A stretch of DNA of 64,000 nucleotides, taken from the NCBI GenBank assembly GCA_902573085.1, contig CACGHY010000002.1:4925-68924 (forward strand), given 5' to 3'. This document shows positions 1-64,000 of this stretch, piece by piece; positions within the stretch are counted from its first letter, which is position 1, and each line of letters begins with the position of its first letter. Made by a program: the position numbers and the translations under genes. Origin of the DNA: an uncultured Candidatus Poseidoniales archaeon. Lineage in GTDB: Archaea > Thermoplasmatota > Poseidoniia > Poseidoniales > Thalassarchaeaceae. The notes beneath the pieces were generated by a model. It saw nothing but the letters and a program-made list of their open reading frames with translations. It ran no database searches and had not been told where the DNA came from.

Positions 1-8012: not shown

Positions 8013-8731
8013 TGCAAGCCCTCCAAACCACCAAATCGGGGCGCGTTGCCCTTTTTCTCCCAATAAGAGGGCTTCAAACCGAAACGCAGGTCACTCGACG
8101 ACAGTTGGCTCAGGAGTTTCTTCCTCTGCTCCAAAGCGTGGTCGAACTCCTCATCCATATACTGATTGCGAGGAGATCGGGCTATCTGGTTTATTATCTC
8201 GCTCATGAGGTCCGCACGTTCCTCGTTGGCCGTGTAGTAGTCCTCCTCGCTCTGGATGGCCCTATCGACCTCATCCTGACTCAACTGGCGTATCAGGTGA
8301 GGGGGTATCACCTTGTTCGACCTGCGTTGGTCCTTGGGTTCGTTGAACGCCGGTTCGTCCGGTCGGATGCGTGGTTCTGGCATGAAGAAGGGCGAATCCG
8401 GGTGTCGGTCGTCTATCTCTAGCACCACCGGCCCCCCGCCCTCCTCCTCGTCGTCCACCCAATCCTTCGCGCTAGTGATTGCGGCTTGCTTGCCACCCAT
8501 GGTGCTAAGGCTCGGTTTTGCCTTGTCCCCATAGAAGAAGTTCCAATTTCCTCCGAAAATGTCCTCCATCTGTTGGTCATCGAAGCCAAGTGCCTCCTGT
8601 ATCTCCTCCATGTCAAAATCATACAACTGTGGGGCGTGATCTGTCGGCTTCAACCCCTCTTGCATGATTTTCTTGGCATTTTCGGCTGTTGTGCCATGGT
8701 AAACCGGCATTTTCACGACTTCCCAAGCCAT
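8009..8731 (-). CDS. FDxAW-leader family protein (240 aa) with PARP/Tpt1-like ART-fold candidate; first gene of the array
   Basis: Track ORF 8009..8872. MAWEVVKMPVYHGTTAENAKKIMQEGLKPT starts at ATG 8731. An upstream GTG at 8749 would give MGGAFSMAWEVVK, which aligns better with the leader. PVVLEIDD and KVIPPHLIRQL parallel 2656..3237. Confidence 0.5.
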   Translation of the reverse strand: MAWEVVKMPVYHGTTAENAKKIMQEGLKPTDHAPQLYDFDMEEIQEALGFDDQQMEDIFGGNWNFFYGDKAKPSLSTMGGKQAAITSAKDWVDDEEEGGGPVVLEIDDRHPDSPFFMPEPRIRPDEPAFNEPKDQRRSNKVIPPHLIRQLSQDEVDRAIQSEEDYYTANEERADLMSEIINQIARSPRNQYMDEEFDHALEQRKKLLSQLSSSDLRFGLKPSYWEKKGNAPRFGGLEGLQ

Positions 8732-8757
8732 GCTAAACGCTCCGCCCACGAATTTGG

Positions 8758-8961
8758 AAAAAAACCATGCTTTATCGCAGTTATGACAGCATTTTTCCCG
8801 AAAATTTTGGTCCGAGAAAAAAAACAGCAACGATTTTGGAGCGTTTTTGCCTTTTTCATCCCGATCGGGCAACCCTGACAGCCCTGACAGAAAAAAACCC
8901 GGAAATTGTCCGCCGAGCGTATGCGGTTAGGCCGGGGGGCTTCGCAGAAAAAAAAAAAAAA
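8758..8961 (+). repeat. Four phased poly(A) tracts, each preceded by G (G-A7, G-A8, G-A7, G-A14)
   Basis: A-runs at 8758-8764, 8817-8824, 8891-8897 and 8948-8961, with start-to-start spacing of 59, 74 and 57 bp. Confidence 0.8.
8873..8890 (+). repeat. Perfect tandem 9-mer CCCTGACAG x2, abutting the third A-tract
   Basis: 8873-8881 and 8882-8890 are identical, followed by AAAAAAA. Confidence 0.85.
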
Positions 8962-9045
8962 TTCCATGCCTAATTTTCGCATGGCTCCGGCGACCCGGAG
9001 GGGAGCCGGGGGGCCACGCATTGGCGGAGGGGGCGGCGGGCTGTA

Positions 9046-9268
9046 CGCCCACCACCCGATGCGCTCCGATGGCATCCGATACGGGGCGATGGGGCATCCC
9101 ACACACGCCCACCACATCCACCCGCATCCACCCACATCAACGGCCATCGGCGGGGGGCCGGGGAGGAGGCGTGGAGGGGGCATGGAGCGGGCCTATCGCC
9201 ACCTCCCACCACCCACCATCGGCCACTGTCTATCAATGCCCATCGGAGGCTATCGCCACGCCCACCAC
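9046..9268 (+). repeat. C-rich iterons: CGCCCACCAC x3 perfect plus one single-mismatch copy; a 19-20 nt unit CTATCGCCAC-[C/-]-[T/G]CCCACCAC occurs twice
   Basis: The perfect 10-mer occurs at 9046-9055, 9106-9115 and 9259-9268, with CTCCCACCAC at 9203-9212. CTATCGCCAC occurs at 9193-9202 and 9250-9259. A degenerate CCCCACCAC lies at 9534-9542. Confidence 0.8.
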
Positions 9269-9431
9269 CGACCTCCCACATCGCCCGCCATCGACCCCCA
9301 TTTTTTCCGGATCGCCCGCCACATCACACGCCGTCGCGCTGATGGTGGTGGGATGACCGGAGAGGGGTGCGGACGGGGGTTAGCCACAGCCCGCTTCGGA
9401 TGGTGCAATTGGCATACAAATAGCAGACAAT

Positions 9432-9457
9432 TAGACACTAGACTAGACAACTTAGAC
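9432..9457 (+). repeat. Cluster of four TAGAC pentamers
   Basis: TAGAC at 9432, 9439, 9444 and 9453, within ttagacactagactagacaacttagact. Confidence 0.7.
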
Positions 9458-9751
9458 TATACAACAGAAGACTGACCTGAGAATACGTTTCGGAGGGTAG
9501 GGGTATCGACCTTTGTCTGTTGTCTCCCATCCACCCCACCACGCCCCCAGAACCGTTGCACCAAGGCCCTGTTTCGGTGTCTGTGGATAGAAGACATGGG
9601 TGTGTCGGATGTCTGCTGAAATCGCACCACGTCTAGCCCCGATCTGGTCCCGTCCAAAACCGAGCCACTCACACGGGGGAAAGGGTGGGACTCAAATAGT
9701 CCCCCCACTACCGAGACACTACCGGCAATGACCGGACGGAAGTGAAAAAGT

Positions 9752-12700
9752 ATGAAGAATGCAATGAGAACAGCAATGATGACCGCCCTTCTGGTAGTGC
9801 TAATCAGCACCCAGAACGTAGTCACCGAGGAGACAGCAATCCCCTCGGCAGACAGCGAGATGAACACCGAGATTGCAATTGTCGGAGGCCTCTATGACCT
9901 AGCCCCGAAGAGTCGTCTTAGGCCATCGGCCAGACAGGCCCAGAACCACAACCGGAGGGTACAGATTCTCCGAGACATGGGACTCATCCAGAGCCGATCC
10001 AATGGATGGCCTAGATTAGCCGTTCTAGGGCTTGTTCTAGCCCTTGGACTACTACACCCTGCTCTGGGTCTAGTCGGAGCCGTAGGAGCGGTTCTGGAGG
10101 CCCCAGAGACTACCATGGAGCATGACCCCACCAACCCAGAGACTATCGAGAAGATGAAGGCAGACCACGCCGCTAGGCCAGAGTGGTTGAAGGCCATCAA
10201 GGACAAGGCCCTAGACCAGATGTGGGAAACCTTCGGACCCCTCCTAGAGGGTAGCCTCCCATCATGGCAGAAGCCTTGGAAGATGGTCATGAATGGCATA
10301 GAATACACCGTCAGCAGACCAGTAAACGCCCTGACCGGGAGAGCATACAAGGGGGCCAATATCTTCACCCTATCAGGCCGATTCTATCCGGTCTGGGCCA
10401 CCCAGAAGCAGGTCAATCAGATAGCCCGGAAACTCAAGATTGAGTTGGTCTGGGACGAGGATTACCAGACCGATTACAAGGAGAACCCCGGCTCATACAT
10501 GGTCGATGTGGATGGAGAGATGAAGCCCATAATCAAGGACTCATTTGAGAGAAATGGAGAGCAGAGAGCGATCTGGGTTCCATTCCTCAAGACCTTCTGG
10601 GTCGAGGCCAAGGACGCCTCTGGAAACGTGATAATGGACCCCAAGACCGGGAAGGCCAAGAAGAAGCGAATCCAGAAGGCCCAGAAGGGTCTAGGAGGCA
10701 TGACAGTCGGTAAGGAGGCATTGGTCTGGAACATCGAGGACATCAACCTTCCAACAGACCGTGTGCTAGAGATTGTCCCAGACTTTGAGAACACTCAACC
10801 CAAGACTCCGGTCAAGGAGGATATACCCGTAGTCGAAGGGGCCAAGACTCTTGTCGATTCAATCCTGAATAACCTCACAGGTCTGAGATACAAAGAGGCC
10901 CCAAACAGGGCCTTCTATTCCCCTGCTCAGGACTACATATCCATGCCCCCGGCAGGGACGTTCAAGGACAACGGTGTAACGGCTCTGGAGGCCTTCGCGG
11001 CAACCCTAGCCCATGAGGCCGCTCATGCCACAGGACATCGCCTGAGACTCGCTAGAGCCATGGGAAATCCATTCGGGTCCAAGGGCTATGCGAGGGAAGA
11101 GTTGGTCGCTGAATTGGCCGCTATGATGGTAATTAGAGCATGGGGCATGAATGACGTAGCCCCACAGCACGGAGCATACCTGAAATCATGGGCCACCAAG
11201 TATGTCGGTTCACCCGATCCGGAGAATCCCGATGTGTGGATGGACTCATGCCGTGGAGTGTTGAAGGAGGCCGCTAACGCCTCTGAGTGGATTCTCTCTG
11301 GAATGCCAGAGTGGTTCAAGGGAGCCAAGACCACCGAGGGCCAAGAGATTGAGGAGGAGAAGCCCATGCCCGCTAACGCGGCTTCCATGGACATCTCAGA
11401 CCTGCCTTCTGGGTATCTATTCAGAGCGATGGCACAGGACAACGGGGGGGGCAGAGATGCCCCCTCCCAATGTTGCTCTGGATGCTCCGATGACTCTGGA
11501 GAAACCATCACGATTGAGTGGAATATCAACACCCTGAATGCCCCCGGCTTTGAGAAGATGGCAAAGAGAATCCAGAGGGCATTTGACCGCCGTGGATTGA
11601 CCTTTGAGTATGAGGTCAAGGATGCCGTCTGGGTCACTGAGATGCGCTCCCTCTATGGTGTCGCCGCCGATGCCGCCAGAGCGCGAGGTGATCCAACCGA
11701 GGTCGAATTCAGAGTCATGAGAACCCCTGTCTCTGTGACCCATTCTCCGCTCACTGACAAGGGATACGAGGCCATGGCTACCCTAGTGCCATTTGACCCC
11801 TCTGTGACGCCTCTGACGGACACAGAGATGCTCATCAGACCCATACCCACCACAGAGGAGAATGAGGACGATAGGAACCTTTGGATTAGCGAGCAATTGG
11901 CTAAGAGATACGGCCATGGAAATGCGATCGCATATGACCCAACAGTCTGTGACCATTGTGACCAGAGAAAGAGCAATCGAAAGAAACTGGTTCTGGTCCG
12001 AGATACCAACAACGCCGATGCTGATGCTCTGGTGATTGGTTCGTCCTGCCTCTATGACTACACTGGAGTGGACCCCGATATGCTAGAGAAACTGTTCACC
12101 ATCAGGGCGAATCACAGCCCCTACGAGGGCATGGAAACCGACCCTCTATCATGGAGGAAAAACATTGCCAGAATGGAGATAACCGAGTTCGTGGATTTGG
12201 TGGGAGAGAATGCCGCTATCTTCGGTTCATACAGGAGAGGTCTAGGAGGCACGGCCATGGGCCAGTGGATGGGATACACAGTCAAGGAGTATATCTCTGA
12301 TTTCGATAGGTGGGGGAAGCCGATTGACACGACCGCCGCTTACAGGATTGTCTCCAATCCAAGGCCCAAGTACGACAACCCGAACGGACCTCAGATTATC
12401 GAGAGGCCACCGACTTACGAGGCAGTCCATGTAGGGGGCATCAGGAAGTGGGTTCTGGATGCTCTTGAGGCCTCGGTAAAGGAGAACCAGACCGACACCT
12501 TCGGTCGCACCCTAGCGACCGTCCAGAGAGCCGGATATGTGACTTACAAGACAGCCAATTTTGTGGCCGGTTCGTCCTCCAGATATTGGAAGGAGACAAC
12601 ATCCTACACCAAGGAAATCAGGGACGCCGCGAAGTCCACAGATCTGACTGCCTTCCCTGCTCAGGCAGGGACCAAGTGGACCGGGAATCTGGTTGCGACC

Positions 12701-15700
12701 ATTGCCGATATTCGATGGTTCGACGATCGGTTCAATCCGGGCGTCCAGAAGGCCATTGTGACGTTCGTGACCAATGAGCATAGGCTCAAGACGTTCTCTA
12801 GTGCCAAGTGGACCCAGAGCATCAAGAAGGGCCAACAAGTGACCATCACCGGATTCACGGCCAAGAAGACCGAGGACTACCAAGGACAAGGTAGTCTGGT
12901 GGTGACATACCTAAACTTCGGGGAGGCCCCTGCGGCCTCCCTGAACGCTGTTGGAGCCTTCGGATTGGTTCCGGCACTACTAGACCCCTCTATGGTGTCT
13001 ATCGCCGCTCTGGGAGCGGCTATGGTAGTGGGAGTCGTAACTGCCGGTCGGAATGATGATGATGAGGGCATTTTTAGTTACACCACAATCAATTTTGAAC
13101 AGGCCCACCAATGGTTGGATAACCTCCCTCCATGGATTGAGCCATCCCATGCCGAGGTCTATGACAACCACCAGAGAATGTATGCGAAGCATGGTCTGGC
13201 TTGCATGATGTTTGTCTTCTGGAACCGGGGCGTTTCGACCACCAGATACCCGGATGGAATCATTCAGCACGTCGTAGTTCAAGACCCAGATTTTGAGGCT
13301 GACACACAGCGTCCTCATTGGCATGGCATTCAGGACTTGTGGATTCACGCATGGACCGATTGGGATTTGGTCTTGTATGAACAGGGATGGATGAACATTG
13401 ACGAGAAGGGCAACCGGATTACTGTGGAGGAGTCTAAGTTGCGAGCCGTTGGAGCCATGGGATTCATCCCGGCACTACTAGACCCATCCATGGCCTCTAT
13501 GGTCGCTCTAGGCGTCGCTATGGTGGTCGGGGTAGTCGGTAGGACCAAGACGACGGAGGAGCCAACCTCATGCGTCCCTGCTTGCATAGCAGAGGAATAC
13601 GATCCAGAAGGCCCCTCCTTCGGCAACGATAGCGGAGAGGTCAGGGGTCAGCACTTCGATACCTGCCACAACCTAGAGGAGATGGTGAGCGAGTGCGTGG
13701 GTGAAGACCCATACACCGGACGACTAGAGCATATCCACTACTCCAGAATCAAGTGCAACTGCCTTGAGATAGCCATGGATTGGTATGAGGAGTCCGAGTT
13801 TGTCAGAGGGGTTCTGAAAGACGAGGGAGTCGGCCCATTGACCAATGGCGGACACTTAGCAGAGAGTAGTATAGTCGCTGATTCGTATGAGGACTTGGAG
13901 CGAATGAAGCACCCTGAACGCTTCGATATGTTCGGAGATAGGATTGAGGAAATAGACCCCGGCTTGCCTAACGCGGATGAGAAATTGCTTCAATGCAAAT
14001 CGTGCGGTGCATGGTCAATAATGACGCCATTCACAGACGCCGATGGAGAACCCAATCTGGTATGCGAGGCTCTGGATGAGGATGAGGTTGAATGCGGACA
14101 CATCTATTGGGGCATGGGGGCCTTCTCTCTGCTTCCGGCACTACTAGACCCTAGCCTGACCACTCTCGTGGCTCTGGGCGTGGCTATGGTAGCAGGAACG
14201 GTCCGCCTAAGCGATTTGGACAAGAGGAAAATCCCCTTTGAAACGGAGGGGGTCAATGTCCAGACATTGAAGCAGGGTGTGTCCCCACGGCAAGAAGCAG
14301 GACGGGTCTGGAAGACCATGCTAACGGGAGGAGAGCAGGAGATTCTGGATGGACATCTCTCCGACTACATCACAATCCGAAACGGGGGGTCTTCTCGCTA
14401 TGCAATCAGCAGATGCTCGTTCATGGATACTACTCTGACTCTGGCCGCATCGGTCGAGGAGCATAATGATGAAAGAGCAGTCTTCCGTGGTTGCAAGGAA
14501 TTCAGCCTGAGAGCGTATCTGGTATCGGAACATAGGAGGAAATACGATCGCATCACCACTGATGTTGCGACTGTCAATTTCAGCCTTAAAGTGAAGGATG
14601 TCGATGCTGACGGTGACGAGGTATATCGCCATAGTGACCCGGATTACAACCTAGAGGATGTCGTGGATAGGGCTGTAATGGTGACAACCGGACTAAGCGA
14701 GATGAAGATTGATGTCGATAGCACATGGAGGTCGAACAATGTAGTTACGGTGGACGCGAAATTGGTCGGTCTGGTGAGCAAGTTGAACGACATTGTGAGT
14801 GACAATCTGTATGAGGCATTCGGACTCAAGGAGGACATGGAGAAGGACACCATAGCGGTGTCATCCCCGGACGGAAAGGTCACAGCGAGCAACCCGGACA
14901 ATTGGCTATACAGAGCCTTCACCACGCCATGGGTTCTCTGTGGTGCATCGGACGTTTCTGACCTCGCGGAGGAGGCTTACGAGGCATGGGAGAGCCTGAA
15001 ACAAGCAAAGGAGTTCCACAAGGTCACAGAGGCTTCTCAGAAGGCCCTAGACACCATAGAGAGGTATGGGGGCCTCCCGGTCGAGAAGGACGCCCCAGAG
15101 GCGGCATGGGAGAAACTATCGGCCAGTAAGATTGAGACTCTTACTGAGGACTTGGAATTGACCCGAAACAATTGGGGAGACAGCAGGATGACTGATGATG
15201 TGCAGAGGGCCATCAAGGGCAACAAACACACAGGAGCATTGGCTTACATTACAAGAAAGGCAAACCGCAGGTGGTCCGATGCTATCAAGAAGTCAGGATC
15301 AGTCAGACTGCTGAAAACCTTCTTCGATAGAGACAACATTCTGGATAGGGCCAAGGAGGACTTTGCAGAGGCCATCAAGGCATACGTCAAGACCTGTGAG
15401 GAGAAAGAGGTTTGTTGGACGGAGGCAATTGTCCAACAAGGACGGTTCCAGAGTATGATGGGTCACTTCCGAGTGATGCTAGAGAATGACTTCTCCGAAC
15501 CCATCATGAGAATCTGGGCTAATGGGAGATACGATTCTCCTGTCGATGCTAGAATCTGCCGAGTCGGATTCATGTGGAATCTTGAACCAACGACGATTGA
15601 CATATTTGAGGATTGTTCGCCTGATACTATGTGGCAGGATAGGGCATTCGACTCTGACTCTGATAGTGAACACTTGAGAGTCGCTTATCGTGTCTTTGAG

Positions 15701-16027
15701 GCGAACCTCATTGAAAAGGGGCTGTTAAAGAGAACCGATAGCGGTGGCGGTGTCTCTGTCGTGTATGACGGAGAAACGCTGTCGTCGTCCGACGCCCATG
15801 CCATAGAGGATGCATTGGGAGACATGAGGAGAACGACGAGATTCATGAGTGAACATCTCATTGCTCTCCATGACTTCCAGAGCGATGCCAAGAGTGCGAG
15901 TTTTGGTGCGATGACCGACAATATCAGGGACGAAGATGCCATCCCTGACTTCATACAGGGGAAGGTTGTAACCAAGTTCCGAGACATCATGGACGACAGA
16001 CTGCCGACTGAGGAGGTGGAAGCATGA
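9752..16027 (+). CDS. Giant polyvalent protein (2091 aa): hydrophobic N-terminus, ArdC-like ssDNA-binding N-domain plus HExxH zincin domain, then about 1600 aa of uncharacterised modules separated by hydrophobic PALLDPS segments
   Basis: Single uninterrupted ORF. The start is preceded by GGAAGTGAAAAA (9738-9749). Internal motifs are listed in the sub-features, and the stop overlaps the next ATG (ATGA). Confidence 0.8.
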   Translation: MKNAMRTAMMTALLVVLISTQNVVTEETAIPSADSEMNTEIAIVGGLYDLAPKSRLRPSARQAQNHNRRVQILRDMGLIQSRSNGWPRLAVLGLVLALGLLHPALGLVGAVGAVLEAPETTMEHDPTNPETIEKMKADHAARPEWLKAIKDKALDQMWETFGPLLEGSLPSWQKPWKMVMNGIEYTVSRPVNALTGRAYKGANIFTLSGRFYPVWATQKQVNQIARKLKIELVWDEDYQTDYKENPGSYMVDVDGEMKPIIKDSFERNGEQRAIWVPFLKTFWVEAKDASGNVIMDPKTGKAKKKRIQKAQKGLGGMTVGKEALVWNIEDINLPTDRVLEIVPDFENTQPKTPVKEDIPVVEGAKTLVDSILNNLTGLRYKEAPNRAFYSPAQDYISMPPAGTFKDNGVTALEAFAATLAHEAAHATGHRLRLARAMGNPFGSKGYAREELVAELAAMMVIRAWGMNDVAPQHGAYLKSWATKYVGSPDPENPDVWMDSCRGVLKEAANASEWILSGMPEWFKGAKTTEGQEIEEEKPMPANAASMDISDLPSGYLFRAMAQDNGGGRDAPSQCCSGCSDDSGETITIEWNINTLNAPGFEKMAKRIQRAFDRRGLTFEYEVKDAVWVTEMRSLYGVAADAARARGDPTEVEFRVMRTPVSVTHSPLTDKGYEAMATLVPFDPSVTPLTDTEMLIRPIPTTEENEDDRNLWISEQLAKRYGHGNAIAYDPTVCDHCDQRKSNRKKLVLVRDTNNADADALVIGSSCLYDYTGVDPDMLEKLFTIRANHSPYEGMETDPLSWRKNIARMEITEFVDLVGENAAIFGSYRRGLGGTAMGQWMGYTVKEYISDFDRWGKPIDTTAAYRIVSNPRPKYDNPNGPQIIERPPTYEAVHVGGIRKWVLDALEASVKENQTDTFGRTLATVQRAGYVTYKTANFVAGSSSRYWKETTSYTKEIRDAAKSTDLTAFPAQAGTKWTGNLVATIADIRWFDDRFNPGVQKAIVTFVTNEHRLKTFSSAKWTQSIKKGQQVTITGFTAKKTEDYQGQGSLVVTYLNFGEAPAASLNAVGAFGLVPALLDPSMVSIAALGAAMVVGVVTAGRNDDDEGIFSYTTINFEQAHQWLDNLPPWIEPSHAEVYDNHQRMYAKHGLACMMFVFWNRGVSTTRYPDGIIQHVVVQDPDFEADTQRPHWHGIQDLWIHAWTDWDLVLYEQGWMNIDEKGNRITVEESKLRAVGAMGFIPALLDPSMASMVALGVAMVVGVVGRTKTTEEPTSCVPACIAEEYDPEGPSFGNDSGEVRGQHFDTCHNLEEMVSECVGEDPYTGRLEHIHYSRIKCNCLEIAMDWYEESEFVRGVLKDEGVGPLTNGGHLAESSIVADSYEDLERMKHPERFDMFGDRIEEIDPGLPNADEKLLQCKSCGAWSIMTPFTDADGEPNLVCEALDEDEVECGHIYWGMGAFSLLPALLDPSLTTLVALGVAMVAGTVRLSDLDKRKIPFETEGVNVQTLKQGVSPRQEAGRVWKTMLTGGEQEILDGHLSDYITIRNGGSSRYAISRCSFMDTTLTLAASVEEHNDERAVFRGCKEFSLRAYLVSEHRRKYDRITTDVATVNFSLKVKDVDADGDEVYRHSDPDYNLEDVVDRAVMVTTGLSEMKIDVDSTWRSNNVVTVDAKLVGLVSKLNDIVSDNLYEAFGLKEDMEKDTIAVSSPDGKVTASNPDNWLYRAFTTPWVLCGASDVSDLAEEAYEAWESLKQAKEFHKVTEASQKALDTIERYGGLPVEKDAPEAAWEKLSASKIETLTEDLELTRNNWGDSRMTDDVQRAIKGNKHTGALAYITRKANRRWSDAIKKSGSVRLLKTFFDRDNILDRAKEDFAEAIKAYVKTCEEKEVCWTEAIVQQGRFQSMMGHFRVMLENDFSEPIMRIWANGRYDSPVDARICRVGFMWNLEPTTIDIFEDCSPDTMWQDRAFDSDSDSEHLRVAYRVFEANLIEKGLLKRTDSGGGVSVVYDGETLSSSDAHAIEDALGDMRRTTRFMSEHLIALHDFQSDAKSASFGAMTDNIRDEDAIPDFIQGKVVTKFRDIMDDRLPTEEVEA
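10013..10102 (+). repeat. Degenerate N-terminal copy of the hydrophobic module (RLAVLGLVLALGLLHPALGLVGAVGAVLEA)
   Basis: The DNA ggactactacaccct resembles ggcactactagaccc of the three strong copies. It is a hydrophobic segment of about 30 aa. Confidence 0.4.
10169..11191 (+). other. ArdC-like antirestriction module (N-terminal ssDNA-binding domain plus zincin metalloprotease-like domain)
   Basis: LPSWQKPWKM...ALTGRAYKGANIFTL...VWATQKQV fits the ArdC-N/DUF1738 pattern. TLAHEAAHATGHRLRLAR...GYAREELVAELAAMMV (HEAAH at 11012-11026) fits the ArdC C-terminal pattern. Confidence 0.75.
12947..13051 (+). repeat. PALLDPS hydrophobic module, copy 1 (aa 1066-1100)
   Basis: AVGAFGLVPALLDPSMVSIAALGAAMVVGVVTAGR, followed by NDDDDE. 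Contains the 17-mer CCGGCACTACTAGACCC at 12971-12987. Confidence 0.85.
13445..13543 (+). repeat. PALLDPS hydrophobic module, copy 2 (aa 1232-1264)
   Basis: AVGAMGFIPALLDPSMASMVALGVAMVVGVVGR, followed by TKTTEE. The same 17-mer lies at 13469-13485. Confidence 0.85.
14111..14206 (+). repeat. PALLDPS hydrophobic module, copy 3 (aa 1454-1485)
   Basis: GMGAFSLLPALLDPSLTTLVALGVAMVAGTVR, followed by LSDLDKRK. The same 17-mer lies at 14135-14151. Confidence 0.85.
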
Positions 16028-16203
16028 GCGATTGCGACTACGGACGTGTCGAGTGTCCAACCTGTGGGGAGTTGGTCGATGAGGATGACATAGGAGCGTC
16101 TAGCATAGACCATGACCTGTACGACAGGACAGGGGAGGAGGAGTGGATAGAGCCTGTGAATCCAAATCAGTGCAAGTGGTGCGAGTGGGGGCCAGAAGCA
16201 TGA
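16024..16203 (+). CDS. 59-aa zinc-ribbon protein (below the ORF-track size cut-off)
   Basis: ATG 16024 overlaps the stop of the giant ORF (ATGA). MSDCDYGRVECPTCGELVDEDD...NQCKWCEWGPEA has CxxC...CxxC. Its stop overlaps the next ATG at 16200. Confidence 0.6.
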   Translation: MSDCDYGRVECPTCGELVDEDDIGASSIDHDLYDRTGEEEWIEPVNPNQCKWCEWGPEA

Positions 16204-16373
16204 CCGGGGACCACGCCAAGATTCACGATGCATATGAGGTCATTCTCGCGGCTAGGAAAAAGTGGAGTGACACTTTGATGGAGGCAGAGGAAGTGGAGGA
16301 GTTATTCCTTGAGACACTACGCGATGTCGAGTATGCCCTATTCCCTGAGATACATGAGGAGGTGAAGGCATGA
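16200..16373 (+). CDS. Hypothetical acidic protein (57 aa)
   Basis: In-frame 3' part of track ORF 16143..16373. ATG 16200 forms an ATGA overlap with the upstream stop. MTGDHAKIHDAYEV... Confidence 0.5.
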   Translation: MTGDHAKIHDAYEVILAARKKWSDTLMEAEEVEELFLETLRDVEYALFPEIHEEVKA

Positions 16374-16660
16374 CCGAGGAGTGGACGCCAACGGAGTTCG
16401 ATGAGGACGTGGAGGTAGTCATAGAGGAGCGCATGACGCTCGCTGATGGCAGGGTCATGGTTCTGAACATAGAGGACAGGATCGTGACCATGACGCACCC
16501 TCTGACGGGCCATACCATGACCGGCCCCATGACATGGATCGGGAAGGAGTTCTCTAGGCTAGATTTGGTTGTGGGCCACATCAAGATGGCCGACCAGATA
16601 CAGGCAGGTATGCAGAGGGCGACCGACTACGAGGACGAGAACCTAGAGAGTGAAGAGTGA
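16370..16660 (+). CDS. Hypothetical protein (96 aa)
   Basis: Track ORF with an ATGA overlap at its start. Acidic C-terminus LESEE. Confidence 0.6.
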   Translation: MTEEWTPTEFDEDVEVVIEERMTLADGRVMVLNIEDRIVTMTHPLTGHTMTGPMTWIGKEFSRLDLVVGHIKMADQIQAGMQRATDYEDENLESEE

Positions 16661-16699
16661 GTGGATAGAGGATTTATACAGAGAGAGGGTCGAGGGAGC

Positions 16700-16969
16700 A
16701 TGATGAGTGAGCCGATCGAGTTTACTTTCGTCATAGTGGTCTTTGAATCAACAGAGCCGTCATATCGCGTCATAGGAGAGATTCTGAGCGAGGATGGGGC
16801 CAAGGCTACGGTCACGGCTGATTTCGACAGTCTGGAGGCGGCAGAGGGGTGCTTTGCGGCTCATGAGGAGACTGCTGTCAAGCGTGATTTCAGGTGCATA
16901 TCCCGCAACGCTATTCCCAAGGATGAGGACTCATGGATTACCATGTCGAGATGGAGGTCTAACAAATGA
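16700..16969 (+). CDS. Hypothetical protein (89 aa)
   Basis: Track ORF 16661..16969 starts at GTG. The in-frame ATG at 16700 is preceded by GAGGGAG, so the start is uncertain. Confidence 0.5.
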   Translation: MMSEPIEFTFVIVVFESTEPSYRVIGEILSEDGAKATVTADFDSLEAAEGCFAAHEETAVKRDFRCISRNAIPKDEDSWITMSRWRSNK

Positions 16970-17211
16970 CAAAGCAGGGCTATTTCAAAGAGGAGTGGAG
17001 GCCAAGGAAATCGAAGCGTAGCGCGTGGCGCGAGAGAAGGCAGGGGTATCTCCAGAGGAGACTCAATGCGGGTCTGGCTAGAAAGCGAAGGTGTTCCTGT
17101 TGCAACGGCATGGGTTTCACCATCGAGGAGTTGCCATACAAAGAGCAGAGGGCAATCTTAGACGCCAGAACAGAGGATAGAAGACGAAGACGGAAGGAGG
17201 AGGAGGAGTGA
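16966..17211 (+). CDS. Basic Arg/Lys-rich protein (81 aa) ending in EEEE
   Basis: Track ORF with an ATGA overlap at its start. Contains CSCCNGMG. The 3' end AGGAGGAGGAGGAGTGA holds the next gene's SD and GTG start. Confidence 0.55.
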   Translation: MTKQGYFKEEWRPRKSKRSAWRERRQGYLQRRLNAGLARKRRCSCCNGMGFTIEELPYKEQRAILDARTEDRRRRRKEEEE

Positions 17212-17480
17212 CTGATCTGCCATCATGGGCCGACGCCGCGAAGGCGATAGAGGGAGTCGAGGTTCTGGATAAGCCACGTTGGAAGGACGGCGAACCATGC
17301 CCGGACTGTGGCCGCGTGGATGAGGGATGCAAGCACCCAGAGGCAGAGGGAGAATTACCGGGGAGGATTGTGTGCTACGACTGTTGGACCGTCCTCCATG
17401 GTGGCCTAGAGGAGGGAGAGGAGTGGGTGTGCAAGACCTGCTGTCACTTCGATTACCCTCTGGTCAGGCGGCTACCCTAG
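17208..17480 (+). CDS. Cys-rich zinc-ribbon protein (90 aa)
   Basis: GTG start in a GTGA overlap. CPDCGRV...C and CYDC...CKTCC pairs. Confidence 0.55.
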   Translation: MTDLPSWADAAKAIEGVEVLDKPRWKDGEPCPDCGRVDEGCKHPEAEGELPGRIVCYDCWTVLHGGLEEGEEWVCKTCCHFDYPLVRRLP

Positions 17481-17604
17481 TAAGGATTCATAACGATACA
17501 CCAGTCTGTGGGGTCGATGGTTCAGTCGAGTCGCCCCCTGCTAATCCCCCTGTTCGTGGTTGCGATCGACTGGACTATCCTATACAATCAAGGGAGTATG
17601 TATC

Positions 17605-17712
17605 ATGTATAGGGCGTGTCAATGCAACAAGCCCGGTTGTTCCAACTGGAGTCCATCTCCCGCCGCATTGTGCTTCTATTGCAGGACGTGGGGAGAGACT
17701 GAGGATGCTTGA
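17605..17712 (+). CDS. 35-aa Cys-rich micro-ORF upstream of the chaperonin
   Basis: MYRACQCNKPGCSNWSPSPAALCFYCRTWGETEDA. AAGGGAG lies 7-13 nt upstream of the ATG. Not in the track because it is under 60 aa. Confidence 0.3.
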   Translation: MYRACQCNKPGCSNWSPSPAALCFYCRTWGETEDA

Positions 17713-17716
17713 GGTA

Positions 17717-17839
17717 ATGGCGACCAGTCCAGAGCAAGCAGAGGCAAATTGGGAGTTAATCAAGGGCATGGCCGCGTGGGGAGGAGTCGCTTTGCTGTGG
17801 CTCTATCTCTATGTCAAAGTCAAGGAAATCCTGAGATAA
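17717..17839 (+). CDS. 40-aa predicted membrane micro-protein
   Basis: MATSPEQAEANWELIKGMAAWGGVALLWLYLYVKVKEILR. GAGGT lies just upstream of the ATG. It is the 3' part of the otherwise implausible track ORF 17327..17839. Confidence 0.3.
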   Translation: MATSPEQAEANWELIKGMAAWGGVALLWLYLYVKVKEILR

Positions 17840-17880
17840 GGTCGGCGGGATTAAATGTCAATCCTGTCAGCACCGACGTT

Positions 17881-19464
17881 ATGAACAACGTGCCACAAGG
17901 CAACCAACCGATATTCATAATGAAGGAGGGGACGGAGCGAATCAGGGGAAAGCCCGCCCAGAGCAACAACATCGCGGCGGCTAAGGCCGTCGCTGAAACC
18001 GTGAGATCCACGCTCGGTCCAGAAGGAGCCGACAAGATGTTAGTGGACCCATCAGGAGATGTGGTCATCACCAACGACGGAGCCACGATATTGAACAGGC
18101 TAGACGTTGAACACCCTGCCGCGAAACTCATCATAGAGGTATCCGAAACCCAAGAGCAGGAGGCTCACGATGGAACGACATCAGCCGCCGTTCTGGTGGG
18201 AGCCATACTAGAACGTGCGGAGGATTTGCTAGACGACAGCATACACCAGACAATCATATGCAGGGGCTTCAAGGAGGCTCATGACTTAGCCAAGGACGAG
18301 TTAGCCACATTGGGATGGGATGCCACAGAGGAGGACTTGACTAGCGTCGCCATGACTAGCCTGACCGGGAAGAGTGCAGAAGGAGCGGCAGAGGTAATCT
18401 CAGCAATGTGCGTCGAGGCCGTCCAGACAATAGGTGATGAGGGTACGTTAGATGACATCATGGTAGCCTCATTCTCTGGTGGGACGTATGATGAGTCCGC
18501 ATTGATTCATGGTGTCCTCATAGAGAAGGAGCGAGCGCACAGCGAGATGCCCGCGAGCCTGAACGACGCTCATGTCCTACTGGTCACAGAGGAGATTGGC
18601 ATCAAGGAGTCGAAGTTCGACACGACGCTCAACATCAACAACCCAGATCAGGTCAAGGACTTCTTGGCTCAAGAGGAGGAGATGCTCAAGGGGATGTGCG
18701 CGGAGATAATATCAACAGGTGCTAATGCGGTGTTCTGCCAGAAGGAGGTGGATGACCTCGCAATGCACTATCTAGCGAAGGCCGGGATCTTCTGCCTAAA
18801 GCGCGTGAAGAAGAGCAGGATGGAGGCACTCAAGAAGGCAACGGGCGCGAGGTTCGTCAATGGCTTGGAGGATATAGACCCGGAGGACATGGGTCTGGCT
18901 TCTAGTATTGAGGAGGTCAAGTTCGGAGACTATCATTGCACGGTCCTGAAATCAGATAGGACGACAAGCGTTACTGCCGTGCTTCGTGGTAGTACCGGCC
19001 ACTCCCTAGATGAGATAGAGAGAGCATGGGACGACGCCATGGGTGTGGTTTTCCTGAGTGCTAGGGCCAAGAAATTGGTTGCAGGAGGTGGAGGAGTGTA
19101 TGCCCACCTAGCCCGACATCTGAGGTTGAAGGCCGCTACCATGGGAGACAGAAAGGGAATGGCAATCTCCGCTTTCAGCGACGCTCTGGAATCAATACCG
19201 AAGACTCTGGCGGAGAACGCCGGAATCGATCCGGTCGATGCAGTCCTCGCGCTACGCAAGGCAGAGAGCGCGGACTACGGGATAAACACACAAGGGGATG
19301 TGGTGAACATGAGGGATGCGAAGGTCATAGAGCCACACAAGGTAGTGTGGACAGCACTTGGCTCCGCTACCGAAGCCGCCATCATGATTCTAAGAATAGA
19401 CGACGTGATTAGTATGAAGGCAGGTGACGGGGGTATGCCACCAATGCCGGGGATGATGGGTTGA
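17881..19464 (+). CDS. ths: Group II chaperonin (thermosome/CCT family), 527 aa
   Basis: Starting at MNNVPQGNQPIFIMKEGTER: LGPEGADKMLV, VITNDGATIL, VEHPAAKLIIE and HDGTTSAAVL are signature motifs. The Gly/Met/Pro tail GDGGMPPMPGMMG is typical of thermosome C-termini. I chose ATG 17881 rather than the alternative start at 17749 used by the track. Confidence 0.9.
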   Translation: MNNVPQGNQPIFIMKEGTERIRGKPAQSNNIAAAKAVAETVRSTLGPEGADKMLVDPSGDVVITNDGATILNRLDVEHPAAKLIIEVSETQEQEAHDGTTSAAVLVGAILERAEDLLDDSIHQTIICRGFKEAHDLAKDELATLGWDATEEDLTSVAMTSLTGKSAEGAAEVISAMCVEAVQTIGDEGTLDDIMVASFSGGTYDESALIHGVLIEKERAHSEMPASLNDAHVLLVTEEIGIKESKFDTTLNINNPDQVKDFLAQEEEMLKGMCAEIISTGANAVFCQKEVDDLAMHYLAKAGIFCLKRVKKSRMEALKKATGARFVNGLEDIDPEDMGLASSIEEVKFGDYHCTVLKSDRTTSVTAVLRGSTGHSLDEIERAWDDAMGVVFLSARAKKLVAGGGGVYAHLARHLRLKAATMGDRKGMAISAFSDALESIPKTLAENAGIDPVDAVLALRKAESADYGINTQGDVVNMRDAKVIEPHKVVWTALGSATEAAIMILRIDDVISMKAGDGGMPPMPGMMG

Positions 19465-19742
19465 GTCCCTTCAAGAGAATCATGACTGGAAAGACGAAGC
19501 GGCTACGGCTCAAGATTGTGAAGCACCTTGAGAAGAAGGGTCCGCAAACGACACAGCAGATTTTCGACCACATCAACAAATCGTCCTATGGTGGAACCAC
19601 ATTACAGCAAACCACCAATGTCCTATCGAAAGACCCCCGGTTCAGAGCGATCGGTTTCGTCCAGACCAAATCACCCATCGAGAACCAGAGGTACAACATA
19701 CAGGTCTGGGACTTGACGTTGGATTACAAGGACTGGTCATGA
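19461..19742 (+). CDS. Small putative winged-helix DNA-binding protein (93 aa)
   Basis: LKIVKHLEKKGPQTTQQIFDHINKSSYGGTTLQQTTNVLSK...IQVWDL is a wHTH-like pattern by eye only. The start overlaps the chaperonin stop. Confidence 0.4.
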   Translation: MSPFKRIMTGKTKRLRLKIVKHLEKKGPQTTQQIFDHINKSSYGGTTLQQTTNVLSKDPRFRAIGFVQTKSPIENQRYNIQVWDLTLDYKDWS

Positions 19743-20011
19743 TGAAGCCATACGCTCGCAGACACAAGAAGAGAGGCCCCGCTCGCAAGCCTGAGAATTA
19801 CAGGCAATGCAGAGATTGCAAGAAGCACAACATCAGGACGCAATCCAAGGATACTGTTGTCCGATGTGGAAGATGCGCTAGACTCAGGAGAGAGGCCAAC
19901 GGATGGCGAATGCAAGCGCACCCCCACATCACGGATAATGGTGTTATTCCTCCTCGTCCTCAGTCAGAGGATCACCCCCTCTTGAATCAGATAATAGATA
20001 GCACCGACTGA
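19739..20011 (+). CDS. Basic zinc-ribbon protein (90 aa)
   Basis: CRDCKKHN...CGRCARL. ATGA overlap at the start. The 3' end overlaps the convergent minus-strand ORF 19964..20341. Confidence 0.45.
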   Translation: MMKPYARRHKKRGPARKPENYRQCRDCKKHNIRTQSKDTVVRCGRCARLRREANGWRMQAHPHITDNGVIPPRPQSEDHPLLNQIIDSTD

Positions 20012-20341
20012 CACGCCCAACTGAAAGGCGGCTCCAAATCCGGCCTTCACGGCTGAAAATAGGACATCCATAACCTTCTGTCGGCGGGCCTTTCTTGCCT
20101 CGCATACGTCACAATTTCTCACTTTGTTCACCTCCCTTTTCTTTTGCCTACTATGAACGGAGTGTCGGATTGGTTTGCCAGAGGGAGTTACTGGATTGTC
20201 ATTCAGTAGTTTCAATGTCTCCTCAAGACTCGTGTCCAACCTACACCAACCACAGATGCGTCGGTCATAGGTTGTCTTACCACATTTCACACAATCATAT
20301 CGTATTCGTTTCATGTTCTTCCCCCAAGTGCTTTCGCCCAC
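19964..20341 (-). CDS. Zinc-ribbon protein with C-terminal hydrophobic helix (125 aa); lone minus-strand gene in the plus block
   Basis: CVKCGKT...CGWC and CDVCEA, with the C-terminal AVKAGFGAAFQLGVSVGAIYYLI. It is followed upstream by a 194-bp intergenic region. Confidence 0.45.
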   Translation of the reverse strand: MGESTWGKNMKRIRYDCVKCGKTTYDRRICGWCRLDTSLEETLKLLNDNPVTPSGKPIRHSVHSRQKKREVNKVRNCDVCEARKARRQKVMDVLFSAVKAGFGAAFQLGVSVGAIYYLIQEGVIL

Positions 20342-20535
20342 AAAATGGGTTCGATTCTCGCTCGTGCAGTTTCGATTCTATTTCGATTGAAAATGCACGT
20401 TGTATATCCAAAAACAGGCATTTTTTAGCCAAAATGGCTCGCAGTACCCCGTTTTTGGGCAGAAGCCTTTATGGTCAAATACCGACTCGTTAATTTTACC
20501 GAGGCAAAATTGGCCCGGTTTATGGAAGTGAAAAA
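20342..20535. promoter_or_regulatory. Divergent intergenic region with three direct TTCGATT repeats and the GGAAGTGAAAAA leader
   Basis: TTCGATT at 20350-20356, 20371-20377 and 20382-20388. The 12-mer GGAAGTGAAAAA at 20524-20535 is identical to 9738-9749. The region looks relatively A+T-rich by eye. Confidence 0.4.
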
Positions 20536-20745
20536 ATGAATTGGAAAAAGAAGAAAAAGAAAGCAAAGAAAAACCGAAAAATCGGTAGGGAGCCAGTCCC
20601 CAAAGATACGGCAGAAATGATGGCGATGATTGACGCCCATATCGAGAAGCAATTGAGACTGACGCCTCCTCATATGAAACTGAAAGTAAAAATCAGGGAG
20701 ACTACTGAGGGAATGGTATTGGACTTCGATAGGGTGAGAAGGTAA
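20536..20745 (+). CDS. Hypothetical protein with poly-Lys N-terminus (69 aa)
   Basis: Track ORF. MNWKKKKKKAKKNRK... The start is directly preceded by GGAAGTGAAAAA. Confidence 0.5.
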   Translation: MNWKKKKKKAKKNRKIGREPVPKDTAEMMAMIDAHIEKQLRLTPPHMKLKVKIRETTEGMVLDFDRVRR

Positions 20746-21237
20746 ATGCCTAGACCAGTAAGAACCGTGGACGATCTGATTGGGAAGAAGGTGATGGTTC
20801 CCATCAATCTCCTGCTTCCTAAGTCGAAGTGGGTTTCCGCCTTTGTCTCCAAGATATGCAAAGTCGTGGGAGTCAAGCAGGACAGGACAGGGGCCATCAC
20901 TCACATCTATGTGGTGAGAGAAAAGGAGAGGAAATTCGACAAGAGGACAGGGCGATACAAGGTCGTGAAATTCCTCAAGACCAAGAAGCGCATCCCTGTC
21001 GAACACTGTACCGAGACAGTTAGGAGAATCCGAAGGAAGGGGAATGCGACATTCCAGTGGGAGTTTCCATCATCCAACATAGTCAAAATCAAAGCAGGAG
21101 TGCAATGGGAAGGTGCTTGGGCTTCGTTGGCATGGTGGCTTAACGACCAAGACCTAATTCCATTCTCTAAGGACAAGAGATTGGACTTGAACAAGGTCAC
21201 AAGAGGAGCAATCATAAGCGAAACGCCCCTTTGCTAA
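20746..21237 (+). CDS. Hypothetical basic protein (163 aa)
   Basis: Track ORF that starts 1 nt after the upstream stop. No motif recognised. Confidence 0.55.
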   Translation: MPRPVRTVDDLIGKKVMVPINLLLPKSKWVSAFVSKICKVVGVKQDRTGAITHIYVVREKERKFDKRTGRYKVVKFLKTKKRIPVEHCTETVRRIRRKGNATFQWEFPSSNIVKIKAGVQWEGAWASLAWWLNDQDLIPFSKDKRLDLNKVTRGAIISETPLC

Positions 21238-21239
21238 TC

Positions 21240-21398
21240 ATGCCCGTGTGTTTCAGGTGCAGAAAGGACATCAATACTAGGAACACCAAATCATCAGTCT
21301 CGCAAGCGACTCGCAAGAGATGGTACTGTGGCAAGTGCTACCTGTTGAACATGAAGGAGAAGCGTTCTGGCATGGTTGCATATCACAAGCGGAAGTAG
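21240..21398 (+). CDS. 52-aa zinc-ribbon protein (below the track cut-off)
   Basis: MPVCFRCRKDINTRN...RWYCGKCYLLNMKEKRSGMVAYHKRK, with CxxC...CxxC. The ATG lies 2 nt after the upstream stop. Confidence 0.5.
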   Translation: MPVCFRCRKDINTRNTKSSVSQATRKRWYCGKCYLLNMKEKRSGMVAYHKRK

Positions 21399-21456
21399 GT
21401 TCAAATACTACCCCCACTCATGAAGTATTCCCCGATGAGGGCTAGGAGACAATAGA

Positions 21457-22470
21457 ATGAGCAAAGCAAAGATAGGACAGCAATTGAAAGAACAATTTGG
21501 TGCGGGCAATATACCCGTTGAGTTAATCGCTCTGGAACCGATAGGTGCAGAGGTGAAGAGACTCATCCACGAACAGATGGAGGACACGGGTGAGCGCGTT
21601 TACTTCTCACAAGAGGAGCGTAAGGGTATGAACCCATTGAGGACTGTCGGGCAGACGGACTTGGAGGTGACTGTGAATGGTGTCACACTCAGGGTTCGCC
21701 AAGCAGAGGACGACAAGCCATCAGTCGTGATACCCGTGGGCAAGAGCGATGTCACGACGACCATGGCTTTGGATCACAAATACAATTACTCCTTCTTGAT
21801 TGCCAGTCTGCGTCACGCATTCGGCGGCAACATGGACAGGGTTCAGGAGGTAGTGAACTTGCTGAACGAGGTTCAGGACGAGGCCATGGTCACTAACGAG
21901 TCCGGTCGCACATCCATAGACAAGGCACAGTTGCCAGACATCCAAGACAAGGAGCGCATAGACGCCATGGTCGAGTCACTCACACGCAGAGTCAAGTCCC
22001 GTTCCAAGGGTACGATTCAGACCAACGTCAGCGTCACTGTCGAGGGACTAGAGACACCCGTCGCTAGTCCAGTCACAAGATCCGACATCATTACTACTCC
22101 AACCCATGAGTCACCCACCTCGGACCCGGTTGTTCACCCGACCGAGGAGATGCCTCCTAGCATAGTAGTCATGGGAGGAGAGGGACAGACTGTTCAGTCC
22201 ATCACATCCGAGGAGGGTGTGGGGGTCGAGGGTGACGCCCCCGCATTCTCCGCCATAGTCAAGCAGAGAGAGCAGATTACGGACGCGCTCAGTAGCGTCC
22301 TGTCTCTAGGCGACCTGACTATCGGTGCAGTACGCAAGGGCATGGCGGAGATGGGCCTCAACGACGACGATTGGAGGCCACGCTTCGACGCACTACTCAA
22401 GGCAGGTTGGATTGTCACCAACGGAGCGAGCGGTCGCTCCTGCCGCTACAATTGGATGGGGGACGAGTGA
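21457..22470 (+). CDS. Hypothetical protein (337 aa)
   Basis: Track ORF with AGGAG upstream of the ATG. The C-terminal GAVRKGMAEMGLNDDDWRPRFDALLKAGWIVTNG is a possible wHTH (weak). Confidence 0.6.
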   Translation: MSKAKIGQQLKEQFGAGNIPVELIALEPIGAEVKRLIHEQMEDTGERVYFSQEERKGMNPLRTVGQTDLEVTVNGVTLRVRQAEDDKPSVVIPVGKSDVTTTMALDHKYNYSFLIASLRHAFGGNMDRVQEVVNLLNEVQDEAMVTNESGRTSIDKAQLPDIQDKERIDAMVESLTRRVKSRSKGTIQTNVSVTVEGLETPVASPVTRSDIITTPTHESPTSDPVVHPTEEMPPSIVVMGGEGQTVQSITSEEGVGVEGDAPAFSAIVKQREQITDALSSVLSLGDLTIGAVRKGMAEMGLNDDDWRPRFDALLKAGWIVTNGASGRSCRYNWMGDE

Positions 22471-22788
22471 ATGTCATACACATACGATCGGTACGGATAC
22501 ATCCAAGCAGAGCAGACCGGGGAGAAATACATCCTGATGGCATCAGGGGAGAAGTACGGCACTCATGAGTTGAAGAAGCCCTTGAAGTGGTCTGACCCCA
22601 TTACTGGTGTGACTGTAATCAAGTCGAAGTCAGGACTGAGATACACGGTCAAGAACGGACTCGGCACGGCGATATACACTCTCAAGGGCGCGAATCGAGC
22701 AGAGAGGAATGCCTTCGTCGATAGGATGTTGGCAGGGGTCAATCAGGTGCTTGATATACCCTCATACGCAGATAGGGAGGAGGAGTGA
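22471..22788 (+). CDS. Hypothetical protein (105 aa), ends REEE
   Basis: Track ORF whose ATG directly abuts the upstream stop. The 3' end is GGGAGGAGGAGTGA. Confidence 0.55.
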   Translation: MSYTYDRYGYIQAEQTGEKYILMASGEKYGTHELKKPLKWSDPITGVTVIKSKSGLRYTVKNGLGTAIYTLKGANRAERNAFVDRMLAGVNQVLDIPSYADREEE

Positions 22789-22790
22789 CC

Positions 22791-22940
22791 ATGCCTAACA
22801 GCAGACAGAGAGCCGCACAGAGATACCGCTACAACATGAAATTCAAGGCACGACGCAAGGCAGACCCGCCTCATATCATGAGTGCCAAGGCACTAGCGAA
22901 GAATCGCGTTGAGGCACTACTAGATCAGGAGGAGGAGTAG
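22791..22940 (+). CDS. 49-aa basic protein, ends QEEE (below the track cut-off)
   Basis: MPNSRQRAAQRYRYNMKFKARRKADPPHIM...LLDQEEE. The ATG lies 2 nt after the upstream stop. The 3' end CAGGAGGAGGAGTAG lies 1 nt before the next ATG. Confidence 0.45.
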   Translation: MPNSRQRAAQRYRYNMKFKARRKADPPHIMSAKALAKNRVEALLDQEEE

Positions 22941-22941
22941 C

Positions 22942-23313
22942 ATGGGTGACTTACCAAAGAAGGCATGGATATTCTATCAGCGAAGCGAGGCCTATCCTTA
23001 TCCCATTGTCGAGGTCGAACCCAAGGATGGGGAGGACTTCACGTTAGAGGAATTGCAGGGATTCGTGGAGGGTCCGATCGAGAAACTACCCATCCCCGGA
23101 CACATCATCTTTGCAAATGAGATGGCCGGACTGAGCGATGAGTTCCAGACCAATGCACGTTTCGTAACATACTTCCAGAAATTGCTTTTCACCAATGTCC
23201 TCATGAGTGAAAAACTCATTGCGGGCAATGTCATTGTGATGGATACCCCTGCCTTGAGAGAGGAAGAGGACATCATGCACTACATTGATGTCGTAGCGGT
23301 GGTGGCGGAATGA
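22942..23313 (+). CDS. Hypothetical protein (123 aa)
   Basis: Track ORF, coupled to neighbours on both sides. Confidence 0.55.
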   Translation: MGDLPKKAWIFYQRSEAYPYPIVEVEPKDGEDFTLEELQGFVEGPIEKLPIPGHIIFANEMAGLSDEFQTNARFVTYFQKLLFTNVLMSEKLIAGNVIVMDTPALREEEDIMHYIDVVAVVAE

Positions 23314-23468
23314 GAGACTCAGACTACCCACAGCACCCAGAGGAGTACCTGCCCGCATGGGTTATCGATCTATGTGACTGCCCAATCTGCGACCACCCAA
23401 TCATCCCCGACTACCGTGAGGAGGAGTGGGGTGGCGAAAGGTGCGCGTGTGAGGAGGCAGAGGCATGA
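23310..23468 (+). CDS. 52-aa Cys-rich protein (below the track cut-off)
   Basis: MRDSDYPQHPEEYLPAWVIDLCDCPICDHPIIPDYREEEWGGERCACEEAEA. ATGA overlaps at both ends. Confidence 0.5.
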   Translation: MRDSDYPQHPEEYLPAWVIDLCDCPICDHPIIPDYREEEWGGERCACEEAEA

Positions 23469-23773
23469 ATCCCATTGATAGTGCCTATGATGCCATGCGA
23501 GGCATGGAACGTGCGGTAGCAGGTCTGATGGCAATCGCATTCACGAGACTAGGACAGGATGAGCATGGAGAGGCCATCCGAGTCATTGATGAAACCATCG
23601 AGCAGATTGGAGATAACCCTGCCTTCAATTCGTTGGTGGAAATCCTCGCTAGAGTCTCAGAGCGAATAGAGGACGGCCAAGTATTAGAGTCTAGGGAGAT
23701 TCTCCGAGATTTAATCTTCAAGATGGGAGACAAGTTTCTCCAAGATGTAATCGTAAGACAGGAGATGGCATGA
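23465..23773 (+). CDS. Hypothetical helical protein (102 aa)
   Basis: Track ORF with ATGA overlaps. Confidence 0.55.
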   Translation: MNPIDSAYDAMRGMERAVAGLMAIAFTRLGQDEHGEAIRVIDETIEQIGDNPAFNSLVEILARVSERIEDGQVLESREILRDLIFKMGDKFLQDVIVRQEMA

Positions 23774-23994
23774 TGGGGGATTGGGTCGGAATCAAAATCA
23801 CTCTGAGGAACGTCGCATCCTTTCGCAGAGAGAGAGTGCCGGATCTCATGGAGGACTTGGCTCAAGTGATGGCTAACTACGGGTTGAGCATGAAACTGAC
23901 TGAGAAGGTCGGCGCGGCTTGTGTGTCAAATCACGTTTACATGGGCAATCACTTCGGCAGGGTGATTAACGCTAAGAAAGAGGAGGAGGAGTGA
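23770..23994 (+). CDS. Hypothetical protein (74 aa), ends KKEEEE
   Basis: Track ORF. The 3' end is GAGGAGGAGGAGTGA. Confidence 0.5.
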   Translation: MMGDWVGIKITLRNVASFRRERVPDLMEDLAQVMANYGLSMKLTEKVGAACVSNHVYMGNHFGRVINAKKEEEE

Positions 23995-24260
23995 GCATGG
24001 CTTTCAACAAAGGGCCAAGGGTAACTGAGTTCACTAGATGCCCCGGCAGGACACGCAAGAAGGCCAAGAACGTCTGGGTGGGCGCACAGTTCCTGTTCGG
24101 ACGCCCACCACACTCCATGACCATGACTCCCGGTAACGGCGTGGACACTACCGAGTGGACGATACACAGGACTGCCGATGATCCTGAGCCAATAGTCATC
24201 AATGCCCCTGCTAAGAAGGCATATGACATACTGATTAAGATGATGAGGGAGAATCAATGA
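23991..24260 (+). CDS. Hypothetical protein (89 aa)
   Basis: Track ORF with a GTG start in a GTGA overlap. An alternative ATG lies at 23997. Confidence 0.5.
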   Translation: MSMAFNKGPRVTEFTRCPGRTRKKAKNVWVGAQFLFGRPPHSMTMTPGNGVDTTEWTIHRTADDPEPIVINAPAKKAYDILIKMMRENQ

Positions 24261-24370
24261 CTAAGTGCAAATATTGTCTTGGTACAGGCACGATGTATTA
24301 TCATAATGTGAACAATCACTACGAAGGCCCATGCCCTAAATGTAAGCCTAACAAGGAGTTAATCGAATGA
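24257..24370 (+). CDS. 37-aa DnaJ-type zinc-finger-like micro-protein
   Basis: MTKCKYCLGTGTMYYHNVNNHYEGPCPKCKPNKELIE, with a CxxCxGxG motif plus CxxC. ATGA overlaps at both ends. Confidence 0.45.
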   Translation: MTKCKYCLGTGTMYYHNVNNHYEGPCPKCKPNKELIE

Positions 24371-24843
24371 GGATTGACAAGGACAAACTCCCTGATGCTC
24401 CTAAACCCGGCTTTGAGTACGCACTCGCCCGTTGGGTCATGCCAAGCCTTACTGTGATTAGTGACGATGGCTATGCGGGTTCCGACCAAGGAGAAACTGC
24501 TGACGGACAACCATGGGACATCAGATCATCAATCATCATAATGCAGAGCGTCAGGCTTGCAGAGAATATGTTCTCCAAAGACATACTTCCTCTCAAATTG
24601 CCAGACAGGCATTTTGGTGTGATTGAGGTCGATACCGGAAGGACTGGTTGGATTTCCCATGATGTGGTTGCAGGAGACACTCTGGAGTTGGTGGAGAAGG
24701 ATTCGACGATTCTGAATTATGTGGACTCTATGCTTGAGAGAAGAGGGTGGTATCCTATTCAATTGGATTTAGACGACTTGTTTGCTGTCCGAATAGTGCC
24801 ACCACTAGATGACTTCGATGATTCGATGCCTGATTGGTTGTGA
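24367..24843 (+). CDS. Hypothetical acidic protein (158 aa)
   Basis: Track ORF. No motif recognised. Confidence 0.55.
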   Translation: MRIDKDKLPDAPKPGFEYALARWVMPSLTVISDDGYAGSDQGETADGQPWDIRSSIIIMQSVRLAENMFSKDILPLKLPDRHFGVIEVDTGRTGWISHDVVAGDTLELVEKDSTILNYVDSMLERRGWYPIQLDLDDLFAVRIVPPLDDFDDSMPDWL

Positions 24844-24871
24844 GAGAGGCGGGGTTATACCGTAAACCGCA

Positions 24872-25192
24872 ATGGATATTGGCATGAACGACCCAAAGGG
24901 AAGGGCATATGCCATAGAGAGGCGATACAGAATGCTGTCCGCACCATGGAATGAATTGATGGCTGAGATTAGAGCAGAGAGGGGGGCTTTGCTCGCCACA
25001 TCTGAGTATCAAGAGTGGTCTGGGATAGAGAAAGCAGAGAAGTTAGACATAATCGACTCGCGTTTGAGGATCGCAGAGGATTGGCTGTCTCGCTATGATA
25101 AGGAAAGAACCGAGGGAGTGGGCTTCCGTGTGAGGAGGTGGTTACAGTCTGCCAAGCACTTGAGTGACTCAGAGTTGGAGGGGATTCTGTGA
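24872..25192 (+). CDS. Hypothetical protein (106 aa)
   Basis: Track ORF. No motif recognised. Confidence 0.5.
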   Translation: MDIGMNDPKGRAYAIERRYRMLSAPWNELMAEIRAERGALLATSEYQEWSGIEKAEKLDIIDSRLRIAEDWLSRYDKERTEGVGFRVRRWLQSAKHLSDSELEGIL

Positions 25193-25353
25193 CCGAGGAC
25201 GAGGATGTATATGCGTATCAGGTGTGGTGTGAAGGATGCGGTGTGAGGATGACAAAGAGCAAGAGGAGAAAGAACATCATGAGGAGCAGAATGCAAGGGA
25301 CTCTGATGTGTCCCATGTGCAAGAAGTGGGAGTGGGATCCGAATGATAACTGA
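25189..25353 (+). CDS. 54-aa zinc-ribbon protein (below the track cut-off)
   Basis: GTG start in a GTGA overlap. VTEDEDVYAYQVWCEGCGVRMTKSKRRK...LMCPMCKKWEWDPNDN. Confidence 0.45.
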   Translation: MTEDEDVYAYQVWCEGCGVRMTKSKRRKNIMRSRMQGTLMCPMCKKWEWDPNDN

Positions 25354-25846
25354 GGAGGATTGCATATGGGCCATCCAATTGTGGGGTGGTCTGGCGGAGG
25401 GGGGACGGTGGATTGTCCCAGACCTCGGTGTCTATGAGAGAACCGGGGAGAACCAGATAGTCCTCGTCGAGTTGTATGCCGCTCTGCCCACTCATAAAGT
25501 GACAAAGGAATCTCGGACCCTGTTCGATGACCATGAGTACCTAGTCGAGTTGGGTAAGCACATTGGTTGGGAAGTGGGACTTGCGATCGAGAAGGCATGG
25601 AACCAAGAGGGAGAGGTGTTGAACATACCAGAGGACAGGTATGGGGAGGCGGCGGTATGCTCAAAGCAATGTGGAACCATAGTCAGGATAGAGCCGCCTG
25701 AACCCGGCAAGATAATGATTCAGATAACAGATAGAAAATGCCCGACCTGTGGCAAACAAGGATTCACAAAGGCTTGGGATAATCTCCATGTGGTAATGGA
25801 TGACAGAGGGGCTAGGATAAAGCAGATACTATCAGAGGAGGAATGA
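25343..25846 (+). CDS. Hypothetical protein (167 aa) with internal zinc ribbon
   Basis: CSKQCGT...CPTCGKQG. Ends SEEE, with GAGGAGGAATGA lying 1 nt before the next ATG. Confidence 0.55.
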   Translation: MITEEDCIWAIQLWGGLAEGGRWIVPDLGVYERTGENQIVLVELYAALPTHKVTKESRTLFDDHEYLVELGKHIGWEVGLAIEKAWNQEGEVLNIPEDRYGEAAVCSKQCGTIVRIEPPEPGKIMIQITDRKCPTCGKQGFTKAWDNLHVVMDDRGARIKQILSEEE

Positions 25847-25847
25847 G

Positions 25848-26141
25848 ATGACCAGAGAGCATGACTATCAGAACGTCATCCATGATGAAATCGAAACGAC
25901 TTGTCATCCCGGTGAGGAGTTGCACGTCATAACATCGAATGCCTTTGATGGACGTATGCTCAACGTCAGAATGCGTCGTATCGTGCCATCGAAAACAGGT
26001 TGGACTGGTTATACCAAGGCCGGTTTCTTTCTGAACAGGACTGAGGCTAGGGCATTGAGAGATGCGCTCTCGGATTTAGTCGAGGATGATGACGTGTGGA
26101 TTGTCGTGGAGAAGGACTCCTTGAGGGATGTTGATGAGTAA
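25848..26141 (+). CDS. Possible PC4/Sub1-like ssDNA-binding protein (97 aa)
   Basis: FDGRMLNVRMRRIVPSKTGWTGYTKAGFFLNRTEARALRDAL resembles the PC4 pattern (f.G...ldIR.......PtkKGisL....w..L). By eye only. Confidence 0.3.
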   Translation: MTREHDYQNVIHDEIETTCHPGEELHVITSNAFDGRMLNVRMRRIVPSKTGWTGYTKAGFFLNRTEARALRDALSDLVEDDDVWIVVEKDSLRDVDE

Positions 26142-26538
26142 ATGGAAAACCATCGACGACTTCCTGTCTGAGCATAAGTCTCTCATTCAGATGATTTGGG
26201 AGATTATCGACGACGAGGATTATGAGTCACTATCGGAGTATTCCTATGAAATCTGGTCGAAGACTAGAAGCAAGGTAAACCGCAGTCCGATTACTCATTG
26301 CTTCGATTGCATATACATCGTAGCGAATTGCACGGGCAAGAAGGTATCAGTCTCCTATCTCAAATACATAGGGCAGATGACATTGGGGAGGGGCGTGAAG
26401 GCCATGGACAGTCTTGGCAGGATCGAGGACAGGTGGTTTGTTCAAGATTGGGCTAGAGACATAATCATAGATGTCATAGGTGATGAGGAGTTGTACCAAG
26501 ACTGCGTTGCATGGTGGATGAGGGACGAGGAGGAGTGA
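26128..26538 (+). CDS. Hypothetical protein (136 aa), ends DEEE
   Basis: Track ORF. The 3' end is GAGGAGGAGTGA. Confidence 0.5.
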   Translation: MLMSKWKTIDDFLSEHKSLIQMIWEIIDDEDYESLSEYSYEIWSKTRSKVNRSPITHCFDCIYIVANCTGKKVSVSYLKYIGQMTLGRGVKAMDSLGRIEDRWFVQDWARDIIIDVIGDEELYQDCVAWWMRDEEE

Positions 26539-26541
26539 CGG

Positions 26542-27969
26542 TTGTTGAAGTACCGATCTCTGGCAGAGACATGGAGAGTCATGACGCTGTACCGGCTGAG
26601 AAACAGAGCGGAGATGGTTGCGAACAATATCCGTGCCGAGACAACAGACCCATGGTCCGTGGTTTCATTCTTCTATCCTAAGAATGGAGTGGGCAATCGC
26701 CTTAGTGATGAGGATTTCAGAGAGATATATTTTCTATTGACTGATGCGTACCCAGAGGAGGTCGAGACTAATCCAGACCCAATCAATCTGCTCACATCGT
26801 TGTCTGAGACTGTCGTCACAGAGGGACACGCCAAAGCGATTGTCGATAGGATGCACAAGATTCTGGAGGCGGACGACAATGAGGTTAGAGCATGGTTGAT
26901 ACGTCCCCTCTTCGATCGCATAAACAAGAGGGACTTGCACCCCTTATTCATGCGTTTGAGCATAAGGGCCGCACCAGTCAGGCGAAGAGATGTGGTTAGA
27001 GCGTTGGGCATGGCATACGACCAACCATTCCATCATGTGAGGACATCTGTGAATCTGTTAGGTTTGAGAAATACCGTGAGAGACTTGAACATGGGGTCTT
27101 TCAATTACAATAAGATACGTCCGATTCCGAATATGCCATTGTTAATCCCATCACCGAATCTGGTTGAAAGCACGGACGCCGTGGCGTTCACTAGATGCTA
27201 TGCCGAGATAGTCGAGGGGGTGTGGGCCACTTTGCATCATTCTCCCTCTGGTACAGTCGGCTTTAGTGCATCAGGGGAGGAGTTGCCAGATGATGATGGA
27301 TGGATGGAGCGGTGGGCTTCATCTTTGAATCTCCCAGAAGGAGTGTATTTGGTGGATTATGCAGAGCATAGAGAGAATCCCATGCTGTTGATTGATTGGC
27401 TGAACCCGGATGACCCCAAGGCAACGTACACAAAGCGCAGACGCAGATTCAATGACATACCCGCGTGGGGCATGAAATCAATGACGATGTTGGAAGCACC
27501 TTACCATGCGAGGACTCACATTGAGTCTGGCCTTCCCTTCATACTTCGCAATGCGAGGGGGATGCTAACTTATGAGAATACCATTGAGGAAATCGCATTG
27601 TTGAATCCAGTATCTAAGGATCGTATTCTCCGTGTGCTATCTGGTCGAGTCATTGATTCGACGACAGGAGGTGCGCCGAGGAAGTTATGGAAACTTGGAG
27701 TGAGAGATGGTTTCGACTACTATCCTGTTTGTGAGATGGAGAGTGACTTTGACTTCAACAATTACTGTGCGTCATACAAGATGATTGATGGCGAGGCAAT
27801 CAAGATCGACACTCCCTTGTTCGTCACGGTGGACATATTGTCATCGGGATGGGGGGACATAGGCGCGTATGTCATGGGTACGATAACGGGCATCAAAACC
27901 GATGCAGGGATTTCAGAATGCATGGGTGTGGAGGAGATTGGATATGTCGAAGATACTGAATCAGAATGA
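26542..27969 (+). CDS. Hypothetical protein (475 aa)
   Basis: Track ORF with a TTG start. Function unknown; see the rejected ligase-like idea. Confidence 0.6.
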   Translation: MLKYRSLAETWRVMTLYRLRNRAEMVANNIRAETTDPWSVVSFFYPKNGVGNRLSDEDFREIYFLLTDAYPEEVETNPDPINLLTSLSETVVTEGHAKAIVDRMHKILEADDNEVRAWLIRPLFDRINKRDLHPLFMRLSIRAAPVRRRDVVRALGMAYDQPFHHVRTSVNLLGLRNTVRDLNMGSFNYNKIRPIPNMPLLIPSPNLVESTDAVAFTRCYAEIVEGVWATLHHSPSGTVGFSASGEELPDDDGWMERWASSLNLPEGVYLVDYAEHRENPMLLIDWLNPDDPKATYTKRRRRFNDIPAWGMKSMTMLEAPYHARTHIESGLPFILRNARGMLTYENTIEEIALLNPVSKDRILRVLSGRVIDSTTGGAPRKLWKLGVRDGFDYYPVCEMESDFDFNNYCASYKMIDGEAIKIDTPLFVTVDILSSGWGDIGAYVMGTITGIKTDAGISECMGVEEIGYVEDTESE

Positions 27970-28321
27970 TCGTGATGTAATCATTCTCGCATCGTCGATA
28001 AGAGGGAGTATCAAGTGCGTTCAGACCACAGAGCGCAAATGTGGTTACATTATCAGACCAGAATTGAGGATACCCGTAATCAAAGCAGGAGTGTCACGAG
28101 CCTTGAACGACAAAGGCATAGAGGTCAAGAACGTGTATTCGGACACTGAGGAGATTACCAAGATACTGAACATCATCAACGGCCTAGAGGACTTGTCGAA
28201 CACGACAGAAGGTCTGGAGATGGTCAGAAGGTACAATGGTGTCCTGTCTCAACCAGAAACTCATGCAGACGTTGAGAACGCATTGGAATTGCTTGAAAGC
28301 GTCGGCGGGATTATAGGGTAG
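27944..28321 (+). CDS. Hypothetical protein (125 aa)
   Basis: Track ORF 27902..28321. The in-frame ATG at 27944 (MSKILNQ...) is preceded by GGAGGAG. Confidence 0.5.
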   Translation: MSKILNQNDRDVIILASSIRGSIKCVQTTERKCGYIIRPELRIPVIKAGVSRALNDKGIEVKNVYSDTEEITKILNIINGLEDLSNTTEGLEMVRRYNGVLSQPETHADVENALELLESVGGIIG

Positions 28322-28356
28322 TCCTCACACGTCGGACTCCCATTGAGGGATTAGTT

Positions 28357-29661
28357 ATGTCAGATATATTTAGTGAAATAGCACAGCGAACAGGAAAGAC
28401 GGAAGCAGAAGTCGAAAAGGACTTCACGGGCTTTGTGGAAGGCCACTACCCAGATGCGTGGAAAGACGCTAAGGGCAAGTTAGCCAACCTTGACGATGAA
28501 GATCTTGAGTTCTTCTTAGAGTCATACAGGGTGAATAAGATTAGGGCCAGAGGGGCCTCGTCCGGCAAGGGTGAAGATTGGGTTGGCATGATTGTCGGCC
28601 ATGTTTCCCTCCGAGACTTGATGTCCAAGCAGAGAGACTTAGCCACAGAGCAAGCGGAGATTGACTTGAACAACGTACTCAGTCATGGCATCAGACCATA
28701 CAACAACGACAACTCGGTTGGCGTTGGCAGGGTTCACTACACCGATGGGTCATGGAAGGTGTCCAATGCGGCAGATCAAGTGATACACACCGAACAGGGC
28801 GATGAGGGTAGCCTTCCTCCTTGGGCGATAGCAGTACCGAACAAGTCATACTACGTCGCACTACTAGGGCCAAAGGGACCAAAGAGAGCATCTTCCCTCA
28901 AGCGCGAGTGGCTGTTCGTCGGTAACACAGCAGACAAATTCCTAGTTGAGGGGCCGTTGCCCCCCATGAGATTGGAATGCTCCTTCGATGCGGCTGACGT
29001 GCATTTGCAGATGAACAAGCCAATCAGTTTCAAGGCAGAGGTGGGAGAGTCATACTTCAACCCAGAGGAGTCCATACTCAAGGCAAACAACATCGACCCC
29101 TCTTACAGCCTAGATTGGGTTCCCGATACACAGAGAGCGACTGCGGAGGCTATGTTCTCTCCCGATCAATACCTGTCCCAATTCATGGGATACGTCACCG
29201 ACCTCTCAAGCGTCATGGATTACTACGAGGCCAACACCACCTATTCAGAGAAGACTGGCCGATCATACGGTCCTCTCTTTTGCATGAGGGGCGTGGTGGA
29301 CTACATAGACCACGATGGAGAGCCTAACAGGTACACAGACGGAGGACACAGACACTCGATGACTCTGAGTAGCGCGGCTCTCAGAAGGGACGGCGGGGGC
29401 AACCTATGGCTCAACGTCAGCAGATACCTAGTCAATGACCATCATGCGTTCCAAGGTTTGGATGACGACACATGGAGAGACTTCACAGCAGGGACACAGG
29501 TGTTCGTCACCGTGCGCTCAAGCACATGGGAGTCGGACATGGGTGAGACACGCCTCAACCTAGACGCTCTCAATGTATGGCCTGTCCCAAGGAGAATACT
29601 ATGGGGTCAGGATGCAGACGACGACGATCTTAGCGGCCTAGATGGATTCAGGAGTGACTGA
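28357..29661 (+). CDS. Hypothetical protein (434 aa), first gene of the replication/recombination cassette
   Basis: Track ORF with GAGGGA upstream. No motif recognised. Confidence 0.6.
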   Translation: MSDIFSEIAQRTGKTEAEVEKDFTGFVEGHYPDAWKDAKGKLANLDDEDLEFFLESYRVNKIRARGASSGKGEDWVGMIVGHVSLRDLMSKQRDLATEQAEIDLNNVLSHGIRPYNNDNSVGVGRVHYTDGSWKVSNAADQVIHTEQGDEGSLPPWAIAVPNKSYYVALLGPKGPKRASSLKREWLFVGNTADKFLVEGPLPPMRLECSFDAADVHLQMNKPISFKAEVGESYFNPEESILKANNIDPSYSLDWVPDTQRATAEAMFSPDQYLSQFMGYVTDLSSVMDYYEANTTYSEKTGRSYGPLFCMRGVVDYIDHDGEPNRYTDGGHRHSMTLSSAALRRDGGGNLWLNVSRYLVNDHHAFQGLDDDTWRDFTAGTQVFVTVRSSTWESDMGETRLNLDALNVWPVPRRILWGQDADDDDLSGLDGFRSD

Positions 29662-29662
29662 A

Positions 29663-29947
29663 ATGAGTAAGAAGGGTTGGGGAGAGTTGAGAAACTGGAC
29701 TACCAAAGACTCACAGAGACTTGTCAGGGGTACATTCCTTGACTTCGTTAAGTGGCTCAGAGAAGGTGGCGATGAGTACCAAGTCGCTGATGACAATGGA
29801 TCAGGAGGTTCCTCTAGGATAGGACACCTAGATGTGGATTACAGCAATCTTCATGTCGTGGCCGCTATACTGACTCAGGCTACGCTTGACAATTACGACA
29901 ACAACAGCGATGTCATGACCAGATTTCCATTGGAGGACTTAGAATGA
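29663..29947 (+). CDS. Hypothetical protein (94 aa)
   Basis: Track ORF 29642..29947. The ATG at 29663 (MSKKGWGEL) lies 1 nt after the upstream stop. Confidence 0.5.
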   Translation: MSKKGWGELRNWTTKDSQRLVRGTFLDFVKWLREGGDEYQVADDNGSGGSSRIGHLDVDYSNLHVVAAILTQATLDNYDNNSDVMTRFPLEDLE

Positions 29948-31179
29948 CCGGATTCATGGACAATTGGGAGAAGAAGGACACTACTGAGGCCAAGGTGGTT
30001 AATCCTCCGGCAGAAGGTGGCAAGCCTGAGCCTCTAGCAAAGCAGATATTCGTTCAAGAGGGAGAGTACGATCCTAACCTATCAATCGAGGAGCAGGAAT
30101 TGAGGGACATCGAAGCCGCAGGTGGAGATGGGTATAGTGGAGAAGGTAGTTCTCCGGCAGAGTTTCCAGTAAAGGAGGAGAAGAAAGTGACGAAGAAGAC
30201 ATCCAAGAAGAAAGCACCATCAGCACAATGGCTGACCAAATCAGCGAACCCCGCATGGGAGCAGATAGAGGCGGCTAGGGCCAAGAATCTCATCAGCGAG
30301 AAGACGTACTACGTCTTGATGGGAATCTGGGGGCCACCGAAGTCCGGTAAGACGGGCGCGGTTCTGGATAGCCTCACAGAGGAGCAGAAGAAGAACGGTG
30401 CAGAGATACACCACTACGATTTCGATCTGGGTGGAGAGACTACCAAGTCTGCTCACCACGAGGGCGACACAAACATCCTCGTCCTCAATCCATGGGTCAT
30501 GTCATCGACTGCGGCCAGTCGAGTCCCATACGATTACCCCGCTACGTTCCAGAATACCATGGACTATCTCAGAGCGGCTGTCGAGATGGCTAAGGGTCAA
30601 TTGGCATACTACAACGAGCATGGGGAGATGCCGAAGCCATATCTCAAGACCGTGGTGTTCGATGGTGCAGATCATTGGCTACACATCTGTGAGACTATCA
30701 TGAAGGTGGATGACCTCAAGTTAGGGCCAGACGGCATAGCCGTAGCAGGAAAGGACGCTACCACCAAGATAGGTCGATTCAATTGGAACATCAGAAAGAG
30801 CCGATACAATTCTGCTCTGACTGCGTTGCAGGAATTGTGCAGACTAGGTGTGCATTGCTACATCATCACGCACGGAAAGACCGCATACGATAGCGGTGGC
30901 AACGAAATCATAGGTGCTGAGACAGCGCATTGGCTCAAGGACACAGAAGGTTGGCTACAACAGGTCGCCAAGTTTGAGGTGACTGAGGAGAGGGACGAGA
31001 AGGGCGAATTAACCGGAGTGTCAGAGTCCCATGCCATCATCACGCATAACCGAACGAGCCTAAAGTCCTCTGGGAGGGTCAAGGTCTTCCGACGTGACCC
31101 CGAAGGAGGAGAGTGGTACGGTTGGAAGGGACTCAGAGATGGGTCGCTAGATCATGCTGATGATGTAATTGACGAGTAG
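29944..31179 (+). CDS. P-loop ATPase, phage AAA_24/RecA-like (Sak4-type) family candidate (411 aa)
   Basis: Walker A GIWGPPKSGKTGAVL. Walker B-like TVVFDGADHW. Acidic/Lys-rich low-complexity N-terminal 100 aa. Confidence 0.55.
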   Translation: MTGFMDNWEKKDTTEAKVVNPPAEGGKPEPLAKQIFVQEGEYDPNLSIEEQELRDIEAAGGDGYSGEGSSPAEFPVKEEKKVTKKTSKKKAPSAQWLTKSANPAWEQIEAARAKNLISEKTYYVLMGIWGPPKSGKTGAVLDSLTEEQKKNGAEIHHYDFDLGGETTKSAHHEGDTNILVLNPWVMSSTAASRVPYDYPATFQNTMDYLRAAVEMAKGQLAYYNEHGEMPKPYLKTVVFDGADHWLHICETIMKVDDLKLGPDGIAVAGKDATTKIGRFNWNIRKSRYNSALTALQELCRLGVHCYIITHGKTAYDSGGNEIIGAETAHWLKDTEGWLQQVAKFEVTEERDEKGELTGVSESHAIITHNRTSLKSSGRVKVFRRDPEGGEWYGWKGLRDGSLDHADDVIDE

Positions 31180-31206
31180 GGGGATTATCCATAGGGGGAA
31201 TGGATA

Positions 31207-32184
31207 GTGTCGGCATTTAGTCCACCAAAGAGATACCCCGTACCGGGAAGGCCGGGACTCTTCTCTTCATACCAATGGCATCCGGGCATGAACGACGATG
31301 TGATATTGAGAGTGTCGAAGTCATCATTGGGTGATTTCGGTTTCTGCCAACAGCAGTCATTCATCAAGAGAGTCCTTGGTATCAAGTCTGAGGAGACTGA
31401 GGCTATGATTCGCGGGTCCAATGTTCATGACTCAATCGAACGCTTCTATCAAGACGTAAGCGTATCTTACGCCGCATCCATGAAGTCATACGGATTGGAG
31501 AACGTCGAGAAGTATTTCATGGAGTTTGTTGGTGAGGGCGATCCGAAGCGCGGTCCCTATGAATTGGATGAGGAACAGCACTTGACGAAATACATGAAAC
31601 TTGAAGCAGAGCGATTCATGAATTGTGCTGACCCTCACTTCTTCCTTCCGATTGGCAATGAGGTAAGTCTGGACGCGGTAGTCACCATAGAGGGACAGTT
31701 AGTTCACCTCACAGGAATCGTGGACAGGTTGTTCGCTGATGCCGAGGGAATACCTCATGTTCATGAGTTGAAGACAGGTATGTGGAAAGACCACAAGCCC
31801 TCAAAGTGGAGTAACATGAGAGAGGAGATGGCATACTATGTCATGCTCTTGAAAGAATGCGACCATGAGGTTCTGGGTGGTCTGGAGTGCGAGCGATGGG
31901 GGTGGGACCACACAGGAGGCTATGCGTCTAAGGAGGGCGAGGAGCCGGACGCGGTGTGGCGTGGTGTGGAGGATGTCCGGCAGAAGGACATGGACTCCAT
32001 GATGGATAAATTGAGATTACTGGTGCGGACGTATAATCAATACAAGGGCGATTTAGATGGTAGGGCCTTTGCATTGATTGATTTCTGGAGAGCGCAGGAG
32101 GTCATTTGTGAACCTTGGTGCGATCTTAAGGGATATTGTCCTCGCTATGAGAAGATTCTATGGCCCTACCCTCAAGAGGGCTAG
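31207..32184 (+). CDS. Cas4/RecB-family PD-(D/E)xK nuclease with Cys cluster (325 aa)
   Basis: GIVDRLF...HVHELKTG gives the D...ExK core. An N-terminal Cys (GFCQQQ) and the C-terminal CEPWCDLKGYCPRY form a four-Cys Fe-S-type arrangement. Confidence 0.6.
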   Translation: MSAFSPPKRYPVPGRPGLFSSYQWHPGMNDDVILRVSKSSLGDFGFCQQQSFIKRVLGIKSEETEAMIRGSNVHDSIERFYQDVSVSYAASMKSYGLENVEKYFMEFVGEGDPKRGPYELDEEQHLTKYMKLEAERFMNCADPHFFLPIGNEVSLDAVVTIEGQLVHLTGIVDRLFADAEGIPHVHELKTGMWKDHKPSKWSNMREEMAYYVMLLKECDHEVLGGLECERWGWDHTGGYASKEGEEPDAVWRGVEDVRQKDMDSMMDKLRLLVRTYNQYKGDLDGRAFALIDFWRAQEVICEPWCDLKGYCPRYEKILWPYPQEG

Positions 32185-32186
32185 GT

Positions 32187-33281
32187 ATGTCGCACTTGTT
32201 TGCGGACTTCCCACGCGAAGTAAACATGAGGACGAGGAAGGTCGTCCGCAACATGGCAGAGTTGCAGAGGTACATAGACAGCATGAACGGGAGGGATAAC
32301 CTGACCACGACAGTATATGGGTTCCGTCATTTGAAGACCAAGGGCAACCGATGCGAATACTCAACGGCAATCGTGCCACACTTTGTCATCGACCTTGACA
32401 AAGGCAGGGCAGAGGAGGTGTTGCCAGAGGGGACCGAGGACGAATGGGGAGAGAGATGCACCCGTGACACCCTGACACTTACAGAGCATCTCAAGAAGGA
32501 AGACATACGTCATGCGACATGGTACTCTGGCGGTGGATTCCACATCTGGGTCATGCTATCTGAGATACACACGTTGCCACCGGACGAGTTGGCTAACCTA
32601 CTATTCTCTGGAAGGGTCATTATCAACAAGTGGATTAAGAACATGGATTTGGTCACAATCGATCCTGTCGTATCATTCAGACCCGATAGGCATATCAGAA
32701 TCCCAAATTCATACAATTTCAAAAGGAAGAAGTGGTCTATACCAGTCTCCACCAAGGATTTGCAAGATGGTTGGACAACAATCAGCGACAAGGCAGAAAC
32801 GCAATCAGGTGGCATGAGGGCATACGGCAAGAATGGCTTGGAAATCGAGATTGTCAGTCATGACCCAAACATGACAGGACTGACAGGATTGTTTCAAAAG
32901 TTCGACGCGGCGGAAATTGGGGTGTCGGCAAGGAACCTAAATGGTGTTCCTATTCTCCCATGCCTTGACGCCGCCTGTTGCACCAAGGGGAGCAACCCAC
33001 CACACAAACCACGATCATACCTCATGATGTACCTCATGGACTACAAGAGGGACTTTGCTAGACCGCCACATGAGAGCAAGGTTGGCAATGCAGAGGTAGT
33101 CCAATGGACTCATGAAGTGATAGCAGGTTTGGAGTGGGCAGATTACAACCCAAAGATTACTCAGCAGATGCTCGTTCATGGTGCAAGCAAGCATTACCTA
33201 ACGCCTTCCTGTGCGAGGATATATAGCGAAGGACTTTGCCTTGGCAAATGCCCCATGTTCGATGGCAAGGGAGTGGAATGA
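32187..33281 (+). CDS. Archaeo-eukaryotic primase (AEP, PriS-like), about 364 aa
   Basis: Motif I HFVIDLDKG (DxD), motif II YSGGGFHIWV, motif III DRHIRIPNSYNFKRK. Track ORF 32160..33281; I chose the ATG at 32187, 2 nt after the upstream stop. Confidence 0.7.
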   Translation: MSHLFADFPREVNMRTRKVVRNMAELQRYIDSMNGRDNLTTTVYGFRHLKTKGNRCEYSTAIVPHFVIDLDKGRAEEVLPEGTEDEWGERCTRDTLTLTEHLKKEDIRHATWYSGGGFHIWVMLSEIHTLPPDELANLLFSGRVIINKWIKNMDLVTIDPVVSFRPDRHIRIPNSYNFKRKKWSIPVSTKDLQDGWTTISDKAETQSGGMRAYGKNGLEIEIVSHDPNMTGLTGLFQKFDAAEIGVSARNLNGVPILPCLDAACCTKGSNPPHKPRSYLMMYLMDYKRDFARPPHESKVGNAEVVQWTHEVIAGLEWADYNPKITQQMLVHGASKHYLTPSCARIYSEGLCLGKCPMFDGKGVE

Positions 33282-33410
33282 ATGAGTGAAGAAATGGAGA
33301 AGTGGAGTCAAGCACACTTTGGCGAGTTGGCGTTGTATCGAACCATCGCTACCACAATTAACATGATAATTTCAACATTGGTACTAGCAAAACTATTCGG
33401 GTGGATATAA
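33282..33410 (+). CDS. 42-aa hydrophobic micro-protein (below the track cut-off)
   Basis: MSEEMEKWSQAHFGELALYRTIATTINMIISTLVLAKLFGWI. The ATG directly follows the primase stop, and its own stop overlaps the next ATG (TAATG). Confidence 0.4.
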   Translation: MSEEMEKWSQAHFGELALYRTIATTINMIISTLVLAKLFGWI

Positions 33411-33682
33411 TGAGTGAAGACAAAGACATAGATGAGATAAGAAGAGAGAAAGCGGCGAAATTACTGGCCGCGTTTGACAGCGAAGATCCAGAACAAGCAG
33501 AGGCAATACGAGAAGCGATGCCGTGGTCGATAGCGGTACATAAGGACAGGCCCACAGATTTTGAGGTAAGATTGGAAGGTAAGGTGATAGCACTCACTCA
33601 AAGTGAGGAATGGGCGCAGTTGGTTGTTGAGTTGATGAATAGGCTCTTACTTGCGGAACAAGCAGGGGTCGGTTGGCCGTGA
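33410..33682 (+). CDS. Hypothetical acidic protein (90 aa)
   Basis: Track ORF 33401..33682 starts at GTG. I chose the in-frame ATG at 33410. Confidence 0.5.
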   Translation: MSEDKDIDEIRREKAAKLLAAFDSEDPEQAEAIREAMPWSIAVHKDRPTDFEVRLEGKVIALTQSEEWAQLVVELMNRLLLAEQAGVGWP

Positions 33683-34383
33683 CCAAGGTTCTCTATATTG
33701 ACAATCGTGAACGCTCAGGCCTTGAGGATCTCGTCAAGAAGTATTGCGATAAGAAGGGACTCTCCTATGTAATCAACCAGAACATGATTACTGACTACGC
33801 ATTTGCAAGTGTGGGCATCGAGGCAAAGAGCATATCTGATTACATGAGCAGTCTGTATTCGGGTCACTTGGAGAGGCAATTGCAGAATCTTGATGATAAC
33901 TACAACCAATTTGCCTTGGTGGTGTGGGGGTCGCTAGACCAATACATAACGAAGGCGAGGAGAGGTGGTCGGAAGACGAGTTACCCCAAGGTGTTCGGCT
34001 CGTTCTATGGGTCGATAGCGAGATTCCACAATGACTACGATGCCAGTATCCTAATCATGCCCGACAGATCATCAGCCGCTCGATTCATCTGCAAGCGTTT
34101 TGAGAAGCATGGCTCACTCAGCGCACCCACGACGTACCGTCTGCTTCGCAAGACGGCATCAGAGGACAGGAGGATAGACATCCTCAGAGCCGCAGGATGT
34201 AGCGAGGCAATAGCCAAGCGACTTCTTGCTACCTTCGGCTCAATCTCAGAAATCACATCATGTTCTCCGAAGGAATTACAAGCGGCGGAGGGTGTTGGCA
34301 AAATCCGCGCCAACCGAATCCTGCTCTGTCTCAACAGCGAGGAGCCGGTTGCCGATGAGAAAGTGAAGATGAAGAGGGCTTGA
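33673..34383 (+). CDS. XPF/Mus81-family ERCC4 nuclease with C-terminal (HhH)2 domain (236 aa)
   Basis: VLYIDNRERSG ... ITDYAFASVGIEAKSISDYMSSLYSGHLERQLQNL fits the ERCC4 pattern D.RE / GDY / E-x-K..D..S...G.L..Q. The C-terminal ILRAAGCSEAIAKRLLATFGSISEI...LQAAEGVGKIRANRIL is a tandem helix-hairpin-helix. Confidence 0.65.
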   Translation: MAVTKVLYIDNRERSGLEDLVKKYCDKKGLSYVINQNMITDYAFASVGIEAKSISDYMSSLYSGHLERQLQNLDDNYNQFALVVWGSLDQYITKARRGGRKTSYPKVFGSFYGSIARFHNDYDASILIMPDRSSAARFICKRFEKHGSLSAPTTYRLLRKTASEDRRIDILRAAGCSEAIAKRLLATFGSISEITSCSPKELQAAEGVGKIRANRILLCLNSEEPVADEKVKMKRA

Positions 34384-34384
34384 A

Positions 34385-35833
34385 ATGATAGAGAGGGGGT
34401 TGGCTTCGACAAGAAGAGAGTGGAATGATTACAGCGTGGTAAACTCTCCCTATGAGGGCAGTAACAAACTCAGGCAGTACGTCGAGAGGTTCGACACTCT
34501 CTCTTTCTTCAACCAGTATGCAGGTATGCTCTCTTACTTTTACATCCTTGGACAGATGCTCGCTCCATATGTGAGGATACCAATACACGGTGCTTACATC
34601 GACTCCCGACTTCATGTCTTCTGGATACAGGCCTCAAGATCGGGGAAGTCGATAGCATACGAATTCACAGCCAAGATATTGAAGTTGTGCGGCATAGAGA
34701 GCGAGAAGTTTAGTGCGGGGTCAGACTCTAAGTTGATTGGTTCCGTAATCGAGACTCCGAAAGTGGATGAGGATGGGAAGAGAGTGGGAGGGGTTGATTT
34801 TGAAGTGGTTCCCGGTCTTCTGAATGGCTACAAGACTCTGCTGTTCGATGAGGGTAGCATACTCCTTGATGATTCCAAATCGTATTTCAGCCAGAAGATT
34901 CTATTCTTGCAACAGGCCATGGCTCCCATCGGTAGCGAAACCAACGTGCTTGTGAATCACTTGAAGGGAGCGTCGATATACACGCCATCTGGTATCTCTC
35001 TATGGGCTACTACCTTCCCACCAAAGGACATCATGCACCACGTCCTTGAGAAAGGGTTCTTCCAGAGAGTGTTTCTGTACCAGAACGATGTCAATCTTGA
35101 GACACGGCAGACCACTAGCGAGCATCGAATGTCTGGTGTCTATGTTCCGGTTCCCGAACAGGTCTGGTCGTATGAGGAAATATCCAATTGGATTGTCGGC
35201 ATGAGAGATGATGTTAGGGACAGGCTGTTCACCGTAGCAGGAATAGACCAAGACCAATGGGATTCAATGTCTGAGGAGCAGAGAGAGGAGGTCGCTGTGA
35301 ATCACAGCCATATGCTATTCTCGATAGGGCCTAACTACCACGCCGCTCTGTTAAGTGCGGTTGATGATTACTATGATCTTGTCAAGACTGTATCGGACGG
35401 TAACGTGAGAGAGACTGCAATATCCTTCTTGCCGAACGTCGAGAATTACACTATCATATTCAGCAACATGATTGCCGCTACCATGGGGACCAATGTGATT
35501 ACTGCTGAACACATCTCCATGGCGTCAGAAATAATCTATGACAATCTTCACAATCTAATCATATGGTTGGAGCAGAAGCGAGACTACAAGGCATCTAGGG
35601 AAAGACAGGCTGATGTCAGAGCATGGAAACAGGCGTTCGCGGGTTGTAAGAGACAAGTCCACGATCGCACCAAGAAGGAGGTTGTGAGAAAGACTGAGTT
35701 ACAGGCTAGATATGCCGCGCTCAATGCTGTAAGCGTCAAGACCGCCGAAAGGAGACTAAGCAAACTCATCGAGAACAAACTGTCGGTCATGGTTAAGGAA
35801 GGGAGAAACGTGTACGTTTCCTTGGAGGTCTGA
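34385..35833 (+). CDS. Divergent AAA+ ATPase, MCM-like/Mg-chelatase-like core; candidate replicative helicase (482 aa)
   Basis: Walker A WIQASRSGKSIA. Walker B TLLFDEGSIL. The motif order (FSAGSDSKLIGSV, VPGLLNGY, LQQAMAPIGSETNVLVNHLKGASIYTPSGISLWATTFP) parallels the MCM AAA+ core. By eye only. Confidence 0.4.
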   Translation: MIERGLASTRREWNDYSVVNSPYEGSNKLRQYVERFDTLSFFNQYAGMLSYFYILGQMLAPYVRIPIHGAYIDSRLHVFWIQASRSGKSIAYEFTAKILKLCGIESEKFSAGSDSKLIGSVIETPKVDEDGKRVGGVDFEVVPGLLNGYKTLLFDEGSILLDDSKSYFSQKILFLQQAMAPIGSETNVLVNHLKGASIYTPSGISLWATTFPPKDIMHHVLEKGFFQRVFLYQNDVNLETRQTTSEHRMSGVYVPVPEQVWSYEEISNWIVGMRDDVRDRLFTVAGIDQDQWDSMSEEQREEVAVNHSHMLFSIGPNYHAALLSAVDDYYDLVKTVSDGNVRETAISFLPNVENYTIIFSNMIAATMGTNVITAEHISMASEIIYDNLHNLIIWLEQKRDYKASRERQADVRAWKQAFAGCKRQVHDRTKKEVVRKTELQARYAALNAVSVKTAERRLSKLIENKLSVMVKEGRNVYVSLEV

Positions 35834-35835
35834 TT

Positions 35836-36513
35836 ATGTCATTGTATGATTGGATGACAGTAAACAAAGTGATTGCCTATCGGGTCTTTTCTTCCACCGA
35901 TGCTAGTGATTTGCCAGAGGGATGGCAGAAACCCAGAGAGTTCTCATTGGACGCCGCCGCTTTCTTTGATGGGAAAACGATGTCGATATTTACCGATTTG
36001 ACTGGTCGAATTCTGATTAATAAGAAGAAGACAATAACACTCCCGCTTAAGGAATTGCAGAGTTGGTTGGACAATAGGATTGATTCAAGTGTAACACTTG
36101 TCGGTTATGGCAACGAAAAATTCGATCATGCCTTGCTAACTCATAAGCATAATGTGAAAGGCAACCCTGTCGATTTCAGCGAGATAGTCAGCGAAGCATC
36201 GAAACTTCACTATGGGGATTATCCTCGTAGGTACGACCTGCGAAACCTATCCACTCTGAATCGCAAGAAGCAGACAGCCATCGCTCATCTCTCATTCATG
36301 CTCAAACCCATTGCGTTGATTTCCGAGTGGCAGAGAGGAATGATGCGTAACGTGTTGAGAGTCTTGGCCGCAGAGGTCGAGTTGATTGCCGGTTTATACA
36401 AACACATGATGGTGAAGGAGGAAATCAGGATAACCGATGAGAGGACTGAGCGTCCTGTCACCATACCATGTCAGTTTGTCCGATCGAATACTTTCGCGTT
36501 TGAGGAGGAGTGA
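35836..36513 (+). CDS. Hypothetical protein (225 aa) with a DnaQ-like ExoII-type motif; ends FEEE
   Basis: LVGYGNEKFDHALL resembles the DEDD ExoII motif, but the expected ExoI DxE is not evident (FSLDAAAFF). The function call is weak. Confidence 0.5.
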   Translation: MSLYDWMTVNKVIAYRVFSSTDASDLPEGWQKPREFSLDAAAFFDGKTMSIFTDLTGRILINKKKTITLPLKELQSWLDNRIDSSVTLVGYGNEKFDHALLTHKHNVKGNPVDFSEIVSEASKLHYGDYPRRYDLRNLSTLNRKKQTAIAHLSFMLKPIALISEWQRGMMRNVLRVLAAEVELIAGLYKHMMVKEEIRITDERTERPVTIPCQFVRSNTFAFEEE

Positions 36514-36514
36514 C

Positions 36515-36655
36515 ATGACTTGGACTTGTGACAATCCGAGATGCAAGAAAGTGATGAGGGGCTTTAGGAATGGTCGAACCCATTGTCACATCTGCCGCAG
36601 AGTCCGCCAGAGGCAGATAGAAAATAAGACATGGAACGGTAAGCCTATCGCTTAG
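36515..36655 (+). CDS. 46-aa zinc-ribbon protein; last plus-strand gene
   Basis: MTWTCDNPRCKKVMRGFRNGRTHCHICRRVRQRQ. The ATG lies 1 nt after the upstream stop, preceded by GAGGAGGAGTGA. The 3' end overlaps the convergent gene 36645..37226 by 11 nt. Confidence 0.45.
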   Translation: MTWTCDNPRCKKVMRGFRNGRTHCHICRRVRQRQIENKTWNGKPIA

Positions 36656-37226
36656 TCTCGGCTCTTGAGCCACCCGCGCCTAGTTGTCTTCTCATCTTGG
36701 GTCGGACGTTGCCACGCTTCTTGTTTCGACTGTATATCTGGCGCGTTCTCCTTCGTTGAATCTTTCTGCTCTGGTTGTGCGTCTTTGCTTTGGCTTGCCT
36801 CTCTGCTCGCCCGCTAATGGTGTTCCTTGAGTAGCCTCTGAACTTGCCTTTTGTGATGGAATCCCATACGACATCAAACATCTCATTGCTATTCAAAATC
36901 TCATCACCCCCATACGCCACATCTTGTGCCGACGGAGGAGTGTAAGGTTCTCTTAATTGTCCTTCTCTTCTAAGAGCCGCAAGTCCATGCCTACGAGTGC
37001 ATCTTCCACACAGCATCTGTTCCATAGATCTTGTGCTTCCTAACCTGTGCCTCAACTTGTTGTCACAATTGCGATTGGAACAAGGAGTCTTTTCATCGGA
37101 TTCAACCCTGACTCCGGCTATTGCCTCTGGCCTCAGAGAGGCTCCCTGTCGTAATCTTATTTGAGAGTGGATGCCCTCTGGGTTTCCGGCTTTGCTATGT
37201 CCCGGTTTTTTTGCCTTTAACATCAC
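36645..37226 (-). CDS. Zinc-ribbon protein with an extremely basic C-terminal tail (193 aa); last gene of the structural operon
   Basis: CSNRNCDNKL...CGRCTRRH. The C-terminal 78 aa start MFDVVWDSITKG (leader-like) and are Arg/Lys-rich (QRRRTRQIYSRNKKRGNVRPKMRRQ). ATGA overlap with the upstream gene. Confidence 0.55.
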   Translation of the reverse strand: MMLKAKKPGHSKAGNPEGIHSQIRLRQGASLRPEAIAGVRVESDEKTPCSNRNCDNKLRHRLGSTRSMEQMLCGRCTRRHGLAALRREGQLREPYTPPSAQDVAYGGDEILNSNEMFDVVWDSITKGKFRGYSRNTISGRAERQAKAKTHNQSRKIQRRRTRQIYSRNKKRGNVRPKMRRQLGAGGSRAETKR

Positions 37227-37405
37227 GCTTCCACCTTCAACCTTGGCTTCGCCTTCTTCCAGACATCACCACACAGGGGACATTCCCATAGAAAGATTCT
37301 GTCTCTCGATCCGGCATAGAAGCCATTGATTCTTATTGCTAACACACGGTTCTCACACTTGGGACAGTCTTGACTTATCTTGTCACGGTAATGGTTAGTC
37401 TTCAT
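37223..37405 (-). CDS. 60-aa zinc-ribbon protein
   Basis: CPKCENRV...CPLCGDVW. Overlaps both neighbours by 4 nt. Confidence 0.55.
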   Translation of the reverse strand: MKTNHYRDKISQDCPKCENRVLAIRINGFYAGSRDRIFLWECPLCGDVWKKAKPRLKVEA

Positions 37406-38490
37406 CCAGTATGCCCCGCATGAACATAGGAGATTCTAACATGAGTCGGTGTGCCTGTGTATCCAAGAGAACCATTGACGGTCACTACGTTTGCAGATAT
37501 GGTGTAGTCTAGCCCTTGTATGAGGGTGGCGATGAAACGTGGTGTTCCCGACTTATACATCGCGACCTCGATAAGTTTGGTTGATGCCTCATCCTGAGAA
37601 CCGAGAGGGCTGTATTCCAATGTGAAGTTCTTCTGCGCTCCTGTGTATGTTCCTGTCAGTATGGATGTCCTGTGTGTCGGCGTTATCTGGTATGCCCCAC
37701 CTGCCCCTGCTTGGTTGATTCTCTGATCGGACTGATAGAACAGATGTGTGCCGCCGCTACCGTCAGGATGGTCGCCAAGTCCCGCAGGGTCACGGGCGAA
37801 GATGAATCCTAAGTCAGTAACAGGTAGGTTGGCTGTATTGTCCCCGGAGATGAAATTGTTCGCGGGCATTGCCGCGTTACCTGATGCGTTCACCAATGCA
37901 GAGACTGGTATTGGTCCCGGCCTGACGAAAACTCTCTTGTCTTCAAGAGATGCAATTCTCACCTCGTTGCCCGCATAGTGCAGACGTGCTGATGCGAGGA
38001 CGATGGTCTGGCGGGCGAGGTGGGCGGAGGGGGATTGGGGGTAGGCCCCACTCGACGTGTCTATGGCGTTCCCATACACGAAGCCTATGTTCCCCGTGAG
38101 GGTGGGATCGAAATACACCAAGAGGATTCTCTCGTGGTTGGCGGAGAGGGTGGGGGCCGTGCTACTGTTGTATGTGGCATACTGAGCCGTGACCGTGGCG
38201 GCATTGAGAGTCTGCGAGCCTATGGAATAGAACATACCATCGACGAGGATGGTCCCTGCCGCAATGACGATGGACTGGTTGCCTGATGTGGAGCAAGCGC
38301 AGTTGCCAGTCTGGGATGCGTTGCGCGAGCCTGAGTTGTAGTCGTTGCTGACGATAGGCACGACACCGTTCATGAGTCCGCGCTCGTTGAAGTTGGTCAG
38401 GGTGGGACTGGCTAGGACATCCGTATCCCTCAGTCCGTCCGTCTGGTATGACTGGTTGGCTGTCTCATGCCCTTGCCCTAGCCCTGCCAT
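37402..38490 (-). CDS. Tail-module structural protein, function unknown (362 aa)
   Basis: Track ORF with a strong SD (AGGAGGTG) 6 nt upstream of the ATG. The Gly/Ser/Thr/Asn/Ala-rich composition is typical of fibre or baseplate proteins. Confidence 0.6.
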   Translation of the reverse strand: MAGLGQGHETANQSYQTDGLRDTDVLASPTLTNFNERGLMNGVVPIVSNDYNSGSRNASQTGNCACSTSGNQSIVIAAGTILVDGMFYSIGSQTLNAATVTAQYATYNSSTAPTLSANHERILLVYFDPTLTGNIGFVYGNAIDTSSGAYPQSPSAHLARQTIVLASARLHYAGNEVRIASLEDKRVFVRPGPIPVSALVNASGNAAMPANNFISGDNTANLPVTDLGFIFARDPAGLGDHPDGSGGTHLFYQSDQRINQAGAGGAYQITPTHRTSILTGTYTGAQKNFTLEYSPLGSQDEASTKLIEVAMYKSGTPRFIATLIQGLDYTISANVVTVNGSLGYTGTPTHVRISYVHAGHTG

Positions 38491-38501
38491 CAGTCACACC
38501 T

Positions 38502-38524
38502 CCTGTCAGGACTGACAGGTTTTT
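38502..38524. promoter_or_regulatory. Perfect 8-bp inverted repeat CCTGTCAG-GA-CTGACAGG followed by T5 (top strand), between two minus-strand structural genes
   Basis: 38502-38509 pairs with 38512-38519, and TTTTT lies at 38520-38524. On the coding (minus) strand the hairpin sits immediately 5' of the AGGAGGTG SD of 37402..38490. Confidence 0.3.
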
Positions 38525-38558
38525 CCTGAGATTTGGGCGGCGGCGAAATTTTTGACAT

Positions 38559-38903
38559 TCAACGCACCTCCATCAGGACATCCACGCGAACCTCGTTCGT
38601 GCTGTTCTTGTCTATGGGTAGGAAGGTGGCTCGGTAGGCAGGAGTGTCTAGTGCGGTATCACCATGCAGGGCCACCTCCTTGATGCTCTGGGAGGATGTC
38701 TGTTGCGTGTCGAAGTTAGCGGAGATTGCGATAGTCCTGTCGTCTATCTTGGTGACTTGGGGGGTGACTGTGATCTGTGGCGTCCCCGCTCCCCCGTCCC
38801 TGCTCGACGCATCCCCTCCGTTGGAACCGAGGGTCATGCGAGTGACTAGACTAGAGAGATGATCGGTCAAAGCGGACTTCAAGGAATCTAGCACCGGCAT
38901 CAT
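38559..38903 (-). CDS. Small tail-module protein (114 aa)
   Basis: Track ORF whose start overlaps the stop of the 2717-aa gene (ATGA-type). Confidence 0.55.
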   Translation of the reverse strand: MMPVLDSLKSALTDHLSSLVTRMTLGSNGGDASSRDGGAGTPQITVTPQVTKIDDRTIAISANFDTQQTSSQSIKEVALHGDTALDTPAYRATFLPIDKNSTNEVRVDVLMEVR

Positions 38904-41900
38904 TTCACCTCGTAATACAGGCTCTTGCTCGTGCCGATGGCCCGCCCTCGCTTGTTCCCGTCACGCACACCGATTTTGCCCATCCCATTAGTGTGTTTCG
39001 CCCCTATAATGAATCCTGTATTGCTCACGCTACGCACAAATACCTTGTGGACTGCAACCACATTGATGCCGCTTGACAATGACACTTCTGCTACATCGAC
39101 CACCTTACCCGCCGCATCGTCTAATGGACTGGCGTTACCTGATACTGCTTGTAGGTCGGACAGTATGCCCTCTATGCCCTTGTCATACTGTGCCACTATG
39201 AAATCGCTAGTGGATTGGATGTAGTTGTGAGTCGCTTCAAAGACCATGTATTCTCCACGGAGGCCATGCATGGGCAGGTCGATGTTGATTATCTCACCGG
39301 GCTGAACCATGGATGCTTTGATGGCTCCGCTAATTGTTATGAGAGGTGCGCTGTTCTCGGATCGTGACAGTATGGACTTGGCGAGTTTCAATGCCTCGCT
39401 GTTGGTCTTGAGTCCGGGTATCTCCTGTCTCAATGTCCTGACTAGGTTGCTACTTGCTCCCTTGCTTGCCTCCTTCTTCATCCTCTCTAAGTCCTTTACG
39501 ACGACAAAGACCCTTTCGTTCTGGGCTAGTTGGTCGCCCACAATCACTATCTCATTTGGAGAGTCAAACATCTTGCTCGCAGTTACACTACGGATTGCAC
39601 TACCCATACCGAAGGTCATGCCCTTGTTATTGAATACGTTCGATGAGTAAACCATGGCTCCGTTCTTCTCATTGATTAGTTGCTTGCCATCTATCTGACT
39701 CAGATTGCGTATGACCTCCATGACATTCAGGCCCTTCGTCTTGCGGGCGGTGAAGATAGCGGAGTGGTCGGACACGAGGCGGAGGGAGGGGTGGGCGTCG
39801 AGGGTGGATGAGATTTCCCTGTCCTTCCCTAGCAAGGCACTCGTCGGAGTCACGTTGAAGCCCGCTAGGTCTGAGCCGGAGTCATCGAGTAGCATCATCG
39901 CGGCGTCGCTAGTCCTGACGCCTATGTATCCCTGCTGTCCCATTAGGATTGGACCCTGTGACAGTCCGAAGTCTGTGAGGCTGTCAGCCTCTATGTTCCT
40001 GAACAGCAAGAAGGTGGATAACTCGTCCTTCTCCACACCGGCAATCCTCAGAGCCGTATTCTTTTGGTCGAACAGGTAGGGTGGGAAGTCGGTGTCGGTG
40101 ACTTCCTTGCCGTCAAATCTGATTGCGGTGATGGAGGGGGATGATGTCGATACGAGAGCCGAGGTCTTGCCGTTGTCTATGATTAGTGGCCTCTGGTTAA
40201 TCATCATGAAGTCCGTCGGGTCATACTCCAACAGGCCTCTATAACCGAGAGTGGTCTGCTTGACCGCATCATTGGTGACATCGTACCTGTGCCATGTCGC
40301 GGACACCTGCTTGGCTAGGGTGATTGCATTGTCGATGTATGTCGGAGACACCAGATGAGGCGTGGTGAGCGATCTTATGTCGGAGATGGCAGATGGGCTA
40401 GTCACCGTCGTGTATCTGAGTATCTGTCCCGTCAAGTCCGATACCCCGGTGCTGTTGGTTATCCCTGTGAGTTTGTTCTTGCTCTTGCCTGTGTATGTCA
40501 CCTTGCCCTTGCCCACTATGAACAGAGTGCCAGAGGCGGGCAACAGGGATGCGTCCTCAAGGAACACGTTATTGTTGGAACCCGCGTGTTTCGTGACTTT
40601 GAACTGTGGATAAAGTCTCATGGTCGAGTCCATGTGGGTGTGCGTCACCGCATCTGGTGTAGTCTGCTTCACGAAGTCACCGCTAATGCCTGTCCCCTCT
40701 GCTCTGTACCTTGTCTCTGACTGGTGCAGGGACTCGCCTCCACCCGGATGCGTAGTCTGTGAGTATCGTGCTTCTATCTCTGGGTTGAACTCTCCATCGA
40801 CAGTCTTGCGAACAGCATCCGATTTGAAGAATTGAAGCATGGATGCACTAGGTAGCAGGTGGAACACCGCATCGTGTTCATTGGCATCGGGATATGTGAT
40901 TTGGAATATTCCCTCGGCGGTCGATATGAATTTCAAGTCACCTAGATTCCTCTCCATGTTTGCCTCAAAGACACCATACCTGTTGTCTCTGGTGAATGCC
41001 TGATGCTCAAGGTCAGCATCTCCGTATGATGATCTAGCACCCATCAACCAACCGTCTTGCTGTATGTCAGAAGCAAAGCCGAAGAGTTTCAATGGGCGAA
41101 CGGGTCTTACGAAGTAGTCAATGGACTTCCTTCTCTGGTTAGATGTGGTGGCGTTTCCATCCGTGCCAAACACGTCCGTGGTCAATGTTCCTTCCTCTGT
41201 CCTGTTGAGATACGTCTTCCTCAGAATGTACGTCCCACCCCATGGTGGCAAATCAGCAGAGCCACGGACAGCCCAATAGTCCATGCCATGAGTCTTGGAT
41301 GCAATTAGCAAATCAGGATTAGTGGGTAACGATACAGTCGCTACCACGACAGCACTCGATCCTCCTTCATTGACAACGATGGTCGGCGTGGTTGTGTAGC
41401 CTGAACCTCCCGCGCCTATGCTCACCGATACCAACGGCCCTGTCGAACCCAATACTGCTGTTGCCGTCTGTGCAGTACCTCCTCCCTTCAAGTGAGTCGT
41501 AGGCAGGGTTATCGCAGGGGCAGAAGTGTATCCGCTTCCTCCGTTGTTACCAATCGTCACGGCTGTTATAGTGCCTGTCTGAGTATGCCCACCTGCCAAT
41601 GAAGCCGTCAGCGATTCTCCTGTCCCTCCCGGAGCAGAGACAGATGGCGCAGAGGTGTATCCATCCCCTTGATTATTGACCGTGACTGATACTATCGTGC
41701 CGTTGGTTGTTGCCGCGCTTATGTCTGCTACTACGTTTCCTGCATTGTTAAAGGAAATAGTGTTTCCACCGGCATATGCCGATTGTCCGTTCAAGAACAA
41801 CTGAACTGTTTTTGTCCCTCCTGATGTGAATCCTGCACCGGCATTGGTTATGTTGTAGGCGTTGCCTCCCGCACGAACGTAATATTTGCTACCGACTTTT

Positions 41901-44900
41901 TCATAACCTATCCTGACAGTCGCAGGTGTCTGTGCGGCAGGACTTGTCTGATTGATTGTCATAGTAAGAGTGCTTGCGGGTATTGTCACCGCGCCACCCA
42001 ATACCGCCACCGCGCTTTGGGGGTTGGGATTCAAATCGAAAACGGTACTACCACTTGTAAAGGTGAAAGCACGACCATGACTAGACTCTGATATTGTAAA
42101 GGTGTGAGTACCTACGCTACCGGATGTATTCTTTCCAGAGTAAGTGATGAAAGCAGTTGCAATACCATCTTGCAAATACAATGTTCCCGATGAAGGCCAT
42201 GCCGAGATGTCTTCATTGACGGCTAAGGTTGAGCCGAATGAGTAATCTGAACGGAGCGGAGCGTTAGATGTGGGAGTATGATCTCCATCCAAAGTCAGAG
42301 TGTTCACGTTCGTGCCTGATATGTCTATCTCATGCTCTTGACTACTTGGATTGGAGATTGACACACCGAATCCAATAGTTGCGGTAGCGGTGGCTTGGAC
42401 TTGATTGTGGCTCGCGTTCGGTGAGTCTATTGTTAGACTGACCGTGCTTGAGTTGAAACCCGATCCTCCGTTGCCAATCGAGATGGTGTTGCTAATTGGT
42501 CTGCCATCGTTGGTAATCGTGTATGTAGCAGTCGCGTTACCCGCAATCGTGCATGAGTGCGTCCCCACTCCGCTCACTAGGTATTGACCATTGGAGCCTG
42601 ATACGGTAGCACTAGCGACGTTGGTGCTAGTGGTGTATGTCCCTGAGAATCCTGTCCCGCCACCCCCACCTGTGAACCCTAGTGTGCCACTTGGGAATTG
42701 ATAGCCAGAACCTGCGTTGCTTATCGAGAGTGAAGTTACCGCCGCACCACCATCGCCCTTGTCATCCTTGGTATCTGGACTCCATGTGGGTAGTGAGTAT
42801 GGATTTGAGATGGTTTGACTCGTAGGGCTTCCGGGGTTTATGGTCATGTTATGCGTACCAAACTTGGAGTTTGAGACAAAGGATGGCAAGACAGGGAAGT
42901 GCTGACCGACAATCAAATCGCTATGCAGAGAAGCGGCTTTCGTTGATGTTATCACATACTCGATATTCTTGTTGTTCTGCCTCTCGTTCTCAGTCTGTAT
43001 GACGAATCCTAGACGTGGTTCGGTTCTGGATTGCACTTGTCTATGATCGCTTATCTCGGACAACGGGATGCCTAGTATGTTGTTTATTGTCGAGTTGGTG
43101 TGAGTCCCTATTCCCCATCCAGTCGTGGGGTAGTGGATGTTTGCTGTGCTTGAGTGGTCGATGGCAGAGGCGTTGGTGTGTAGCGCATTCCCCTTGAGAT
43201 GATGGAAGCCACCTGACACTCCGAACTGCGTGGAACTAACCGCAGACTCGGAATCACCTTGGGAGTATGAGTTTGAGCCTGTGTATTGAACTAAGTCGAT
43301 GAAAGGGTCTGAGCCTTTATTCATCGGTATTGCCTTCAAAGGCTCATTTGCTCCCTTGTCCGGGTCGGTCTTGGGTTCCCACATCCCGGCAGGTAACGCT
43401 GTCGGTTTCACAAGACCCGCAGACTCGACCCCTAGCGTCAGCCCTATCCCTATTGGTTGCTCTGAGGTGAGTGGCTTGGTGTTGCTTCTCCTTATCACGC
43501 TTGAGAATGGGGTTGATTCTGCTGTGTGTGCAGTCGTAATCAGTCCTATTGGCAGACTTCTCTCGACCCCGTTGTAGTTCGTGGGGAATCTCCAAGATGA
43601 ACCGTAGGTAGTTGCATCGGGTATCTTGTTTACCGAGTCGTGAACTCCTCCATCGAATCTAGCACTACCGAAGACGGGTTGCAGGTTGGTATCTGCCTCA
43701 GTAGGATCTCCTGATAGCATATTCAGAGCATCAGAACTTGTTCGGAAACCCCACGCTCTGACAGGTAGTCTTCTGCTGAAATCATATGCGACCATATTGT
43801 CCACGACAATCTCATATTCTGTGAACGATACACTATCTGAATCAGTATCATATGATATGGTTGCAGATAGTTTCTCTGGTTGTATGCCATCCCCTATCCC
43901 CTCACCCCGACTATATCTTATGCGATCATATTCTTTGGTGAGTCTCAGAGTACCTTGTGCTTCCCTATGTGTGGTGTGTCCCATATATACTGCGTTAGCA
44001 GAGCGCATACCATCCACATTCTTCTGTCCCGATGCGTTCAATGCATTGTATCCGAAGTTCTGCAACCATTGTGTGATGTATAGTCTCTCAAACGGCAGAG
44101 CGTTCTCTGCTTGTGCAGTAGTGGTGGGGTTGGAGTGGTTCCGTAGGTACAGGCTTCTTGTGGGTGGGTAGTTTAGGGAACGAGGCGTCCCTGCCTCCCT
44201 GTATCTGAACGTCAAATAGTGTTCACGACTGGTTCCGAAGAGGGCCGGATGGCTGTATTCAGCAAGCCAATGACATAGGAATGCATCAGGGACGCACCCG
44301 GTCCCGGTGTTGTCCTTGTCGAGTAGTGCAAAATCACCAAAATCTGTGTTTATACCGGCGTTATCGTTGGCAGGGTTAGCCGTTCGTGCCGCCATGTTGA
44401 GATATTCTGGGTCGTGACAGAGCAGGGGAGGGACAGTTCCTAGTTCAGTACCAGAACGTGGTACTAAGACGCCTTCTTCCAATCCCAATGAGAAATAATC
44501 ACTCGATCCTGTGTCGATTACAGGGGCAATTGGGCGTCCTGCGGAGAGTGTGTAGTCATCAATCAAAAACCCGTTCAGTATAATTTCACTAGACGTGTTA
44601 TAGCGACTTCCACCAGTCAAAGCGTTGGCAAAAGTGAGCCTAGTTGGACCCGAAGTTGTGGCATCTTTGCTCGGTGCGGCCCTTCTGACGAGGTGTCCTG
44701 CACCGTCTGTCTCAGTCTGCTCCTGTCCCGGTGCTACGAGATAGTCCAAATCCGTTCTGGGAGTGACTCCTGAGTGAGCGGATTGCTTGATGTCTGGCAA
44801 TCTGAAACCATCTAGTTCGGCTAGTGGGAGTCCATCAGATGCAGAGGAGCCTGTTGCTCTGTACCCTGACTCCACCTTCGTGTCCAGAGAGTCCAACTCA

Positions 44901-47053
44901 AAGACCGTGGAGGAGTTTGATGACTTAGCAGAGCCAAAGCCGTGGTGCTTGTGTTCTGTCTCTGCTTCAAACAGTAAAGAATACGAGGAGCCATGGCTTC
45001 TGTGAAGTTGTCTCCTCATGGCGTTGGGTGTGCCTCTATGGGTCATTGGGGTGACAAACGAGTGGCCCTGCCTTGCAAAGCGTATCCTGTGGTGGGGGTG
45101 GGCGTATCCGGTGTAGGTGGTGAACGACCCGCTAACGCTTGTCTGGTTGGTCTGCGTTAGTAGGGAGCCACGCTCTGCGTGATCGGTTATCCTGTGCGCC
45201 GCGAATAAGCGTGTTGTGCCGCTTGGAACGGCTCCGGGAGTAGTGTGGGAGGTGAGGCCCTGTTTCGTCGTTAAATCGGGATGCAGGAGCCTCTGTATGT
45301 GGAAGATTAGCATACGGTCGTGGGTGTCGAATTGAGAAACACCACCAGAAGCCTCCGCCACGCCCGGTTTACGGGGGTCTGGGGCCGTCAGCCCCCCCAA
45401 CCCCCAAGTGAGGTTAGAGAAGGCCTGTACGCGGTCGTGTGCGCTTCTCACGAATATCTCTCCGGGTATCTCTGATGCATCAGGGAGTTGAATCTGCAAG
45501 TTCGGAGTCAGTTTACCGTCCGTGGTCGAAGGCCCGGTAATCTCCTCGCCAGTCACCGGATCTGTCCTAGTATTCTGCACGGAGTAGTCCTTGATGACCA
45601 CTCCAAGGGGAGAACCACCCGTCAGGGTAAGCCTGTTACCTGCGTCATCGACAGTCTCAATATCCTCAAACACTTTCTCCTCGTTACTAATTTGCAGACC
45701 TGTGACTCTCGCGGTGTTGATTGTCTTCGATGAGAATATGGGACGTGGCACATTCTTGGAACCATCACCATCTATTCCCTTCGCCTCAAATGATGTCCCA
45801 TATGTTATGTTAGTGAGATTATCACGACTTGAAGAGAGCATATTATTGGAATCGTTTGTAGCCGTCGCCCTATATCCTGACTTCAAGTGGAACATATCTC
45901 CTGACGCGGCAGGGAAGTCTGTCCCATATTCCATCTCTGCTAGTTTGATATTGTTCGATCCGGTGGTATCTGTCTCCACCTTTGTCACATGGTACAGAGA
46001 TGGTTCTGTGACGGTGTAGTCTGGAGGAGGGATGTCTGGTAGGTTGCAAGAGTTTAGCCCCTCTATGCTGAATCTAACGTATCCGTGTGCTGTTGAGTGC
46101 GAAGAGGCCGTTGAACCGCGAGACTCGTGGTTGGTGGCAGGGATGCCCATGTTGCCGCCATCCATCGGTTTTGCTGTCAGATACCATGTTGGGATGCCCT
46201 GACCCAGACCTTGGATGATTGGCCCCGCGTTAGCCGCCGCCCAATACCCTCCTGCTGAGTTGGGCGTGGTGTTCTCCCAAGTCAGAACCATCGTGTGCTT
46301 GGCGGGTTCTCCGGGTATCGAGACTGTCGCTCCAGAGATTGTCTCAGGGTAGGAGCCTCCTACCTGCGTTATCTGTGCGGCTAGGTCAGTCACCGTAAAG
46401 TCAGCGTAAGACTTCTGGTCAAGGGGGCTTCCATTGTAGTTCCTGCCACCTCTCCTGAATGCGGATACTGCGGTGTAAGCGACAGACAGGTTGGTGTGAT
46501 TGCTATCTGTGTAGGTCAGGGTTCCGCTTTGGGGTATATCCGAGGGGAATCCGTTTCGGAATGCACCATCCAACTCCACACGCAACGTAGTCGCATTGAA
46601 TGCCAGTTCCGCAGATCCTGAGTGAGATGGCTTGCCGGACATCCTGACATACCTAGCCCGCAGGTATCTGGTCTGGCTATGCTCCCCTACTTGCTTGACT
46701 CGACGACTGTTTATCTTGGCCGCAATGAGCCTAGTGGCTTCCTCCGTTCCCAAATCGTAGGTCTTGCTGTTGGTGTCATCCGTAGCGGCTTGCTTCAAGT
46801 CCACAACAATCACGTTGTTGGCCTCTGAGGGGGCGGAGGCGGTGGCGATGGGGGTGCGGACGATGACAGTCAGTCCCTGCCCCCATGTGTTACTGTTCGT
46901 GCCGTATTGCCAATCAGTCACGTCATCGTCATACTCCGTATCGGGGTAGGTAATGTGCATGGCAAAGAAGCCGCTTGCGGGATAGCCACTAGCCGACCCC
47001 ATGGGGACTACCTTGGCAGGATAGAGTTGCTTCTGGTTTACCGCCATCACCAC
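38900..47053 (-). CDS. Giant tail-associated fibre/adhesin-like protein (2717 aa)
   Basis: Uninterrupted 8.15 kb ORF that overlaps the upstream giant gene by 7 nt. Thr/Ser/Gly/Asn-rich. Contains six copies of an h-[TS]-I-x-N-x-G-x-G-[YF] motif (nt 41390-42740). Confidence 0.75.
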   Translation of the reverse strand: MVMAVNQKQLYPAKVVPMGSASGYPASGFFAMHITYPDTEYDDDVTDWQYGTNSNTWGQGLTVIVRTPIATASAPSEANNVIVVDLKQAATDDTNSKTYDLGTEEATRLIAAKINSRRVKQVGEHSQTRYLRARYVRMSGKPSHSGSAELAFNATTLRVELDGAFRNGFPSDIPQSGTLTYTDSNHTNLSVAYTAVSAFRRGGRNYNGSPLDQKSYADFTVTDLAAQITQVGGSYPETISGATVSIPGEPAKHTMVLTWENTTPNSAGGYWAAANAGPIIQGLGQGIPTWYLTAKPMDGGNMGIPATNHESRGSTASSHSTAHGYVRFSIEGLNSCNLPDIPPPDYTVTEPSLYHVTKVETDTTGSNNIKLAEMEYGTDFPAASGDMFHLKSGYRATATNDSNNMLSSSRDNLTNITYGTSFEAKGIDGDGSKNVPRPIFSSKTINTARVTGLQISNEEKVFEDIETVDDAGNRLTLTGGSPLGVVIKDYSVQNTRTDPVTGEEITGPSTTDGKLTPNLQIQLPDASEIPGEIFVRSAHDRVQAFSNLTWGLGGLTAPDPRKPGVAEASGGVSQFDTHDRMLIFHIQRLLHPDLTTKQGLTSHTTPGAVPSGTTRLFAAHRITDHAERGSLLTQTNQTSVSGSFTTYTGYAHPHHRIRFARQGHSFVTPMTHRGTPNAMRRQLHRSHGSSYSLLFEAETEHKHHGFGSAKSSNSSTVFELDSLDTKVESGYRATGSSASDGLPLAELDGFRLPDIKQSAHSGVTPRTDLDYLVAPGQEQTETDGAGHLVRRAAPSKDATTSGPTRLTFANALTGGSRYNTSSEIILNGFLIDDYTLSAGRPIAPVIDTGSSDYFSLGLEEGVLVPRSGTELGTVPPLLCHDPEYLNMAARTANPANDNAGINTDFGDFALLDKDNTGTGCVPDAFLCHWLAEYSHPALFGTSREHYLTFRYREAGTPRSLNYPPTRSLYLRNHSNPTTTAQAENALPFERLYITQWLQNFGYNALNASGQKNVDGMRSANAVYMGHTTHREAQGTLRLTKEYDRIRYSRGEGIGDGIQPEKLSATISYDTDSDSVSFTEYEIVVDNMVAYDFSRRLPVRAWGFRTSSDALNMLSGDPTEADTNLQPVFGSARFDGGVHDSVNKIPDATTYGSSWRFPTNYNGVERSLPIGLITTAHTAESTPFSSVIRRSNTKPLTSEQPIGIGLTLGVESAGLVKPTALPAGMWEPKTDPDKGANEPLKAIPMNKGSDPFIDLVQYTGSNSYSQGDSESAVSSTQFGVSGGFHHLKGNALHTNASAIDHSSTANIHYPTTGWGIGTHTNSTINNILGIPLSEISDHRQVQSRTEPRLGFVIQTENERQNNKNIEYVITSTKAASLHSDLIVGQHFPVLPSFVSNSKFGTHNMTINPGSPTSQTISNPYSLPTWSPDTKDDKGDGGAAVTSLSISNAGSGYQFPSGTLGFTGGGGGTGFSGTYTTSTNVASATVSGSNGQYLVSGVGTHSCTIAGNATATYTITNDGRPISNTISIGNGGSGFNSSTVSLTIDSPNASHNQVQATATATIGFGVSISNPSSQEHEIDISGTNVNTLTLDGDHTPTSNAPLRSDYSFGSTLAVNEDISAWPSSGTLYLQDGIATAFITYSGKNTSGSVGTHTFTISESSHGRAFTFTSGSTVFDLNPNPQSAVAVLGGAVTIPASTLTMTINQTSPAAQTPATVRIGYEKVGSKYYVRAGGNAYNITNAGAGFTSGGTKTVQLFLNGQSAYAGGNTISFNNAGNVVADISAATTNGTIVSVTVNNQGDGYTSAPSVSAPGGTGESLTASLAGGHTQTGTITAVTIGNNGGSGYTSAPAITLPTTHLKGGGTAQTATAVLGSTGPLVSVSIGAGGSGYTTTPTIVVNEGGSSAVVVATVSLPTNPDLLIASKTHGMDYWAVRGSADLPPWGGTYILRKTYLNRTEEGTLTTDVFGTDGNATTSNQRRKSIDYFVRPVRPLKLFGFASDIQQDGWLMGARSSYGDADLEHQAFTRDNRYGVFEANMERNLGDLKFISTAEGIFQITYPDANEHDAVFHLLPSASMLQFFKSDAVRKTVDGEFNPEIEARYSQTTHPGGGESLHQSETRYRAEGTGISGDFVKQTTPDAVTHTHMDSTMRLYPQFKVTKHAGSNNNVFLEDASLLPASGTLFIVGKGKVTYTGKSKNKLTGITNSTGVSDLTGQILRYTTVTSPSAISDIRSLTTPHLVSPTYIDNAITLAKQVSATWHRYDVTNDAVKQTTLGYRGLLEYDPTDFMMINQRPLIIDNGKTSALVSTSSPSITAIRFDGKEVTDTDFPPYLFDQKNTALRIAGVEKDELSTFLLFRNIEADSLTDFGLSQGPILMGQQGYIGVRTSDAAMMLLDDSGSDLAGFNVTPTSALLGKDREISSTLDAHPSLRLVSDHSAIFTARKTKGLNVMEVIRNLSQIDGKQLINEKNGAMVYSSNVFNNKGMTFGMGSAIRSVTASKMFDSPNEIVIVGDQLAQNERVFVVVKDLERMKKEASKGASSNLVRTLRQEIPGLKTNSEALKLAKSILSRSENSAPLITISGAIKASMVQPGEIINIDLPMHGLRGEYMVFEATHNYIQSTSDFIVAQYDKGIEGILSDLQAVSGNASPLDDAAGKVVDVAEVSLSSGINVVAVHKVFVRSVSNTGFIIGAKHTNGMGKIGVRDGNKRGRAIGTSKSLYYEVK
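41390..42740 (-). repeat. Six-fold repeat motif [LVI]-[ST]-I-[GS]-N-x-G-[SAD]-G-[YF]-[TQN]-[ST]-x-P inside the 2717-aa protein
   Basis: LSISNAGSGYQFPSG, TISIGNGGSGFNSST, YNITNAGAGFTSGG, VTVNNQGDGYTSAPSVS, VTIGNNGGSGYTSAPAIT and VSIGAGGSGYTTTPTIV. The last three are spaced about 42 aa apart (nt about 41400, 41530 and 41660). Confidence 0.7.
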
Positions 47054-50000
47054 ACCCCCCTTGCCGCGTATATCTCCTCACACTCGCTCTGAGAAAGGGC
47101 ATAGTTGAAGACGCCTATCTCCGATAGCGCACCGTTCCAGAAATACACGTTCTCCGACGTGGCAAGTCCACCACCTGCGTATGACTCATAACTATCCAAT
47201 GTGCCACAGACTCCTGCATGGTTCCCCTGTGAAGAACTCGTGACATCGGTGTAGTGTATCGTAAAGAGGGCATCTGGATCGCCAGAGGAATGGACAGTCT
47301 CAAGATTCCTGATGGTCGAAACGCCAATGAAGCACATTCCTGTCTTTACGGTCCCTCCTAGAAATTGAGGGAAGGTGGCCGTATTGTTGTGATTAGCCGT
47401 GGTTGTTTCTAGGCTTCTAGCATTGCCCGTGCCAAATTGTCCCCCTCCCAAATTAATCATGCTAGTGGTGTCTTGAACAGAACTAGCGTTGTAATTGTAC
47501 CCTCTAAGACGCTCCGAGTTTCCCGCTCTCATTGTGATGGTAGTCCCACTCTTGGTCACTATGATGTTAGTCCATGCGTTATCGGTTATTTTGATTCCCC
47601 CATCGTTCACCTTATTCCTTGCAATCTTGTGATTCGATCCATCGTGGTATGCCATGGCGAATGAAATGGTCTGATGGGTATTGTCAATCCTACTGCCGAA
47701 TAGGTAAAGCCCCCAATTCCTGTTGTTCTTATCTCTGCCCGTAATTATAGGGCCAGAGCAAATCTCATTGTTATTGGCAAACGAAGTATCGCTCGGTTTG
47801 AACCACGCGCTGATTGACCAGTCCTGTGTTATGTCGAAGTCGGACATCGGCCCATACTCAAGGTTGGTCGTGGAACCAGTCCAATGGTGAGTCGCAATGC
47901 TTTGACCTCCTCTGAATTTGTATCCCTTCGATGTAGTATCGACGGAATACGCAGGGCCATTCAGGGAGGTCATCGTTGCGACATTGGTATTCCCTCTGGT
48001 AAATGTCATCTCAACGCCATCATTGACTGCCGATGCTCCAACGACACCACTAAGGGTTGCATCTGCCCCTCCTGTTGCTGATGTACCAGTAAATGTGAAT
48101 GCATCGTCATTGTGAACCACACTCCTTGCACCACTTAGGTTGCTACCACCACCGATTAGTATGTTAGTAATATCAGTTGAGCCGGTCATTGTGACATCCA
48201 TGCTCGATCCAGAGGAGTAGTTGCCATCGGGAGTCAATATTGCATAACCTCTAGTCAATCGGAGTTTTGAACCATACAATGCCTCAGTTATGATTGGACT
48301 CTGGTTGTACGTCCCATCTATGATAGTGCCATCATTCAACCTTGCATAGAGAAGGCATCTTTGCAGGGCGGTTCCATCCGTATTCAATCTGTGATGAACT
48401 CCTTGCAGAGTATTCTCATTGATTGTGTCGTTGTTGGTTATGTTCGTGAAATCCAATACTGCTGATGCCGTGCTGACCTCGTGGAGATTCTGGTATCCTG
48501 AGAATCCGGTCGGCCCCTTTGAGTAGTGATGCGGATAGTCATCGCTGTAATCGTTGGCTGTCCCGTCGCTGATGTCGAAGGTCACACCCGTGTGTCCTCC
48601 ACCGAAATAGACTATGCCCTCTGCGTCTGTTCTAGGGTAAAGAAGTTCGACTTCGATTCCGCCTATGGCCGCACCATCGCTGTCATAGAATGTCTCGATG
48701 AAGTCAGTCATGGTATCACGAGGGGTGATGTTGCGAATGAAGAAGCAGTTGGTCATGACATCCGTTGAAGTAGCGGTTTTTTGTTGGTCTATGCTTTCAA
48801 ACTCGGCAATGAGCGAACCTACTTTGAGTATTCCCTTACTCAGCGTTCCCGTTGCTCTTGTAACTCTCTTAAGGTAGTCCTCCACGTTTGTGCTTACTGC
48901 GAGATGTGTCATTGATGTATCATTATTGAACGCCGCAAGCGTAGGGTCAGTCATATTGTTTGTTACTGAGCCACCTGCGAGTGTCTGCCCTGCGGGCGAT
49001 GCAACGGTCGTGACTTTGAACGGACCACCAAGTCCGTTATACGATCGGAGAGCGTTTGTTGAGTCTAACGTCGAACCAGATGGTGCGCCTCTGAATGTCG
49101 ATATAGGAACGAAAGTCTCGCCATCAGCCCCTATTGGCATTGGAGCGGGTATGGTGTTTGGCTGATACAACCTACTGTTGCTTGCAAGAAGCCCCCCATA
49201 ACCAATCACTTGTGCGGGTTTGTAGGTGTAAGGTGTCTTGTTGCTCAGTCGGACATTGAAGTTCCGGCCCGATGCGCCCGGTACTGTGCTATGTATCACA
49301 ATTGACTTACCGGATTCACCATCCCTGCTCTCGGTATCTGTCCCGATGAAGGCTCTGACATATCCCATGTGTGTTCCCGTGTCTTTGTTACTTGCAATTA
49401 AAGGGAAGAGAGGGGGTGGATCGAAGGCACTACCCCCATTGGCATTCTTGGCTTGTGGGTGTCCTGCCATGTTGATTCTCCTAATGACCTCATCCACGCA
49501 GAGATTGAAGTCTCCTTTCGTGTTCGCAATATCGTTGAAATCAATCTCAAGGGGCCGAATGTATTCAAGTGCCGAAGAGTCGGACTTCTTACCTTTGAGA
49601 GACAGGTAACTGGTTTGACATACGACGGGATGAAGCGATTGCCTGTCATTTGCAGACTCGTTGTCCTCGTTCGGATCCCACTCAAACGCCTCCATGTTTG
49701 GCCCATCGAGTATCAAGTATCGAGCAGAGTTGTTGGGGTCAGCATGAACCGCATTTGCGTTCAGACCTATCACGGTCTTTACTGCGGTGGCAATCTCTGC
49801 GGCTAACAGGTTGGGCGTGTTGGCTGTGAAATTAGATATGGCTTCAATGGAGATAATGTAGTCATGTGAGGGGTTAGGGACAGAAGTAGCACCATCTAGG
49901 ATAATGTACCCTCCTAGAGTTACGGTCATTCCTGCGTCTATGTTACCGAGATTACTGCTTTCGTTGTTAGTAGTGTTCAGGGGGTTCCACGTCTGAGATG

Positions 50001-53000
50001 TTGTTATTGTAAGGGATGTGCCGTTGTCAGGGTCAGGGATTGCGGCTCTTGCCATGATTCCATAACCATCATTCAGAACTCCTTCCCCAATGGTCACGAA
50101 GAAATTAGTCGCACAGTTTGCTTCAAGCCCTCTTTCTCCTGTTGAGGCCAAGAAAGCAGAGGCATCATCCACATTGAGTGTACCACTACTGTATGATGTC
50201 ACTACTGCTTGAACAGATGGTCTTTGACATCTTATGAACCACCGACCGTTACCTTCGGCCCATGCCTCCAACTGATCTGTGACCTCAAAAGACGACACAG
50301 GACTGTTCTGACCCCAATCGACTGCGAACCTAGATTCATTCATCCTCATCTCAGGCCTGTTCGTAGCCATGGTGCAATCGACAGTCATCTTGAATTTCTT
50401 GTTCGCCGGTATGGGAGTTCTAGCATCGTTGTCTGCTGAGAGCAACCCATCAACATCGAAGAACATGGACGGGAACAAGGGTATCTCCGTCAATGCCCTA
50501 GTGGATGCATAGTAAGTCGAGGCCTGTTTGTCGTTTCTTACTGATGCATTTCCTGTCCCCACGATTTTGTCCTTCCATCCGGGCAAGAACGGGTGTTCTG
50601 TGAATACGGGCTGTATATCTATGCCACCCTGACCCAACCCTCCCAGAGTCATAGTCACAGTAGGAGTCCCCATGTCTCCTATCTCTTTGACGGGCGAACC
50701 CTGTCCTAGATTGAAGTCCCTTTGTGACCTGTGGTCAAGGATGTCCATCAAAACAGAACGTCCGTTTATCACGGTGCTTGACGACTGTCCCTGACCTGCT
50801 GTTGGACTTATCTCCTCGATCCTACCACGCATCAGGGTCTTTTCCAAAGTGACCAAGGCGGAGTCTCTCGGAGACTTTGCATCGTCTGCTACATCATTGA
50901 GCATGGATGTCCTGAGTTTGTTCGTAGGGTGAACTAGGACTAGGTTCTCATTGCCTGTCAATTCATTGTCGATGACATCGAAACCACATAGGTTGCTACG
51001 CCTCAATGATGAGGGGGTTATCTGGGATGAGGTGTGATTCTTATTGTTTGAAGCCCCTCCAGATGCGAAGTATAGTGTGTGGAAGTCAGAGTTACTGGTG
51101 CTATCTGGGGTGTTGATTGATGCTACTGCTTGTGGTACACCATACCCTTGGACCCCTGTGCCTACTGAATACACGGTATCCTCGATGTTGATGAATGGCG
51201 AGGGGGTGATGTCTCCTGTCGGGTTCGATGAGAGTGTGCCTGATGCGGGCTTGTCATTGAATGTGGTAGTCGGTAGGCTGACCAAGCCACCCGGAGCGGT
51301 GACATTCAAGAGTATGGCATCACCGTCTGTTTGGTTGCCCGAATAAGGCCGTCTAAGCCAATCTGAGACAGTCCGACTACCAAAGACAGCACTACCACTA
51401 GGGACAGTCTTAGACACGACCAGATAGGCCGCATTGCCTGTGGCGTGGTCGGGGCGGAACTTGGTACTCACATCTCCAGATGCTAGGCTCGTACCCGCAA
51501 CTATCTCTCCGGTTAGGTCAATTGCATTGTAATGGACTAAAATCTCATTCGGCCCTCCTGCATTCTTTAGCAATTGGGGAGACTCTATGACTGCAATCCT
51601 AGACTCCTTTTCAGGGGACAGGTGTCTGACATAAGCATCGTTGGTTGGTACGCCATTAGACAGAGATGCCGTATGCTCTGTGTCCAACCCTTTCAACATG
51701 AATGGCTTGGGATCAGAAACTGCGATTGCGACAATCTCATCTCTCGTTGATGCATACAGATTCTGCCCGACGCTATTGTCATAGAAACCAATTCCGCTCT
51801 CAGTCACTATCCTATTGAATACGTTCGTGCTACTGCTTCCTGAGTCTGTACCAGAAACCGTCTTTGCTTTGTTGATTACCTTGGACACGGAGCCATGGTA
51901 AACCGGCTCTGTAACGATGACTTGCTGATTCTCAGAGACAAGCGAAGAGACTGAAACTTCGTCTGCCACATACTTGAACGTGTTAGCGATTCCTTGGACG
52001 GTCTGCTTGACGATCTGCTCATCTGGAGTAGGTAGCATACGCAGGAAGAAATCGCCCTCAACGAGGCTGTACGATGTTGAAGCACCCATGGCAGGGTATG
52101 TCGTTGCCGGGTCGTATAACGTGTCCGCATCGGTCGATCCGGTGCTTCTGCTCTTGAGAGAGATGAAGTACGCATCGTTGGAGTATCCAGAGGCGTCAGA
52201 GAATCTCTGTCCTTGGACGAATTGGGCCAAGGTGAATGTATCTGTCCTTCTCTTTCTTTGTCCGTTCACCGAAGCGTCGGTGTTCTCGTTGCCCGGATCG
52301 ATTAGGAGGTCTGCATTTCCCAGAGTGAACCATACGGGCGTGTTGTCCGTATGAGCGAACAAGTGTCCCTGTGTGGTTGGCAGGTTGTCCACGGTCCCAT
52401 TGGCGGCATCGTTGGCTAGTATCACAGATGTGCAGTTTATCCGGTTGTTAGCAAAGTCCAGACCCGTTATCCTGACTCTCTCGACCCTATTGATTGATGG
52501 GTTCAATGTCGATGTGGAGGAGGTGGATAGCACGTTGCCATCAGCGAACCTGACCTTCTGGGAATCGGGTGGTGTGACCGTGCCTGTCGTCGGGCTTGTC
52601 GCTGAGTGGTTAATCACCGCATTGAGAACCGTGGACTTGACGGTCGAGAAGTATGCGTCATTGGTCAAATCCAATGTCGATGTGTAGTATGATTGGTCTT
52701 TGACCTCCTCTAAGGGTATGCCCTGCGTCAATGCCGCTAGTTTCTCAAGGGCCGTGTACCTGTCTGTCACACTACCCGGATTGGCAGGGTAGTCTCGTAT
52801 CTTGAAGTGGGTGGTGTTGAAGTCGTAGCCTATCCCGACCATGGGTATCTCAAGCAGACCATCATGGGTGTTCGGCCCATCCCTTCCTTGCATGGACGTA
52901 CCCGGCCTTGCATGATCGAAGAAGTGAACATCCGGTATATCGTACTCATCATCGAACGTCCAGAGTCCGAAGGTGTTGTCTATCTTGGCGAGGGGTTGGA

Positions 53001-53664
53001 GGGTGGGGGGGTGGATGCCTTGGCAGATTCTCACGCTCTCTATCATGCCACGGAACTCGCCGCCCTGTCCACCGATGAAGAGGTCGGAGGATGCCTCCCG
53101 CATCAGCCCCCCGTCCCCACCGAGGTTCAACTCTGCAACTATGTCCCCATTCACGAACAGGCGTATCTCGTCCTGCGAGTATTGGGCGGTGACTAGGACT
53201 AGCCCCTGCGTCCCCACCGTCATCTCGTGTGGCCTGTGTGCATTGTAGGATGATGAATAGACTCCTGAGTTACTGCTCGTGTTTACTGGTGCGTTGAAAC
53301 TCGTCGTCAATGAGTATGGCCTGTCCTCCGTATGGACTTCAAAGACTATCTTGCCCTCAGAGAAGGGATTGCCGTACTTCAAGGTGAATGCATTGTCCTT
53401 GTGGACTATCACTCCACCATAGTCTGGCACGATGTACGCATCGATCGTGAATGCGCCTCTCAGGGAGTTGAGCGGGTTCGACATGGAGTCCTGATGCATT
53501 CTGCCAATCTTGGTGGCGTGACTCTTCGTGGCATTGACAGTCCCTGCAAACTCATTGGGACGCAAATCGACTCCAGACTCACGAAACTTGCCTGTTGGGA
53601 CTACCAGACCATCAGTAAGACCATTGAATCGTAGTGCCTTGCCATGTAGTCTGACAATCCCCAT
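47047..53664 (-). CDS. Giant tail-associated protein (2205 aa) with concanavalin-A-like/LamG domains at both termini
   Basis: N-terminus: LRFNGLTDGLVVP...FTIDAYIVPD...IRLFVNGDIVAE...LFIGG..GEFRGMIESVRI. C-terminus: WSISAWFKP...NWGLYLFG...YFWNGALSEIGVFNYALSQSECEEIY. Both match the LamG_3 pattern. Confidence 0.75.
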   Translation of the reverse strand: MGIVRLHGKALRFNGLTDGLVVPTGKFRESGVDLRPNEFAGTVNATKSHATKIGRMHQDSMSNPLNSLRGAFTIDAYIVPDYGGVIVHKDNAFTLKYGNPFSEGKIVFEVHTEDRPYSLTTSFNAPVNTSSNSGVYSSSYNAHRPHEMTVGTQGLVLVTAQYSQDEIRLFVNGDIVAELNLGGDGGLMREASSDLFIGGQGGEFRGMIESVRICQGIHPPTLQPLAKIDNTFGLWTFDDEYDIPDVHFFDHARPGTSMQGRDGPNTHDGLLEIPMVGIGYDFNTTHFKIRDYPANPGSVTDRYTALEKLAALTQGIPLEEVKDQSYYTSTLDLTNDAYFSTVKSTVLNAVINHSATSPTTGTVTPPDSQKVRFADGNVLSTSSTSTLNPSINRVERVRITGLDFANNRINCTSVILANDAANGTVDNLPTTQGHLFAHTDNTPVWFTLGNADLLIDPGNENTDASVNGQRKRRTDTFTLAQFVQGQRFSDASGYSNDAYFISLKSRSTGSTDADTLYDPATTYPAMGASTSYSLVEGDFFLRMLPTPDEQIVKQTVQGIANTFKYVADEVSVSSLVSENQQVIVTEPVYHGSVSKVINKAKTVSGTDSGSSSTNVFNRIVTESGIGFYDNSVGQNLYASTRDEIVAIAVSDPKPFMLKGLDTEHTASLSNGVPTNDAYVRHLSPEKESRIAVIESPQLLKNAGGPNEILVHYNAIDLTGEIVAGTSLASGDVSTKFRPDHATGNAAYLVVSKTVPSGSAVFGSRTVSDWLRRPYSGNQTDGDAILLNVTAPGGLVSLPTTTFNDKPASGTLSSNPTGDITPSPFINIEDTVYSVGTGVQGYGVPQAVASINTPDSTSNSDFHTLYFASGGASNNKNHTSSQITPSSLRRSNLCGFDVIDNELTGNENLVLVHPTNKLRTSMLNDVADDAKSPRDSALVTLEKTLMRGRIEEISPTAGQGQSSSTVINGRSVLMDILDHRSQRDFNLGQGSPVKEIGDMGTPTVTMTLGGLGQGGIDIQPVFTEHPFLPGWKDKIVGTGNASVRNDKQASTYYASTRALTEIPLFPSMFFDVDGLLSADNDARTPIPANKKFKMTVDCTMATNRPEMRMNESRFAVDWGQNSPVSSFEVTDQLEAWAEGNGRWFIRCQRPSVQAVVTSYSSGTLNVDDASAFLASTGERGLEANCATNFFVTIGEGVLNDGYGIMARAAIPDPDNGTSLTITTSQTWNPLNTTNNESSNLGNIDAGMTVTLGGYIILDGATSVPNPSHDYIISIEAISNFTANTPNLLAAEIATAVKTVIGLNANAVHADPNNSARYLILDGPNMEAFEWDPNEDNESANDRQSLHPVVCQTSYLSLKGKKSDSSALEYIRPLEIDFNDIANTKGDFNLCVDEVIRRINMAGHPQAKNANGGSAFDPPPLFPLIASNKDTGTHMGYVRAFIGTDTESRDGESGKSIVIHSTVPGASGRNFNVRLSNKTPYTYKPAQVIGYGGLLASNSRLYQPNTIPAPMPIGADGETFVPISTFRGAPSGSTLDSTNALRSYNGLGGPFKVTTVASPAGQTLAGGSVTNNMTDPTLAAFNNDTSMTHLAVSTNVEDYLKRVTRATGTLSKGILKVGSLIAEFESIDQQKTATSTDVMTNCFFIRNITPRDTMTDFIETFYDSDGAAIGGIEVELLYPRTDAEGIVYFGGGHTGVTFDISDGTANDYSDDYPHHYSKGPTGFSGYQNLHEVSTASAVLDFTNITNNDTINENTLQGVHHRLNTDGTALQRCLLYARLNDGTIIDGTYNQSPIITEALYGSKLRLTRGYAILTPDGNYSSGSSMDVTMTGSTDITNILIGGGSNLSGARSVVHNDDAFTFTGTSATGGADATLSGVVGASAVNDGVEMTFTRGNTNVATMTSLNGPAYSVDTTSKGYKFRGGQSIATHHWTGSTTNLEYGPMSDFDITQDWSISAWFKPSDTSFANNNEICSGPIITGRDKNNRNWGLYLFGSRIDNTHQTISFAMAYHDGSNHKIARNKVNDGGIKITDNAWTNIIVTKSGTTITMRAGNSERLRGYNYNASSVQDTTSMINLGGGQFGTGNARSLETTTANHNNTATFPQFLGGTVKTGMCFIGVSTIRNLETVHSSGDPDALFTIHYTDVTSSSQGNHAGVCGTLDSYESYAGGGLATSENVYFWNGALSEIGVFNYALSQSECEEIYAARGVW

Positions 53665-53665
53665 A

Positions 53666-54895
53666 TCATATACCCACCAGTTGCTCGACTGCCGCGAACT
53701 CTAACTCGTAGCCCCAATAACCATCACCTGCGTTAAAGGTCGGATTGTAACTCTTGAGAACGGCAGGGATAGCAACTCCCTGCTCCAAGAATGGGTTTGG
53801 TCGGATAGTCTCGTTGTTCACTACGGTAGTGGGGTCGAAGGCCCGGTTGTTCTCCTCGGAGGAGAAGTCGGTTCCCACTCCAGATGGAATCAGGTATTGC
53901 CTTAGCACCTTGCTTCCTGAACTGGACGATGCTAGTGACTCATATGGTATTCTGACTCCAACCACATACTTCTTTACCGTCTTCATCTGATCGACGCGGA
54001 GGAAGCGGGATGCATCCTTGGAAGAGACACCATCTGGTATGTCTATGACGGAACCTGCTATCGCGTTTGGAGATACCAAAGCACCTCCTGCGCTCATGTT
54101 GGTGAGATTGAGCAAGTCCTGTACCTTGTCCTCCATGGTCTTCTTCTGACTCGATGCTCCGCCAGACATACTGGTGACTAGGAACTGATTGCTCCACGTC
54201 GCTCCTGCGTCATCCTTCGACACGGTTACTACATGGTCGCCGTTAGCCCCCTCGACCGTGTTCTTGATTGTGATTCGCTCGCCGTTGAAACCGGAGCCGC
54301 CCTGTGCATCTTGGGATAGTGTCTCCATCTGACCAGATGCCTGTGTGACGGTCAATATGGATGAGCAACCAGTAGTAGCGGTATTGACCTTGACCGATGC
54401 GCTGTTGATTGCACTAGCAATCGTATCGGCTAGGCTATCAGAGGAGGTCGTCGAGGAGATGTTAATCACGATGATGCTGTTGGTGGCTACTGTCGATGAG
54501 CCAGATCCGTTCTTCAATTGCAATGTGATGTCCTCTCCCAAGTTAGCATTGATTTGCCCGGTGGTCTGAAATCGTATGCTAACGCCATCCAAGTCAGACT
54601 TGACCGCGTTCCAACTTGCATACAACTCGTACCACGTCGCTTGAAGGGACTGACTGCCGTTGATTGAGGTGTCAATCGTCATGGATGAACCGGCTCCTCC
54701 TGTCGCGTCTGTGTCGTCCGTGAATATCCCGCTAACGGCTATGCCCACTTGTGACTGGTTCAAGTCCAGACCGACACGGGTGTTGATGATGGCGATGGGG
54801 TAGTGAGTCACCTCCCTCTGTACGTTGAAGGTTATCCTGTCAGCATCCAACTCCGTGACGGTGCTATCCCTGTGTATCATCTGAATCCTCGGCAT
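53666..54895 (-). CDS. Putative distal-tail/baseplate protein (409 aa)
   Basis: Position immediately downstream of the tape measure gene, with a 1-nt start/stop overlap. No diagnostic motif, so the call is by synteny only. Confidence 0.5.
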   Translation of the reverse strand: MPRIQMIHRDSTVTELDADRITFNVQREVTHYPIAIINTRVGLDLNQSQVGIAVSGIFTDDTDATGGAGSSMTIDTSINGSQSLQATWYELYASWNAVKSDLDGVSIRFQTTGQINANLGEDITLQLKNGSGSSTVATNSIIVINISSTTSSDSLADTIASAINSASVKVNTATTGCSSILTVTQASGQMETLSQDAQGGSGFNGERITIKNTVEGANGDHVVTVSKDDAGATWSNQFLVTSMSGGASSQKKTMEDKVQDLLNLTNMSAGGALVSPNAIAGSVIDIPDGVSSKDASRFLRVDQMKTVKKYVVGVRIPYESLASSSSGSKVLRQYLIPSGVGTDFSSEENNRAFDPTTVVNNETIRPNPFLEQGVAIPAVLKSYNPTFNAGDGYWGYELEFAAVEQLVGI

Positions 54896-56319
54896 CAGAT
54901 ACCCCTCCCGTACCCGCCAGACCTAGACCTCGACCGGAATGCCTTCTGGACTTCCATGCTTACTGCTCTGGCTATCGCGTTGGGATCTCCGCCCGTGCTA
55001 TTGACCGTTATGTTGGCGGTGAATCCACCCCCCATCCCCTCTGCTCCTTGCAGAGTCACGGGTATCGTCCTACCGTCTGGTAGTGGCACGACGGCCTCTG
55101 TGCCGTGCAGGGCTACGGCGTAACCAGAGTCAGGGCCTCTTGCTATGCCTCCCTGAGCAAACGGATTCAGAGAGGCCAAGCCACCCGTTATATCTCCTAA
55201 GTCAGGCACTATGCTTCCCAAGTCTATGTTCTTCAACTCATCAATCTTGTCTAGGATGTAGTCGATTGGAGTCATCAAGAAATCGAACATTCCACTAAGG
55301 GCCTTGGAAACTCCATCCTTGAAATCAACAGCAGAGTCATACATATCACCAAACTTTTCGCTGAAAAAGTCCGCTATCTCCCCTATACCTCCGGTGGCTA
55401 TGTATTGAATTCCTTGGAAGTAAAGTTGAATTCCTTTTAGAACGAAGGTTGCTATGCCATAAACAACATTTAGTACGCCACCAATGACCGTGCCAATGCC
55501 TTTCACGATTGTATTCAAGATAGTTCCCGATGTGGTTGCTTCCTTCACGATATTGGCAATCAACACTATAATCGCCCCTATGACTATGCCCGCAGTCTCG
55601 CCTAACATTCCGAATGTCACAATCAACTCGTTGAAGTATTCAATGAAACCACTTGCCGTGAGGAATGCGAACACCCCATTGATTATGTTCGTGAGTGTCT
55701 CACCGAGGTTGCCTCCTTCGATACCGAGAATCGCAAAGGCCTCGTTCACAGAAGCGAAGATTGCACTTACGCCCGTGCCTAGACCATCAAAGGCAGTCAT
55801 CAGGGAATCTAGTAGTCCGGTCTGTTGAAGATTTGCTACGAAGACGCTCCATGCCACTCCTAGAGCCTCAAAGGTCACAACCACGCCATTGACAAAGGCA
55901 TCAAAGGTCGATTTGAGGTCGGTTACTGTGATGCCTGTGCCTTGTAAGAGGCCGTCGAATATGGTGAGGGCATCACCTACTCCTCCTATTTTGTCACCCA
56001 TGGCAACGAAAGCAAGACCCACTAGGGTAATGACGCCGATGAGGAAGAATAGATTGCCACGAATAGCATCAAATAATCCTTTGAATAGAGTTATTGGTTT
56101 TAGGACTGCTTTGAACACATCCGCTAGTGTCTTAAGGTTTGAAATCATATTTCGGTATATGTCATAAAATGGACCGAGCGTCTTAGTAAGTGCCTTGTTT
56201 ACTGCTATCTGTCTTACCTTAATTGGAATTTCTTGTCGCCCAGATTGATTAAGTCTGAAAAGGGATGCTTCTAGTTCAGCAATCGTTCCCTTTGCCATTC
56301 TATTCGCCGTCCTGCTCAC
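54895..56319 (-). CDS. Tail tape measure protein (474 aa from GTG 56319, or 467 aa from ATG 56298)
   Basis: Position just after the G/GT chaperone pair. Long Gly/Ala/Ile/Val/Phe-rich helical-hydrophobic core (GVITLVGLAFVAMG..., GAIIVLIANIV...). The C-terminal GGIARGPDSGYAVALHGTEAVVPLPDG is typical of tape measure C-termini. Confidence 0.7.
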   Translation of the reverse strand: MSRTANRMAKGTIAELEASLFRLNQSGRQEIPIKVRQIAVNKALTKTLGPFYDIYRNMISNLKTLADVFKAVLKPITLFKGLFDAIRGNLFFLIGVITLVGLAFVAMGDKIGGVGDALTIFDGLLQGTGITVTDLKSTFDAFVNGVVVTFEALGVAWSVFVANLQQTGLLDSLMTAFDGLGTGVSAIFASVNEAFAILGIEGGNLGETLTNIINGVFAFLTASGFIEYFNELIVTFGMLGETAGIVIGAIIVLIANIVKEATTSGTILNTIVKGIGTVIGGVLNVVYGIATFVLKGIQLYFQGIQYIATGGIGEIADFFSEKFGDMYDSAVDFKDGVSKALSGMFDFLMTPIDYILDKIDELKNIDLGSIVPDLGDITGGLASLNPFAQGGIARGPDSGYAVALHGTEAVVPLPDGRTIPVTLQGAEGMGGGFTANITVNSTGGDPNAIARAVSMEVQKAFRSRSRSGGYGRGI

Positions 56320-57021
56320 TTAATTGTTGGTTGAATCTCTCAAAGAAGTCGTCAAGGTTGGCACTATCACTTGTAGTCCGTAAGGGCCTCCCCTTATTTC
56401 GGTTTCCTCCGGCGTTATAACGCTCGGCTTCTTTACGAGCCTTCTTCATCTCCTCTGTCTGTTGCTCTTGATTTACCCTCACCATTAGGTAGTCTAGGTA
56501 AACCCGATCGACTGGTTGGTCGTCCCACATATGTGGAGGACAATTGAAATGACTACCTAAAACGAATGTTATGGTCTGGAAGGAGAGCATTGCACTCTGT
56601 TCTGGAGTGAACGGATTGATTAGTCCGCCTGACGTGATGAATGACCTGAGATCAGAGTGCGTTATTCCAAAGGGCGGGGTTCACCGCCGGTCATAGTCGC
56701 TATCAATGAGTCTATTCCGGGCAGAACCTCGACTAATGAGGCCCCGACTTCTGGACTCAGGTTCACCAAGTCCTTCTTCTCGATCTTAGGCTCTGTGTCC
56801 GTGATGCAGTTTCTGAGGACGTACTGCCAATATCCCCCGAAGTCTATCCGGGGTTTCATGTCCTCTCCTTCGATTACGAAATCGACGAACTTGGATATGG
56901 CTTCCTGCTGTTGTATCCAAGTCATGGGCTTGACGTAAACCACTAGGACACCTGCGGGCGTTTCGACCTCGTGCCTCTCTGCGGACTTACCCGCTAGGAA
57001 ATCACTCGCTTTCAGAGCCAC
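56300..57021 (-). CDS. Tail assembly chaperone GT-like fusion, produced by a -1 programmed frameshift
   Basis: The -1 frame is open from 56680 down to the stop at 56300..56302. The track's ATG at 56590 has no SD-like sequence upstream. The T-frame stop lies 1 nt before the tape measure ATG at 56298. Confidence 0.5.
56662..57021 (-). CDS. Tail assembly chaperone, G-like (119 aa)
   Basis: Small acidic ORF immediately upstream of the tape measure gene. It ends ...GGEPRPLE* with the slippery heptamer CCCTTTG spanning its last codons. Confidence 0.6.
   Translation of the reverse strand: MALKASDFLAGKSAERHEVETPAGVLVVYVKPMTWIQQQEAISKFVDFVIEGEDMKPRIDFGGYWQYVLRNCITDTEPKIEKKDLVNLSPEVGASLVEVLPGIDSLIATMTGGEPRPLE
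56668..56674 (-). promoter_or_regulatory. Candidate -1 ribosomal frameshift heptamer C CCT TTG (X XXY YYZ in the G frame)
   Basis: The minus strand reads ...gaa ccc cgC CCT TTG gaa taa. Slipping back 1 nt gives ccc ttt gga ata acg..., which is the open T frame. Confidence 0.5.
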
Positions 57022-57418
57022 TCACATCACCTTCTTCATCTTCGGGAAGACGGGGATTAAAGTCATCTCCATCTCCTGCTCCGACATCTTCCCCTGTTGC
57101 GGCAGGAGCATCTTCTGCGACACTTGCTCCTCCCTCGTTGTTGGCATCCCACGCCCTCAACCTGTCAATCAACTGCTGTTTGTTGCCATAGACAGGCTCA
57201 TCTCTCTGCGTTAGTAGGACTTTCAATTGCGTGACGGTTTGTTCGTCGTAACCATCTGTTATCACTACTGGCTCTGGCTCTGGTGCTACCATTGTACCCT
57301 CAATGACGATGCCGTGTGCGCTCAGGCCCGGACCCTCAATGATGGAACCATCTGCACCAATAGTCCAATCCAGTCTCTCTCTTGAACCGTTTAATGTGAC
57401 GAATCCCTTGACTCTCAT
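57002..57418 (-). CDS. Tail-module protein with SAP/HeH-like motif and acidic tail (138 aa)
   Basis: TVTQLKVLLTQRDEPVYGNKQQLIDRLRAW matches the SAP pattern (L..LL..R.L...G.K..LI.RL). Beta-rich N-terminal 55 aa and an acidic C-terminus. Confidence 0.55.
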   Translation of the reverse strand: MRVKGFVTLNGSRERLDWTIGADGSIIEGPGLSAHGIVIEGTMVAPEPEPVVITDGYDEQTVTQLKVLLTQRDEPVYGNKQQLIDRLRAWDANNEGGASVAEDAPAATGEDVGAGDGDDFNPRLPEDEEGDVSGSESE

Positions 57419-57456
57419 CGTTATACCGTTCCTGTCAATGGTTATTCAAGATTTCC

Positions 57457-59634
57457 TCACATAATGAAATATGGATTGTTTTCAGTTATCTTCATGTGTC
57501 TTACAACCAATTCGACATCAGCGATTATCGGCCCCTTGTCATCTGGCAATTGATGATCTGACTTCATTATGGTGTAGTCCTCAACGGTAATGGTAGCACT
57601 CTCCCTTGTGGTAGCACTTCCGGGTTTAGTTAGGGTGAAGGTTATGTCATTCGTGTTCTTGTGATGCTTCCTTTGCCTGAGTTCGTCCCAGAACCTGTCA
57701 TCCTCCACCAATGCCTTGAATGTGAATGAGTATTCTCTCTTTGCCTCAGTTATGTCAAGAGGCATCTGGGTAGCACCCCTCTGCACTTGATCGGTGGATT
57801 GCGTGGTTCCTTCGTAACCCCTGATGTACCACCTTGCTTCCGTGCTGTTGCTGACTGAGATGTTGAACTCGGTTGCTCTCAAGACCGGACGACCGAAAAC
57901 GGATATGCTGATGTCTTGGAAGAGGTATGGTTTCTCTCCGCTAGTAGCAATTCCACTCACCTTTCGATTTGCGGTGGTGTTGGCTGTGTTCTCAAACATC
58001 CTGTGGGGAGAGAACATATTGTTGGTATCTGTGTAGTGCCTCGTTGCTTGGTAAGATGCCTCCAACTTCAACTCGCCTTCCGTGTTAGCGGACAAGGATG
58101 CCTCGGATACTTTGCAACCACTATACATCCTAAGCAATTGCTCGCCGCCGGGTGTCTCATCGCTGTTCCTGTACGACTGCTCAATCATGAAGGAGGGGAG
58201 GGTGGTGTGGCCGAAGAAGGTGTGTTCAACCCCGTTCTGCAACTCCTTCGTAGTGGCGTTGATGTTTGGACTGCCCCTTGCGTCATTGGAGGAATAGACT
58301 ATCCTGTCGATTCCACACTTGTTTACCGCGTGAGAGAACATGAATGGCTCCTCGACATAGATGAAGTCTCCATCGGTGGCGATTATCCTCCTGACCTCGT
58401 GCTTGAACACAGAGGGCGCAACATCGTCCTGTCCGGGTATGTTGTGAGTCTCTGAGTCTATGATCTGAACGTAGTCACCCACGGAGAACAAGGCTCTCAG
58501 AGTCGCACCGACATTCAAACGAATATCTCCAACCGAACAGGCGGCGGCTAGTGGTGGGAGGAGGAATATCGTCTTGTCTGCCGCTAGAGCCGCAGTAGCC
58601 GCACCTGAGTCTATGTCTGCGATCGTCTGAATCGTGTGTGATGAGATTGCCCCATACGATGCGTACTTGATTTCCCCTCCGCTAACGACCTTGAGGACTC
58701 CTCCACTCGCGTTAGTCGATACGAAGATATTCTTGGAGTCTGTCACTAGCACCGTGTCATCGCTTGATGTCGAAGTGGACTTTGCACCTATTAGCACGTT
58801 GTCACCCGTGGCAATCCCACTAAGGCTGTCGAGGCCGGAGAACACCGTTCCGCTAGTTGCCACGGAGGCTATGTCCACATCGTTTCCATTGGAAACCTTC
58901 TCGGCCTTGTAAGTCGCCGCGCTGACTGCATCAACGATATTGAATGGCTTCGCACTAACCGTGTTGCTTGAGCCTGTCTTTGTAGCCAACTCTCCTTGAC
59001 TCTTGGCGGTGTGACCTCCTAGAGCGTACTTCATCCACCTCAGAGTGTGAGCGTTGAGAGAGATGCTTCCCCCATCGAGAGTCTCTCTTCCGCTTGTTAT
59101 CACATTGACATCCCTGCCCAAGCCAACGACGTGTTGCTTCCTCACGTCAATCTGAGGTTCCGGTAGTGCGAATGACTCTAGCAGACCTATGAATTGGTCG
59201 CTCTTTACTTTCTGACTGTTCGTAGCATCAGACATCCCTGCCTCAAAGGTAGGCGTTCTAAATGAGTCGATTACTAGGTTATCAGAACCACCCGCCGCTT
59301 GAGATGCACTCGTAGCCAATGCCGGTTGGACAGTAATCGTACCTAGTGACGTGTCATTGGCCGTAATGTAGTATGACCTACGAGTGGTTGCGAAGTTATC
59401 TGCGGAGAAGTTTGTTCCTCCCTCGATCCTCAACACACATCCAACCAGAGCATTGTCCGGCATCTCGACGACGGTCGATGAGCCGGTGTGCCAGTATGCA
59501 CTTGAACCCACAGTTATGACGCTCGTACTGCCAGAAGTGGACGTAAGTGTCCAAGTTGCCCCATCACAGCGTAGTCCTGTTTCTTTGCCGAACGAAACTT
59601 CGGCCAAATCACCCTTGAATAACGCATTTGCCAT
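57457..59634 (-). CDS. Putative major tail protein (tube with insertion, or sheath), 725 aa
   Basis: Position upstream of the chaperones and tape measure. The Ser/Thr/Gly/Ala-rich beta-type sequence gives no diagnostic motif, so the assignment is by synteny. Confidence 0.55.
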   Translation of the reverse strand: MANALFKGDLAEVSFGKETGLRCDGATWTLTSTSGSTSVITVGSSAYWHTGSSTVVEMPDNALVGCVLRIEGGTNFSADNFATTRRSYYITANDTSLGTITVQPALATSASQAAGGSDNLVIDSFRTPTFEAGMSDATNSQKVKSDQFIGLLESFALPEPQIDVRKQHVVGLGRDVNVITSGRETLDGGSISLNAHTLRWMKYALGGHTAKSQGELATKTGSSNTVSAKPFNIVDAVSAATYKAEKVSNGNDVDIASVATSGTVFSGLDSLSGIATGDNVLIGAKSTSTSSDDTVLVTDSKNIFVSTNASGGVLKVVSGGEIKYASYGAISSHTIQTIADIDSGAATAALAADKTIFLLPPLAAACSVGDIRLNVGATLRALFSVGDYVQIIDSETHNIPGQDDVAPSVFKHEVRRIIATDGDFIYVEEPFMFSHAVNKCGIDRIVYSSNDARGSPNINATTKELQNGVEHTFFGHTTLPSFMIEQSYRNSDETPGGEQLLRMYSGCKVSEASLSANTEGELKLEASYQATRHYTDTNNMFSPHRMFENTANTTANRKVSGIATSGEKPYLFQDISISVFGRPVLRATEFNISVSNSTEARWYIRGYEGTTQSTDQVQRGATQMPLDITEAKREYSFTFKALVEDDRFWDELRQRKHHKNTNDITFTLTKPGSATTRESATITVEDYTIMKSDHQLPDDKGPIIADVELVVRHMKITENNPYFIM

Positions 59635-59677
59635 TGCTATCGAGCGGAACTAGAAGGTCAATTGTCCTTAAGCAGTT

Positions 59678-59947
59678 CTATTCATCTGCCTTTTCGGACT
59701 CATCTGAGTCTTCTTCTGCCTCGTCTTCCGTTATAACGTCGGTTTCTGGCTGTGAAGATCCGGCGTTTCTAGCGGCTATTCCATTGTTTATTTGAGAGAT
59801 GTCTCTCTTGAGACTTCCCAAGGCAGACTCCACTCCTGAAACAAAATTCTGCAAAACGTTCAGATATGCGGTCTTGTCACCGTTATCTATCTGCAATATT
59901 CTTACTGCGTCTTCCATTGATATAGTAGTCTGCCCTTCATCAGTCAT
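59678..59947 (-). CDS. Small acidic structural-module protein (89 aa)
   Basis: Track ORF with an acidic C-terminal tail, EDEAEEDSDESEKADE. Confidence 0.5.
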   Translation of the reverse strand: MTDEGQTTISMEDAVRILQIDNGDKTAYLNVLQNFVSGVESALGSLKRDISQINNGIAARNAGSSQPETDVITEDEAEEDSDESEKADE

Positions 59948-59997
59948 TATCCTAGTCCAGACATAAATGGTTCATAAAGATGTCAGTCCTAACAGGA

Positions 59998-60372
59998 CTA
60001 TTTCAGCCACTTAGGTGCTTTAGGGAAGTTCTGCATAGCCTCTTCGGGACTGTCCATGTTGGTGATGTCCAACAGATCTTGTCTGTATTTGGCTAATTGA
60101 TTCTGCTTGGTCTTGGTCAAGGTATTGTAAATGATTACCCCTTGATAGACATCGACCTTTCTCAACAGGATTGTTCTGTGTTCCCTAATCTCATGCCAAT
60201 CCTCTGCTAACCTATTATCATCGGTTATGCTTTCATCATAGTAGGGGCCACTAACTCCCTTTGGCAGACCCCATGAGACTTTCTTCTCGATTTTGATGTC
60301 TATCACATTGCCATCCTCATCGAAGATTGGCACTTCTATTTCCTCGACTTTCTTCTCTCCTATGTGTTCCAT
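59998..60372 (-). CDS. Putative tail fibre assembly chaperone (Tfa-like), 124 aa
   Basis: Lies directly downstream of the fibre gene. The C-terminal half HRTILLRKVDVYQG...QLAKYRQDLLDITNMDSPEEAMQNFPKAPKW resembles the Caudo_TAP pattern (R..LL..D....W..YR..L.D......P....WP..P). Confidence 0.4.
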   Translation of the reverse strand: MEHIGEKKVEEIEVPIFDEDGNVIDIKIEKKVSWGLPKGVSGPYYDESITDDNRLAEDWHEIREHRTILLRKVDVYQGVIIYNTLTKTKQNQLAKYRQDLLDITNMDSPEEAMQNFPKAPKWLK

Positions 60373-60381
60373 GTTATCGCC

Positions 60382-63300
60382 TCAGAAGTTTGCTGTGTGC
60401 CTTGTGAAGTAAATATCAGCCCTTACGACATTGTGTATGTTGAGTGTCCCTGACTGCCTTCTAAAGGCATATGTCTTCAACTTGTTCATAGTCACATCAA
60501 GGCCCGAAGCGACATACACATAGAGATTCCCGTGCGCGTTCGTCATGTCGTTCGCCACATCGAAGGTGAAGTCTGAAACCACGTTAGCCGCATCAGCACT
60601 ATGAAAAAGTCTCCAAGTTTGGTCTGCTGTGCTAGTCTGTGAGGAAGAGAAGTTGTATGTGATTACGACTGCTCGTAGTTTGGCATCATATGGCAGAGTG
60701 AAGTTATTGATAGTACCTTGACCATCGTGACTCAGATTGTATAACCCTGAGCCATCGCCTGATGCGGTTCCGTAGGCTTTTCGATAGAAAGTCTCCTTCT
60801 CCCAAGTGTTCCACCCATTAGGCCCGCTTACCGTGACCGCACCGCCTTCCACTTGAATAGAAGGTATAGCACCGTCTGTTCTGTCAGTCCTAACATACAA
60901 TGTTGCGTTATCAGCATAAACGCTATCCTCAACCAAAGTTACTAATGGGTTTGATGTGCTTGAATCATTACGATAAGCGTAAATTGTCGGGACGCTACCA
61001 TCTGTCGATTCGACCTTTAGCATGGCGTTGGGTGTTGTGTCACCAATGCCGACTAAGCCCGCAGTTGTGACTGTCGCCCTCACGGAACCGTTGGTCTTGA
61101 GTTGGAAGTTGTGATTTGTCGTAGTTCCGATGATTCCTGCGCTCGCCTGTGCTTGGACATTGACTGTTGCACCGCTTGTCCTACTGAGGTTTATGTCACC
61201 GTTGCCTCCCCCTCCGCCTATGATGTCCAAGTCACCGCTTGGAGTGGTGTCGTTGATTCCCAAAGGCGCGGAGAAGTAGTTCTTGTCCTCGCCGGTCTGG
61301 TACATACCCCACTTAGTACCAACTTGGTCTGCTTGGGTCACAGAGTAGTTCCCGTACCACATATACGCATCGGTGACGACTGCCGCATCACCCGCCCCTG
61401 TGTCCACGTTATGATCGAAGAACCCCTCGTACACCCTTGCTGATGTTATCGTGATGTCGCCGCCTGTCCTGCTACCACCAATATCAACCTCGGAGGAAAC
61501 GCCTCTGATGTTCGGTAGGTTCGTAGCCCTGTTTCCACTCACTATGGTCTGTCCACGCGCACCGTGAGCATTCGATACTATTCCGGTGTCTTGTAGCGAT
61601 ACATATCCAAGAGAACCATACATGGCACTTACTGTGGAGTTCGCAGTCGAATCGTCACTCGCCGCCACGAAGTAGCCACCTGCCACGTTGGTGGTCGCAG
61701 TAGTGGGGCTACCGGCTCTCTGTGTCTCTGCATATCCATAAACGGCATAGACCGCATCGGCATCTCCATCGCCGTTTAGCCTCGTATCCGACCAGATACC
61801 GTACAGTCGGTGTTCGTTGGATTGGTCGCCGCCCGTTGCAGATGAATCCGCATCAATATACAAACCGCCTTGCTCCCTGTCGCCACCTGTCGCTCCGCTT
61901 CCTGATGAGTCGTGATCGATGAAGATGGCGAAGTCGCCGTCCGTAGCGGGGTTTGTCGCATTGTGGTCAATGTGTATGGGGTAAGAAGGGGCAGACACGT
62001 TTATTCCTAGATTGCCCGCATCGCTCAGTCTCATCTTCTCTGAACCCGATGTCTCAAAGAGAATGTGTCCTCCTGTCCCTACGTTCTCACTATCTGCTCT
62101 GATGCTCAAACTACCATTGTTATTGATGATGCGAGCAGTTGGGTCATTGGTAGCATCAGTATCTATCAGTTTTAATTCTGGAAGGGTGTTGGATACAAGT
62201 AGTGTAGTATTGACCGTTGTGAGAGCATCTTCCACCTTTACTCTTTGTGTGCCATTTGTCTTCAGGGTAATATCCTTGCTTGCACCTGCCATGATGATGT
62301 CAAGTCCGTTTCCATCTGTGATTAGCCGAGCATCGAAGTCATCGGAGAATGGAGTCTTCATGTCTATGAAAGCACCTGATGGGCCACCAACCTCTATACT
62401 AGCAAAGCCACTAGCCTTGTTGAGATTCAACCTCTCTGCGGTTATGTCACCTGCCACGTCTAGTATAGTCGAAGGGCTGTTAGTGCCTATTCCAACACGA
62501 TTGGCACTAGCATCAGCGAAGAAGGTTGCATCACCCGCGTCTGACTTCATCAACACATCCACGTTTCTCTCGGTATTGTTGAATGTGATTTGGTTGGATG
62601 CAATTCGTAGGTTCTCTCTTGGAGTTCCCATTTCATACAGTTTGAATTGGAATGCGGCATTTTCAGTAGCATCGGTTTCATCTTCAATGAAGTTTATGAT
62701 TTCACCATAAGTCACTTTCTCATCATTGTCATTCTCGCCTGTGAACTTGATATTACCGATAACATCGTTCACGGCGGGAGAAGCAGAATGCCTATACAAG
62801 TCGAATGTAGGTGCGGAGGCATTACCCGCCTCTGTTGATTCTAGCAACAACAACGTGCCAGTTGCGGTGCTTTTGACATGAAGTGGTGCATCGGGACTCG
62901 TAGTGCCTATTCCTAATTTATGTGTCACCGCAACTATTGAGTTAGCACCATCTCCACTATCTCTTATCCTAAGAGCCTCGTATGTGCTTGACCCGTTCTT
63001 ATCCACCATGAAGGTGTGTTGTCCCGACCAACCTCCTGTGCTTCCTTTGGAATGATAGACCATCTCATCGAAGGGTGAACCATCATTGCTCGTAGTTGCA
63101 TAGATTCGCTTCTCTCTGAGTGGACTGCCCGTTTGAATTGCTAATCCAGATGCGCTAGATATTGACAAAGGATAGTCAGGACTCGTATCGGCCCCTATTC
63201 CGAGATAACCCGCAGAGGTCAGCACCATTCTTACTGCGCTGTTTCCATACCAACGGAGATCATCAGAACTGTTAGCAGAATACATGACCCACGGCCCGCT

Positions 63301-64000
63301 TGAATCGGATGCCAACTCTATTGCCGCTTCGTTGTCTGTGGATTCGACCTTTATTTTCTGCACTCCTGAACCACTCACATGAAGTTTAGTTGCCGGACTC
63401 GTAGTGCCTATTCCGACCAATCCGTTATCCAAGATGGACATCCTCGGCTCAGTCTCGACTGAGTAGTTGAACTCGTTTGCTTGGTAGTAGGGGTCTTTTT
63501 GGAGATAAGAACCCGCACCGAAGTCTAGCCTGTAATCCCCAAAGGCAGATCTAGCCACATGGCTTATCGAGGAACCAATCCTACCGCCGCTTCCACTCTG
63601 GTCGTTGCCCATGAAGCCGATGACTGCTGTTGTGGGGCTATCCGAGTCCACGATGTCGCCATCGAGTAGGCTCTCCCTCAGTCCGACTACATTGGTGAAC
63701 GTACCAATGCCTGTTCCAGAATTGAAACTGTAATCAGCAGTAAAGGAGTCACCTGTCCTGTGAATGTAGTATGTCCCGCTTGTGGGCATGGCTGATTGTC
63801 CACTACCTCCATCAATCGTGAATGTCTCAGGGTGGTTGATGACTACCGCATTGTCATCCACAGCCGCTATCGCATTGTCACCGCTTGATGGTATGCCTGT
63901 GAGCGTGAATGTGCCATCGCCATTGTCGGTCTTGCCCGTGTAGGTGAACGTATCCTGAGTGGCTCTTATCTCTGCCCTGCCACTCGATGCGAAACTACTA
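60382..64000 (-). CDS. Tail fibre-like protein, over 1205 aa, 5'-partial (frame stays open to the right edge)
   Basis: The track starts it at GTG 63861, but the same frame has no stop up to nt 64000 (...TFTLTGIPSSGDNAIAAVDDNAVV...). It carries at least seven repeats of [LV]-G-I-[GN]-x-x-[ST]-P-x-x-x-L-x-[VI]. Confidence 0.75.
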   Translation of the reverse strand, partial: SSFASSGRAEIRATQDTFTYTGKTDNGDGTFTLTGIPSSGDNAIAAVDDNAVVINHPETFTIDGGSGQSAMPTSGTYYIHRTGDSFTADYSFNSGTGIGTFTNVVGLRESLLDGDIVDSDSPTTAVIGFMGNDQSGSGGRIGSSISHVARSAFGDYRLDFGAGSYLQKDPYYQANEFNYSVETEPRMSILDNGLVGIGTTSPATKLHVSGSGVQKIKVESTDNEAAIELASDSSGPWVMYSANSSDDLRWYGNSAVRMVLTSAGYLGIGADTSPDYPLSISSASGLAIQTGSPLREKRIYATTSNDGSPFDEMVYHSKGSTGGWSGQHTFMVDKNGSSTYEALRIRDSGDGANSIVAVTHKLGIGTTSPDAPLHVKSTATGTLLLLESTEAGNASAPTFDLYRHSASPAVNDVIGNIKFTGENDNDEKVTYGEIINFIEDETDATENAAFQFKLYEMGTPRENLRIASNQITFNNTERNVDVLMKSDAGDATFFADASANRVGIGTNSPSTILDVAGDITAERLNLNKASGFASIEVGGPSGAFIDMKTPFSDDFDARLITDGNGLDIIMAGASKDITLKTNGTQRVKVEDALTTVNTTLLVSNTLPELKLIDTDATNDPTARIINNNGSLSIRADSENVGTGGHILFETSGSEKMRLSDAGNLGINVSAPSYPIHIDHNATNPATDGDFAIFIDHDSSGSGATGGDREQGGLYIDADSSATGGDQSNEHRLYGIWSDTRLNGDGDADAVYAVYGYAETQRAGSPTTATTNVAGGYFVAASDDSTANSTVSAMYGSLGYVSLQDTGIVSNAHGARGQTIVSGNRATNLPNIRGVSSEVDIGGSRTGGDITITSARVYEGFFDHNVDTGAGDAAVVTDAYMWYGNYSVTQADQVGTKWGMYQTGEDKNYFSAPLGINDTTPSGDLDIIGGGGGNGDINLSRTSGATVNVQAQASAGIIGTTTNHNFQLKTNGSVRATVTTAGLVGIGDTTPNAMLKVESTDGSVPTIYAYRNDSSTSNPLVTLVEDSVYADNATLYVRTDRTDGAIPSIQVEGGAVTVSGPNGWNTWEKETFYRKAYGTASGDGSGLYNLSHDGQGTINNFTLPYDAKLRAVVITYNFSSSQTSTADQTWRLFHSADAANVVSDFTFDVANDMTNAHGNLYVYVASGLDVTMNKLKTYAFRRQSGTLNIHNVVRADIYFTRHTANF

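Follow-up and report, generated by a model that had tools for sequence, protein, structure and literature searches.

What is the role of a kilobase of DNA without a convincing gene, placed at the only point of a viral contig where two gene blocks diverge? The window analyzed here, a 64-kb stretch (C2:4925-68924) of a 55-contig, 1.16-Mb genome bin, raises this question at positions 8732-9751. Contig C2 belongs to a head-tailed virus that was binned with a small marine archaeal genome; it is 106,262 bp long without a terminal repeat, and the archaeal 16S gene of the bin is on another contig. C2 encodes a large terminase (C2 91515-92933), a portal protein (C2 88792-90288), a D12-class methyltransferase, a tail-tube protein and a group II chaperonin. 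Coordinates of the region are window positions, and those of the terminase and portal genes are contig positions. Genes are directed leftward from the contig start to 8731, rightward from 9752 to ~36.5 kb, and leftward again to the end. The 1,020 bp at 8732-9751 are the sole divergent switch of C2 and also its sole long gene-free gap, and the region is present in single copy in the genome. The gene to its right is a giant gene, the 2091-aa product of which carries ArdC-N and zincin domains (ArdC-type). The initial annotation had proposed a replication origin or master control region. The locus proved to be conserved, gene-free and the sole divergent switch, while the arguments taken from DNA bending and GC skew did not hold.

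A non-coding module conserved with a giant gene

The view that the region contains no convincing open reading frame was borne out. Gene callers place ORFs of 120-209 aa in it, on either strand depending on the copy, and the open frames vary by lineage in strand, frame and length. Substitutions relative to related copies are distributed evenly over the three codon phases with no 3-base periodicity, and copies that are otherwise near-identical differ by an 11-nt unit. A coding gene in the region was rejected on these grounds.

Related copies were recovered through homologues of the giant protein with 65-39% identity (L005-L009) and through a spurious ORF within the region (L130-L133). This yielded nine further copies, and all 10, the window included, lie directly upstream of the giant gene. 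They represent about five lineages, namely the window, L005, L006/L133, the L007 family and the distant L009. Which gene lies to the left depends on the lineage, with a leader-family gene, a zinc-ribbon gene and a C5 methylase among those seen, while the giant gene is constant, indicating that the module is linked to the giant gene. Module DNA is conserved as much as the giant gene or more: with the first 1.8 kb of the giant gene as the coding side of the comparison, the window and L007 are 73% identical over the whole module, 80% over the leader (the right block) and 54% over coding sequence, and L006 and L007 are 93% identical in the module and 62% in the giant gene. The core of the module is its least conserved and most indel-rich part. 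L009 is only ~50% identical overall but motif positions are nonetheless conserved, and its repeat words have switched: ATCGG/CCGAT is absent (9-16 occurrences in the others) and CATTG/CAATG occurs 11 times (1-3 in the others), with a 9-nt period and CAATG/CATTG in place of CGATG/CATCG. This switch is a concerted change over many copies. Near-invariant blocks of the module are TATGACAGCATTTTTCC, CTGACAGCCCTGACAG-A7, GAGCGTATGCGGTTAGGCC, CTTCGCAG-A14-TTCCATGCCT, CGGCGACCCGGAGGGGAGCCGGG, CGGATCGCCCGCCACATC, GGGGTTAGC and TGTTTCGGTGTCTGTGGATAG. Conservation of the repeats in related genomes, put forward as a check with the initial annotation, is thus clearly positive over ~five lineages. The region is a cis-acting, non-coding module that has been conserved together with the giant ArdC-type gene, and the module's retention in all five related virus lineages found marks it as a working piece of control DNA.

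Searches with a 21-mer and with a degenerate two-gap pattern that matched six copies (the window and L005-L009) gave no copies in viral, JGI metagenome or GTDB genome contigs; a 14-mer search gave chance matches only, and single-protein locus searches gave no further copies. Within the host's order, 400 genomes were searched at the DNA level and 60 at the protein level with the window itself as the only match, and the region and its flanking gene are absent from related genomes of the host's genus and order. A phage DNA collection held no match to the region, and a homologue search from a distant relative found only a 4317-aa protein beside a portal gene, where the module is absent. Between the region and any host contig there is no match of at least 16 nt, and an attachment site was dropped for this reason. 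Rfam 15 had no match in the window, the best sub-threshold hit reaching 21 bits against a cut-off of 49.5. As a sequence family, the module is undescribed in Rfam, the phage DNA collection and the literature searched. GAGCGTATGYGGTTAGGCC and TGTTTCGGNGTCTGYGRATA are module sequences usable as search words for more lineages, and the module-bearing assemblies are ERZ27257685, ERZ27258171, ERZ27258178, ERZ976282, ERZ23498662 and SRR18164391.

Repeats, conserved boxes and RNA signals

The region can be divided into four parts, A (8732-8990), B (the core, 8991-9405), C (9406-9475) and D (9476-9751), the features of which are collected in Table 1. The A-runs, repeats and TAGAC pentamers reported in the initial annotation are all present where it placed them, and the repeats exceed chance by far. 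Runs of at least seven A in the 64-kb window number four here and one elsewhere. CGCCCACCAC with at most one mismatch has 13 matches versus 3.8 expected, five of the 13 in the region, and the 13 GTCT/AGAC sites in 9400-9751 are the contig maximum (mean 3.0, sd 1.8). Autocorrelation of the core at lag 10 has a z-score of 6.8, the region holds all four of the strongest lag-10 windows on the 106-kb contig, and a 10-bp periodicity is found in four lineages (z = 5-7). The core was also described as C-rich and more GC-rich than its flanks; it is indeed richer in G+C (70% versus 50-55%), but C-rich in two blocks only. Start-to-start distances of the A-runs are 59, 74 and 57 bp. As these are not multiples of the helical turn (~10.5 bp), the phased bending suggested for them is not supported. 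The A-runs are better read as candidate minus-strand U-run terminators or TATA-like elements.

Table 1. Sequence features of the region, from left to right (window positions)
Feature	Position	Strand	Remarks
T7 run (A7 on plus strand, G before)	8758-8764	-	~30 nt upstream of the start codon (ATG, 8731) of the first leftward gene
TATGACAGCATTTTTCC box	8782-8798		Left edge of conserved module; kept in all five lineages
T8 run (A8 on plus strand, G before)	8817-8824	-	Conserved in four close lineages
Two adjacent CTGNCAG palindromes, then A7	8873-8897		Operator-like site; CCCTGACAG x2 in tandem at 8873-8890, copies 100% identical; A7 at 8891-8897, G before
GAGCGTATGCGGTTAGGCC, 19-mer	8915-8933		Almost invariant in all lineages, distant L009 included
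Terminator-like hairpin, AA, U14	8948-8984	-	Hairpin CCAUGC-N9-GCAUGG at 8964-8984; U14 at 8948-8961 (A14 on plus strand, G before)
CGGCGACCCGGAGGGGAGCCGGG	8988-9010		Conserved block, left edge of G+C-rich core
First C-rich block	9040-9150		C 44%, G 22%
CGCCCACCAC	9046, 9106, 9259		One-mismatch copies at 9203 and 9313
10-bp-periodic array, CGATG/CGATA x4	9057, 9067, 9077, 9087		Array 9056-9150
Inverse ATCC/ATCA/ATCG x5	9096-9146		In phase with the CGATG array
G-rich patch of tandem 10-11-nt units	9151-9192		G 67%; length and copy number vary among near-identical relatives
Second C-rich block	9193-9337		C 50%, G 15%; 20-nt unit twice (9193, 9250); CCATCG/ATCG copies; T6 run (9301-9306); conserved CGGATCGCCCGCCACATC
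CTATCGCCAC	9193, 9250		57 bp apart
G-rich block GCGCTGATGGTGGTGGGATGACCGG...GGGGGTTAGC, short hairpin, GGTGC	9338-9405		G 49%; kept in all five lineages
A+T island	9406-9475		36% G+C; RGACA direct repeats at 9425, 9433, 9440, 9445, 9454, 9469
TAGAC	9432, 9439, 9444, 9453		
Giant-gene leader	9476-9751	+	Most conserved part; inverted RGACA/TGTCY (TGTCT/AGACA) sites
TGTCTGTTGTCT	9514-9525		In leader
Small hairpins	9553-9566, 9592-9605, 9722-9735	+	In leader
SD-like GGAAGTGA	9738-9745	+	Before ATG 9752

At the left border, the T7 run at 8758-8764 was found only in the window, L005 and L133, whose left flanks resemble each other, and it may be a TATA-like element or a last back-up terminator. Read in the opposite orientation, the TGACAGC sequence of the adjoining box also corresponds to the codons with which the leftward leader-array genes open (ATG ACA GCx). 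The CTGTCAT that recurs between these genes is nothing more than this shared gene start, and integron-like boxes were rejected there. Both copies of the CTGNCAG pair have A as their center base in the window and L005 but T in the L007 family; elsewhere on the contig CTGNCAGNNCTGNCAG is found perfect only once, at an intergenic site (38503-38518). Motif positions of the CGATG array are conserved between lineages, and the GATCGGCGGGG units of the G-rich patch differ between L007, L008, L131 and L132. The RGACA repeats match column by column in five lineages. The A+T island that carries them is a candidate bidirectional promoter and/or unwinding element, and it is flanked by G-rich (9338-9405) and C-rich (9526-9548) segments that are partly complementary (pair I7). 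The SD-like box is 7 nt ahead of the ATG in every lineage.

A minus-strand hairpin of -5 to -9 kcal/mol (CCRUGC-N9-GCAUGG) stands right before U13-14 in nine of the 10 copies; L009 lacks the U14 and has a AAATAAAT repeat instead. Changes in this hairpin are A to G and C to U on the minus strand, which keep G.U pairs there and are A.C mismatches on the plus strand. The stem-loop and U-run that define an intrinsic terminator are present on the minus strand, and 8948-8984 is a putative terminator-like element for leftward RNA; a consensus terminator scan missed it because its loop is 9 nt. In the leader hairpins, 85.5% of cells are paired, compared with 75% in shuffles and 29-36% in slid positions, six pairs changed on both sides versus 1.5 expected, and the G.U pairs are valid on the plus strand only; these scores are inflated by selection of the hairpins by eye from the same sequences, and as ~five lineages give weak statistics they are a hint and not proof. 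Together, the terminator and leader signals suggest that transcription may start in the A+T island and proceed both ways. There is no support for a large structured RNA, and small local hairpins alone stand up to the tests: against dinucleotide shuffles the fold of the core has z-scores of -0.2 to -2.2 (five lineages, both strands) and that of the leader +1.4 and +0.8, the RNAalifold covariation terms are positive (+11.4, +4.6 and +2.3), and many predicted pairs are broken in divergent lineages.

A proposed control hub and the alternatives to it

We tentatively favor the reading of this region as a bidirectional promoter/operator/terminator hub that also supplies the giant gene with a long leader. 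The A+T island with its RGACA sites would hold a back-to-back promoter pair and operator sites. Rightward transcription would produce the giant-gene mRNA with its ~270-nt leader, three small hairpins and ribosome-binding site. Leftward transcription would cross the G+C-rich repeat core and be halted at the hairpin and U14, with three further U-runs as back-up; this stop would shield the leftward array of variable cargo genes, which would have a T-rich TATA-like element and the CTGNCAG operator pair of its own at the left edge of the module. The 10-bp-spaced CGATG/CATCG arrays are putative sites for a viral DNA-binding protein that would coat the core. Promoter signals in the host genome were too faint for a consensus usable in scans, and the candidate promoters are placed by A+T content and position only.

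Several observations are in line with such a hub. The DNA is non-coding yet conserved in 10 copies of ~five lineages at an identity at least that of the adjacent gene, its linkage to the giant gene is constant while the leftward neighbor changes, and the sole divergent switch of the contig coincides with its sole large gene-free gap. The minus-strand hairpin with U13-14 is maintained in nine of 10 copies by G.U-compatible changes, and the leader hairpins keep G.U pairs that are valid on the plus strand only. An SD-like box is present in all lineages, RGACA/TGTCY positions are conserved, a perfect CTGNCAG pair occurs just once more on the contig, again between genes, runs of at least seven A are nearly confined to the region, and the 10-bp periodicity recurs in four lineages. 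On the other side, a 1-kb module is long for promoters and operators alone, and L009 has no U14 and a 9-nt instead of a 10-nt period.

It is possible, though on balance doubtful, that the primary function is that of a viral replication origin, perhaps alongside a promoter role. In that case the CGATG/CATCG and RGACA arrays would serve as sites for an initiator or helicase loader, the DNA would unwind at the A+T island between the inverted G-rich and C-rich blocks, and replication would proceed outward in the directions of both gene blocks. This would be consistent with the arrays of short direct and inverted repeats with a 10-bp period, which are unique on the contig, with their word altered in concert in L009, with the A+T island adjoining a 70% G+C core, and with the position of this single-copy, long non-coding stretch at the sole divergent point; a second non-coding stretch rich in repeats was not seen in the window, and an apparent gap at 27970-28356 was rejected as another origin as it is coding-like and repeat-poor. 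The virus also encodes a P-loop ATPase and a protein in which AEP primase motifs (VIDLD, SGGGFHIWV) are recognizable, and so may start its own replication. However, the primase-like gene (32160-33281) is assigned by motifs only; it is 22 kb off, the two genes being 22-25 kb from the region, and no initiator gene adjoins the repeats. No initiator family was found in the neighboring genes, with the ArdC-type giant gene on one side and variable cargo genes on the other. Sequence searches of the replication proteins in Pfam, PHROGs, NCBIfam and PDB returned nothing significant, and their single-sequence AlphaFold models are uninformative (pLDDT 38 and 30). No orc1/cdc6 gene (TIGR02928) was detected on C2, and the two contigs with a match, C15 and C44, belong to the host. 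The DNA flanking the host's cdc6 gene yielded no ORB usable for comparison. The repeat words are only 5-6 nt, degenerate and variable in number, and the core that holds them is the part of the module that changes most. The cumulative G-C curve, proposed as a check on an origin, does have its minimum close by, at window position 10,064, ~300 bp beyond the right edge of the region (maximum at 53,017). At four-fold degenerate sites, however, every bin shows a negative skew on the coding strand and the replication term of the fit comes out at about zero, so the minimum reflects the gene-strand switch only. GC skew says nothing about an origin here. Since the repeat arrays also make this region the best origin candidate, the hub and origin roles may coincide, by analogy with polyomavirus control regions.

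Less probable is a leftward G-rich non-coding RNA of ~450 nt, made from the core between ~9395 and the hairpin-U14 at 8948-8984, which would be a protein sponge (through repeated CGAUGG) or an R-loop primer of replication. The conserved minus-strand hairpin and U14 with wobble-compatible substitutions, the conserved GCACC-hairpin-GCUAACCCCC at the putative 5' end, and a minus-strand fold whose stability in two lineages slightly exceeds that of shuffles (z ~ -2.2) agree with such an RNA, but it has no Rfam family match, its fold z-scores are weak and inconsistent (-0.3 to -2.2), covariation terms and broken pairs are as given above, and the central G-rich patch varies in length among near-identical genomes. 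We consider still a little less probable an integrated, polyomavirus-style arrangement in which the island fires both ways, a leftward G-rich non-coding transcript that stops at the hairpin-U14 hybridizes with DNA of the periodic repeat core and so primes or licenses replication, and the module doubles as promoter and fixed platform for the exchange of variable anti-defense cargo genes. Short repeats at a period near 10 bp, as found here, are reminiscent of parC-type centromeres and pac sites. A packaging start (pac), already named in the initial annotation, or a centromere-like partition site at which the repeats wrap a small terminase or a ParR/ParB-type protein is nonetheless very unlikely. 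The large terminase is separated from the region by ~78 kb of contig, a distance that would shrink to ~28 kb in a circular genome, the portal gene is likewise far off (both within C2 88.8-92.9 kb), and neither the seven nearest leftward genes nor the giant gene belong to a ParA, ParM, ParR or ParB-type partition family (Pfam, PHROG). Contigs of several relatives end just left of the module, as a packaging start might predict, but the module is internal in relatives' contigs of 83.6 and 64.6 kb and every break is at the edge of the variable left flank, a place where strain variation interrupts assembly; the breaks fit such variation and not genome ends. It is highly improbable that the region is functionless, low-complexity DNA kept through recent common descent only. 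Its core does evolve by slippage of 10-11-nt units, but long blocks are almost invariant while the adjacent protein falls to 39% identity, and motif positions are held even in L009.

Relation to known control regions

The literature searched made no mention of cis-acting control or origin sequences for the abundant viruses of uncultured marine archaea. The module provides defined targets for transcript and binding work in its invariant blocks, three repeat systems, terminator-like element and leader, and such work does not depend on cultures. It also marks a fixed border at which the virus swaps presumed anti-defense genes, making it a useful anchor for finding such cargo in metagenomes.

The polyomavirus control region (the SV40 ori with early and late promoters) is a bidirectional promoter and an origin at once. 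The present region would resemble it in being gene-free, in lying between divergent blocks, and in having pentamers in both orientations, an A/T tract and ~10-bp G+C-rich repeats; it differs in its archaeal host and tailed 106-kb virus, with no sequence or protein homology and no large-T-like initiator identified. Iteron origins of phage lambda and theta plasmids likewise have repeats beside an A+T-rich segment and A-runs. Their iterons are 17-22 bp, in contrast to the 5-6-nt words with a 10-bp period found here, where no initiator gene overlaps or adjoins the repeats and the A-runs are not helically phased. The parC-type arrays of plasmid R1 (ParR) and pSM19035 (omega), bound by ribbon-helix-helix proteins, are similar in their short direct and inverted repeats about one helical turn apart, and double as operator sites; the repeats here are more degenerate and have no partner partition genes next to them. 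In transcription-primed origins (ColE1 RNA II, T4 ori(uvsY) and mitochondrial CSB), a promoter gives rise to a G-rich, strand-asymmetric transcript capable of stable hybridization with DNA. The same may apply to the present region purely by inference, and G-rich and C-rich patches alternate in it.

Among archaeal viruses, a parallel is offered by the Tind-Tlys region of SSV1, a fusellovirus of Sulfolobales, which is rich in palindromes, repeats and oligo(dT) runs, acts as a terminator, and has long been hypothesized, without proof, to hold the origin (bioRxiv 10.64898/2026.06.17.732947). The two viruses and their sequences are unrelated, and the SSV1 region is a convergent one with overlapping 3' ends and a low G+C content, unlike the divergent region described here with its 70% G+C core. 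The kind of element is already known, from viral non-coding control regions, iteron origins and SSV1 Tind-Tlys.

Sequence elements shared by the module and other sites

The conserved box at the left edge of the non-coding module (TATGACAGC) contains ATG-ACA-GC, the sequence with which the leftward leader-array genes (the variable cargo genes to its left) open as codons M-T-A, though in the box it lies on the strand opposite to theirs; gene starts with ATG-ACA-GC lie at 1869, 4025 and other window positions. TGACAGC is found again at 8876 and 8885. No conserved open reading frame begins at the box in the relatives, where the open lengths are 30, 14, 64 and 4 codons.

The non-coding module also shares the word CTGNCAGNNCTGNCAG with a perfect inverted repeat that stands immediately upstream of the SD of the gene at 37402-38490. 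This inverted repeat may be an operator of a viral regulator.

Features located in the window and their positions
Feature	Window position	Context or motifs
Conserved box TATGACAGC	8783-8790	Non-coding module
373-aa protein	32160-33281	AEP primase motifs VIDLD, SGGGFHIWV
482-aa protein	34385-35833	Walker A/B-like motifs SRSGKS, LLFDEGS
Perfect inverted repeat CCTGTCAG-GA-CTGACAGG, then T5	38503-38518	Gap between two leftward genes
Degenerate copy of the inverted repeat	59980-59995	Intergenic

The GATC-rich patch and methylase genes

In one lineage of related viruses, the central G-rich patch of the module is made of GATCGGCGGGG units (L007 9370-9430, L008 590-665, L131 and L132), and the number of units varies among these otherwise near-identical genomes. 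Because the patch is built of these units, the module of this lineage holds 11-12 GATC sites, where the contig has about 2 per kb. In the same lineage the patch adjoins a gene for a C5 DNA methylase; a D12-class adenine methyltransferase (C2 105159-106229) is also among the products of the window's virus.

Other genes of the viral contig

The 240-aa protein adjoining the module (8009-8731) is paralogous to another product of its array, encoded at 2656-3237 (33% identity over 158 residues), and none of 60 related host genomes holds a relative of it. Profile libraries, a PDB sequence search and single-sequence AlphaFold models did not confirm the motif identities of the putative 373-aa and 482-aa replication proteins. 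Outside the window, an HMGL-like gene (pyruvate carboxyltransferase/HMG-CoA lyase family; C2:1272-2138; Pfam E = 1e-26) may be an auxiliary metabolic gene.

The giant protein and a distant relative

Three near-identical hydrophobic segments (…PALLDPS…ALG.AMV.G.V…) are present in the giant protein (9752-16027), with a similar segment near its N-terminus. Between two related loci, L006 and L007, the module and the first ~140 codons of the giant gene are almost identical and diverge thereafter, which indicates a recombination break inside the gene.

A distant 4317-aa ArdC/zincin/UvrD polyvalent protein with a fused prohead-protease (S78) domain is encoded on a 148-kb ENA contig (L136 4001-16954), where its gene immediately follows those for the terminase and the portal. 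No non-coding module comparable to that of the window precedes this gene. The fusion and the gene's position are consistent with capsid packing of such giant proteins.

Follow-up and report, generated by a model that had tools for sequence, protein, structure and literature searches.

An ArdC-bearing giant protein of a magrovirus-like archaeal virus, with permuted modules and hydrophobic linkers that may act as recombination joints

What is a protein of 2091 aa with an antirestriction-like N-terminus doing at the head of the replicative arm of an archaeal virus, and what are its remaining modules for? This question is raised by the giant gene in the 64,000-nucleotide stretch of DNA analysed here (the window). 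The window belongs to a magrovirus-like marine archaeal tailed virus, as the preliminary description had suspected: it encodes a thermosome (NF041082, 580 bits where the cut-off is 450), a Hef/XPF-type nuclease, ERCC4+HhH and PD-(D/E)XK domains, a tape measure protein and a tail fibre-like protein. Relatives of the virus occur in Tara Oceans samples, the <0.22 um fraction included. The same description had called an ArdC-type polyvalent protein unusual for such a virus, and the literature agrees: almost all polyvalent proteins longer than 1000 aa are bacterial (Iyer et al. 2017, PMC5512222), and three published magrovirus accounts mention neither ArdC nor polyvalent proteins.

The giant is one real, uninterrupted gene, which starts with ATG and has no internal stop.

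9752..16027, plus strand: whole ORF of the giant, 2091 aa plus stop, with full-length homologues in independent assemblies
9738..9745, plus strand: SD-like GGAAGTGA, 6 nt 5' of the giant ATG, read directly from the sequence

Independent assemblies, with contigs of up to 84.5 kb, also contain full-length giants (2161, 2201, 3200 and 3205 aa), which rules out a frameshift artefact and upholds the earlier reading of a single gene rather than several; all the motifs quoted with that reading (SWQKPWKM, TGRAYKGANIFTL, WATQKQV, LAHEAAHATGHRLRLAR and YAREELVAELAAMMV) were found. It had also been placed as the first plus-strand gene, and it is indeed the first convincing one past the strand switch, since the sole plus-strand ORF upstream (8906-9475, TTG start), in a G+C-rich region, is probably non-coding because this DNA is conserved with the relatives in several reading frames simultaneously. 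The giant gene lies opposite an array of genes with a common N-terminal leader, MTAFDxAW, which is absent from the giant.

Two domains were recognised in the N-terminal third of the protein.

10220..10432, plus strand: ArdC-N ssDNA-binding-type domain, aa 157-227 (Pfam PF08401; PHROG 7245)
10877..11194, plus strand: zincin MPTase-PolyVal, aa 376-481 (Pfam PF18818; ArdC structures 6I89/6SNA)

In Pfam, both exceeded their cut-offs, the first with 30.4 bits (cut-off 22.6, E=4.9e-7) and the second with 98.5 bits (cut-off 27.5, E=3.9e-28). PHROG 7245, an "anti-restriction protein" family, matched aa 173-485 (E=1.2e-37), and the family profile matched the ArdC structures 6I89 and 6SNA (E=9e-27). Within the zincin domain HEAAH lies at 11012-11026, with EELVAE downstream, and H421, E422, H425, E449 and E450 are invariant in the alignment of family members. 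At the level of sequence, the N-terminal third is an ArdC unit, ArdC-N plus zincin with intact catalytic residues, and the assignment first made from the letters is borne out by Pfam, PHROGs and the ArdC crystal-structure sequences.

A close known system is ArdC of the IncW plasmid R388 (6I89/6SNA; PMC7213743), described there as overcoming type I restriction of the recipient and as having a metalloprotease domain. It shares with the giant's unit the domain pair and its order, the HExxHxxGH and YAxEELxAE motifs align, and both proteins are predicted to counter restriction at an early stage, on the incoming DNA. However, R388 ArdC, which a bacterial plasmid encodes, stands alone and has ~300 aa, whereas the giant's unit takes up aa 120-560 of 2091 aa in an archaeal virus, has a ~150-aa spacer between its two domains and follows a hydrophobic leader and a hydrophobic segment. 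This unit shares no more than ~24-40% identity with the ArdC proteins of bacteria and phages. The giant also resembles the polyvalent proteins of Iyer et al. (2017, PMC5512222) in being a mosaic of ArdC-N, MPTase and disparate modules, in varying in architecture between close relatives and in being encoded by an invasive element. It extends this known kind to an archaeal virus, with permuted modules and linkers that seem family-specific. A term search of that paper found no mention of transmembrane segments, signal peptides or a recurring linker.

Upstream of the ArdC unit, three further features were recognised.

9752..9829, plus strand: signal-peptide-like leader, aa 1-26, MKNAMRTAMMTALLVVLISTQNVVTE (hydrophobicity; alignment)
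9899..9973, plus strand: conserved basic motif, aa 50-74, LAPKSRLRPSARQAQNHNRRVQILR (alignment of relatives)
10010..10099, plus strand: TM0, a 30-aa uncharged hydrophobic segment, aa 87-116, with central HPA (hydrophobicity; conserved in relatives)

The leader is kept in the aligned relatives P0001, P0003 and P0004, the N-termini of P0002 and P0020 are similar, and the counterpart of the basic motif in P0020 is KRLRPAGNQYRQRQK. The five most hydrophobic 19-mers of the giant fall in the C-terminal halves of three linkers (listed below), in TM0 (the second) and in the leader (the fifth). All these segments are only marginally hydrophobic: their values on a simple biological hydrophobicity scale add up to 1.2-3.9 kcal/mol, so that their membrane insertion is not assured.

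The rest of the protein is an alternation of modules and linkers.

11453..12937, plus strand: module M2, aa 568-1062, containing the two features listed next
11948-12049, plus strand: Zn-ribbon-like motif of M2, CDHC...NRKKLV...GSSC (sequence motif)
12644-12925, plus strand: C-terminal OB fold of M2 (AF2 model, Foldseek)
12938..13051, plus strand: linker 1, aa 1063-1100, SLNAVGAFGLVPALLDPSMVSIAALGAAMVVGVVTAGR, with the 17-nt core CCGGCACTACTAGACCC at 12971-12987
13052..13438, plus strand: module M3, aa 1101-1229, no database match
13439..13540, plus strand: linker 2, aa 1230-1263, 17-nt core at 13469-13485
13541..14104, plus strand: module M4, Cys-rich, aa 1264-1451 (Cys positions)
13982-14104, plus strand: M4 mini-module CxxC...C...CxH, last 41 aa, part of a ~200-nt island shared with the related virus L020
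14105..14206, plus strand: linker 3, aa 1452-1485, 17-nt core at 14135-14151
14207..16024, plus strand: module M5, aa 1486-2091; a homologous module is internal in P0001, P0002 and P0003

By profile and predicted fold, M2 is homologous to a family of stand-alone uncharacterised phage proteins and has an RPA/SSB-like OB fold. The family phrog_2319 matched aa 910-1046 (PHROG, E=1.2e-9), and the AF2 model of M2 (pLDDT 58 overall, 66-85 across the OB part) had RPA/SSB OB domains as best PDB matches (Foldseek, E about 1e-3). In BFVD it matched uncharacterised phage proteins of ~390-450 aa near full length, OB fold included, with E down to 2e-13. The phrog_2319 proteins (e.g. those of Vibrio phage YC and Erwinia phage phiEa2809) are encoded by separate genes in bacteriophages, whereas M2 is an internal cassette fused directly after ArdC. 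The Cys-rich stretch noted earlier is present in the M4 region, with ten Cys at positions 1274, 1278, 1305, 1315, 1335, 1337, 1415, 1418, 1438 and 1448. M5 is 31% identical over ~670 aa to P0001 and P0003, where it occupies another position (BLASTP); its AF2 model was unusable (pLDDT 48) and yielded no credible fold match. M3 had no match in Pfam, PHROG, NCBIfam or PDB sequences, and the searches gave no assignable function for M3, M4 and M5, more than half of the giant.

The three copies of the hydrophobic linker, of 34-38 aa, separate the modules. Across 26 copies, the layout is an acidic upstream flank (37 K/R against 108 D/E), 10-16 uncharged residues, an invariant D-P-S/T, 15-22 uncharged residues and usually K/R, which is the first charged residue after the C-terminal half in 20 of the 26. 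Among 1.84e9 representatives the linker profile gave nine matches, eight of them in the giant's own virus family; the ninth, P0019, is a low-complexity repeat protein and was judged spurious. In the window the profile matched the giant ORF only. On these searches the linker appears to be confined to the small virus family of the giant. It is independent of ArdC, because P0020 combines the leader and linkers with an SF1 helicase, without ArdC or MPTase. The N-terminal hydrophobic leader, the three family-specific linkers and the permuted order of the modules had been overlooked in the preliminary description.

In six related viruses the slot of the giant gene is constant, at the head of the replicative arm. 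ArdC-bearing giants of 1808-3200 aa fill it in five related viruses; the giant gene is the first plus-strand gene after the divergent gap, upstream of the thermosome gene, in L016, L017, L018, L019 and L020, and that of L021 has the same first-gene position, with no thermosome gene called in the 2.4 kb of downstream sequence covered. The neighbouring genes are collinear, with 57-95% amino acid identity (75-78% for the thermosome), while the giant varies among the relatives in module content and order, and its non-ArdC modules are just 30-45% identical. For instance, the M2 cassette is C-terminal in P0001, P0002 and P0003 and lies directly after ArdC in the window.

In the DNA alignments, the linker-coding sequences stand out as short islands of near identity (93-98%) between unrelated module DNA. 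Linker 2 shares a 61-nt island of 98% identity with a linker of L016, with unrelated flanks (17-47% identity per 30-nt bin), and another island, of ~200 nt and 93% identical to L020, spans the M4 mini-module and half of linker 3, ending inside this linker. Furthermore, each half of a linker, upstream or downstream, co-varies with the module that adjoins it. Because these islands sit between unrelated flanks, we infer that the linkers act as in-frame recombination joints, marking the points at which related viruses would swap modules. The near identity could partly stem from very strong purifying selection and not from recombination, but synonymous codons vary among the L016 linkers, which counts against it. 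In mosaic lambdoid phages, short conserved boundary DNA flanks exchangeable modules and may provide sites for homologous recombination. Unlike those boundaries, the linkers lie inside one ORF and are translated, so that a protein-level constraint also applies, as seen in the invariant D-P-S/T and the hydrophobic halves.

We consider it fairly likely that the giant is a modular polyvalent protein for counter-defence and DNA handling, made early, whose linkers serve both as recombination joints and as membrane tethers. Its ArdC unit would shield incoming or replicating viral DNA from host restriction, like plasmid ArdC, and the other modules (the SF1 helicase in relatives, the OB fold, the Zn modules) could contribute DNA-directed activities. 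Co-infecting relatives would exchange whole modules at the linkers by homologous recombination, leaving the reading frame intact; such exchange, if true, would diversify the counter-defence repertoire. Each linker would most likely fold as a short, marginally hydrophobic helix-turn-helix with Asp-Pro-Ser/Thr at the tip, and through these hairpins the modules would be held at the cytoplasmic side of the membrane. With its 10-16 aa, the N-terminal half falls short of the length of a canonical membrane-spanning helix, and if each linker crossed the membrane once, the ArdC module of P0005 would lie on one side and its helicase module on the other. Eukaryotic RNA-virus polyproteins contain internal signal or anchor sequences, and pore-forming toxins contain hydrophobic helical hairpins with acidic tips. 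The linkers resemble them by analogy only, as ~30-aa uncharged segments between units with an acidic putative hairpin tip; they have no sequence relationship to them, the giant comes from a dsDNA prokaryotic virus, and cleavage or insertion at the linkers is putative.

The linker sequences may reflect either membrane tethering or cleavage, and cleavage would be the main alternative to the membrane hairpin. The giant would then be a true polyprotein, which we regard as unlikely, with linkers cut at or beside the D-P-S/T core or after the hydrophobic C-terminal half by the zincin in cis, a capsid maturation protease, host signal peptidase or an intramembrane protease, giving module-sized proteins, some retaining an N-terminal hydrophobic anchor. 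The invariance of D-P-[ST] in the 26 copies and their stereotyped flanks would fit processing signals, as would the small residues often found before the K/R that follows the C-terminal half (TAG/R, VVG/R, MVKA/E) and the end of the last module exactly where a linker would start (the giant stops after ...EEVEA, and P0001 continues ...EEEAEAMGAVGAF). Autoproteolytic domain release by MPTase has been proposed for polyvalent proteins (Iyer et al., PMC5512222), but the linkers of P0020 occur without MPTase, and the zincin in cis therefore cannot be the general protease. Moreover, the giant matches no NCBIfam model at E<=0.1, any sorting-signal model there included, and signal-peptidase-type cutting would demand an alternating topology, with the P0005 ArdC and SF1 helicase on opposite sides.

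Delivery in the virion, as for a classical polyvalent protein, is quite improbable. The capsid would then carry the giant and eject it together with the DNA; its hydrophobic, Ala/Gly-rich segments would enter the host membrane to form or anchor a DNA conduit, and its soluble modules would work in the cytoplasm. As a mosaic of ArdC-N and MPTase the giant matches the phage and conjugative polyvalent proteins proposed to travel with DNA (PMC5512222), its gene faces the shared-leader array, which may encode packaged cargo, and marginal hydrophobicity would suit post-translational insertion. Genomic context argues mildly against delivery with the DNA. Phage polyvalent genes typically have late or virion genes as neighbours or carry a MuF fusion (PMC5512222), whereas the giant heads the replicative arm on the strand of the thermosome and nuclease genes, ~21 kb from the tail genes (window coordinates), with no late or virion gene adjoining; at E<=1, Pfam matched neither MuF nor another virion-associated domain in it. 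The absence of the array leader from the giant and the presence of a separate tape measure protein (54895-56319) also speak against virion delivery. With the giant away from the late genes, either its mode of delivery differs or the phage analogy is loose.

Finally, a membrane-tethered replication or repair scaffold, on which ArdC-N, the OB fold and the relatives' SF1 helicase would act on replication intermediates at a membrane site, is very improbable as a substitute for a counter-defence factor: the giant gene opens the replicative block, the relatives repeatedly contain DNA-binding and helicase modules and the slot is kept in all of them, but core replication proteins are normally conserved and collinear and the giant is the most rearranged and divergent gene locally, its modules are gained and lost among close relatives as expected for arms-race genes, and among the studied proteins, as described in PMC7213743, ArdC-N plus zincin is tied to anti-restriction.

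The gene at 9752-16027 (plus strand), which the preliminary description presented as encoding a 2091-aa protein with an ArdC-like module, is a single open reading frame: it starts with ATG, has no internal stops, and an SD-like GGAAGTGA lies 6 nt 5' of the start codon. A frameshift fusion or sequencing-error chimera of several genes was ruled out, because full-length homologues recur in independent assemblies. These homologues, 1808-3205 aa long, come from ENA, Logan, JGI, and Tara; each was called as one ORF, and the independently assembled contigs measure up to 84.5 kb. The Cys residues of the Cys-rich stretch reported for this protein (hereafter, the giant) were also found in its sequence.

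Both domains proposed for the ArdC unit, which occupies the N-terminal third, were recovered with Pfam models: ArdcN (PF08401) at aa 157-227 (30.4 bits, cut-off 22.6) and, for the zincin, MPTase-PolyVal (PF18818) at aa 376-481 (98.5 bits, cut-off 27.5). PHROG 7245, “anti-restriction protein”, spans aa 173-485 (E=1.2e-37). The profile of the family's N-terminal region matches the ArdC crystal-structure sequences 6I89/6SNA (E=9e-27), with LAHEAAHATGH of the giant opposite LAHEATHWTGH and YAREELVAE opposite YAFEELIAE. The family alignment shows no variation at the zincin catalytic residues H421, E422, and H425 or at the downstream E449 and E450. The giant thus has two features of the ArdC family, ArdC-N and a C-terminal zincin with HExxH and a downstream Glu; it is a member of the ArdC domain families, and its build agrees with that of polyvalent proteins (PMC5512222). 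Further properties that define ArdC proteins are binding of ssDNA and protection against type I restriction (PMC7213743). Plasmid ArdC is described as overcoming type I restriction of the recipient and as having a metalloprotease domain (PMC7213743). Among GenBank phages, a nucleotide search with the giant gene gave no match, and tblastn retrieved distant ArdC genes only (24-42% identity). Similarly, scanning IMG/VR with the whole protein found nothing, and with the ArdC-region alignment only distant ArdC loci.

That the window derives from an archaeal virus, as the preliminary description assumed, is well supported by the following features, together with the opposed orientation of the replicative and structural gene blocks.

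Features of the window that bear on its viral nature
17749-19464: thermosome subunit (NCBIfam equivalog, 580 bits, cut-off 450)
31207-32184: PD-(D/E)XK nuclease (domain match)
33673-34383: ERCC4+HhH nuclease, Hef/XPF type (domain/profile match)
54895-56319, minus strand: tape measure protein
57457-59634, minus strand: 724-aa protein with a weak, sub-threshold Phage_tube_2 match (24.3 bits, cut-off 27)
60382-63861, minus strand: tail fibre-like protein

As is typical of Magrovirales, the window combines Caudoviricetes structural genes with archaeal-type genes for replication, repair, and a chaperonin, and these form two opposed blocks. A thermosome gene together with replicative and structural blocks of opposite orientation marks a tailed virus as a magrovirus of marine Poseidoniales (PMC5434244, PMC10768690), and thermosome-bearing magrovirus groups have been reported (PMC5434244). 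We infer that the hosts are Poseidoniales archaea. Samples of Tara Oceans, among them the <0.22 um fraction, contained cluster mates of the relatives. Independent contigs with family members measure 82033, 82401, 83585, and 84506 bp. Such lengths suggest complete genomes of ~82-85 kb, a little below the size given for Aoguangviridae (90-100 kb; PMC10768690). No PolB, MCM, PCNA, RFC, or AEP was recognised among the scanned proteins of the window, which spans 64 kb of a genome estimated at ~82-85 kb; the versions that magroviruses encode are divergent. The window contains no tRNA genes and, at the nucleotide level, nothing that matches GenBank phages.

Some of these genes deserve comment. The thermosome ORF as listed has a TTG start and 571 aa; since profile matches begin only at aa 53-81, the true start is probably an internal Met, predicted near MNNVPQGNQPIFIMKEG. 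The 724-aa tube-like protein far exceeds the usual size of a tail tube protein and has no PHROG match. Immediately downstream of the tape measure gene lie two more giant ORFs on the minus strand (38900-47053 and 47047-53664; 2717 and 2205 aa), which presumably encode unusually large proteins of the tail, baseplate, or fibre; the only Pfam match, a Laminin_G_3/concanavalin-like domain, is near the C-terminus of the second. The idea that the ArdC-bearing giant is itself the tape measure protein was ruled out, because 54895-56319 already codes for one.

Six contigs carrying relatives were compared: L016 and L017 (both P0003), L018 (P0005), L019 (P0004), L020 (P0002), and L021 (P0020). In each of them the plus-strand genes begin with the giant, which faces an array of minus-strand genes and lies ~0.3-1.2 kb from the nearest called gene. 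A thermosome gene lies downstream of it in L016-L020, and none was called in the 2.4 kb examined downstream in L021. The genes around the giant are collinear with those of L016 and L020 (57-95% aa identity; thermosome, 75-78%). The leader array described for the window is indeed present: at 61-8872 (minus strand), at least 10 consecutive genes have a common N-terminal leader of ~12 aa, with consensus M(T/S/D)AFDxAWxxxK(MP), and unrelated bodies behind it. Most genes of the matching arrays upstream of the giant in L016, L018, L019, and L021 start with the same leader. It resembles a common signal, for targeting or for processing, that variable cargo would carry, an arrangement similar to that of the T4 internal proteins, which have a capsid-targeting sequence in common. 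One example from the L016 array, a predicted C5 DNA methylase (PF00145, 7730-8983), carries the leader-like IFDSAWKTITK.

The divergent region between array and giant (8873-9751) has features compatible with an origin, as proposed earlier, and/or with divergent promoters. Its G+C content is high (0.56 in the 8-10 kb bin vs ~0.48 to the left), it contains poly-A runs and many CCACC/CCCAC-type repeats, and the cumulative GC-skew minimum falls within the same bin. Furthermore, several of its reading frames at a time are conserved in L016 and L020, which points to non-coding conservation; thus, a 189-aa ORF at 8906-9475 (TTG start) is probably not a gene.

Among these collinear neighbours, the giant itself is mosaic. 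Its modules M2, M3, M4, and M5 are parted by three copies (L1-L3) of a 34-38-aa linker, and a hydrophobic segment (TM0, aa 87-116) precedes the ArdC unit.

Module maps of the window protein and of related giants (P0001, P0004, P0005, and P0020), from BLASTP
Window protein: leader - TM0 - ArdC - M2 - L1 - M3 - L2 - M4 - L3 - M5
P0001: leader - TM0 - ArdC - Mx - linker - M5 - linker - Zn module - linker - My+M2
P0004: six linkers; the C-terminal end is an SF1 (UvrD-like) helicase
P0005: ArdC and helicase
P0020: leader, linkers, and helicase, without ArdC and without MPTase

Compared with the giant of L020, the ArdC part alone is collinear; the remaining modules are 30-45% identical and differently placed. 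The mosaic, fast-varying architecture of polyvalent proteins is thus found here, with permuted module order and different content between collinear neighbours, and so is their assortment of several unrelated domains: ArdC-N, MPTase, a phrog_2319/OB-fold module, and Zn modules, besides the SF1 helicase of relatives. Such fast, mosaic change in one gene amid stable neighbours is what would be expected at a counter-defence locus. As a side observation, the SF1 helicase is inside the giant in P0004, P0005, and P0020, and a separate DEAD/ResIII helicase gene (~485 aa) lies between giant and thermosome in L016, L017, and L020, whose giants are without SF1 helicase; in the window, only small ORFs occupy this interval.

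The linker copies of the window protein are at aa 1063-1100, 1230-1263, and 1452-1485. From 26 copies in eight proteins, its anatomy is as follows: an acidic flank (37 K/R vs 108 D/E in the 15 preceding residues), an N-half of 10-16 uncharged residues, typically xGAFGxxPALL, a core with invariant Asp-Pro followed by Ser or Thr, and a C-half of 15-22 uncharged residues, typically MxSMVALGVAMVVG. The first charged residue past the C-half is K or R in 20/26 copies. When a module comes last, the protein ends exactly at the would-be linker start, which indicates that the linker is an inter-module device and not part of a module.

The element is highly specific to the family. An exhaustive HMMER search of 1.84 billion representative proteins with the 42-position linker profile gave nine matches, eight of which are family members or fragments; the ninth, a low-complexity repeat protein (P0019), was judged spurious. 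Within the window, the giant ORF is the sole match. The profile could thus serve as a specific probe for further members and for cataloguing effector modules. A word-index homology search with the linker alignment gave no match, although exhaustive HMMER with the same profile did find the family, and neither IMG/VR nor the JGI metagenome contigs contained a match to a degenerate DNA pattern of the linker. The M2 alignment likewise found nothing in JGI metagenomes and GTDB genomes. Given these null searches of IMG/VR, JGI contigs, and GTDB, every record of the family in this analysis comes from ENA, Logan, or Tara or is one of a few protein records of JGI/IMG. The linker looks like C-terminal sorting signals of the PGF-CTERM, PEP-CTERM, or LPXTG type in its tripartite build (D-P-S/T, 15-22 uncharged residues, K/R), but it is internal and repeated and so does not conform to them. 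No NCBIfam model of any kind, in a library that includes sorting-signal models, matched the giant at E<=0.1.

At the DNA level, a 17-nt core, CCGGCACTACTAGACCC, is identical in 3/3 window linker copies (chance expectation, 0.16 matches). DNA-only selection on this common core was ruled out because its codons differ in L016, which places the constraint mainly on the protein. Window linker 2 and one L016 linker form a 61-nt island at 98% identity, flanked by 30-nt bins at 17-47% and by unrelated modules on either side. Another island of ~200 nt, 93% identical to L020 (where the collinear ArdC region is 73.5% identical), covers the Zn mini-module and ends within linker 3. Furthermore, each half of a linker, upstream or downstream, co-varies with the module on its own side. 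The islands and this co-variation show an exchange of modules whose predicted breakpoints lie inside the linkers. On such direct sequence evidence, linker DNA would work as an in-frame recombination joint between related viruses. The conserved linker therefore offers a testable mechanism of diversification, in-frame cassette exchange at a translated joint.

At the protein level, the five most hydrophobic 19-mers of the giant are the three linker C-halves, the aa 87-116 segment, and the N-terminal leader (aa 7-25). All are Ala/Gly/Val-rich and, by a simple scale, only marginally hydrophobic (1.2-3.9 kcal/mol). The linkers also show a bias in charge, acidic before and K/R after. We favour a reading in which each linker may form a short hairpin with D-P-S/T at its tip, tethering the modules to the cytoplasmic face of the membrane. 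This is preferred because, with single-pass transmembrane helices, a reading that we rejected, the membrane would lie between the ArdC module and the helicase of P0005. The giant would most likely be an early product that counters host restriction at or near the viral DNA, with the ArdC unit as its recognisable effector.

The main rival is a true polyprotein, cleaved at the linkers; in that case the general protease must be something other than the in-cis zincin, as P0020 has none. Tentatively, and with low confidence, we also suggest that the linker might be an undescribed dual-purpose signal, serving processing or membrane anchoring of a true polyprotein of membrane-associated effectors and, in the DNA, as a translated recombination joint. 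If so, a dsDNA archaeal virus would have a polyprotein cut or anchored into an effector set, and related viruses would trade in-frame effector cassettes. Delivery of the giant with the DNA in the virion, the classical polyvalent-protein model, is possible. Phage polyvalent proteins lie near late/virion genes or are fused to MuF (PMC5512222). The giant, in contrast, heads the replicative arm, and Pfam detected no MuF or virion domain in it, both of which disfavour this model. An NRRVQIL motif was dismissed as a Tat signal, being too distant from the hydrophobic segment.

Iyer et al. 2017 (PMC5512222) report polyvalent proteins >1000 aa as nearly all bacterial, so that the earlier remark that such a protein would be unusual for an archaeal virus holds. 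Besides this difference in host domain, the giant differs in its genomic context and also in its hydrophobic leader and its dedicated recurring linker; neither of the latter two is mentioned in the polyvalent-protein paper (PMC5512222) or in the magrovirus papers checked. By titles and abstracts, none of the papers retrieved on ArdC and archaeal viruses concerned marine ones. The family extends giant polyvalent proteins with ArdC to archaeal viruses and is a concrete candidate for counter-defence by viruses of the abundant marine Poseidoniales (Marine Group II); given its linker, effector sets may be tethered to the membrane or processed.

Regarding the other modules, Pfam, PHROG, and PDB searches assigned no function to M3, M4, and M5, and PDB sequence searches with M2, M3+M4, and M5 yielded no credible match. 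For M5, the AF2 model is too poor (pLDDT 48), and its fold matches are meaningless. For M2 (aa 568-1062), a word-index homology search with the module alone gave no match and tblastn against phages was not significant; it matches phrog_2319, a family without assigned function. Its AF2 model is mediocre (pLDDT 58), with a better C-terminal beta-barrel that makes it partly usable. Foldseek searches with this model retrieved RPA, SSB, and other nucleic-acid-binding OB folds from the PDB (E about 1e-3) and near-full-length matches to uncharacterised phage proteins of ~390-450 aa from BFVD (E down to 2e-13). Because of the phrog_2319, OB-fold, and BFVD matches, M2 is regarded as the cassette version of a stand-alone phage protein which, judging from the model, probably binds DNA.

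Follow-up and report, generated by a model that had tools for sequence, protein, structure and literature searches.

The window, which is the whole stretch of 64,000 nucleotides that was analysed, encodes a giant protein in which hydrophobic modules separate large cassettes. The features of its gene are listed below, with residue numbers referring to the encoded protein.

9752–16027, + strand: giant open reading frame encoding the polyvalent protein (2091 aa); first gene of a rightward operon, after a divergent intergenic gap
9752–9826, + strand: N-terminal signal-peptide-like hydrophobic segment, aa 1–25 (read by eye)
10013–10102, + strand: 'degenerate module', aa 88–117, 30 hydrophobic residues around a central H-P
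10217–10435, + strand: ArdC-N ssDNA-binding domain, aa 156–228 (Pfam PF08401, E = 9.8e-8)
10877–11194, + strand: MPTase-PolyVal zincin-like metallopeptidase, aa 376–481 (Pfam PF18818, E = 6e-29)
11408–11467, + strand: second junction motif, non-hydrophobic, SGYLFRAM...GGGRDAPS, aa 553–572
11471–12934, + strand: cassette B, aa 574–1061, with the Cys motif CDHC...NRKKLV...GSSC and a predicted C-terminal OB-fold-like β-barrel
12947–13051, + strand: module M1, aa 1066–1100, AVGAFGLVPALLDPSMVSIAALGAAMVVGVVTAGR
13052–13444, + strand: cassette C, aa 1101–1231, without homologue in any search
13445–13543, + strand: module M2, aa 1232–1264, AVGAMGFIPALLDPSMASMVALGVAMVVGVVGR
13544–14110, + strand: cassette D, aa 1265–1453, Cys-rich
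14111–14206, + strand: module M3, aa 1454–1485, GMGAFSLLPALLDPSLTTLVALGVAMVAGTVR
14207–16024, + strand: cassette E, aa 1486–2091, without assigned function

Domains and viral context of the giant protein

Both conserved domains in the N-terminal part of the protein score above their Pfam cutoffs (32.7 bits against 22.6 for PF08401 and 101 bits against 27.5 for PF18818). The ArdC-N region also matches PHROG 7245, 'anti-restriction protein', with an E value of 8e-39, and the HEAAH (HExxH) motif of the metallopeptidase is intact at 11012–11026. With these hallmark domains, several unrelated domains in one polypeptide and a gene carried by an invasive element, the giant protein qualifies as a polyvalent protein that joins ArdC-N to an MPTase-PolyVal zincin, and it comes from a tailed virus that encodes a thermosome. 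Besides ArdC-N and the zincin it comprises a tentative OB-like fold along with three cassettes without assigned fold, and relatives add a UvrD helicase; the MPTase is present in the window protein and in relatives P0001–P0005. The first 25 residues run, as read by eye, from basic residues through a 13-aa hydrophobic core to V-x-[T/S/A] and acidic residues, and a start of this kind is kept, also by eye, in P0001–P0004 and P0020. A signal-peptide-like N-terminus is puzzling here, given that the domains that can be recognised are DNA binders.

Cassette B matches PHROG 2319, and its homologues form the C-terminal cassette of P0001–P0003 and, in P0004, the cassette behind the first module. Its C-terminal barrel (about aa 963–1061, nt 12638–12934) has a pLDDT of 70–83 in the AF2 model, of which the barrel alone was used, with caution, and the top Foldseek matches of the barrel are RPA/SSB OB folds (E = 1e-3 to 1e-2). 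The OB-like fold predicted for the end of cassette B is tentative because the mean pLDDT of the whole model is 47 and the Foldseek E value is about 1e-3. Cassette C, which lacks a homologue, is therefore private to the window genome. The N-terminal part of cassette D matches P0017, and its last 64 aa correspond to a mini-cassette in P0002. Cassette E has homologues of ~30% identity behind the first module in P0001 and behind the second in P0003, and it has no Pfam, PHROG or PDB-sequence match; searches of PDB sequences with the cassette B profile and with the cassette E profile matched nothing.

A tailed virus is indicated by Phage_tube_2 and tail-fibre PHROG matches in the window, where most open reading frames have no Pfam match and neither tandem repeats nor tRNAs were found. 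The giant gene heads an early/replication-side operon, which includes a helicase, the thermosome, and PDDEXK and ERCC4 nucleases, and the tail module is about 21 kb away; this placement is not decisive either way for packaging. This position at the head of the operon is kept in the loci of the relatives, whose contigs are syntenic and reach 58–84 kb. In the window, as in five of six loci from relatives, the thermosome lies 2–6 kb downstream of the giant gene; the P0001 contig stops about 0.4 kb past the gene, and the P0020 locus shows no thermosome within ~2.4 kb of downstream sequence. A scan of genome contigs with a single thermosome sequence gave no match, whereas an alignment-based scan succeeded and returned Poseidoniales thermosomes as the closest cellular ones. 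The tailed viruses of this family probably infect Poseidoniales.

Neither the module region nor the thermosome has a relative in the GenBank phage set, where the ArdC/MPTase part alone matched, distantly (<42% identity), in bacterial phages. IMG/VR and JGI contigs searched with the cassette-B alignment gave no relatives. The sole IMG/VR 'relative' of the module region (L001) is a bacterial phage terminase locus, and the match was rejected as spurious. A word-index protein search with the module alignment or the C-terminal half of the protein returned no match although relatives exist, which reflects a limit of the index and is no sign of absence; the exhaustive profile search described below is the valid test.

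The protein belongs with the ArdC-N plus MPTase-PolyVal class of polyvalent proteins (Iyer, Burroughs, Anand, de Souza and Aravind, 2017, J Bacteriol, PMC5512222), both domains being above the Pfam thresholds, and it shares with that class the many unrelated cassettes per polypeptide, a tailed virus of the terminase/portal type, helicase cassettes in relatives and a highly mosaic domain content. It differs in its archaeal host domain, in its signal-peptide-like N-terminus, in a gene placed in an early/replication-side operon and not beside head genes, and in its hydrophobic separators, of which PMC5512222 makes no mention and which are absent from the eight distant polyvalent proteins examined. 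According to the same work, polyvalent proteins are scarce in archaea and nearly all examples longer than 1000 aa are bacterial. Polyvalent proteins are regarded as multi-tool kits with which invading DNA counters host defences, and the present family is a clear case from archaeal viruses, at 2000–3200 aa, where large archaeal examples had been described as nearly absent.

Architecture and conservation of the modules

The first-pass annotation had described three PALLDPS modules and a degenerate N-terminal copy. All four positions and translations are in frame with the open reading frame at 9752–16027 and match exactly, and the segments that the three modules delimit measure about 948, 131, 189 and 606 aa, in agreement with the rounded sizes given there. 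The 17-nt identity ascribed to the three copies was likewise recovered, the 17-mer CCGGCACTACTAGACCC having copies at 12971, 13469 and 14135 and no further copy on the two strands of the window, and a six-frame motif search of the window found the module in no other open reading frame. The PALLDPS 7-mer occurs three times, whereas in 997 of 1000 residue shuffles the longest k-mer present in three copies had at most four residues; of the other three shuffles, two yielded a 5-mer and one an overlapping V7 run of a single residue. The repeat is not a product of chance. At the DNA level, M1–M3 form a 92-nt repeat of 68–78% identity in which similarity ends at the module edges. Many of the identical residues are encoded by different codons; M1, for instance, has 20 residues but only seven codons in common with module 719 of P0001. 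The modules are therefore conserved as protein sequence, and recent duplication is not the whole explanation.

The consensus begins with an arm, A-x-G-A-F-x-h-h-P-A-L-L, of 10–13 small or hydrophobic residues, which is followed by Asp-Pro-Ser/Thr and then by 19–21 uncharged Ala/Val/Leu/Gly/Met residues, usually closed by Lys or Arg. The proposed three-part layout is thereby upheld: the short signature leads into a ~20-residue uncharged helix with K/R within three residues in about 20 of the 26 modules, the basic part being mostly a single K/R followed by acidic residues, with no cluster. The helix arms, which are without charged residues apart from the D at their start, score 1.6–2.1 on the Kyte-Doolittle scale (19-residue window), and a simple sum on the Hessa 2005 scale is marginal at +0.1 to above +2.5 kcal/mol, so that membrane insertion is not assured. 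The AF2 model of M1-C-M2 (single sequence, pLDDT 33), of which the secondary-structure pattern alone was used, shows a helix, a break at L-D and a helix from P, and Asp-Pro-Ser/Thr most likely caps and starts the helix.

Modules occur three to six times each in P0001–P0004, P0014 and P0020, and Asp-Pro is invariant in the 18 modules aligned, whereas the more distant P0005 has two degenerate copies, SLFDIS and SLDVFS, without Pro. In the degenerate N-terminal module, the central H-P becomes N-P or F-P in relatives. Comparison of module number in related genomes had been suggested at the outset, and the close relatives carry three to six; homologues lacking the modules, or conserving them poorly, had been expected to count against the idea, and the relatives instead conserve them better than cassettes B and E. 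Mean pairwise identity of the 32-aa core is 63% among the window protein and P0001–P0003, against about 30% for those two cassettes. The modules are under purifying selection at the amino-acid level. Their location is strictly inter-domain: the last cassette never bears a module, and the C-termini of the window protein and of P0001–P0005 are module-free. The one possible exception to junction-only placement is P0019, perhaps a fragment produced by assembly, whose 255-aa open reading frame bears two modules.

Outside the family, the eight distant ArdC-N/MPTase polyvalent proteins contain no 19-aa window with a Kyte-Doolittle score above 1.6. An exhaustive profile search of 1.84e9 representative proteins gave eight matches, all within the viral polyvalent family, although diverged single-copy signals below about 35 bits may escape such a search. 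The idea that PALLDPS might be found in host proteins was not borne out, as this search returned family members only. No description of such internal repeated modules was found in Iyer et al. 2017 (PMC5512222), nor in term searches of work on magroviruses and Poseidoniales viruses (PMC5434244, PMC11706807) and of the wider full-text literature. Judged from these sequence searches, the module appears to be private to one family of polyvalent proteins, which thus gains a defined separator, an invariant Asp-Pro with a membrane-type helix, that is absent from other polyvalent proteins.

Recombination at the modules

When P0001 is compared with P0003, hydrophobic modules make up 5.9% of the length yet contain five of the six internal block edges (binomial P about 4e-6). 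Each of the two proteins has one extra cassette-plus-module unit that is absent from the other, and their ArdC alleles, at 55% nucleotide identity, lie between flanks that are 91–97% identical. The 97% nucleotide identity stops just past the segment homologous to the degenerate N-terminal module, which is therefore also a mosaic boundary. In the window protein, a 61-nt stretch of M2 is 98% identical to module 2 of P0003 with unrelated flanks, and aa 1411–1476 show 93% nucleotide identity to P0002, compared with 73% in the ArdC region. This 93% block stops at DP+10 inside M3, a chimeric module with a left half that matches P0002 module 1408 and a right half (GTVRL) that matches P0002 module 1320. 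Each half of a chimeric module follows its neighbouring cassette, the left half the one upstream and the right half the one downstream, and the order of cassettes varies among genomes. The modules are crossover points for the insertion, deletion, reordering and exchange of cassette-plus-module units, probably through homologous or unequal recombination between modules; the earlier suggestion that they are cassette boundaries subject to recombination is directly supported by the breakpoints inside them. The family thus provides direct comparative evidence that the separator is a site of cassette exchange.

An extra DNA-level constraint on the modules was rejected, the codon identity at identical residues being 0.60 in modules and 0.60–0.63 in the ArdC region of close relatives. 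The three window copies spell the 17-nt core with identical codons, an agreement that has a chance of about 5e-6 under the codon usage of the gene and suggests local gene conversion; the same core is written with other codons in P0003. Recombination at the modules could be a by-product of their conservation, instead of a selected function.

A comparable arrangement is known from polymorphic toxins, in which the VENN motif of CdiA and the PxxxxDPxGL motif of Rhs proteins border exchangeable cassettes and act as a homology patch for displacement, and the Rhs junction motif, which contains Asp-Pro, is also a site of autoproteolysis. As in those systems, a short conserved peptide stands at the cassette borders and mosaic breakpoints coincide with it. 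The modules described here nevertheless have no sequence similarity to VENN or DPxGL beyond the Asp-Pro dipeptide (full-length Pfam scans found no family that covers them), carry an attached 20-residue uncharged helix and are repeated three to six times per protein, and their cleavage is putative.

Possible roles of the modules

In 22 of the 26 modules, K/R in the C-terminal flank equals or exceeds K/R in the N-terminal flank, and this bias does not alternate across consecutive modules, which often have the same polarity (for example, P0002 modules 1320 and 1408). Between ArdC-N and the OB-like end of cassette B there are no modules in the window protein, one in P0004 and three in P0001–P0003; cassette E is preceded by three modules in the window protein, one in P0001 and two in P0003; and in P0005 the MPTase is separated from the UvrD helicase by exactly one module. 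The lack of charge alternation, together with DNA-binder-like domains zero, one or three modules apart, makes a simple alternating multi-pass topology unlikely. Of the first proposal of repeated membrane anchors, the anchoring itself remains plausible, whereas the form of a simple alternating multi-pass protein does not agree with the charge pattern and module parity.

We favour, with a probability of roughly 0.45, the reading that the modules are family-private, membrane-type junction helices that mark off exchangeable cassettes and serve as recombination joints. Recombination itself is observed in the breakpoints, and the membrane tethering we infer from helix character: the module helices would associate the chain with the host cytoplasmic membrane, which fits the signal-peptide-like N-terminus, and the DNA-handling cassettes (ArdC-N, the OB-like fold and the helicase of relatives) would all be kept on the cytoplasmic side. 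The modules would then be monotopic, hairpin-type or independently inserting anchors, not alternating polytopic passes, and the outcome would be a chain of anti-defence and DNA-handling domains tethered to the membrane and produced from the first gene of the early/replication-side operon. A role as an anchor only is disfavoured, since a pure anchor would be expected at the termini of single-domain proteins too, and the module is essentially confined to junctions. If the separators also anchor or release cassettes, they would represent a new kind of internal protein signal, and, as a natural 'plug-and-play' linker, they could be of practical interest.

Monotopic hairpin anchors with a central proline are known from caveolin, reticulon-type proteins and the 'proline knot' of oleosin. 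The modules resemble them in a hydrophobic stretch of ~30–35 residues, longer than one span and shorter than two, with a turn-forming Pro in the middle, an arrangement that leaves both flanks on one side. They differ in their unequal arms (12 and 20 residues), in the Asp before Pro and in the lack of homology, and they are known from sequence alone. A buried hairpin would not readily accommodate an Asp midway along 33 hydrophobic residues. The alternative of helices buried in a soluble fold was rejected, as the same module occurs beside unrelated, freely swapped cassettes and is therefore not a buried helix of one soluble fold.

Alternatively, the modules may be processing sites, at or near which (or at Asp-Pro) the chain is cut by the MPTase in cis, by another viral or host protease, possibly intramembrane, or through a labile Asp-Pro bond, releasing separate cassettes that might each keep a hydrophobic anchor. 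The same chain carries an MPTase-PolyVal domain whose HExxH is intact, and autoprocessing of polyvalent proteins by domains of this type has been proposed by Iyer et al. 2017 (PMC5512222). A short, sharply conserved LLDP[ST] stands at every junction, the module is confined to junctions and missing from the C-terminal end of the last cassette, and the uniform charge polarity of the modules is easier to account for if the pieces insert independently after cleavage. However, P0020 has three or four modules and no MPTase, and the modules of P0005 lack Pro, so that Asp-Pro chemistry is not universal. The conserved 20-residue uncharged helix would also be superfluous for a protease site, and no natural gene splits at modules occur among the loci examined; we consider processing unlikely.

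In a bolder combination, which we hold to be distinctly unlikely, the modules would be internal 'cut-and-anchor' signals: the chain would be threaded to the membrane via its N-terminal signal and resolved at each LLDP[ST]-helix unit, by the zincin, an intramembrane protease or the Asp-Pro bond, into individually anchored DNA-handling and anti-defence enzymes, with the units doubling as sockets for new cassettes. Membrane-associated polyproteins with their own protease, in which hydrophobic segments delimit the units, are known from eukaryotic positive-strand RNA viruses such as the Flaviviridae. The giant protein is similar in that hydrophobic segments delimit the units of a long chain bearing its own protease domain, its tethering being presumptive; it differs in belonging to an archaeal dsDNA tailed virus, in its putative cleavage and in charge and parity patterns that lend no support to an alternating topology. 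If true, the 'cut-and-anchor' scheme would place a membrane-associated polyprotein strategy, so far one of eukaryotic RNA viruses, in an archaeal dsDNA tailed virus.

An equally doubtful proposal is that the protein is packaged in the capsid and injected, with the modules entering the host membrane from outside and forming or lining a conduit or pulling the cassettes across. Membrane penetration of this kind by N-terminal transmembrane domains is a feature of T6SS Rhs effectors, which offer a parallel, and the arms, rich in Ala, Gly and Val and with small-xxx-small spacings (A-lgv-A-mvv-G), are similar to membrane-active helices that self-associate. Polyvalent proteins of phages are thought to be packaged and injected, those encoded by phages and prophages making up about 35% of the total (PMC5512222). 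Against injection, the gene heads the early/replication-side operon far from the tail module, which already encodes a separate multi-TM protein (54895–56319), and the signal-peptide-like N-terminus suggests insertion in the producing cell.

We regard as highly unlikely an ordinary polytopic membrane protein, with each module as one pass and the cassettes alternating between cytoplasm and exterior. The helix length and Kyte-Doolittle hydropathy suit a membrane span, an N-terminal signal-like segment is present and, in the window protein alone, the K/R counts at TM2, M1, M2 and M3 are readable as alternating. The family-wide K/R bias shows no such alternation, however, and the homologous cassettes B and E would switch sides with module parity; the single module of P0005 would separate the MPTase from the ATP-dependent UvrD helicase, and gain or loss of one cassette unit would flip the topology of everything downstream.

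That the modules are pure linkers, DNA homology patches for cassette shuffling without a role at the protein level, is very improbable: the breakpoints within modules and the codon-identical 17-nt core agree with it, but module codon identity is not above that of the ArdC region, P0003 spells the core with other codons, the divergent P0004, P0020 and P0005 retain the physico-chemical design despite sequence change, and a functionless 33-residue greasy linker would be costly.

The first-pass comparison with PEP-CTERM/PGF-CTERM sorting signals (Haft et al.; NCBIfam) holds for the layout of signature motif, transmembrane-length helix and basic residue(s), to which the N-terminal signal-like peptide adds, and does not extend to membership or action. 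Internal, repeated signals read by a host exosortase or archaeosortase are hardly credible, since no NCBIfam sorting-signal model matches (zero families at E ≤ 10 for the four modules plus the N-terminus, where HMMER filters drop most matches above about 0.1), no protein outside the family carries the module among the representatives searched, and the module is never C-terminal in a full-length member. The recognisable cargo domains handle DNA and are not surface domains, and they would act in the cytoplasm and not be exported. Among the literature matches listed, archaeosortase was not mentioned together with Poseidoniales.

The non-hydrophobic junction motif SGYLFRAM...GGGRDAPS marks a further boundary, as the site homologous to it coincides with a block edge of the P0001/P0003 mosaic. 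A motif akin to it, VVF[HY]RATPDEIE, is present twice in P0003.

The giant protein and its repeated module

The giant protein of the window (WIN) is encoded by a single unbroken ORF of 2091 aa at 9752–16027 on the plus strand, with the following features.

Modules (in frame with the giant ORF), domain matches and cassettes of WIN, with the cassettes delimited by a BLASTP map
10013–10102, plus strand: degenerate module copy, aa 88–117
Up to aa 572: N-terminal hydrophobic region, then ArdC-N/MPTase
aa 156–228, plus strand: ArdC-N domain match
aa 376–481, plus strand: MPTase-PolyVal zincin domain match, HEAAH intact
aa 574–1061: cassette B, between ArdC-N/MPTase and M1
12947–13051, plus strand: module M1, aa 1066–1100
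aa 1101–1231: cassette C, between M1 and M2
13445–13543, plus strand: module M2, aa 1232–1264
aa 1265–1453: cassette D, between M2 and M3
14111–14206, plus strand: module M3, aa 1454–1485
aa 1486–2091: cassette E, after M3

The first-pass annotation had described repeated PALLDPS modules that divide the giant ORF into segments of about 950, 130, 190 and 600 aa; this observation is confirmed, the segment sizes are correct, and all four module coordinate sets are in frame and translate as it had quoted them. The 17-nt identity that it had noted among the modules was likewise recovered, as the 17-mer CCGGCACTACTAGACCC occurs once in each of the three copies, at 12971, 13469 and 14135, and at no fourth site on either strand of the window. 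The heptamer PALLDPS is present in three copies in WIN, and the longest three-copy word was of four residues or fewer in 997 of 1000 shuffles of the protein. As DNA, M1, M2 and M3 form a 92-nt repeat with 68–78% identity, and this likeness stops sharply at the module edges. In a six-frame motif scan of the window, the giant ORF was the only one with the module.

WIN can be assigned to the polyvalent-protein class because it contains both ArdC-N and MPTase-PolyVal, the hallmark pair of these proteins (Iyer et al., 2017; PMC5512222); it is also matched by PHROG 7245, 'anti-restriction protein', with an E value of 8e-39. No homolog of cassette C was found anywhere searched. The end of cassette B (aa ~963–1061; 12638–12934) was modelled as a beta-barrel with a local pLDDT of 70–83, in a model with an overall mean of 47, and its top PDB fold matches in Foldseek were all OB-fold ssDNA binders (an archaeal RPA-related protein, hSSB1 and Sulfolobus SSB) at borderline E values of 1e-3 to 1e-2, which tentatively suggests that these last ~100 residues form an OB-like barrel resembling RPA/SSB.

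Five true relatives (P0001–P0005; 1808–3200 aa) were drawn from assemblies in ENA and Logan, and at least P0001 stems from a Tara Oceans marine metagenome. Homologs lacking the modules, which had been named as evidence against the original description, were not encountered among these five: all of them carry two to six copies, namely three each in P0001, P0002 and P0003, six with LLDPT in P0004, and two diverged copies in P0005 (SLFDIS and SLDVFS), in which the layout is kept and the Pro is lost. Asp-Pro is invariant across 18 aligned modules, with the consensus A-x-G-A-F-x-L-x-P-A-L-L-D-P-S-M-x-T-L-V-A-L-G-x-A-M-V-V-G. The 12 modules of WIN and P0001–P0003 share a 32-aa core with a mean identity of 63%, and in comparisons across this set cassettes B and E reach ~30%. 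Since the same residue is often encoded by another codon (for example, 20 identical residues versus seven identical codons), selection acts on the module at the peptide level.

An exhaustive search of 1.84 billion representative proteins with the module profile gave eight matches (P0001 and P0014–P0020), all of which are members or fragments of the WIN family, and no hydrophobic 19-residue window was found in eight more distant ArdC-N/MPTase polyvalent proteins (1210–3286 aa). The hydrophobic module of the WIN family, absent from these other polyvalent proteins, is thus an innovation confined to this viral clade. Polyvalent proteins are scarce in archaea, those of more than 1000 aa are nearly all bacterial, and the 2017 survey makes no mention of hydrophobic separators (Iyer et al., 2017; PMC5512222). 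The module falls outside all Pfam and NCBIfam families, and no description of an LLDP[ST] junction module was found in the searchable literature; the polyvalent-protein class is already known, whereas this hydrophobic junction module is new.

Among the profile matches, P0019 (L088, 534–1331) is a complete ORF of 255–265 aa on a 2-kb contig, overlapping its neighbour ORFs by about 16 nt; in it two modules enclose a Cys-rich cassette of ~110 aa, with a short tail on the N-terminal side and one of 40 aa at the other end. It could be a true small protein with modules of its own or, alternatively, part of a larger gene that a frameshift has split. P0020 (L089, 6001–13572) comprises 2523 aa, with a signal-like N-terminus, three or four modules and a C-terminal UvrD helicase. 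The UvrD helicase is fused after the last module in P0004, P0005 and P0020, whereas the polyvalent proteins at loci L002, L003 and L005 have no helicase cassette and are followed just downstream by a separate DEAD/ResIII helicase gene.

Modules as recombination joints

The mosaic structure of the relatives gives good support to the modules acting as recombination joints. P0001–P0003 have cassette E behind their first or second module and end in cassette B, and in P0004 cassette B directly follows the first module. P0001 and P0003 share 97% nucleotide identity over aa 1–139, in a block that stops just past the N-terminal 'degenerate module'; their ArdC/MPTase alleles are unrelated (55% nucleotide identity), and three common blocks at ~91% are found after aa 579/530. 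The ArdC-N/MPTase region (P0001 at L004 versus P0003 at L002) is itself an exchangeable cassette, and both proteins contain a single additional cassette-plus-module unit that is missing from the counterpart. Block edges within modules lie at DP+15, DP-3, DP+10 and DP-10 (offsets from Asp-Pro), and of six internal edges, five are located inside hydrophobic modules, whose share of the length is 5.9% (P about 4e-6). The sixth coincides with another junction motif that is not hydrophobic, [FY][FYH]RA[TM]...GGGRDAPS; in WIN this motif follows the MPTase domain (aa 553–572; 11408–11467), and in P0003 it is found at aa about 515–545, with a related copy after the last module (aa 1488–1500).

Similarly, WIN and P0002 share a block (aa 1411–1476) that is 93% identical, compared with 73% in the ArdC region, and that stops at DP+10 inside M3. 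The proposal that cassette boundaries are tied to recombination is thus borne out by both pairs. The modules themselves are chimeric: the left half, HIYWGMGAFSLLPALLDPSLTTLV, moves together with the upstream mini-cassette, and the right halves, GTVRL, GMTKITETEQ and GACVALSMVKAE, move together with the downstream cassettes. Codon identity between genomes is 0.60 in the modules and 0.60–0.63 in the ArdC region of close relatives, which makes it unnecessary to invoke a separate constraint at the DNA level. In the window, the 17-nt core with identical codons has a chance probability of about 5e-6, calculated from codon frequencies, and its codons differ in P0003, which points to local gene conversion among the window modules.

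In evolutionary logic the module is closest to the junction motifs of polymorphic toxins, VENN and Rhs DPxGL, whereas in physical layout it most resembles sorting signals or monotopic hairpin anchors. The recombination role is well supported; a role of the peptide is one that we infer.

Topology and role of the module peptide

None of the 26 modules contains a charged residue in its helix arm; the arm opens with D-P-[S/T], a classic N-cap for a helix in which Pro takes position N1, and K/R follows the arm within three residues in about 20 of the modules. The Kyte–Doolittle hydropathy of the arms is 1.6–2.1, and their Hessa-scale sum (a simple sum) is only marginal. A low-confidence AF2 model (pLDDT 33) placed a helix, a break at L-D and a helix from P in both modules of the construct. 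A buried helix of one soluble fold, which the first-pass annotation had set against its reading, is ruled out because the same module adjoins unrelated, freely exchanged cassettes.

The most economical reading, held with no more than moderate confidence, is that all cassettes would be kept on one side, the cytoplasmic side, with the modules as monotopic, hairpin-like or independently inserting anchors. The conserved signal-peptide-like N-terminus of WIN, P0001–P0004 and P0020 (a hydrophobic core, then V-x-[A/S/T] ahead of acidic residues) fits such same-side anchoring.

Proteolytic processing at the modules is an attractive alternative, given a zincin in cis, a sharp motif at every junction, and modules that are limited to junctions and all of the same polarity. 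However, P0020 bears modules and lacks both ArdC-N and MPTase, so the modules are not tied to the zincin domain; moreover, Pro is missing in P0005, and a protease site would leave the conserved helix unexplained. A role in ejection or penetration is possible if the protein is packaged, although the gene lies outside the structural module, and the tail module has a multi-TM protein gene of its own (54895–56319). Modules acting purely as DNA-level linkers are unlikely, given that the physico-chemical design persists in divergent lineages despite sequence change.

A simple alternating multi-pass topology, in which each module would make one pass and place successive cassettes on alternating sides, is argued against by three tests: from one module to the next, the K/R bias shows no alternation; zero, one or three modules lie between ArdC-N and cassette B, so that homologous cassettes would switch side by parity; and a single module separates the MPTase from the ATP-dependent UvrD helicase in P0005. 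Gain or loss of single units would also flip everything downstream. The likeness to sortase-type sorting signals holds for the layout and fails elsewhere, as the modules are not C-terminal, match no curated model at E<=10, occur on no protein outside the family among the 1.84 billion representatives and adjoin cargo that, where recognisable, is DNA-handling. The biochemical role of the modules is directly testable.

The virus and its gene neighbourhood

A gene for a group II chaperonin (thermosome; 17749–19464, plus strand) lies 1.7 kb downstream of the giant ORF, and the window further contains genes for PD-(D/E)XK and ERCC4 nucleases and, on the opposite arm, for a tail tube protein and proteins resembling tail fibres; the majority of the remaining ORFs lack a Pfam match. 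The closest cellular thermosomes are from Poseidoniales (Marine Group II) MAGs, with 49–53% identity compared with 44–47% for other archaea, and together with the tail genes this indicates a tailed virus whose host is most probably a member of the Poseidoniales. Magroviruses, the described viruses of Poseidoniales, also carry chaperonin genes (PMC5434244). No relative of the module region or of cassette B turned up in the GenBank phage collection, IMG/VR or JGI contigs, and the first of these yielded none of the thermosome either.

In the window and in every relative locus the giant gene heads a rightward operon after a divergent gap, and a thermosome gene follows at a distance of 2–6 kb, both in the window and at five of six relative loci; the P0001 contig ends before its position could be judged. 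The P0020 locus has the same gene position, with no thermosome within the ~2.4 kb of downstream sequence obtained. This conserved linkage raises the idea that the giant hydrophobic-jointed protein might be a client of the chaperonin.

The gap upstream of the giant gene (8872–9751) is G+C-rich (about 56%) and crowded with short C-rich repeats (CCACC, CATCG and ACGCCCACCACC), several of which are spaced 10 nt apart; its only ORFs are spurious and proline-rich, and it may have a regulatory function or serve as an origin. All relative loci have a similar gap ahead of the giant gene.

The tail region contains two more giant ORFs, 38900–47053 (minus strand; 2717 aa) and 47047–53664 (minus strand; 2205 aa), neither of which contains PALLDPS-type modules; the latter has Laminin_G_3 (ConA-like lectin) domains. 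The product of 54895–56319 (minus strand; 474 aa), with four or five strongly hydrophobic segments (Kyte–Doolittle values up to 2.57), is a candidate for a membrane-penetrating or tape-measure-like protein of the tail.

What the first reader, a model, noticed from the sequence alone, without database searches (positions are those of the whole stretch)
17881..19464. Virus-encoded group II chaperonin (thermosome)
The 527-aa product has the hallmark motifs GPEGADKM, ITNDGATIL, VEHPAAKLIIE and DGTTSA, plus a Gly/Met/Pro C-terminal tail. Group II chaperonins are archaeal or eukaryotic. From memory, they have been reported in marine viral genomes predicted to infect group II Euryarchaeota, so this gene is a host and lineage indicator. 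In phages with GroEL homologs the chaperonin helps fold structural proteins. Here candidate clients include the two giant tail proteins or the leader-tagged array proteins. Two micro-ORFs (17605..17712, Cys-rich; 17717..17839, membrane) and a 9/10-bp interrupted inverted repeat (17521-17530 / 17565-17574) precede it.
Basis: partly seen in the sequence, partly recalled or inferred. Interest (0 to 1): 0.6.

Follow-up and report, generated by a model that had tools for sequence, protein, structure and literature searches.

The report
Thermosome gene of a marine archaeal virus
A roughly 106-kb tailed virus of marine group II archaea (Poseidoniales) carries its own intact, selection-maintained archaeal-type protein-folding machine (a thermosome subunit); this is real, but the kind of gene was already published in 2017, so it is confirmation with some added detail, not a discovery.

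Summary
Window 17881..19464 (+) encodes a complete 527-aa group II chaperonin: NCBIfam thermosome_alpha 581 bits, and E 1e-130 / TM about 0.9 to solved thermosomes. All 22 ATP-site residues checked are intact, including the catalytic Asp, and so is the built-in lid.

The 106-kb contig is viral from end to end. It is collinear with independent IMG/VR genomes, so it is not chimeric.

The gene is under strong purifying selection (dN/dS 0.02-0.06). It belongs to a monophyletic virus-only clade (100/100) that is sister to all cellular Poseidoniales thermosomes (100/100). This points to one old capture, not a recent host fragment.

The viral clade carries fixed changes at positions that are otherwise universal in archaea: Lys of GPKG, Gly of QKGIDD, and a residue in the helix I take to be apical helix 11.

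Virus-encoded thermosomes of MGII viruses are already published (Philosof 2017, Nishimura 2017, Marine 2017), so novelty is low. Clients and ring composition remain inferred.

Side observations:
- A 4-nt-overlapping, host-derived DUF3860 winged-helix gene lies downstream.
- Three conserved micro-ORFs lie upstream.
- No family-B DNA polymerase was found in this virus lineage.

The parts
17881..19464 (+). Thermosome (group II chaperonin) subunit, 527 aa
   Evidence: Cpn60_TCP1 2e-148, thermosome_alpha 581 bits, 1a6d_B E 2.6e-130. AlphaFold model pLDDT 83.6, TM 0.89-0.91 to 1q2v/3ruq. dN/dS 0.019 and 0.063.
19461..19742 (+). DUF3860 winged-helix-like protein, 93 aa. Its TTG start overlaps the thermosome stop by 4 nt.
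   Evidence: Pfam PF12976 2.1e-11. PDB 2od5_A 7.6e-9. Same position directly after the thermosome in 9 of 12 loci examined and in 11 of 27 IMG/VR DUF3860 loci.
17849..17863 (+). Candidate archaeal promoter: A/T box ATTAAAT centred about 28 nt before the ATG, followed by GTCAATC
   Evidence: a single match in the window, 0.01 expected. A similar A/T box about 24-35 nt before the ATG, with GTCAATC next to it, is seen in L092, L094 and L096. GTCAATC alone is not enriched in the window. Function is inferred only.
17717..17839 (+). Micro-ORF, 40 aa, one hydrophobic helix
   Evidence: similar peptides at the same place in L092 (9870-9956), L094 (1897-2019) and L095 (9266-9397).
17605..17712 (+). Micro-ORF, 35 aa, Cys-rich (C-x-C...C...LC[FY]Y[CH]xTWG), probably zinc-binding, with GGGAG 9 nt upstream
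   Evidence: the motif is conserved in L092, L096 and L095.
17508..17612 (+). Third micro-ORF, 34 aa (..IPLF..IDWTILYNQG). It contains both arms of the inverted repeat (17516-17529 / 17566-17579).
   Evidence: the peptide is conserved in L092 and L096 with different codons. The inverted repeat is not conserved in L096.
17208..17480 (+). 90-aa zinc-ribbon-like protein, conserved upstream neighbour
   Evidence: homologous ORFs (..PSWV.SAL...CPxCG...CYDCW...C..CGHFD) in L092, L094 and L096. No Pfam match.

Best explanation
The gene encodes a working subunit of a virus-owned thermosome. A tailed virus lineage that infects Poseidoniales (marine group II archaea) captured a canonical host thermosome gene once, long ago. 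It has kept the gene as a syntenic core gene at the head of its early/replication gene block. The protein retains everything a group II chaperonin needs to bind and hydrolyse ATP and to close its own lid, so it needs no GroES-like partner. During infection it most likely assembles into the usual double ring and folds virus proteins of chamber-compatible size, for example the 43-kDa HK97-type capsid protein, the portal, the terminase or replication proteins. Its substrate-facing apical domain has diverged most from the host's. SHOWN: identity, completeness, intact ATP site and lid, purifying selection, viral context, a single viral clade sister to the host clade, and clade-specific substitutions. 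INFERRED: ring assembly, ATPase activity, timing of expression, and which proteins are clients.
For: Family and fold.
ATP site: D66, D97, K164 and D385 align with Mm-cpn D60, D91, K161 (nucleotide-sensing loop) and D386 (catalytic). All 22 ATP-site positions checked are identical in 11 viral and 6 of 8 cellular sequences; two distant cellular sequences differ at one or two of them.
Lid: residues 238-272 align without gaps to solved thermosomes. The model has the long lid helix 255-279.
Selection: dN/dS 0.019 (dS 0.15) and 0.063 (dS 1.8).
Viral context: capsid protein, protease, portal, terminase, tape measure and tail tube are on the same 106-kb contig. The contig is collinear with IMG/VR genomes G031 and G033 across its length, and its two ends are adjacent in G031.
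Core gene: a chaperonin is present in every capsid-related contig that is at least 81% complete.
Phylogeny: viral clade 100/100, cellular Poseidoniales clade 100/98, the two as sisters 100/100; root-to-tip 0.96 against 0.27. Four more thermosomes from contigs with 82-93% identical capsid proteins fall inside the viral clade.
Divergence by domain, viral against MGII: equatorial 0.58, intermediate 0.48, apical 0.42.
Against: The capsid protein is 82-93% identical among viruses whose thermosomes are only 44-54% identical. This does not fit a chaperonin finely tuned to the capsid protein.
The host MAG already has a canonical thermosome plus two divergent paralogues, so the need for a viral copy is not explained.
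The crown viral clade has lost the Lys/Arg of GPKG, which is present in 60 of 60 cellular sequences. The effect on the ATPase cycle is unknown.
Confidence: 0.8

Rival explanations
1. The viral subunit does not build its own complex. It inserts into host thermosome rings as an extra paralogue and re-targets the host machine towards viral proteins. This is compatible with the main explanation; it differs only in ring composition.
For: The host MAG encodes three cellular group II paralogues. The equatorial domain, which makes the ring contacts, is the best-conserved domain between virus and host at 0.58-0.59. The N-terminal strand, stem loop and C-terminal strand are nearly identical to the host's. 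The 52-54% identity to the host subunit is, from general knowledge, not far below that of paralogue pairs that do mix in archaeal thermosomes.
Against: Those contact segments are conserved in all thermosomes, so they do not discriminate. Many archaeal thermosomes are homo-oligomers. The equatorial substitutions G423D and Q426G, at positions invariant or nearly so in cells, could just as well isolate the viral subunit from host rings.
Confidence: 0.25
2. The gene is a recent host-derived passenger, a decaying copy, or host DNA on a chimeric contig.
For: The contig sits in a Poseidoniales MAG bin. The thermosome and DUF3860 are the only two contig proteins with homologues elsewhere in that MAG.
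Against: It is only 52-54% identical to the MAG's own thermosome. The cellular clade is monophyletic (100/98) and excludes it. dN/dS is 0.02-0.06. The same gene order appears in Tara, JGI and IMG/VR assemblies. The whole contig is collinear with viral genomes.
Confidence: 0.02
3. The protein has left the folding job. For example, it acts as an ATP-independent holdase, an assembly scaffold, or a decoy that titrates a host factor.
For: There are fixed changes at universally conserved positions (K48, G289, Q295, R307, G423, Q426). It also evolves about 3.5 times faster than the cellular clade.
Against: All ATP-binding and catalytic residues and the lid are strictly kept across the whole viral clade. 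That would not be expected without an ATP-driven cycle.
Confidence: 0.05

Closest known systems
Thermosome genes of magroviruses group A and D (Philosof et al. 2017, PMC5434244; group A = Apasviridae, PMC11706807) and of 'clade 1' MGII viruses (Nishimura et al. 2017, PMC5332604)
   Same: It is a tailed virus of about 100 kb linked to Poseidoniales. The thermosome groups with MGII homologues and lies in or beside the replication gene block. The genome also has a roughly 6-kb LamG-like giant protein, a PD-(D/E)XK nuclease and an HMGL-like carboxylase domain, as described for group A.
   Different: No family-B DNA polymerase was found on this contig or on five related IMG/VR contigs, one of them rated 100% complete. 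The published groups are defined partly by polB. I could not compare directly with the published genomes, because they are not in the collections searched.
Virioplankton thermosomes (Marine et al. 2017, PMC5649160)
   Same: These are full-length viral thermosomes with conserved ATP/Mg sites, deep-branching relative to Euryarchaeota, on contigs of tailed archaeal viruses.
   Different: That study could not settle placement between Halobacteria and MGII. Here the sister relation to Poseidoniales has 100/100 support.
Cellular Poseidoniales thermosome (for example the host MAG's own copy on contig C52)
   Same: It has the same architecture and the same 22 ATP-site residues. It shares the derived residues F/Y/H96 and S101.
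   Different: Identity is 52-54%. The crown viral clade lacks the basic residue of GPKG, and the whole clade lacks the Gly of QKGIDD. It also has Q295 to hydrophobic, R307K, D215E, G423D and Q426G.
Methanococcus maripaludis chaperonin Mm-cpn and Thermoplasma / Thermococcus thermosomes (PDB 3kfb, 1a6d, 1q2v)
   Same: Identity is 42-46% over the full length with TM 0.86-0.92. The catalytic Asp, the nucleotide-sensing Lys and the lid align.
   Different: Those are cellular housekeeping chaperonins, and they have Gly before DGTT, where this protein and the Poseidoniales proteins have an aromatic residue or His.
GroEL-like chaperonins of bacteriophages (for example Pseudomonas phage EL and OBP, cited in PMC5434244) and the GroEL of magrovirus groups B, C and E
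   Same: In each case a virus carries its own chaperonin without a separate co-chaperonin.
   Different: Those are group I (GroEL) proteins. The best phage-database matches to this protein are only 24-30% identical.

Membership tests
Group II chaperonin (thermosome/CCT) | Full-length match to the family models above curated cut-offs | tested here: met
   Pfam PF00118 495.6 bits (cut-off 34.3). NCBIfam thermosome_alpha 581 (cut-off 450) and thermosome_beta 567 (cut-off 400). GroEL models reach only 54-99 bits. The older TIGR02339 model scores 564.5, below its cut-off of 671.
Group II chaperonin (thermosome/CCT) | Three-domain fold (equatorial, intermediate, apical) | tested here: met
   AlphaFold model pLDDT 83.6. 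Foldseek TM 0.86-0.92 and rmsd 2.1-3.0 A to thermosome chains 1q2v, 3ruq, 1a6d and 4xcd.
Group II chaperonin (thermosome/CCT) | Built-in lid (helical protrusion of the apical domain) in place of GroES | tested here: met
   Residues about 238-272 align without gaps to the lid of 1a6d_B, 1q3r_A and 3kfb_A. The model has helix 255-279 with a flexible tip at 244-249.
Group II chaperonin (thermosome/CCT) | ATP-binding and hydrolysis residues (GPxG-DK, TNDG, DGTT, nucleotide-sensing Lys, catalytic Asp, GGG) | tested here: met
   D66, D97, K164 and D385 align with Mm-cpn D60, D91, K161 and D386. All 22 positions checked match the cellular consensus. Exception next to the site: residue 48 is Glu, where all 60 cellular sequences have Lys/Arg.
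Group II chaperonin (thermosome/CCT) | Assembly into two stacked 8- or 9-membered rings, and ATP-dependent folding | not testable with these tools
   This needs purified protein (size-exclusion chromatography, EM, ATPase and refolding assays).
Magrovirus group A / Apasviridae | Genome of about 100 kb with thermosome, roughly 6-kb LamG-like protein, PD-(D/E)XK nuclease and carboxylase auxiliary gene | tested here: met
The contig is 106,262 bp. A relative of 108,315 bp is rated 100% complete. PD-(D/E)XK nuclease. HMGL-like domain at C2:1272-2138. Description taken from PMC11706807.
Magrovirus group A / Apasviridae | Family-B DNA polymerase in the replication module (the groups are defined by polB and capsid-protein trees) | tested here: not met
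   PF00136 was not found on C2 or on five related viral contigs. tblastn with two cellular PolB proteins and a motif scan were also negative. I therefore do not file the virus as a member, only as similar.
Magrovirus group A / Apasviridae | Capsid protein groups with reference group A capsid proteins | not tested
   Reference genomes are not in the searchable collections (one search found none).

The most novel reading that the evidence does not exclude
The viral thermosomes form a distinct, neo-functionalised class of group II chaperonin. After a single capture they lost the universal basic residue beside the phosphate loop and remodelled the apical substrate groove (G289, Q295, R307 around the helix I take to be helix 11), step by step. 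The result would be a chaperonin with altered ATP kinetics and a virus-specific client range. It is co-expressed by translational coupling with a host-derived DUF3860 winged-helix protein that might regulate it or work with it.
Probability: 0.3. Interest if true: 0.5.

Novelty: already known. Interest (0 to 1): 0.25.

Why it matters
Viral chaperonins show which host functions limit virus production. Poseidoniales are among the most abundant archaea in the surface ocean and remain uncultured, so a virus-borne thermosome is one of the few solid virus-host links.

This report adds three things:
- a well-supported single-origin phylogeny;
- proof of selection and intact catalytic residues;
- a list of clade-specific substitutions that could guide biochemical work on how a group II chaperonin can be re-specialised.

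The basic fact has been in the literature since 2017.

Tried and rejected
1. tblastn against GenBank phages found only GroEL-like matches of 24-30% identity, so no published close relative could be fetched.
3. The 'H' before DGTT looked like a damaged P-loop. It is the normal Poseidoniales state (F/Y/H), so I rejected it as a defect.
4. I asked whether the thermosome was acquired several times, because capsid proteins are 82-93% identical while thermosomes are 44-54% identical. I rejected this: all copies fall in one clade, and the divergence is typical of the whole replication block (27-71%).
5. I considered DUF3860 as a dedicated co-factor. This is weakened for three reasons. The family is a core cellular gene of Poseidoniales (31 of 31 genomes) and is not next to cellular thermosomes. 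Fifteen IMG/VR contigs carry it without a chaperonin within 3 kb. The genomes are collinear anyway.
6. GTCAATC as a general viral promoter motif is not enriched in the window (19 found, 13.7 expected).
7. The inverted repeat as a regulatory element is not conserved beyond close relatives.
8. Pfam and PHROGs searches of the replication-block ORFs for a polymerase found nothing.

Full report
OBSERVATION. The ORF at 17881..19464 (+) is open and translates to 527 residues. A TTG at 17749 would give 571 aa. Homologues begin at the same MNNV/MM...QPIF position, and the extension would run over a conserved micro-ORF, so ATG 17881 is the likely start.

IDENTITY. The protein scores as follows:
- Pfam Cpn60_TCP1: 2e-148.
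- NCBIfam thermosome_alpha: 581 bits (cut-off 450); thermosome_beta: 567 bits (cut-off 400).
- CCT models: 240-365 bits; GroEL models: under 100 bits.
- Best solved relatives: the Thermoplasma, Thermococcus and Methanococcus thermosomes, E about 1e-130 over the whole length.
- AlphaFold model: pLDDT 83.6. It superposes on closed-state thermosome chains with TM 0.86-0.92.

Residue-by-residue alignment to Mm-cpn gives D66=D60, D97=D91, K164=K161 (nucleotide-sensing loop) and D385=D386 (catalytic). The lid segment aligns without gaps. All 22 ATP-site positions that I tabulated are identical in 11 viral and 6 of 8 cellular sequences; two distant cellular sequences differ at one or two of them.

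CONTEXT: VIRUS, NOT HOST.
- Where the window sits. The window is bases 4925-68924 of a 106,262-bp contig (C2). That contig belongs to a 1.16-Mb, 62%-complete MAG.
- Viral genes on C2. It carries an HK97-type capsid protein (phrog_24667, 6.7e-49), prohead protease, portal, large terminase, tape measure and tail tube.
- Host homologues. Only two of its proteins have homologues elsewhere in the MAG: the thermosome and the small gene after it.
- Comparison with viral genomes. C2 is collinear over almost its whole length with two IMG/VR viral genomes, of 93 kb and 108 kb; the 108-kb genome is rated 100% complete. In the 93-kb genome the genes at C2's two ends are neighbours. This fits a complete, circularly permuted genome without host flanks.
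- Independent assemblies. The gene order (ArdC polyvalent protein or helicase, small ORFs, thermosome, DUF3860) recurs in Tara, ENA and JGI assemblies. Chimerism is therefore excluded.

HOST. The MAG has its own canonical thermosome on C52. It scores 786 bits and is 83% identical to proteins labelled Thalassarchaeaceae and 77% identical to proteins labelled Poseidoniaceae. The MAG also has two very divergent paralogues in ordinary cellular neighbourhoods. The viral protein is 52-54% identical to the canonical copy.

PHYLOGENY. I built a careful IQ-TREE analysis (LG+C20+F+G4 by PMSF, 65 sequences) using named archaeal thermosomes fetched from GTDB genomes.
- The viral clade has 100/100 support on a stem of 0.95 substitutions per site.
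- The cellular Poseidoniales clade has 100/98 support and includes the MAG's copy.
- The two are sisters at 100/100, and an uncultured Thermoplasmata sequence is the next branch out.
- Mean root-to-tip length is 0.96 in the viral clade and 0.27 in the cellular clade.
- Four more thermosomes, taken from IMG/VR contigs whose capsid proteins are 82-93% identical to C2's, all fall inside the viral clade; two of them are basal.

This is one old capture followed by fast but constrained evolution. It is not a recent host fragment. Two residues support the Poseidoniales origin independently. An aromatic residue or His stands before DGTT, where 42 of 43 other archaea have Gly. Ser follows DGTT, where others mostly have Thr. 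Both states are shared only by the viral and Poseidoniales clades.

SELECTION. Nei-Gojobori estimates give dN/dS 0.019 against a 99%-identical IMG/VR copy (dS 0.15). They give 0.063 against the 83%-identical Tara copy (dS 1.8, near saturation).

WHAT IS SPECIAL ABOUT THE VIRAL CLADE. Twenty-one positions are at least 90% conserved across 60 cellular thermosomes but keep that residue in at most 20% of the viral clade.
- The Lys/Arg of GPKG is basic in 60 of 60 cellular sequences and is never basic in the 29-member viral clade of the first tree, which has E, L, M or S; the later-added basal L195 still has Lys.
- The Gly of QKGIDD is Gly in 60 of 60 cellular sequences and is E, D or A in all viral ones.
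- The other main changes are Q295 to a hydrophobic residue, R307K, D215E, K197S/T, G423D, Q426G and loss of H462.
- The changes accumulated stepwise. The basal viral sequence L195 keeps most cellular states but already has G289E.
- Positions 289-307 lie at and around the helix (292-300 in the model) that follows the lid helix. By order I take this to be helix 11. In CCT, helix 11 and the proximal loop form the substrate-recognition groove (PMC9704529). I did not check this assignment on coordinates.
- Identity between viral and cellular proteins is lowest in the apical domain (0.42), against 0.58 in the equatorial domain.

MECHANISM. The protein is most likely an ATP-driven, self-lidded chaperonin subunit made early in infection, with a re-tuned substrate surface. 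Ring assembly, activity and clients are inferred, not shown.

The capsid protein is a size-compatible candidate client. However, it is nearly invariant among viruses whose thermosomes differ by half their residues. The thermosome's divergence (54% and 44% identity) matches that of the neighbouring replication genes (27-71%), not that of the structural core (capsid 93/87%, terminase 92/83%, portal 85/80%). This fits Philosof's suggestion of replication-protein clients at least as well as it fits capsid folding.

The giant 2205-2717-aa proteins cannot be enclosed whole. That judgement rests on general knowledge of chamber size.

Mixed rings with host subunits cannot be excluded.

COMPARISON WITH THE LITERATURE. 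Virus-encoded thermosomes in tailed viruses of MGII were described by Philosof et al. (groups A and D), Nishimura et al. (all 18 'clade 1' genomes) and Marine et al. in 2017. They were noted again for Apasviridae in 2025. C2 matches the published description of group A in four respects: size, thermosome, LamG-like giant protein and carboxylase gene. I found no family-B DNA polymerase on C2 or on five relatives. I therefore call it group-A-like and not a member.

SIDE OBSERVATIONS.
- DUF3860. A 93-aa DUF3860 winged-helix-like gene starts 4 nt before the thermosome stop. It has the same position in 9 of 12 loci examined and in 11 IMG/VR loci. Its family is a core gene of Poseidoniales with two paralogues. 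However, it is not beside cellular thermosomes, and it occurs without a chaperonin nearby in 15 other viral contigs. A specific functional link is therefore unproven.
- Upstream elements. Three conserved micro-ORFs and a zinc-ribbon gene precede the thermosome. A TATA-like box about 28 nt before the ATG suggests a leaderless transcript.

VERDICT. The kind of gene is already known. The added value is the phylogeny, the evidence of constraint, the signature substitutions and the gene neighbourhood.

Noticed in passing
window 19461-19742 (+); also L092:11581-11862, L094:3892-4188, L096:9091-9372, L194, L196, L197: A DUF3860 winged-helix-like gene overlaps the thermosome stop by 4 nt (TTGA/GTGA). 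This arrangement is conserved across thermosomes that are only 44-58% identical. The purine-rich codons of the Gly/Met tail (GGGGATGATGGG) lie just before its start and look like a Shine-Dalgarno site. Thermosome and DUF3860 are the only two contig proteins with homologues in the host MAG.
   Followed up: partly
31 Poseidoniales genomes (G000-G030); L100, L102: DUF3860 (PF12976) is present in 31 of 31 genomes of the order, usually as two paralogues, and scores above cut-off in none of 14 control genomes. The solved structure 2od5 closely resembles the strong cellular paralogue. Fifteen IMG/VR contigs carry a DUF3860 gene with no chaperonin within 3 kb.
   Followed up: partly
window 17508-17839: Three consecutive micro-ORFs are conserved as peptides in relatives whose synonymous sites are saturated, so they are likely real small proteins. 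They are 34 aa (..IDWTILYNQG), 35 aa (Cys-rich, zinc-knuckle-like) and 40 aa (single hydrophobic helix).
   Followed up: partly
whole contig C2 (window = C2:4925-68924) and IMG/VR records G031, G032, G033, G035, G037: No family-B DNA polymerase is detectable (PF00136, tblastn with cellular PolB, motif scan), even in a relative rated 100% complete. Published magrovirus groups are defined partly by polB. Either this lineage uses the host polymerase or it has an unrecognisable one.
   Followed up: partly
C2:1272-2138 (-), outside the window to the left: A 288-aa HMGL-like protein (PF00682, 1.4e-26), the carboxyltransferase domain of pyruvate carboxylase-type enzymes. It matches the auxiliary gene reported for magrovirus group A.
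   Followed up: no
host MAG contigs C3:32282-33802 and C6:16208-17737: The MAG has two very divergent cellular group II chaperonin paralogues (428 and 388 bits; 35% and 30% identical to the viral one), in addition to the canonical thermosome on C52. They lie in ordinary cellular neighbourhoods (sugar epimerase, purH) and have very long tree branches.
   Followed up: no
IMG/VR G035 versus G031 and G033: Module mosaicism. G035 has a thermosome 99% identical to the window's but a capsid protein only 92% identical. G031 has a 93% identical capsid protein but a 54% identical thermosome. This suggests exchange between the early/replication arm and the structural arm.
   Followed up: partly
window 17849-17863; L092, L094, L096 upstream regions: An A/T box is followed by GTCAATC about 18-30 nt before the thermosome ATG. 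It is conserved in three to four diverged lineages, but the motif is not enriched elsewhere in the window. It may be a gene-specific promoter or operator.
   Followed up: partly
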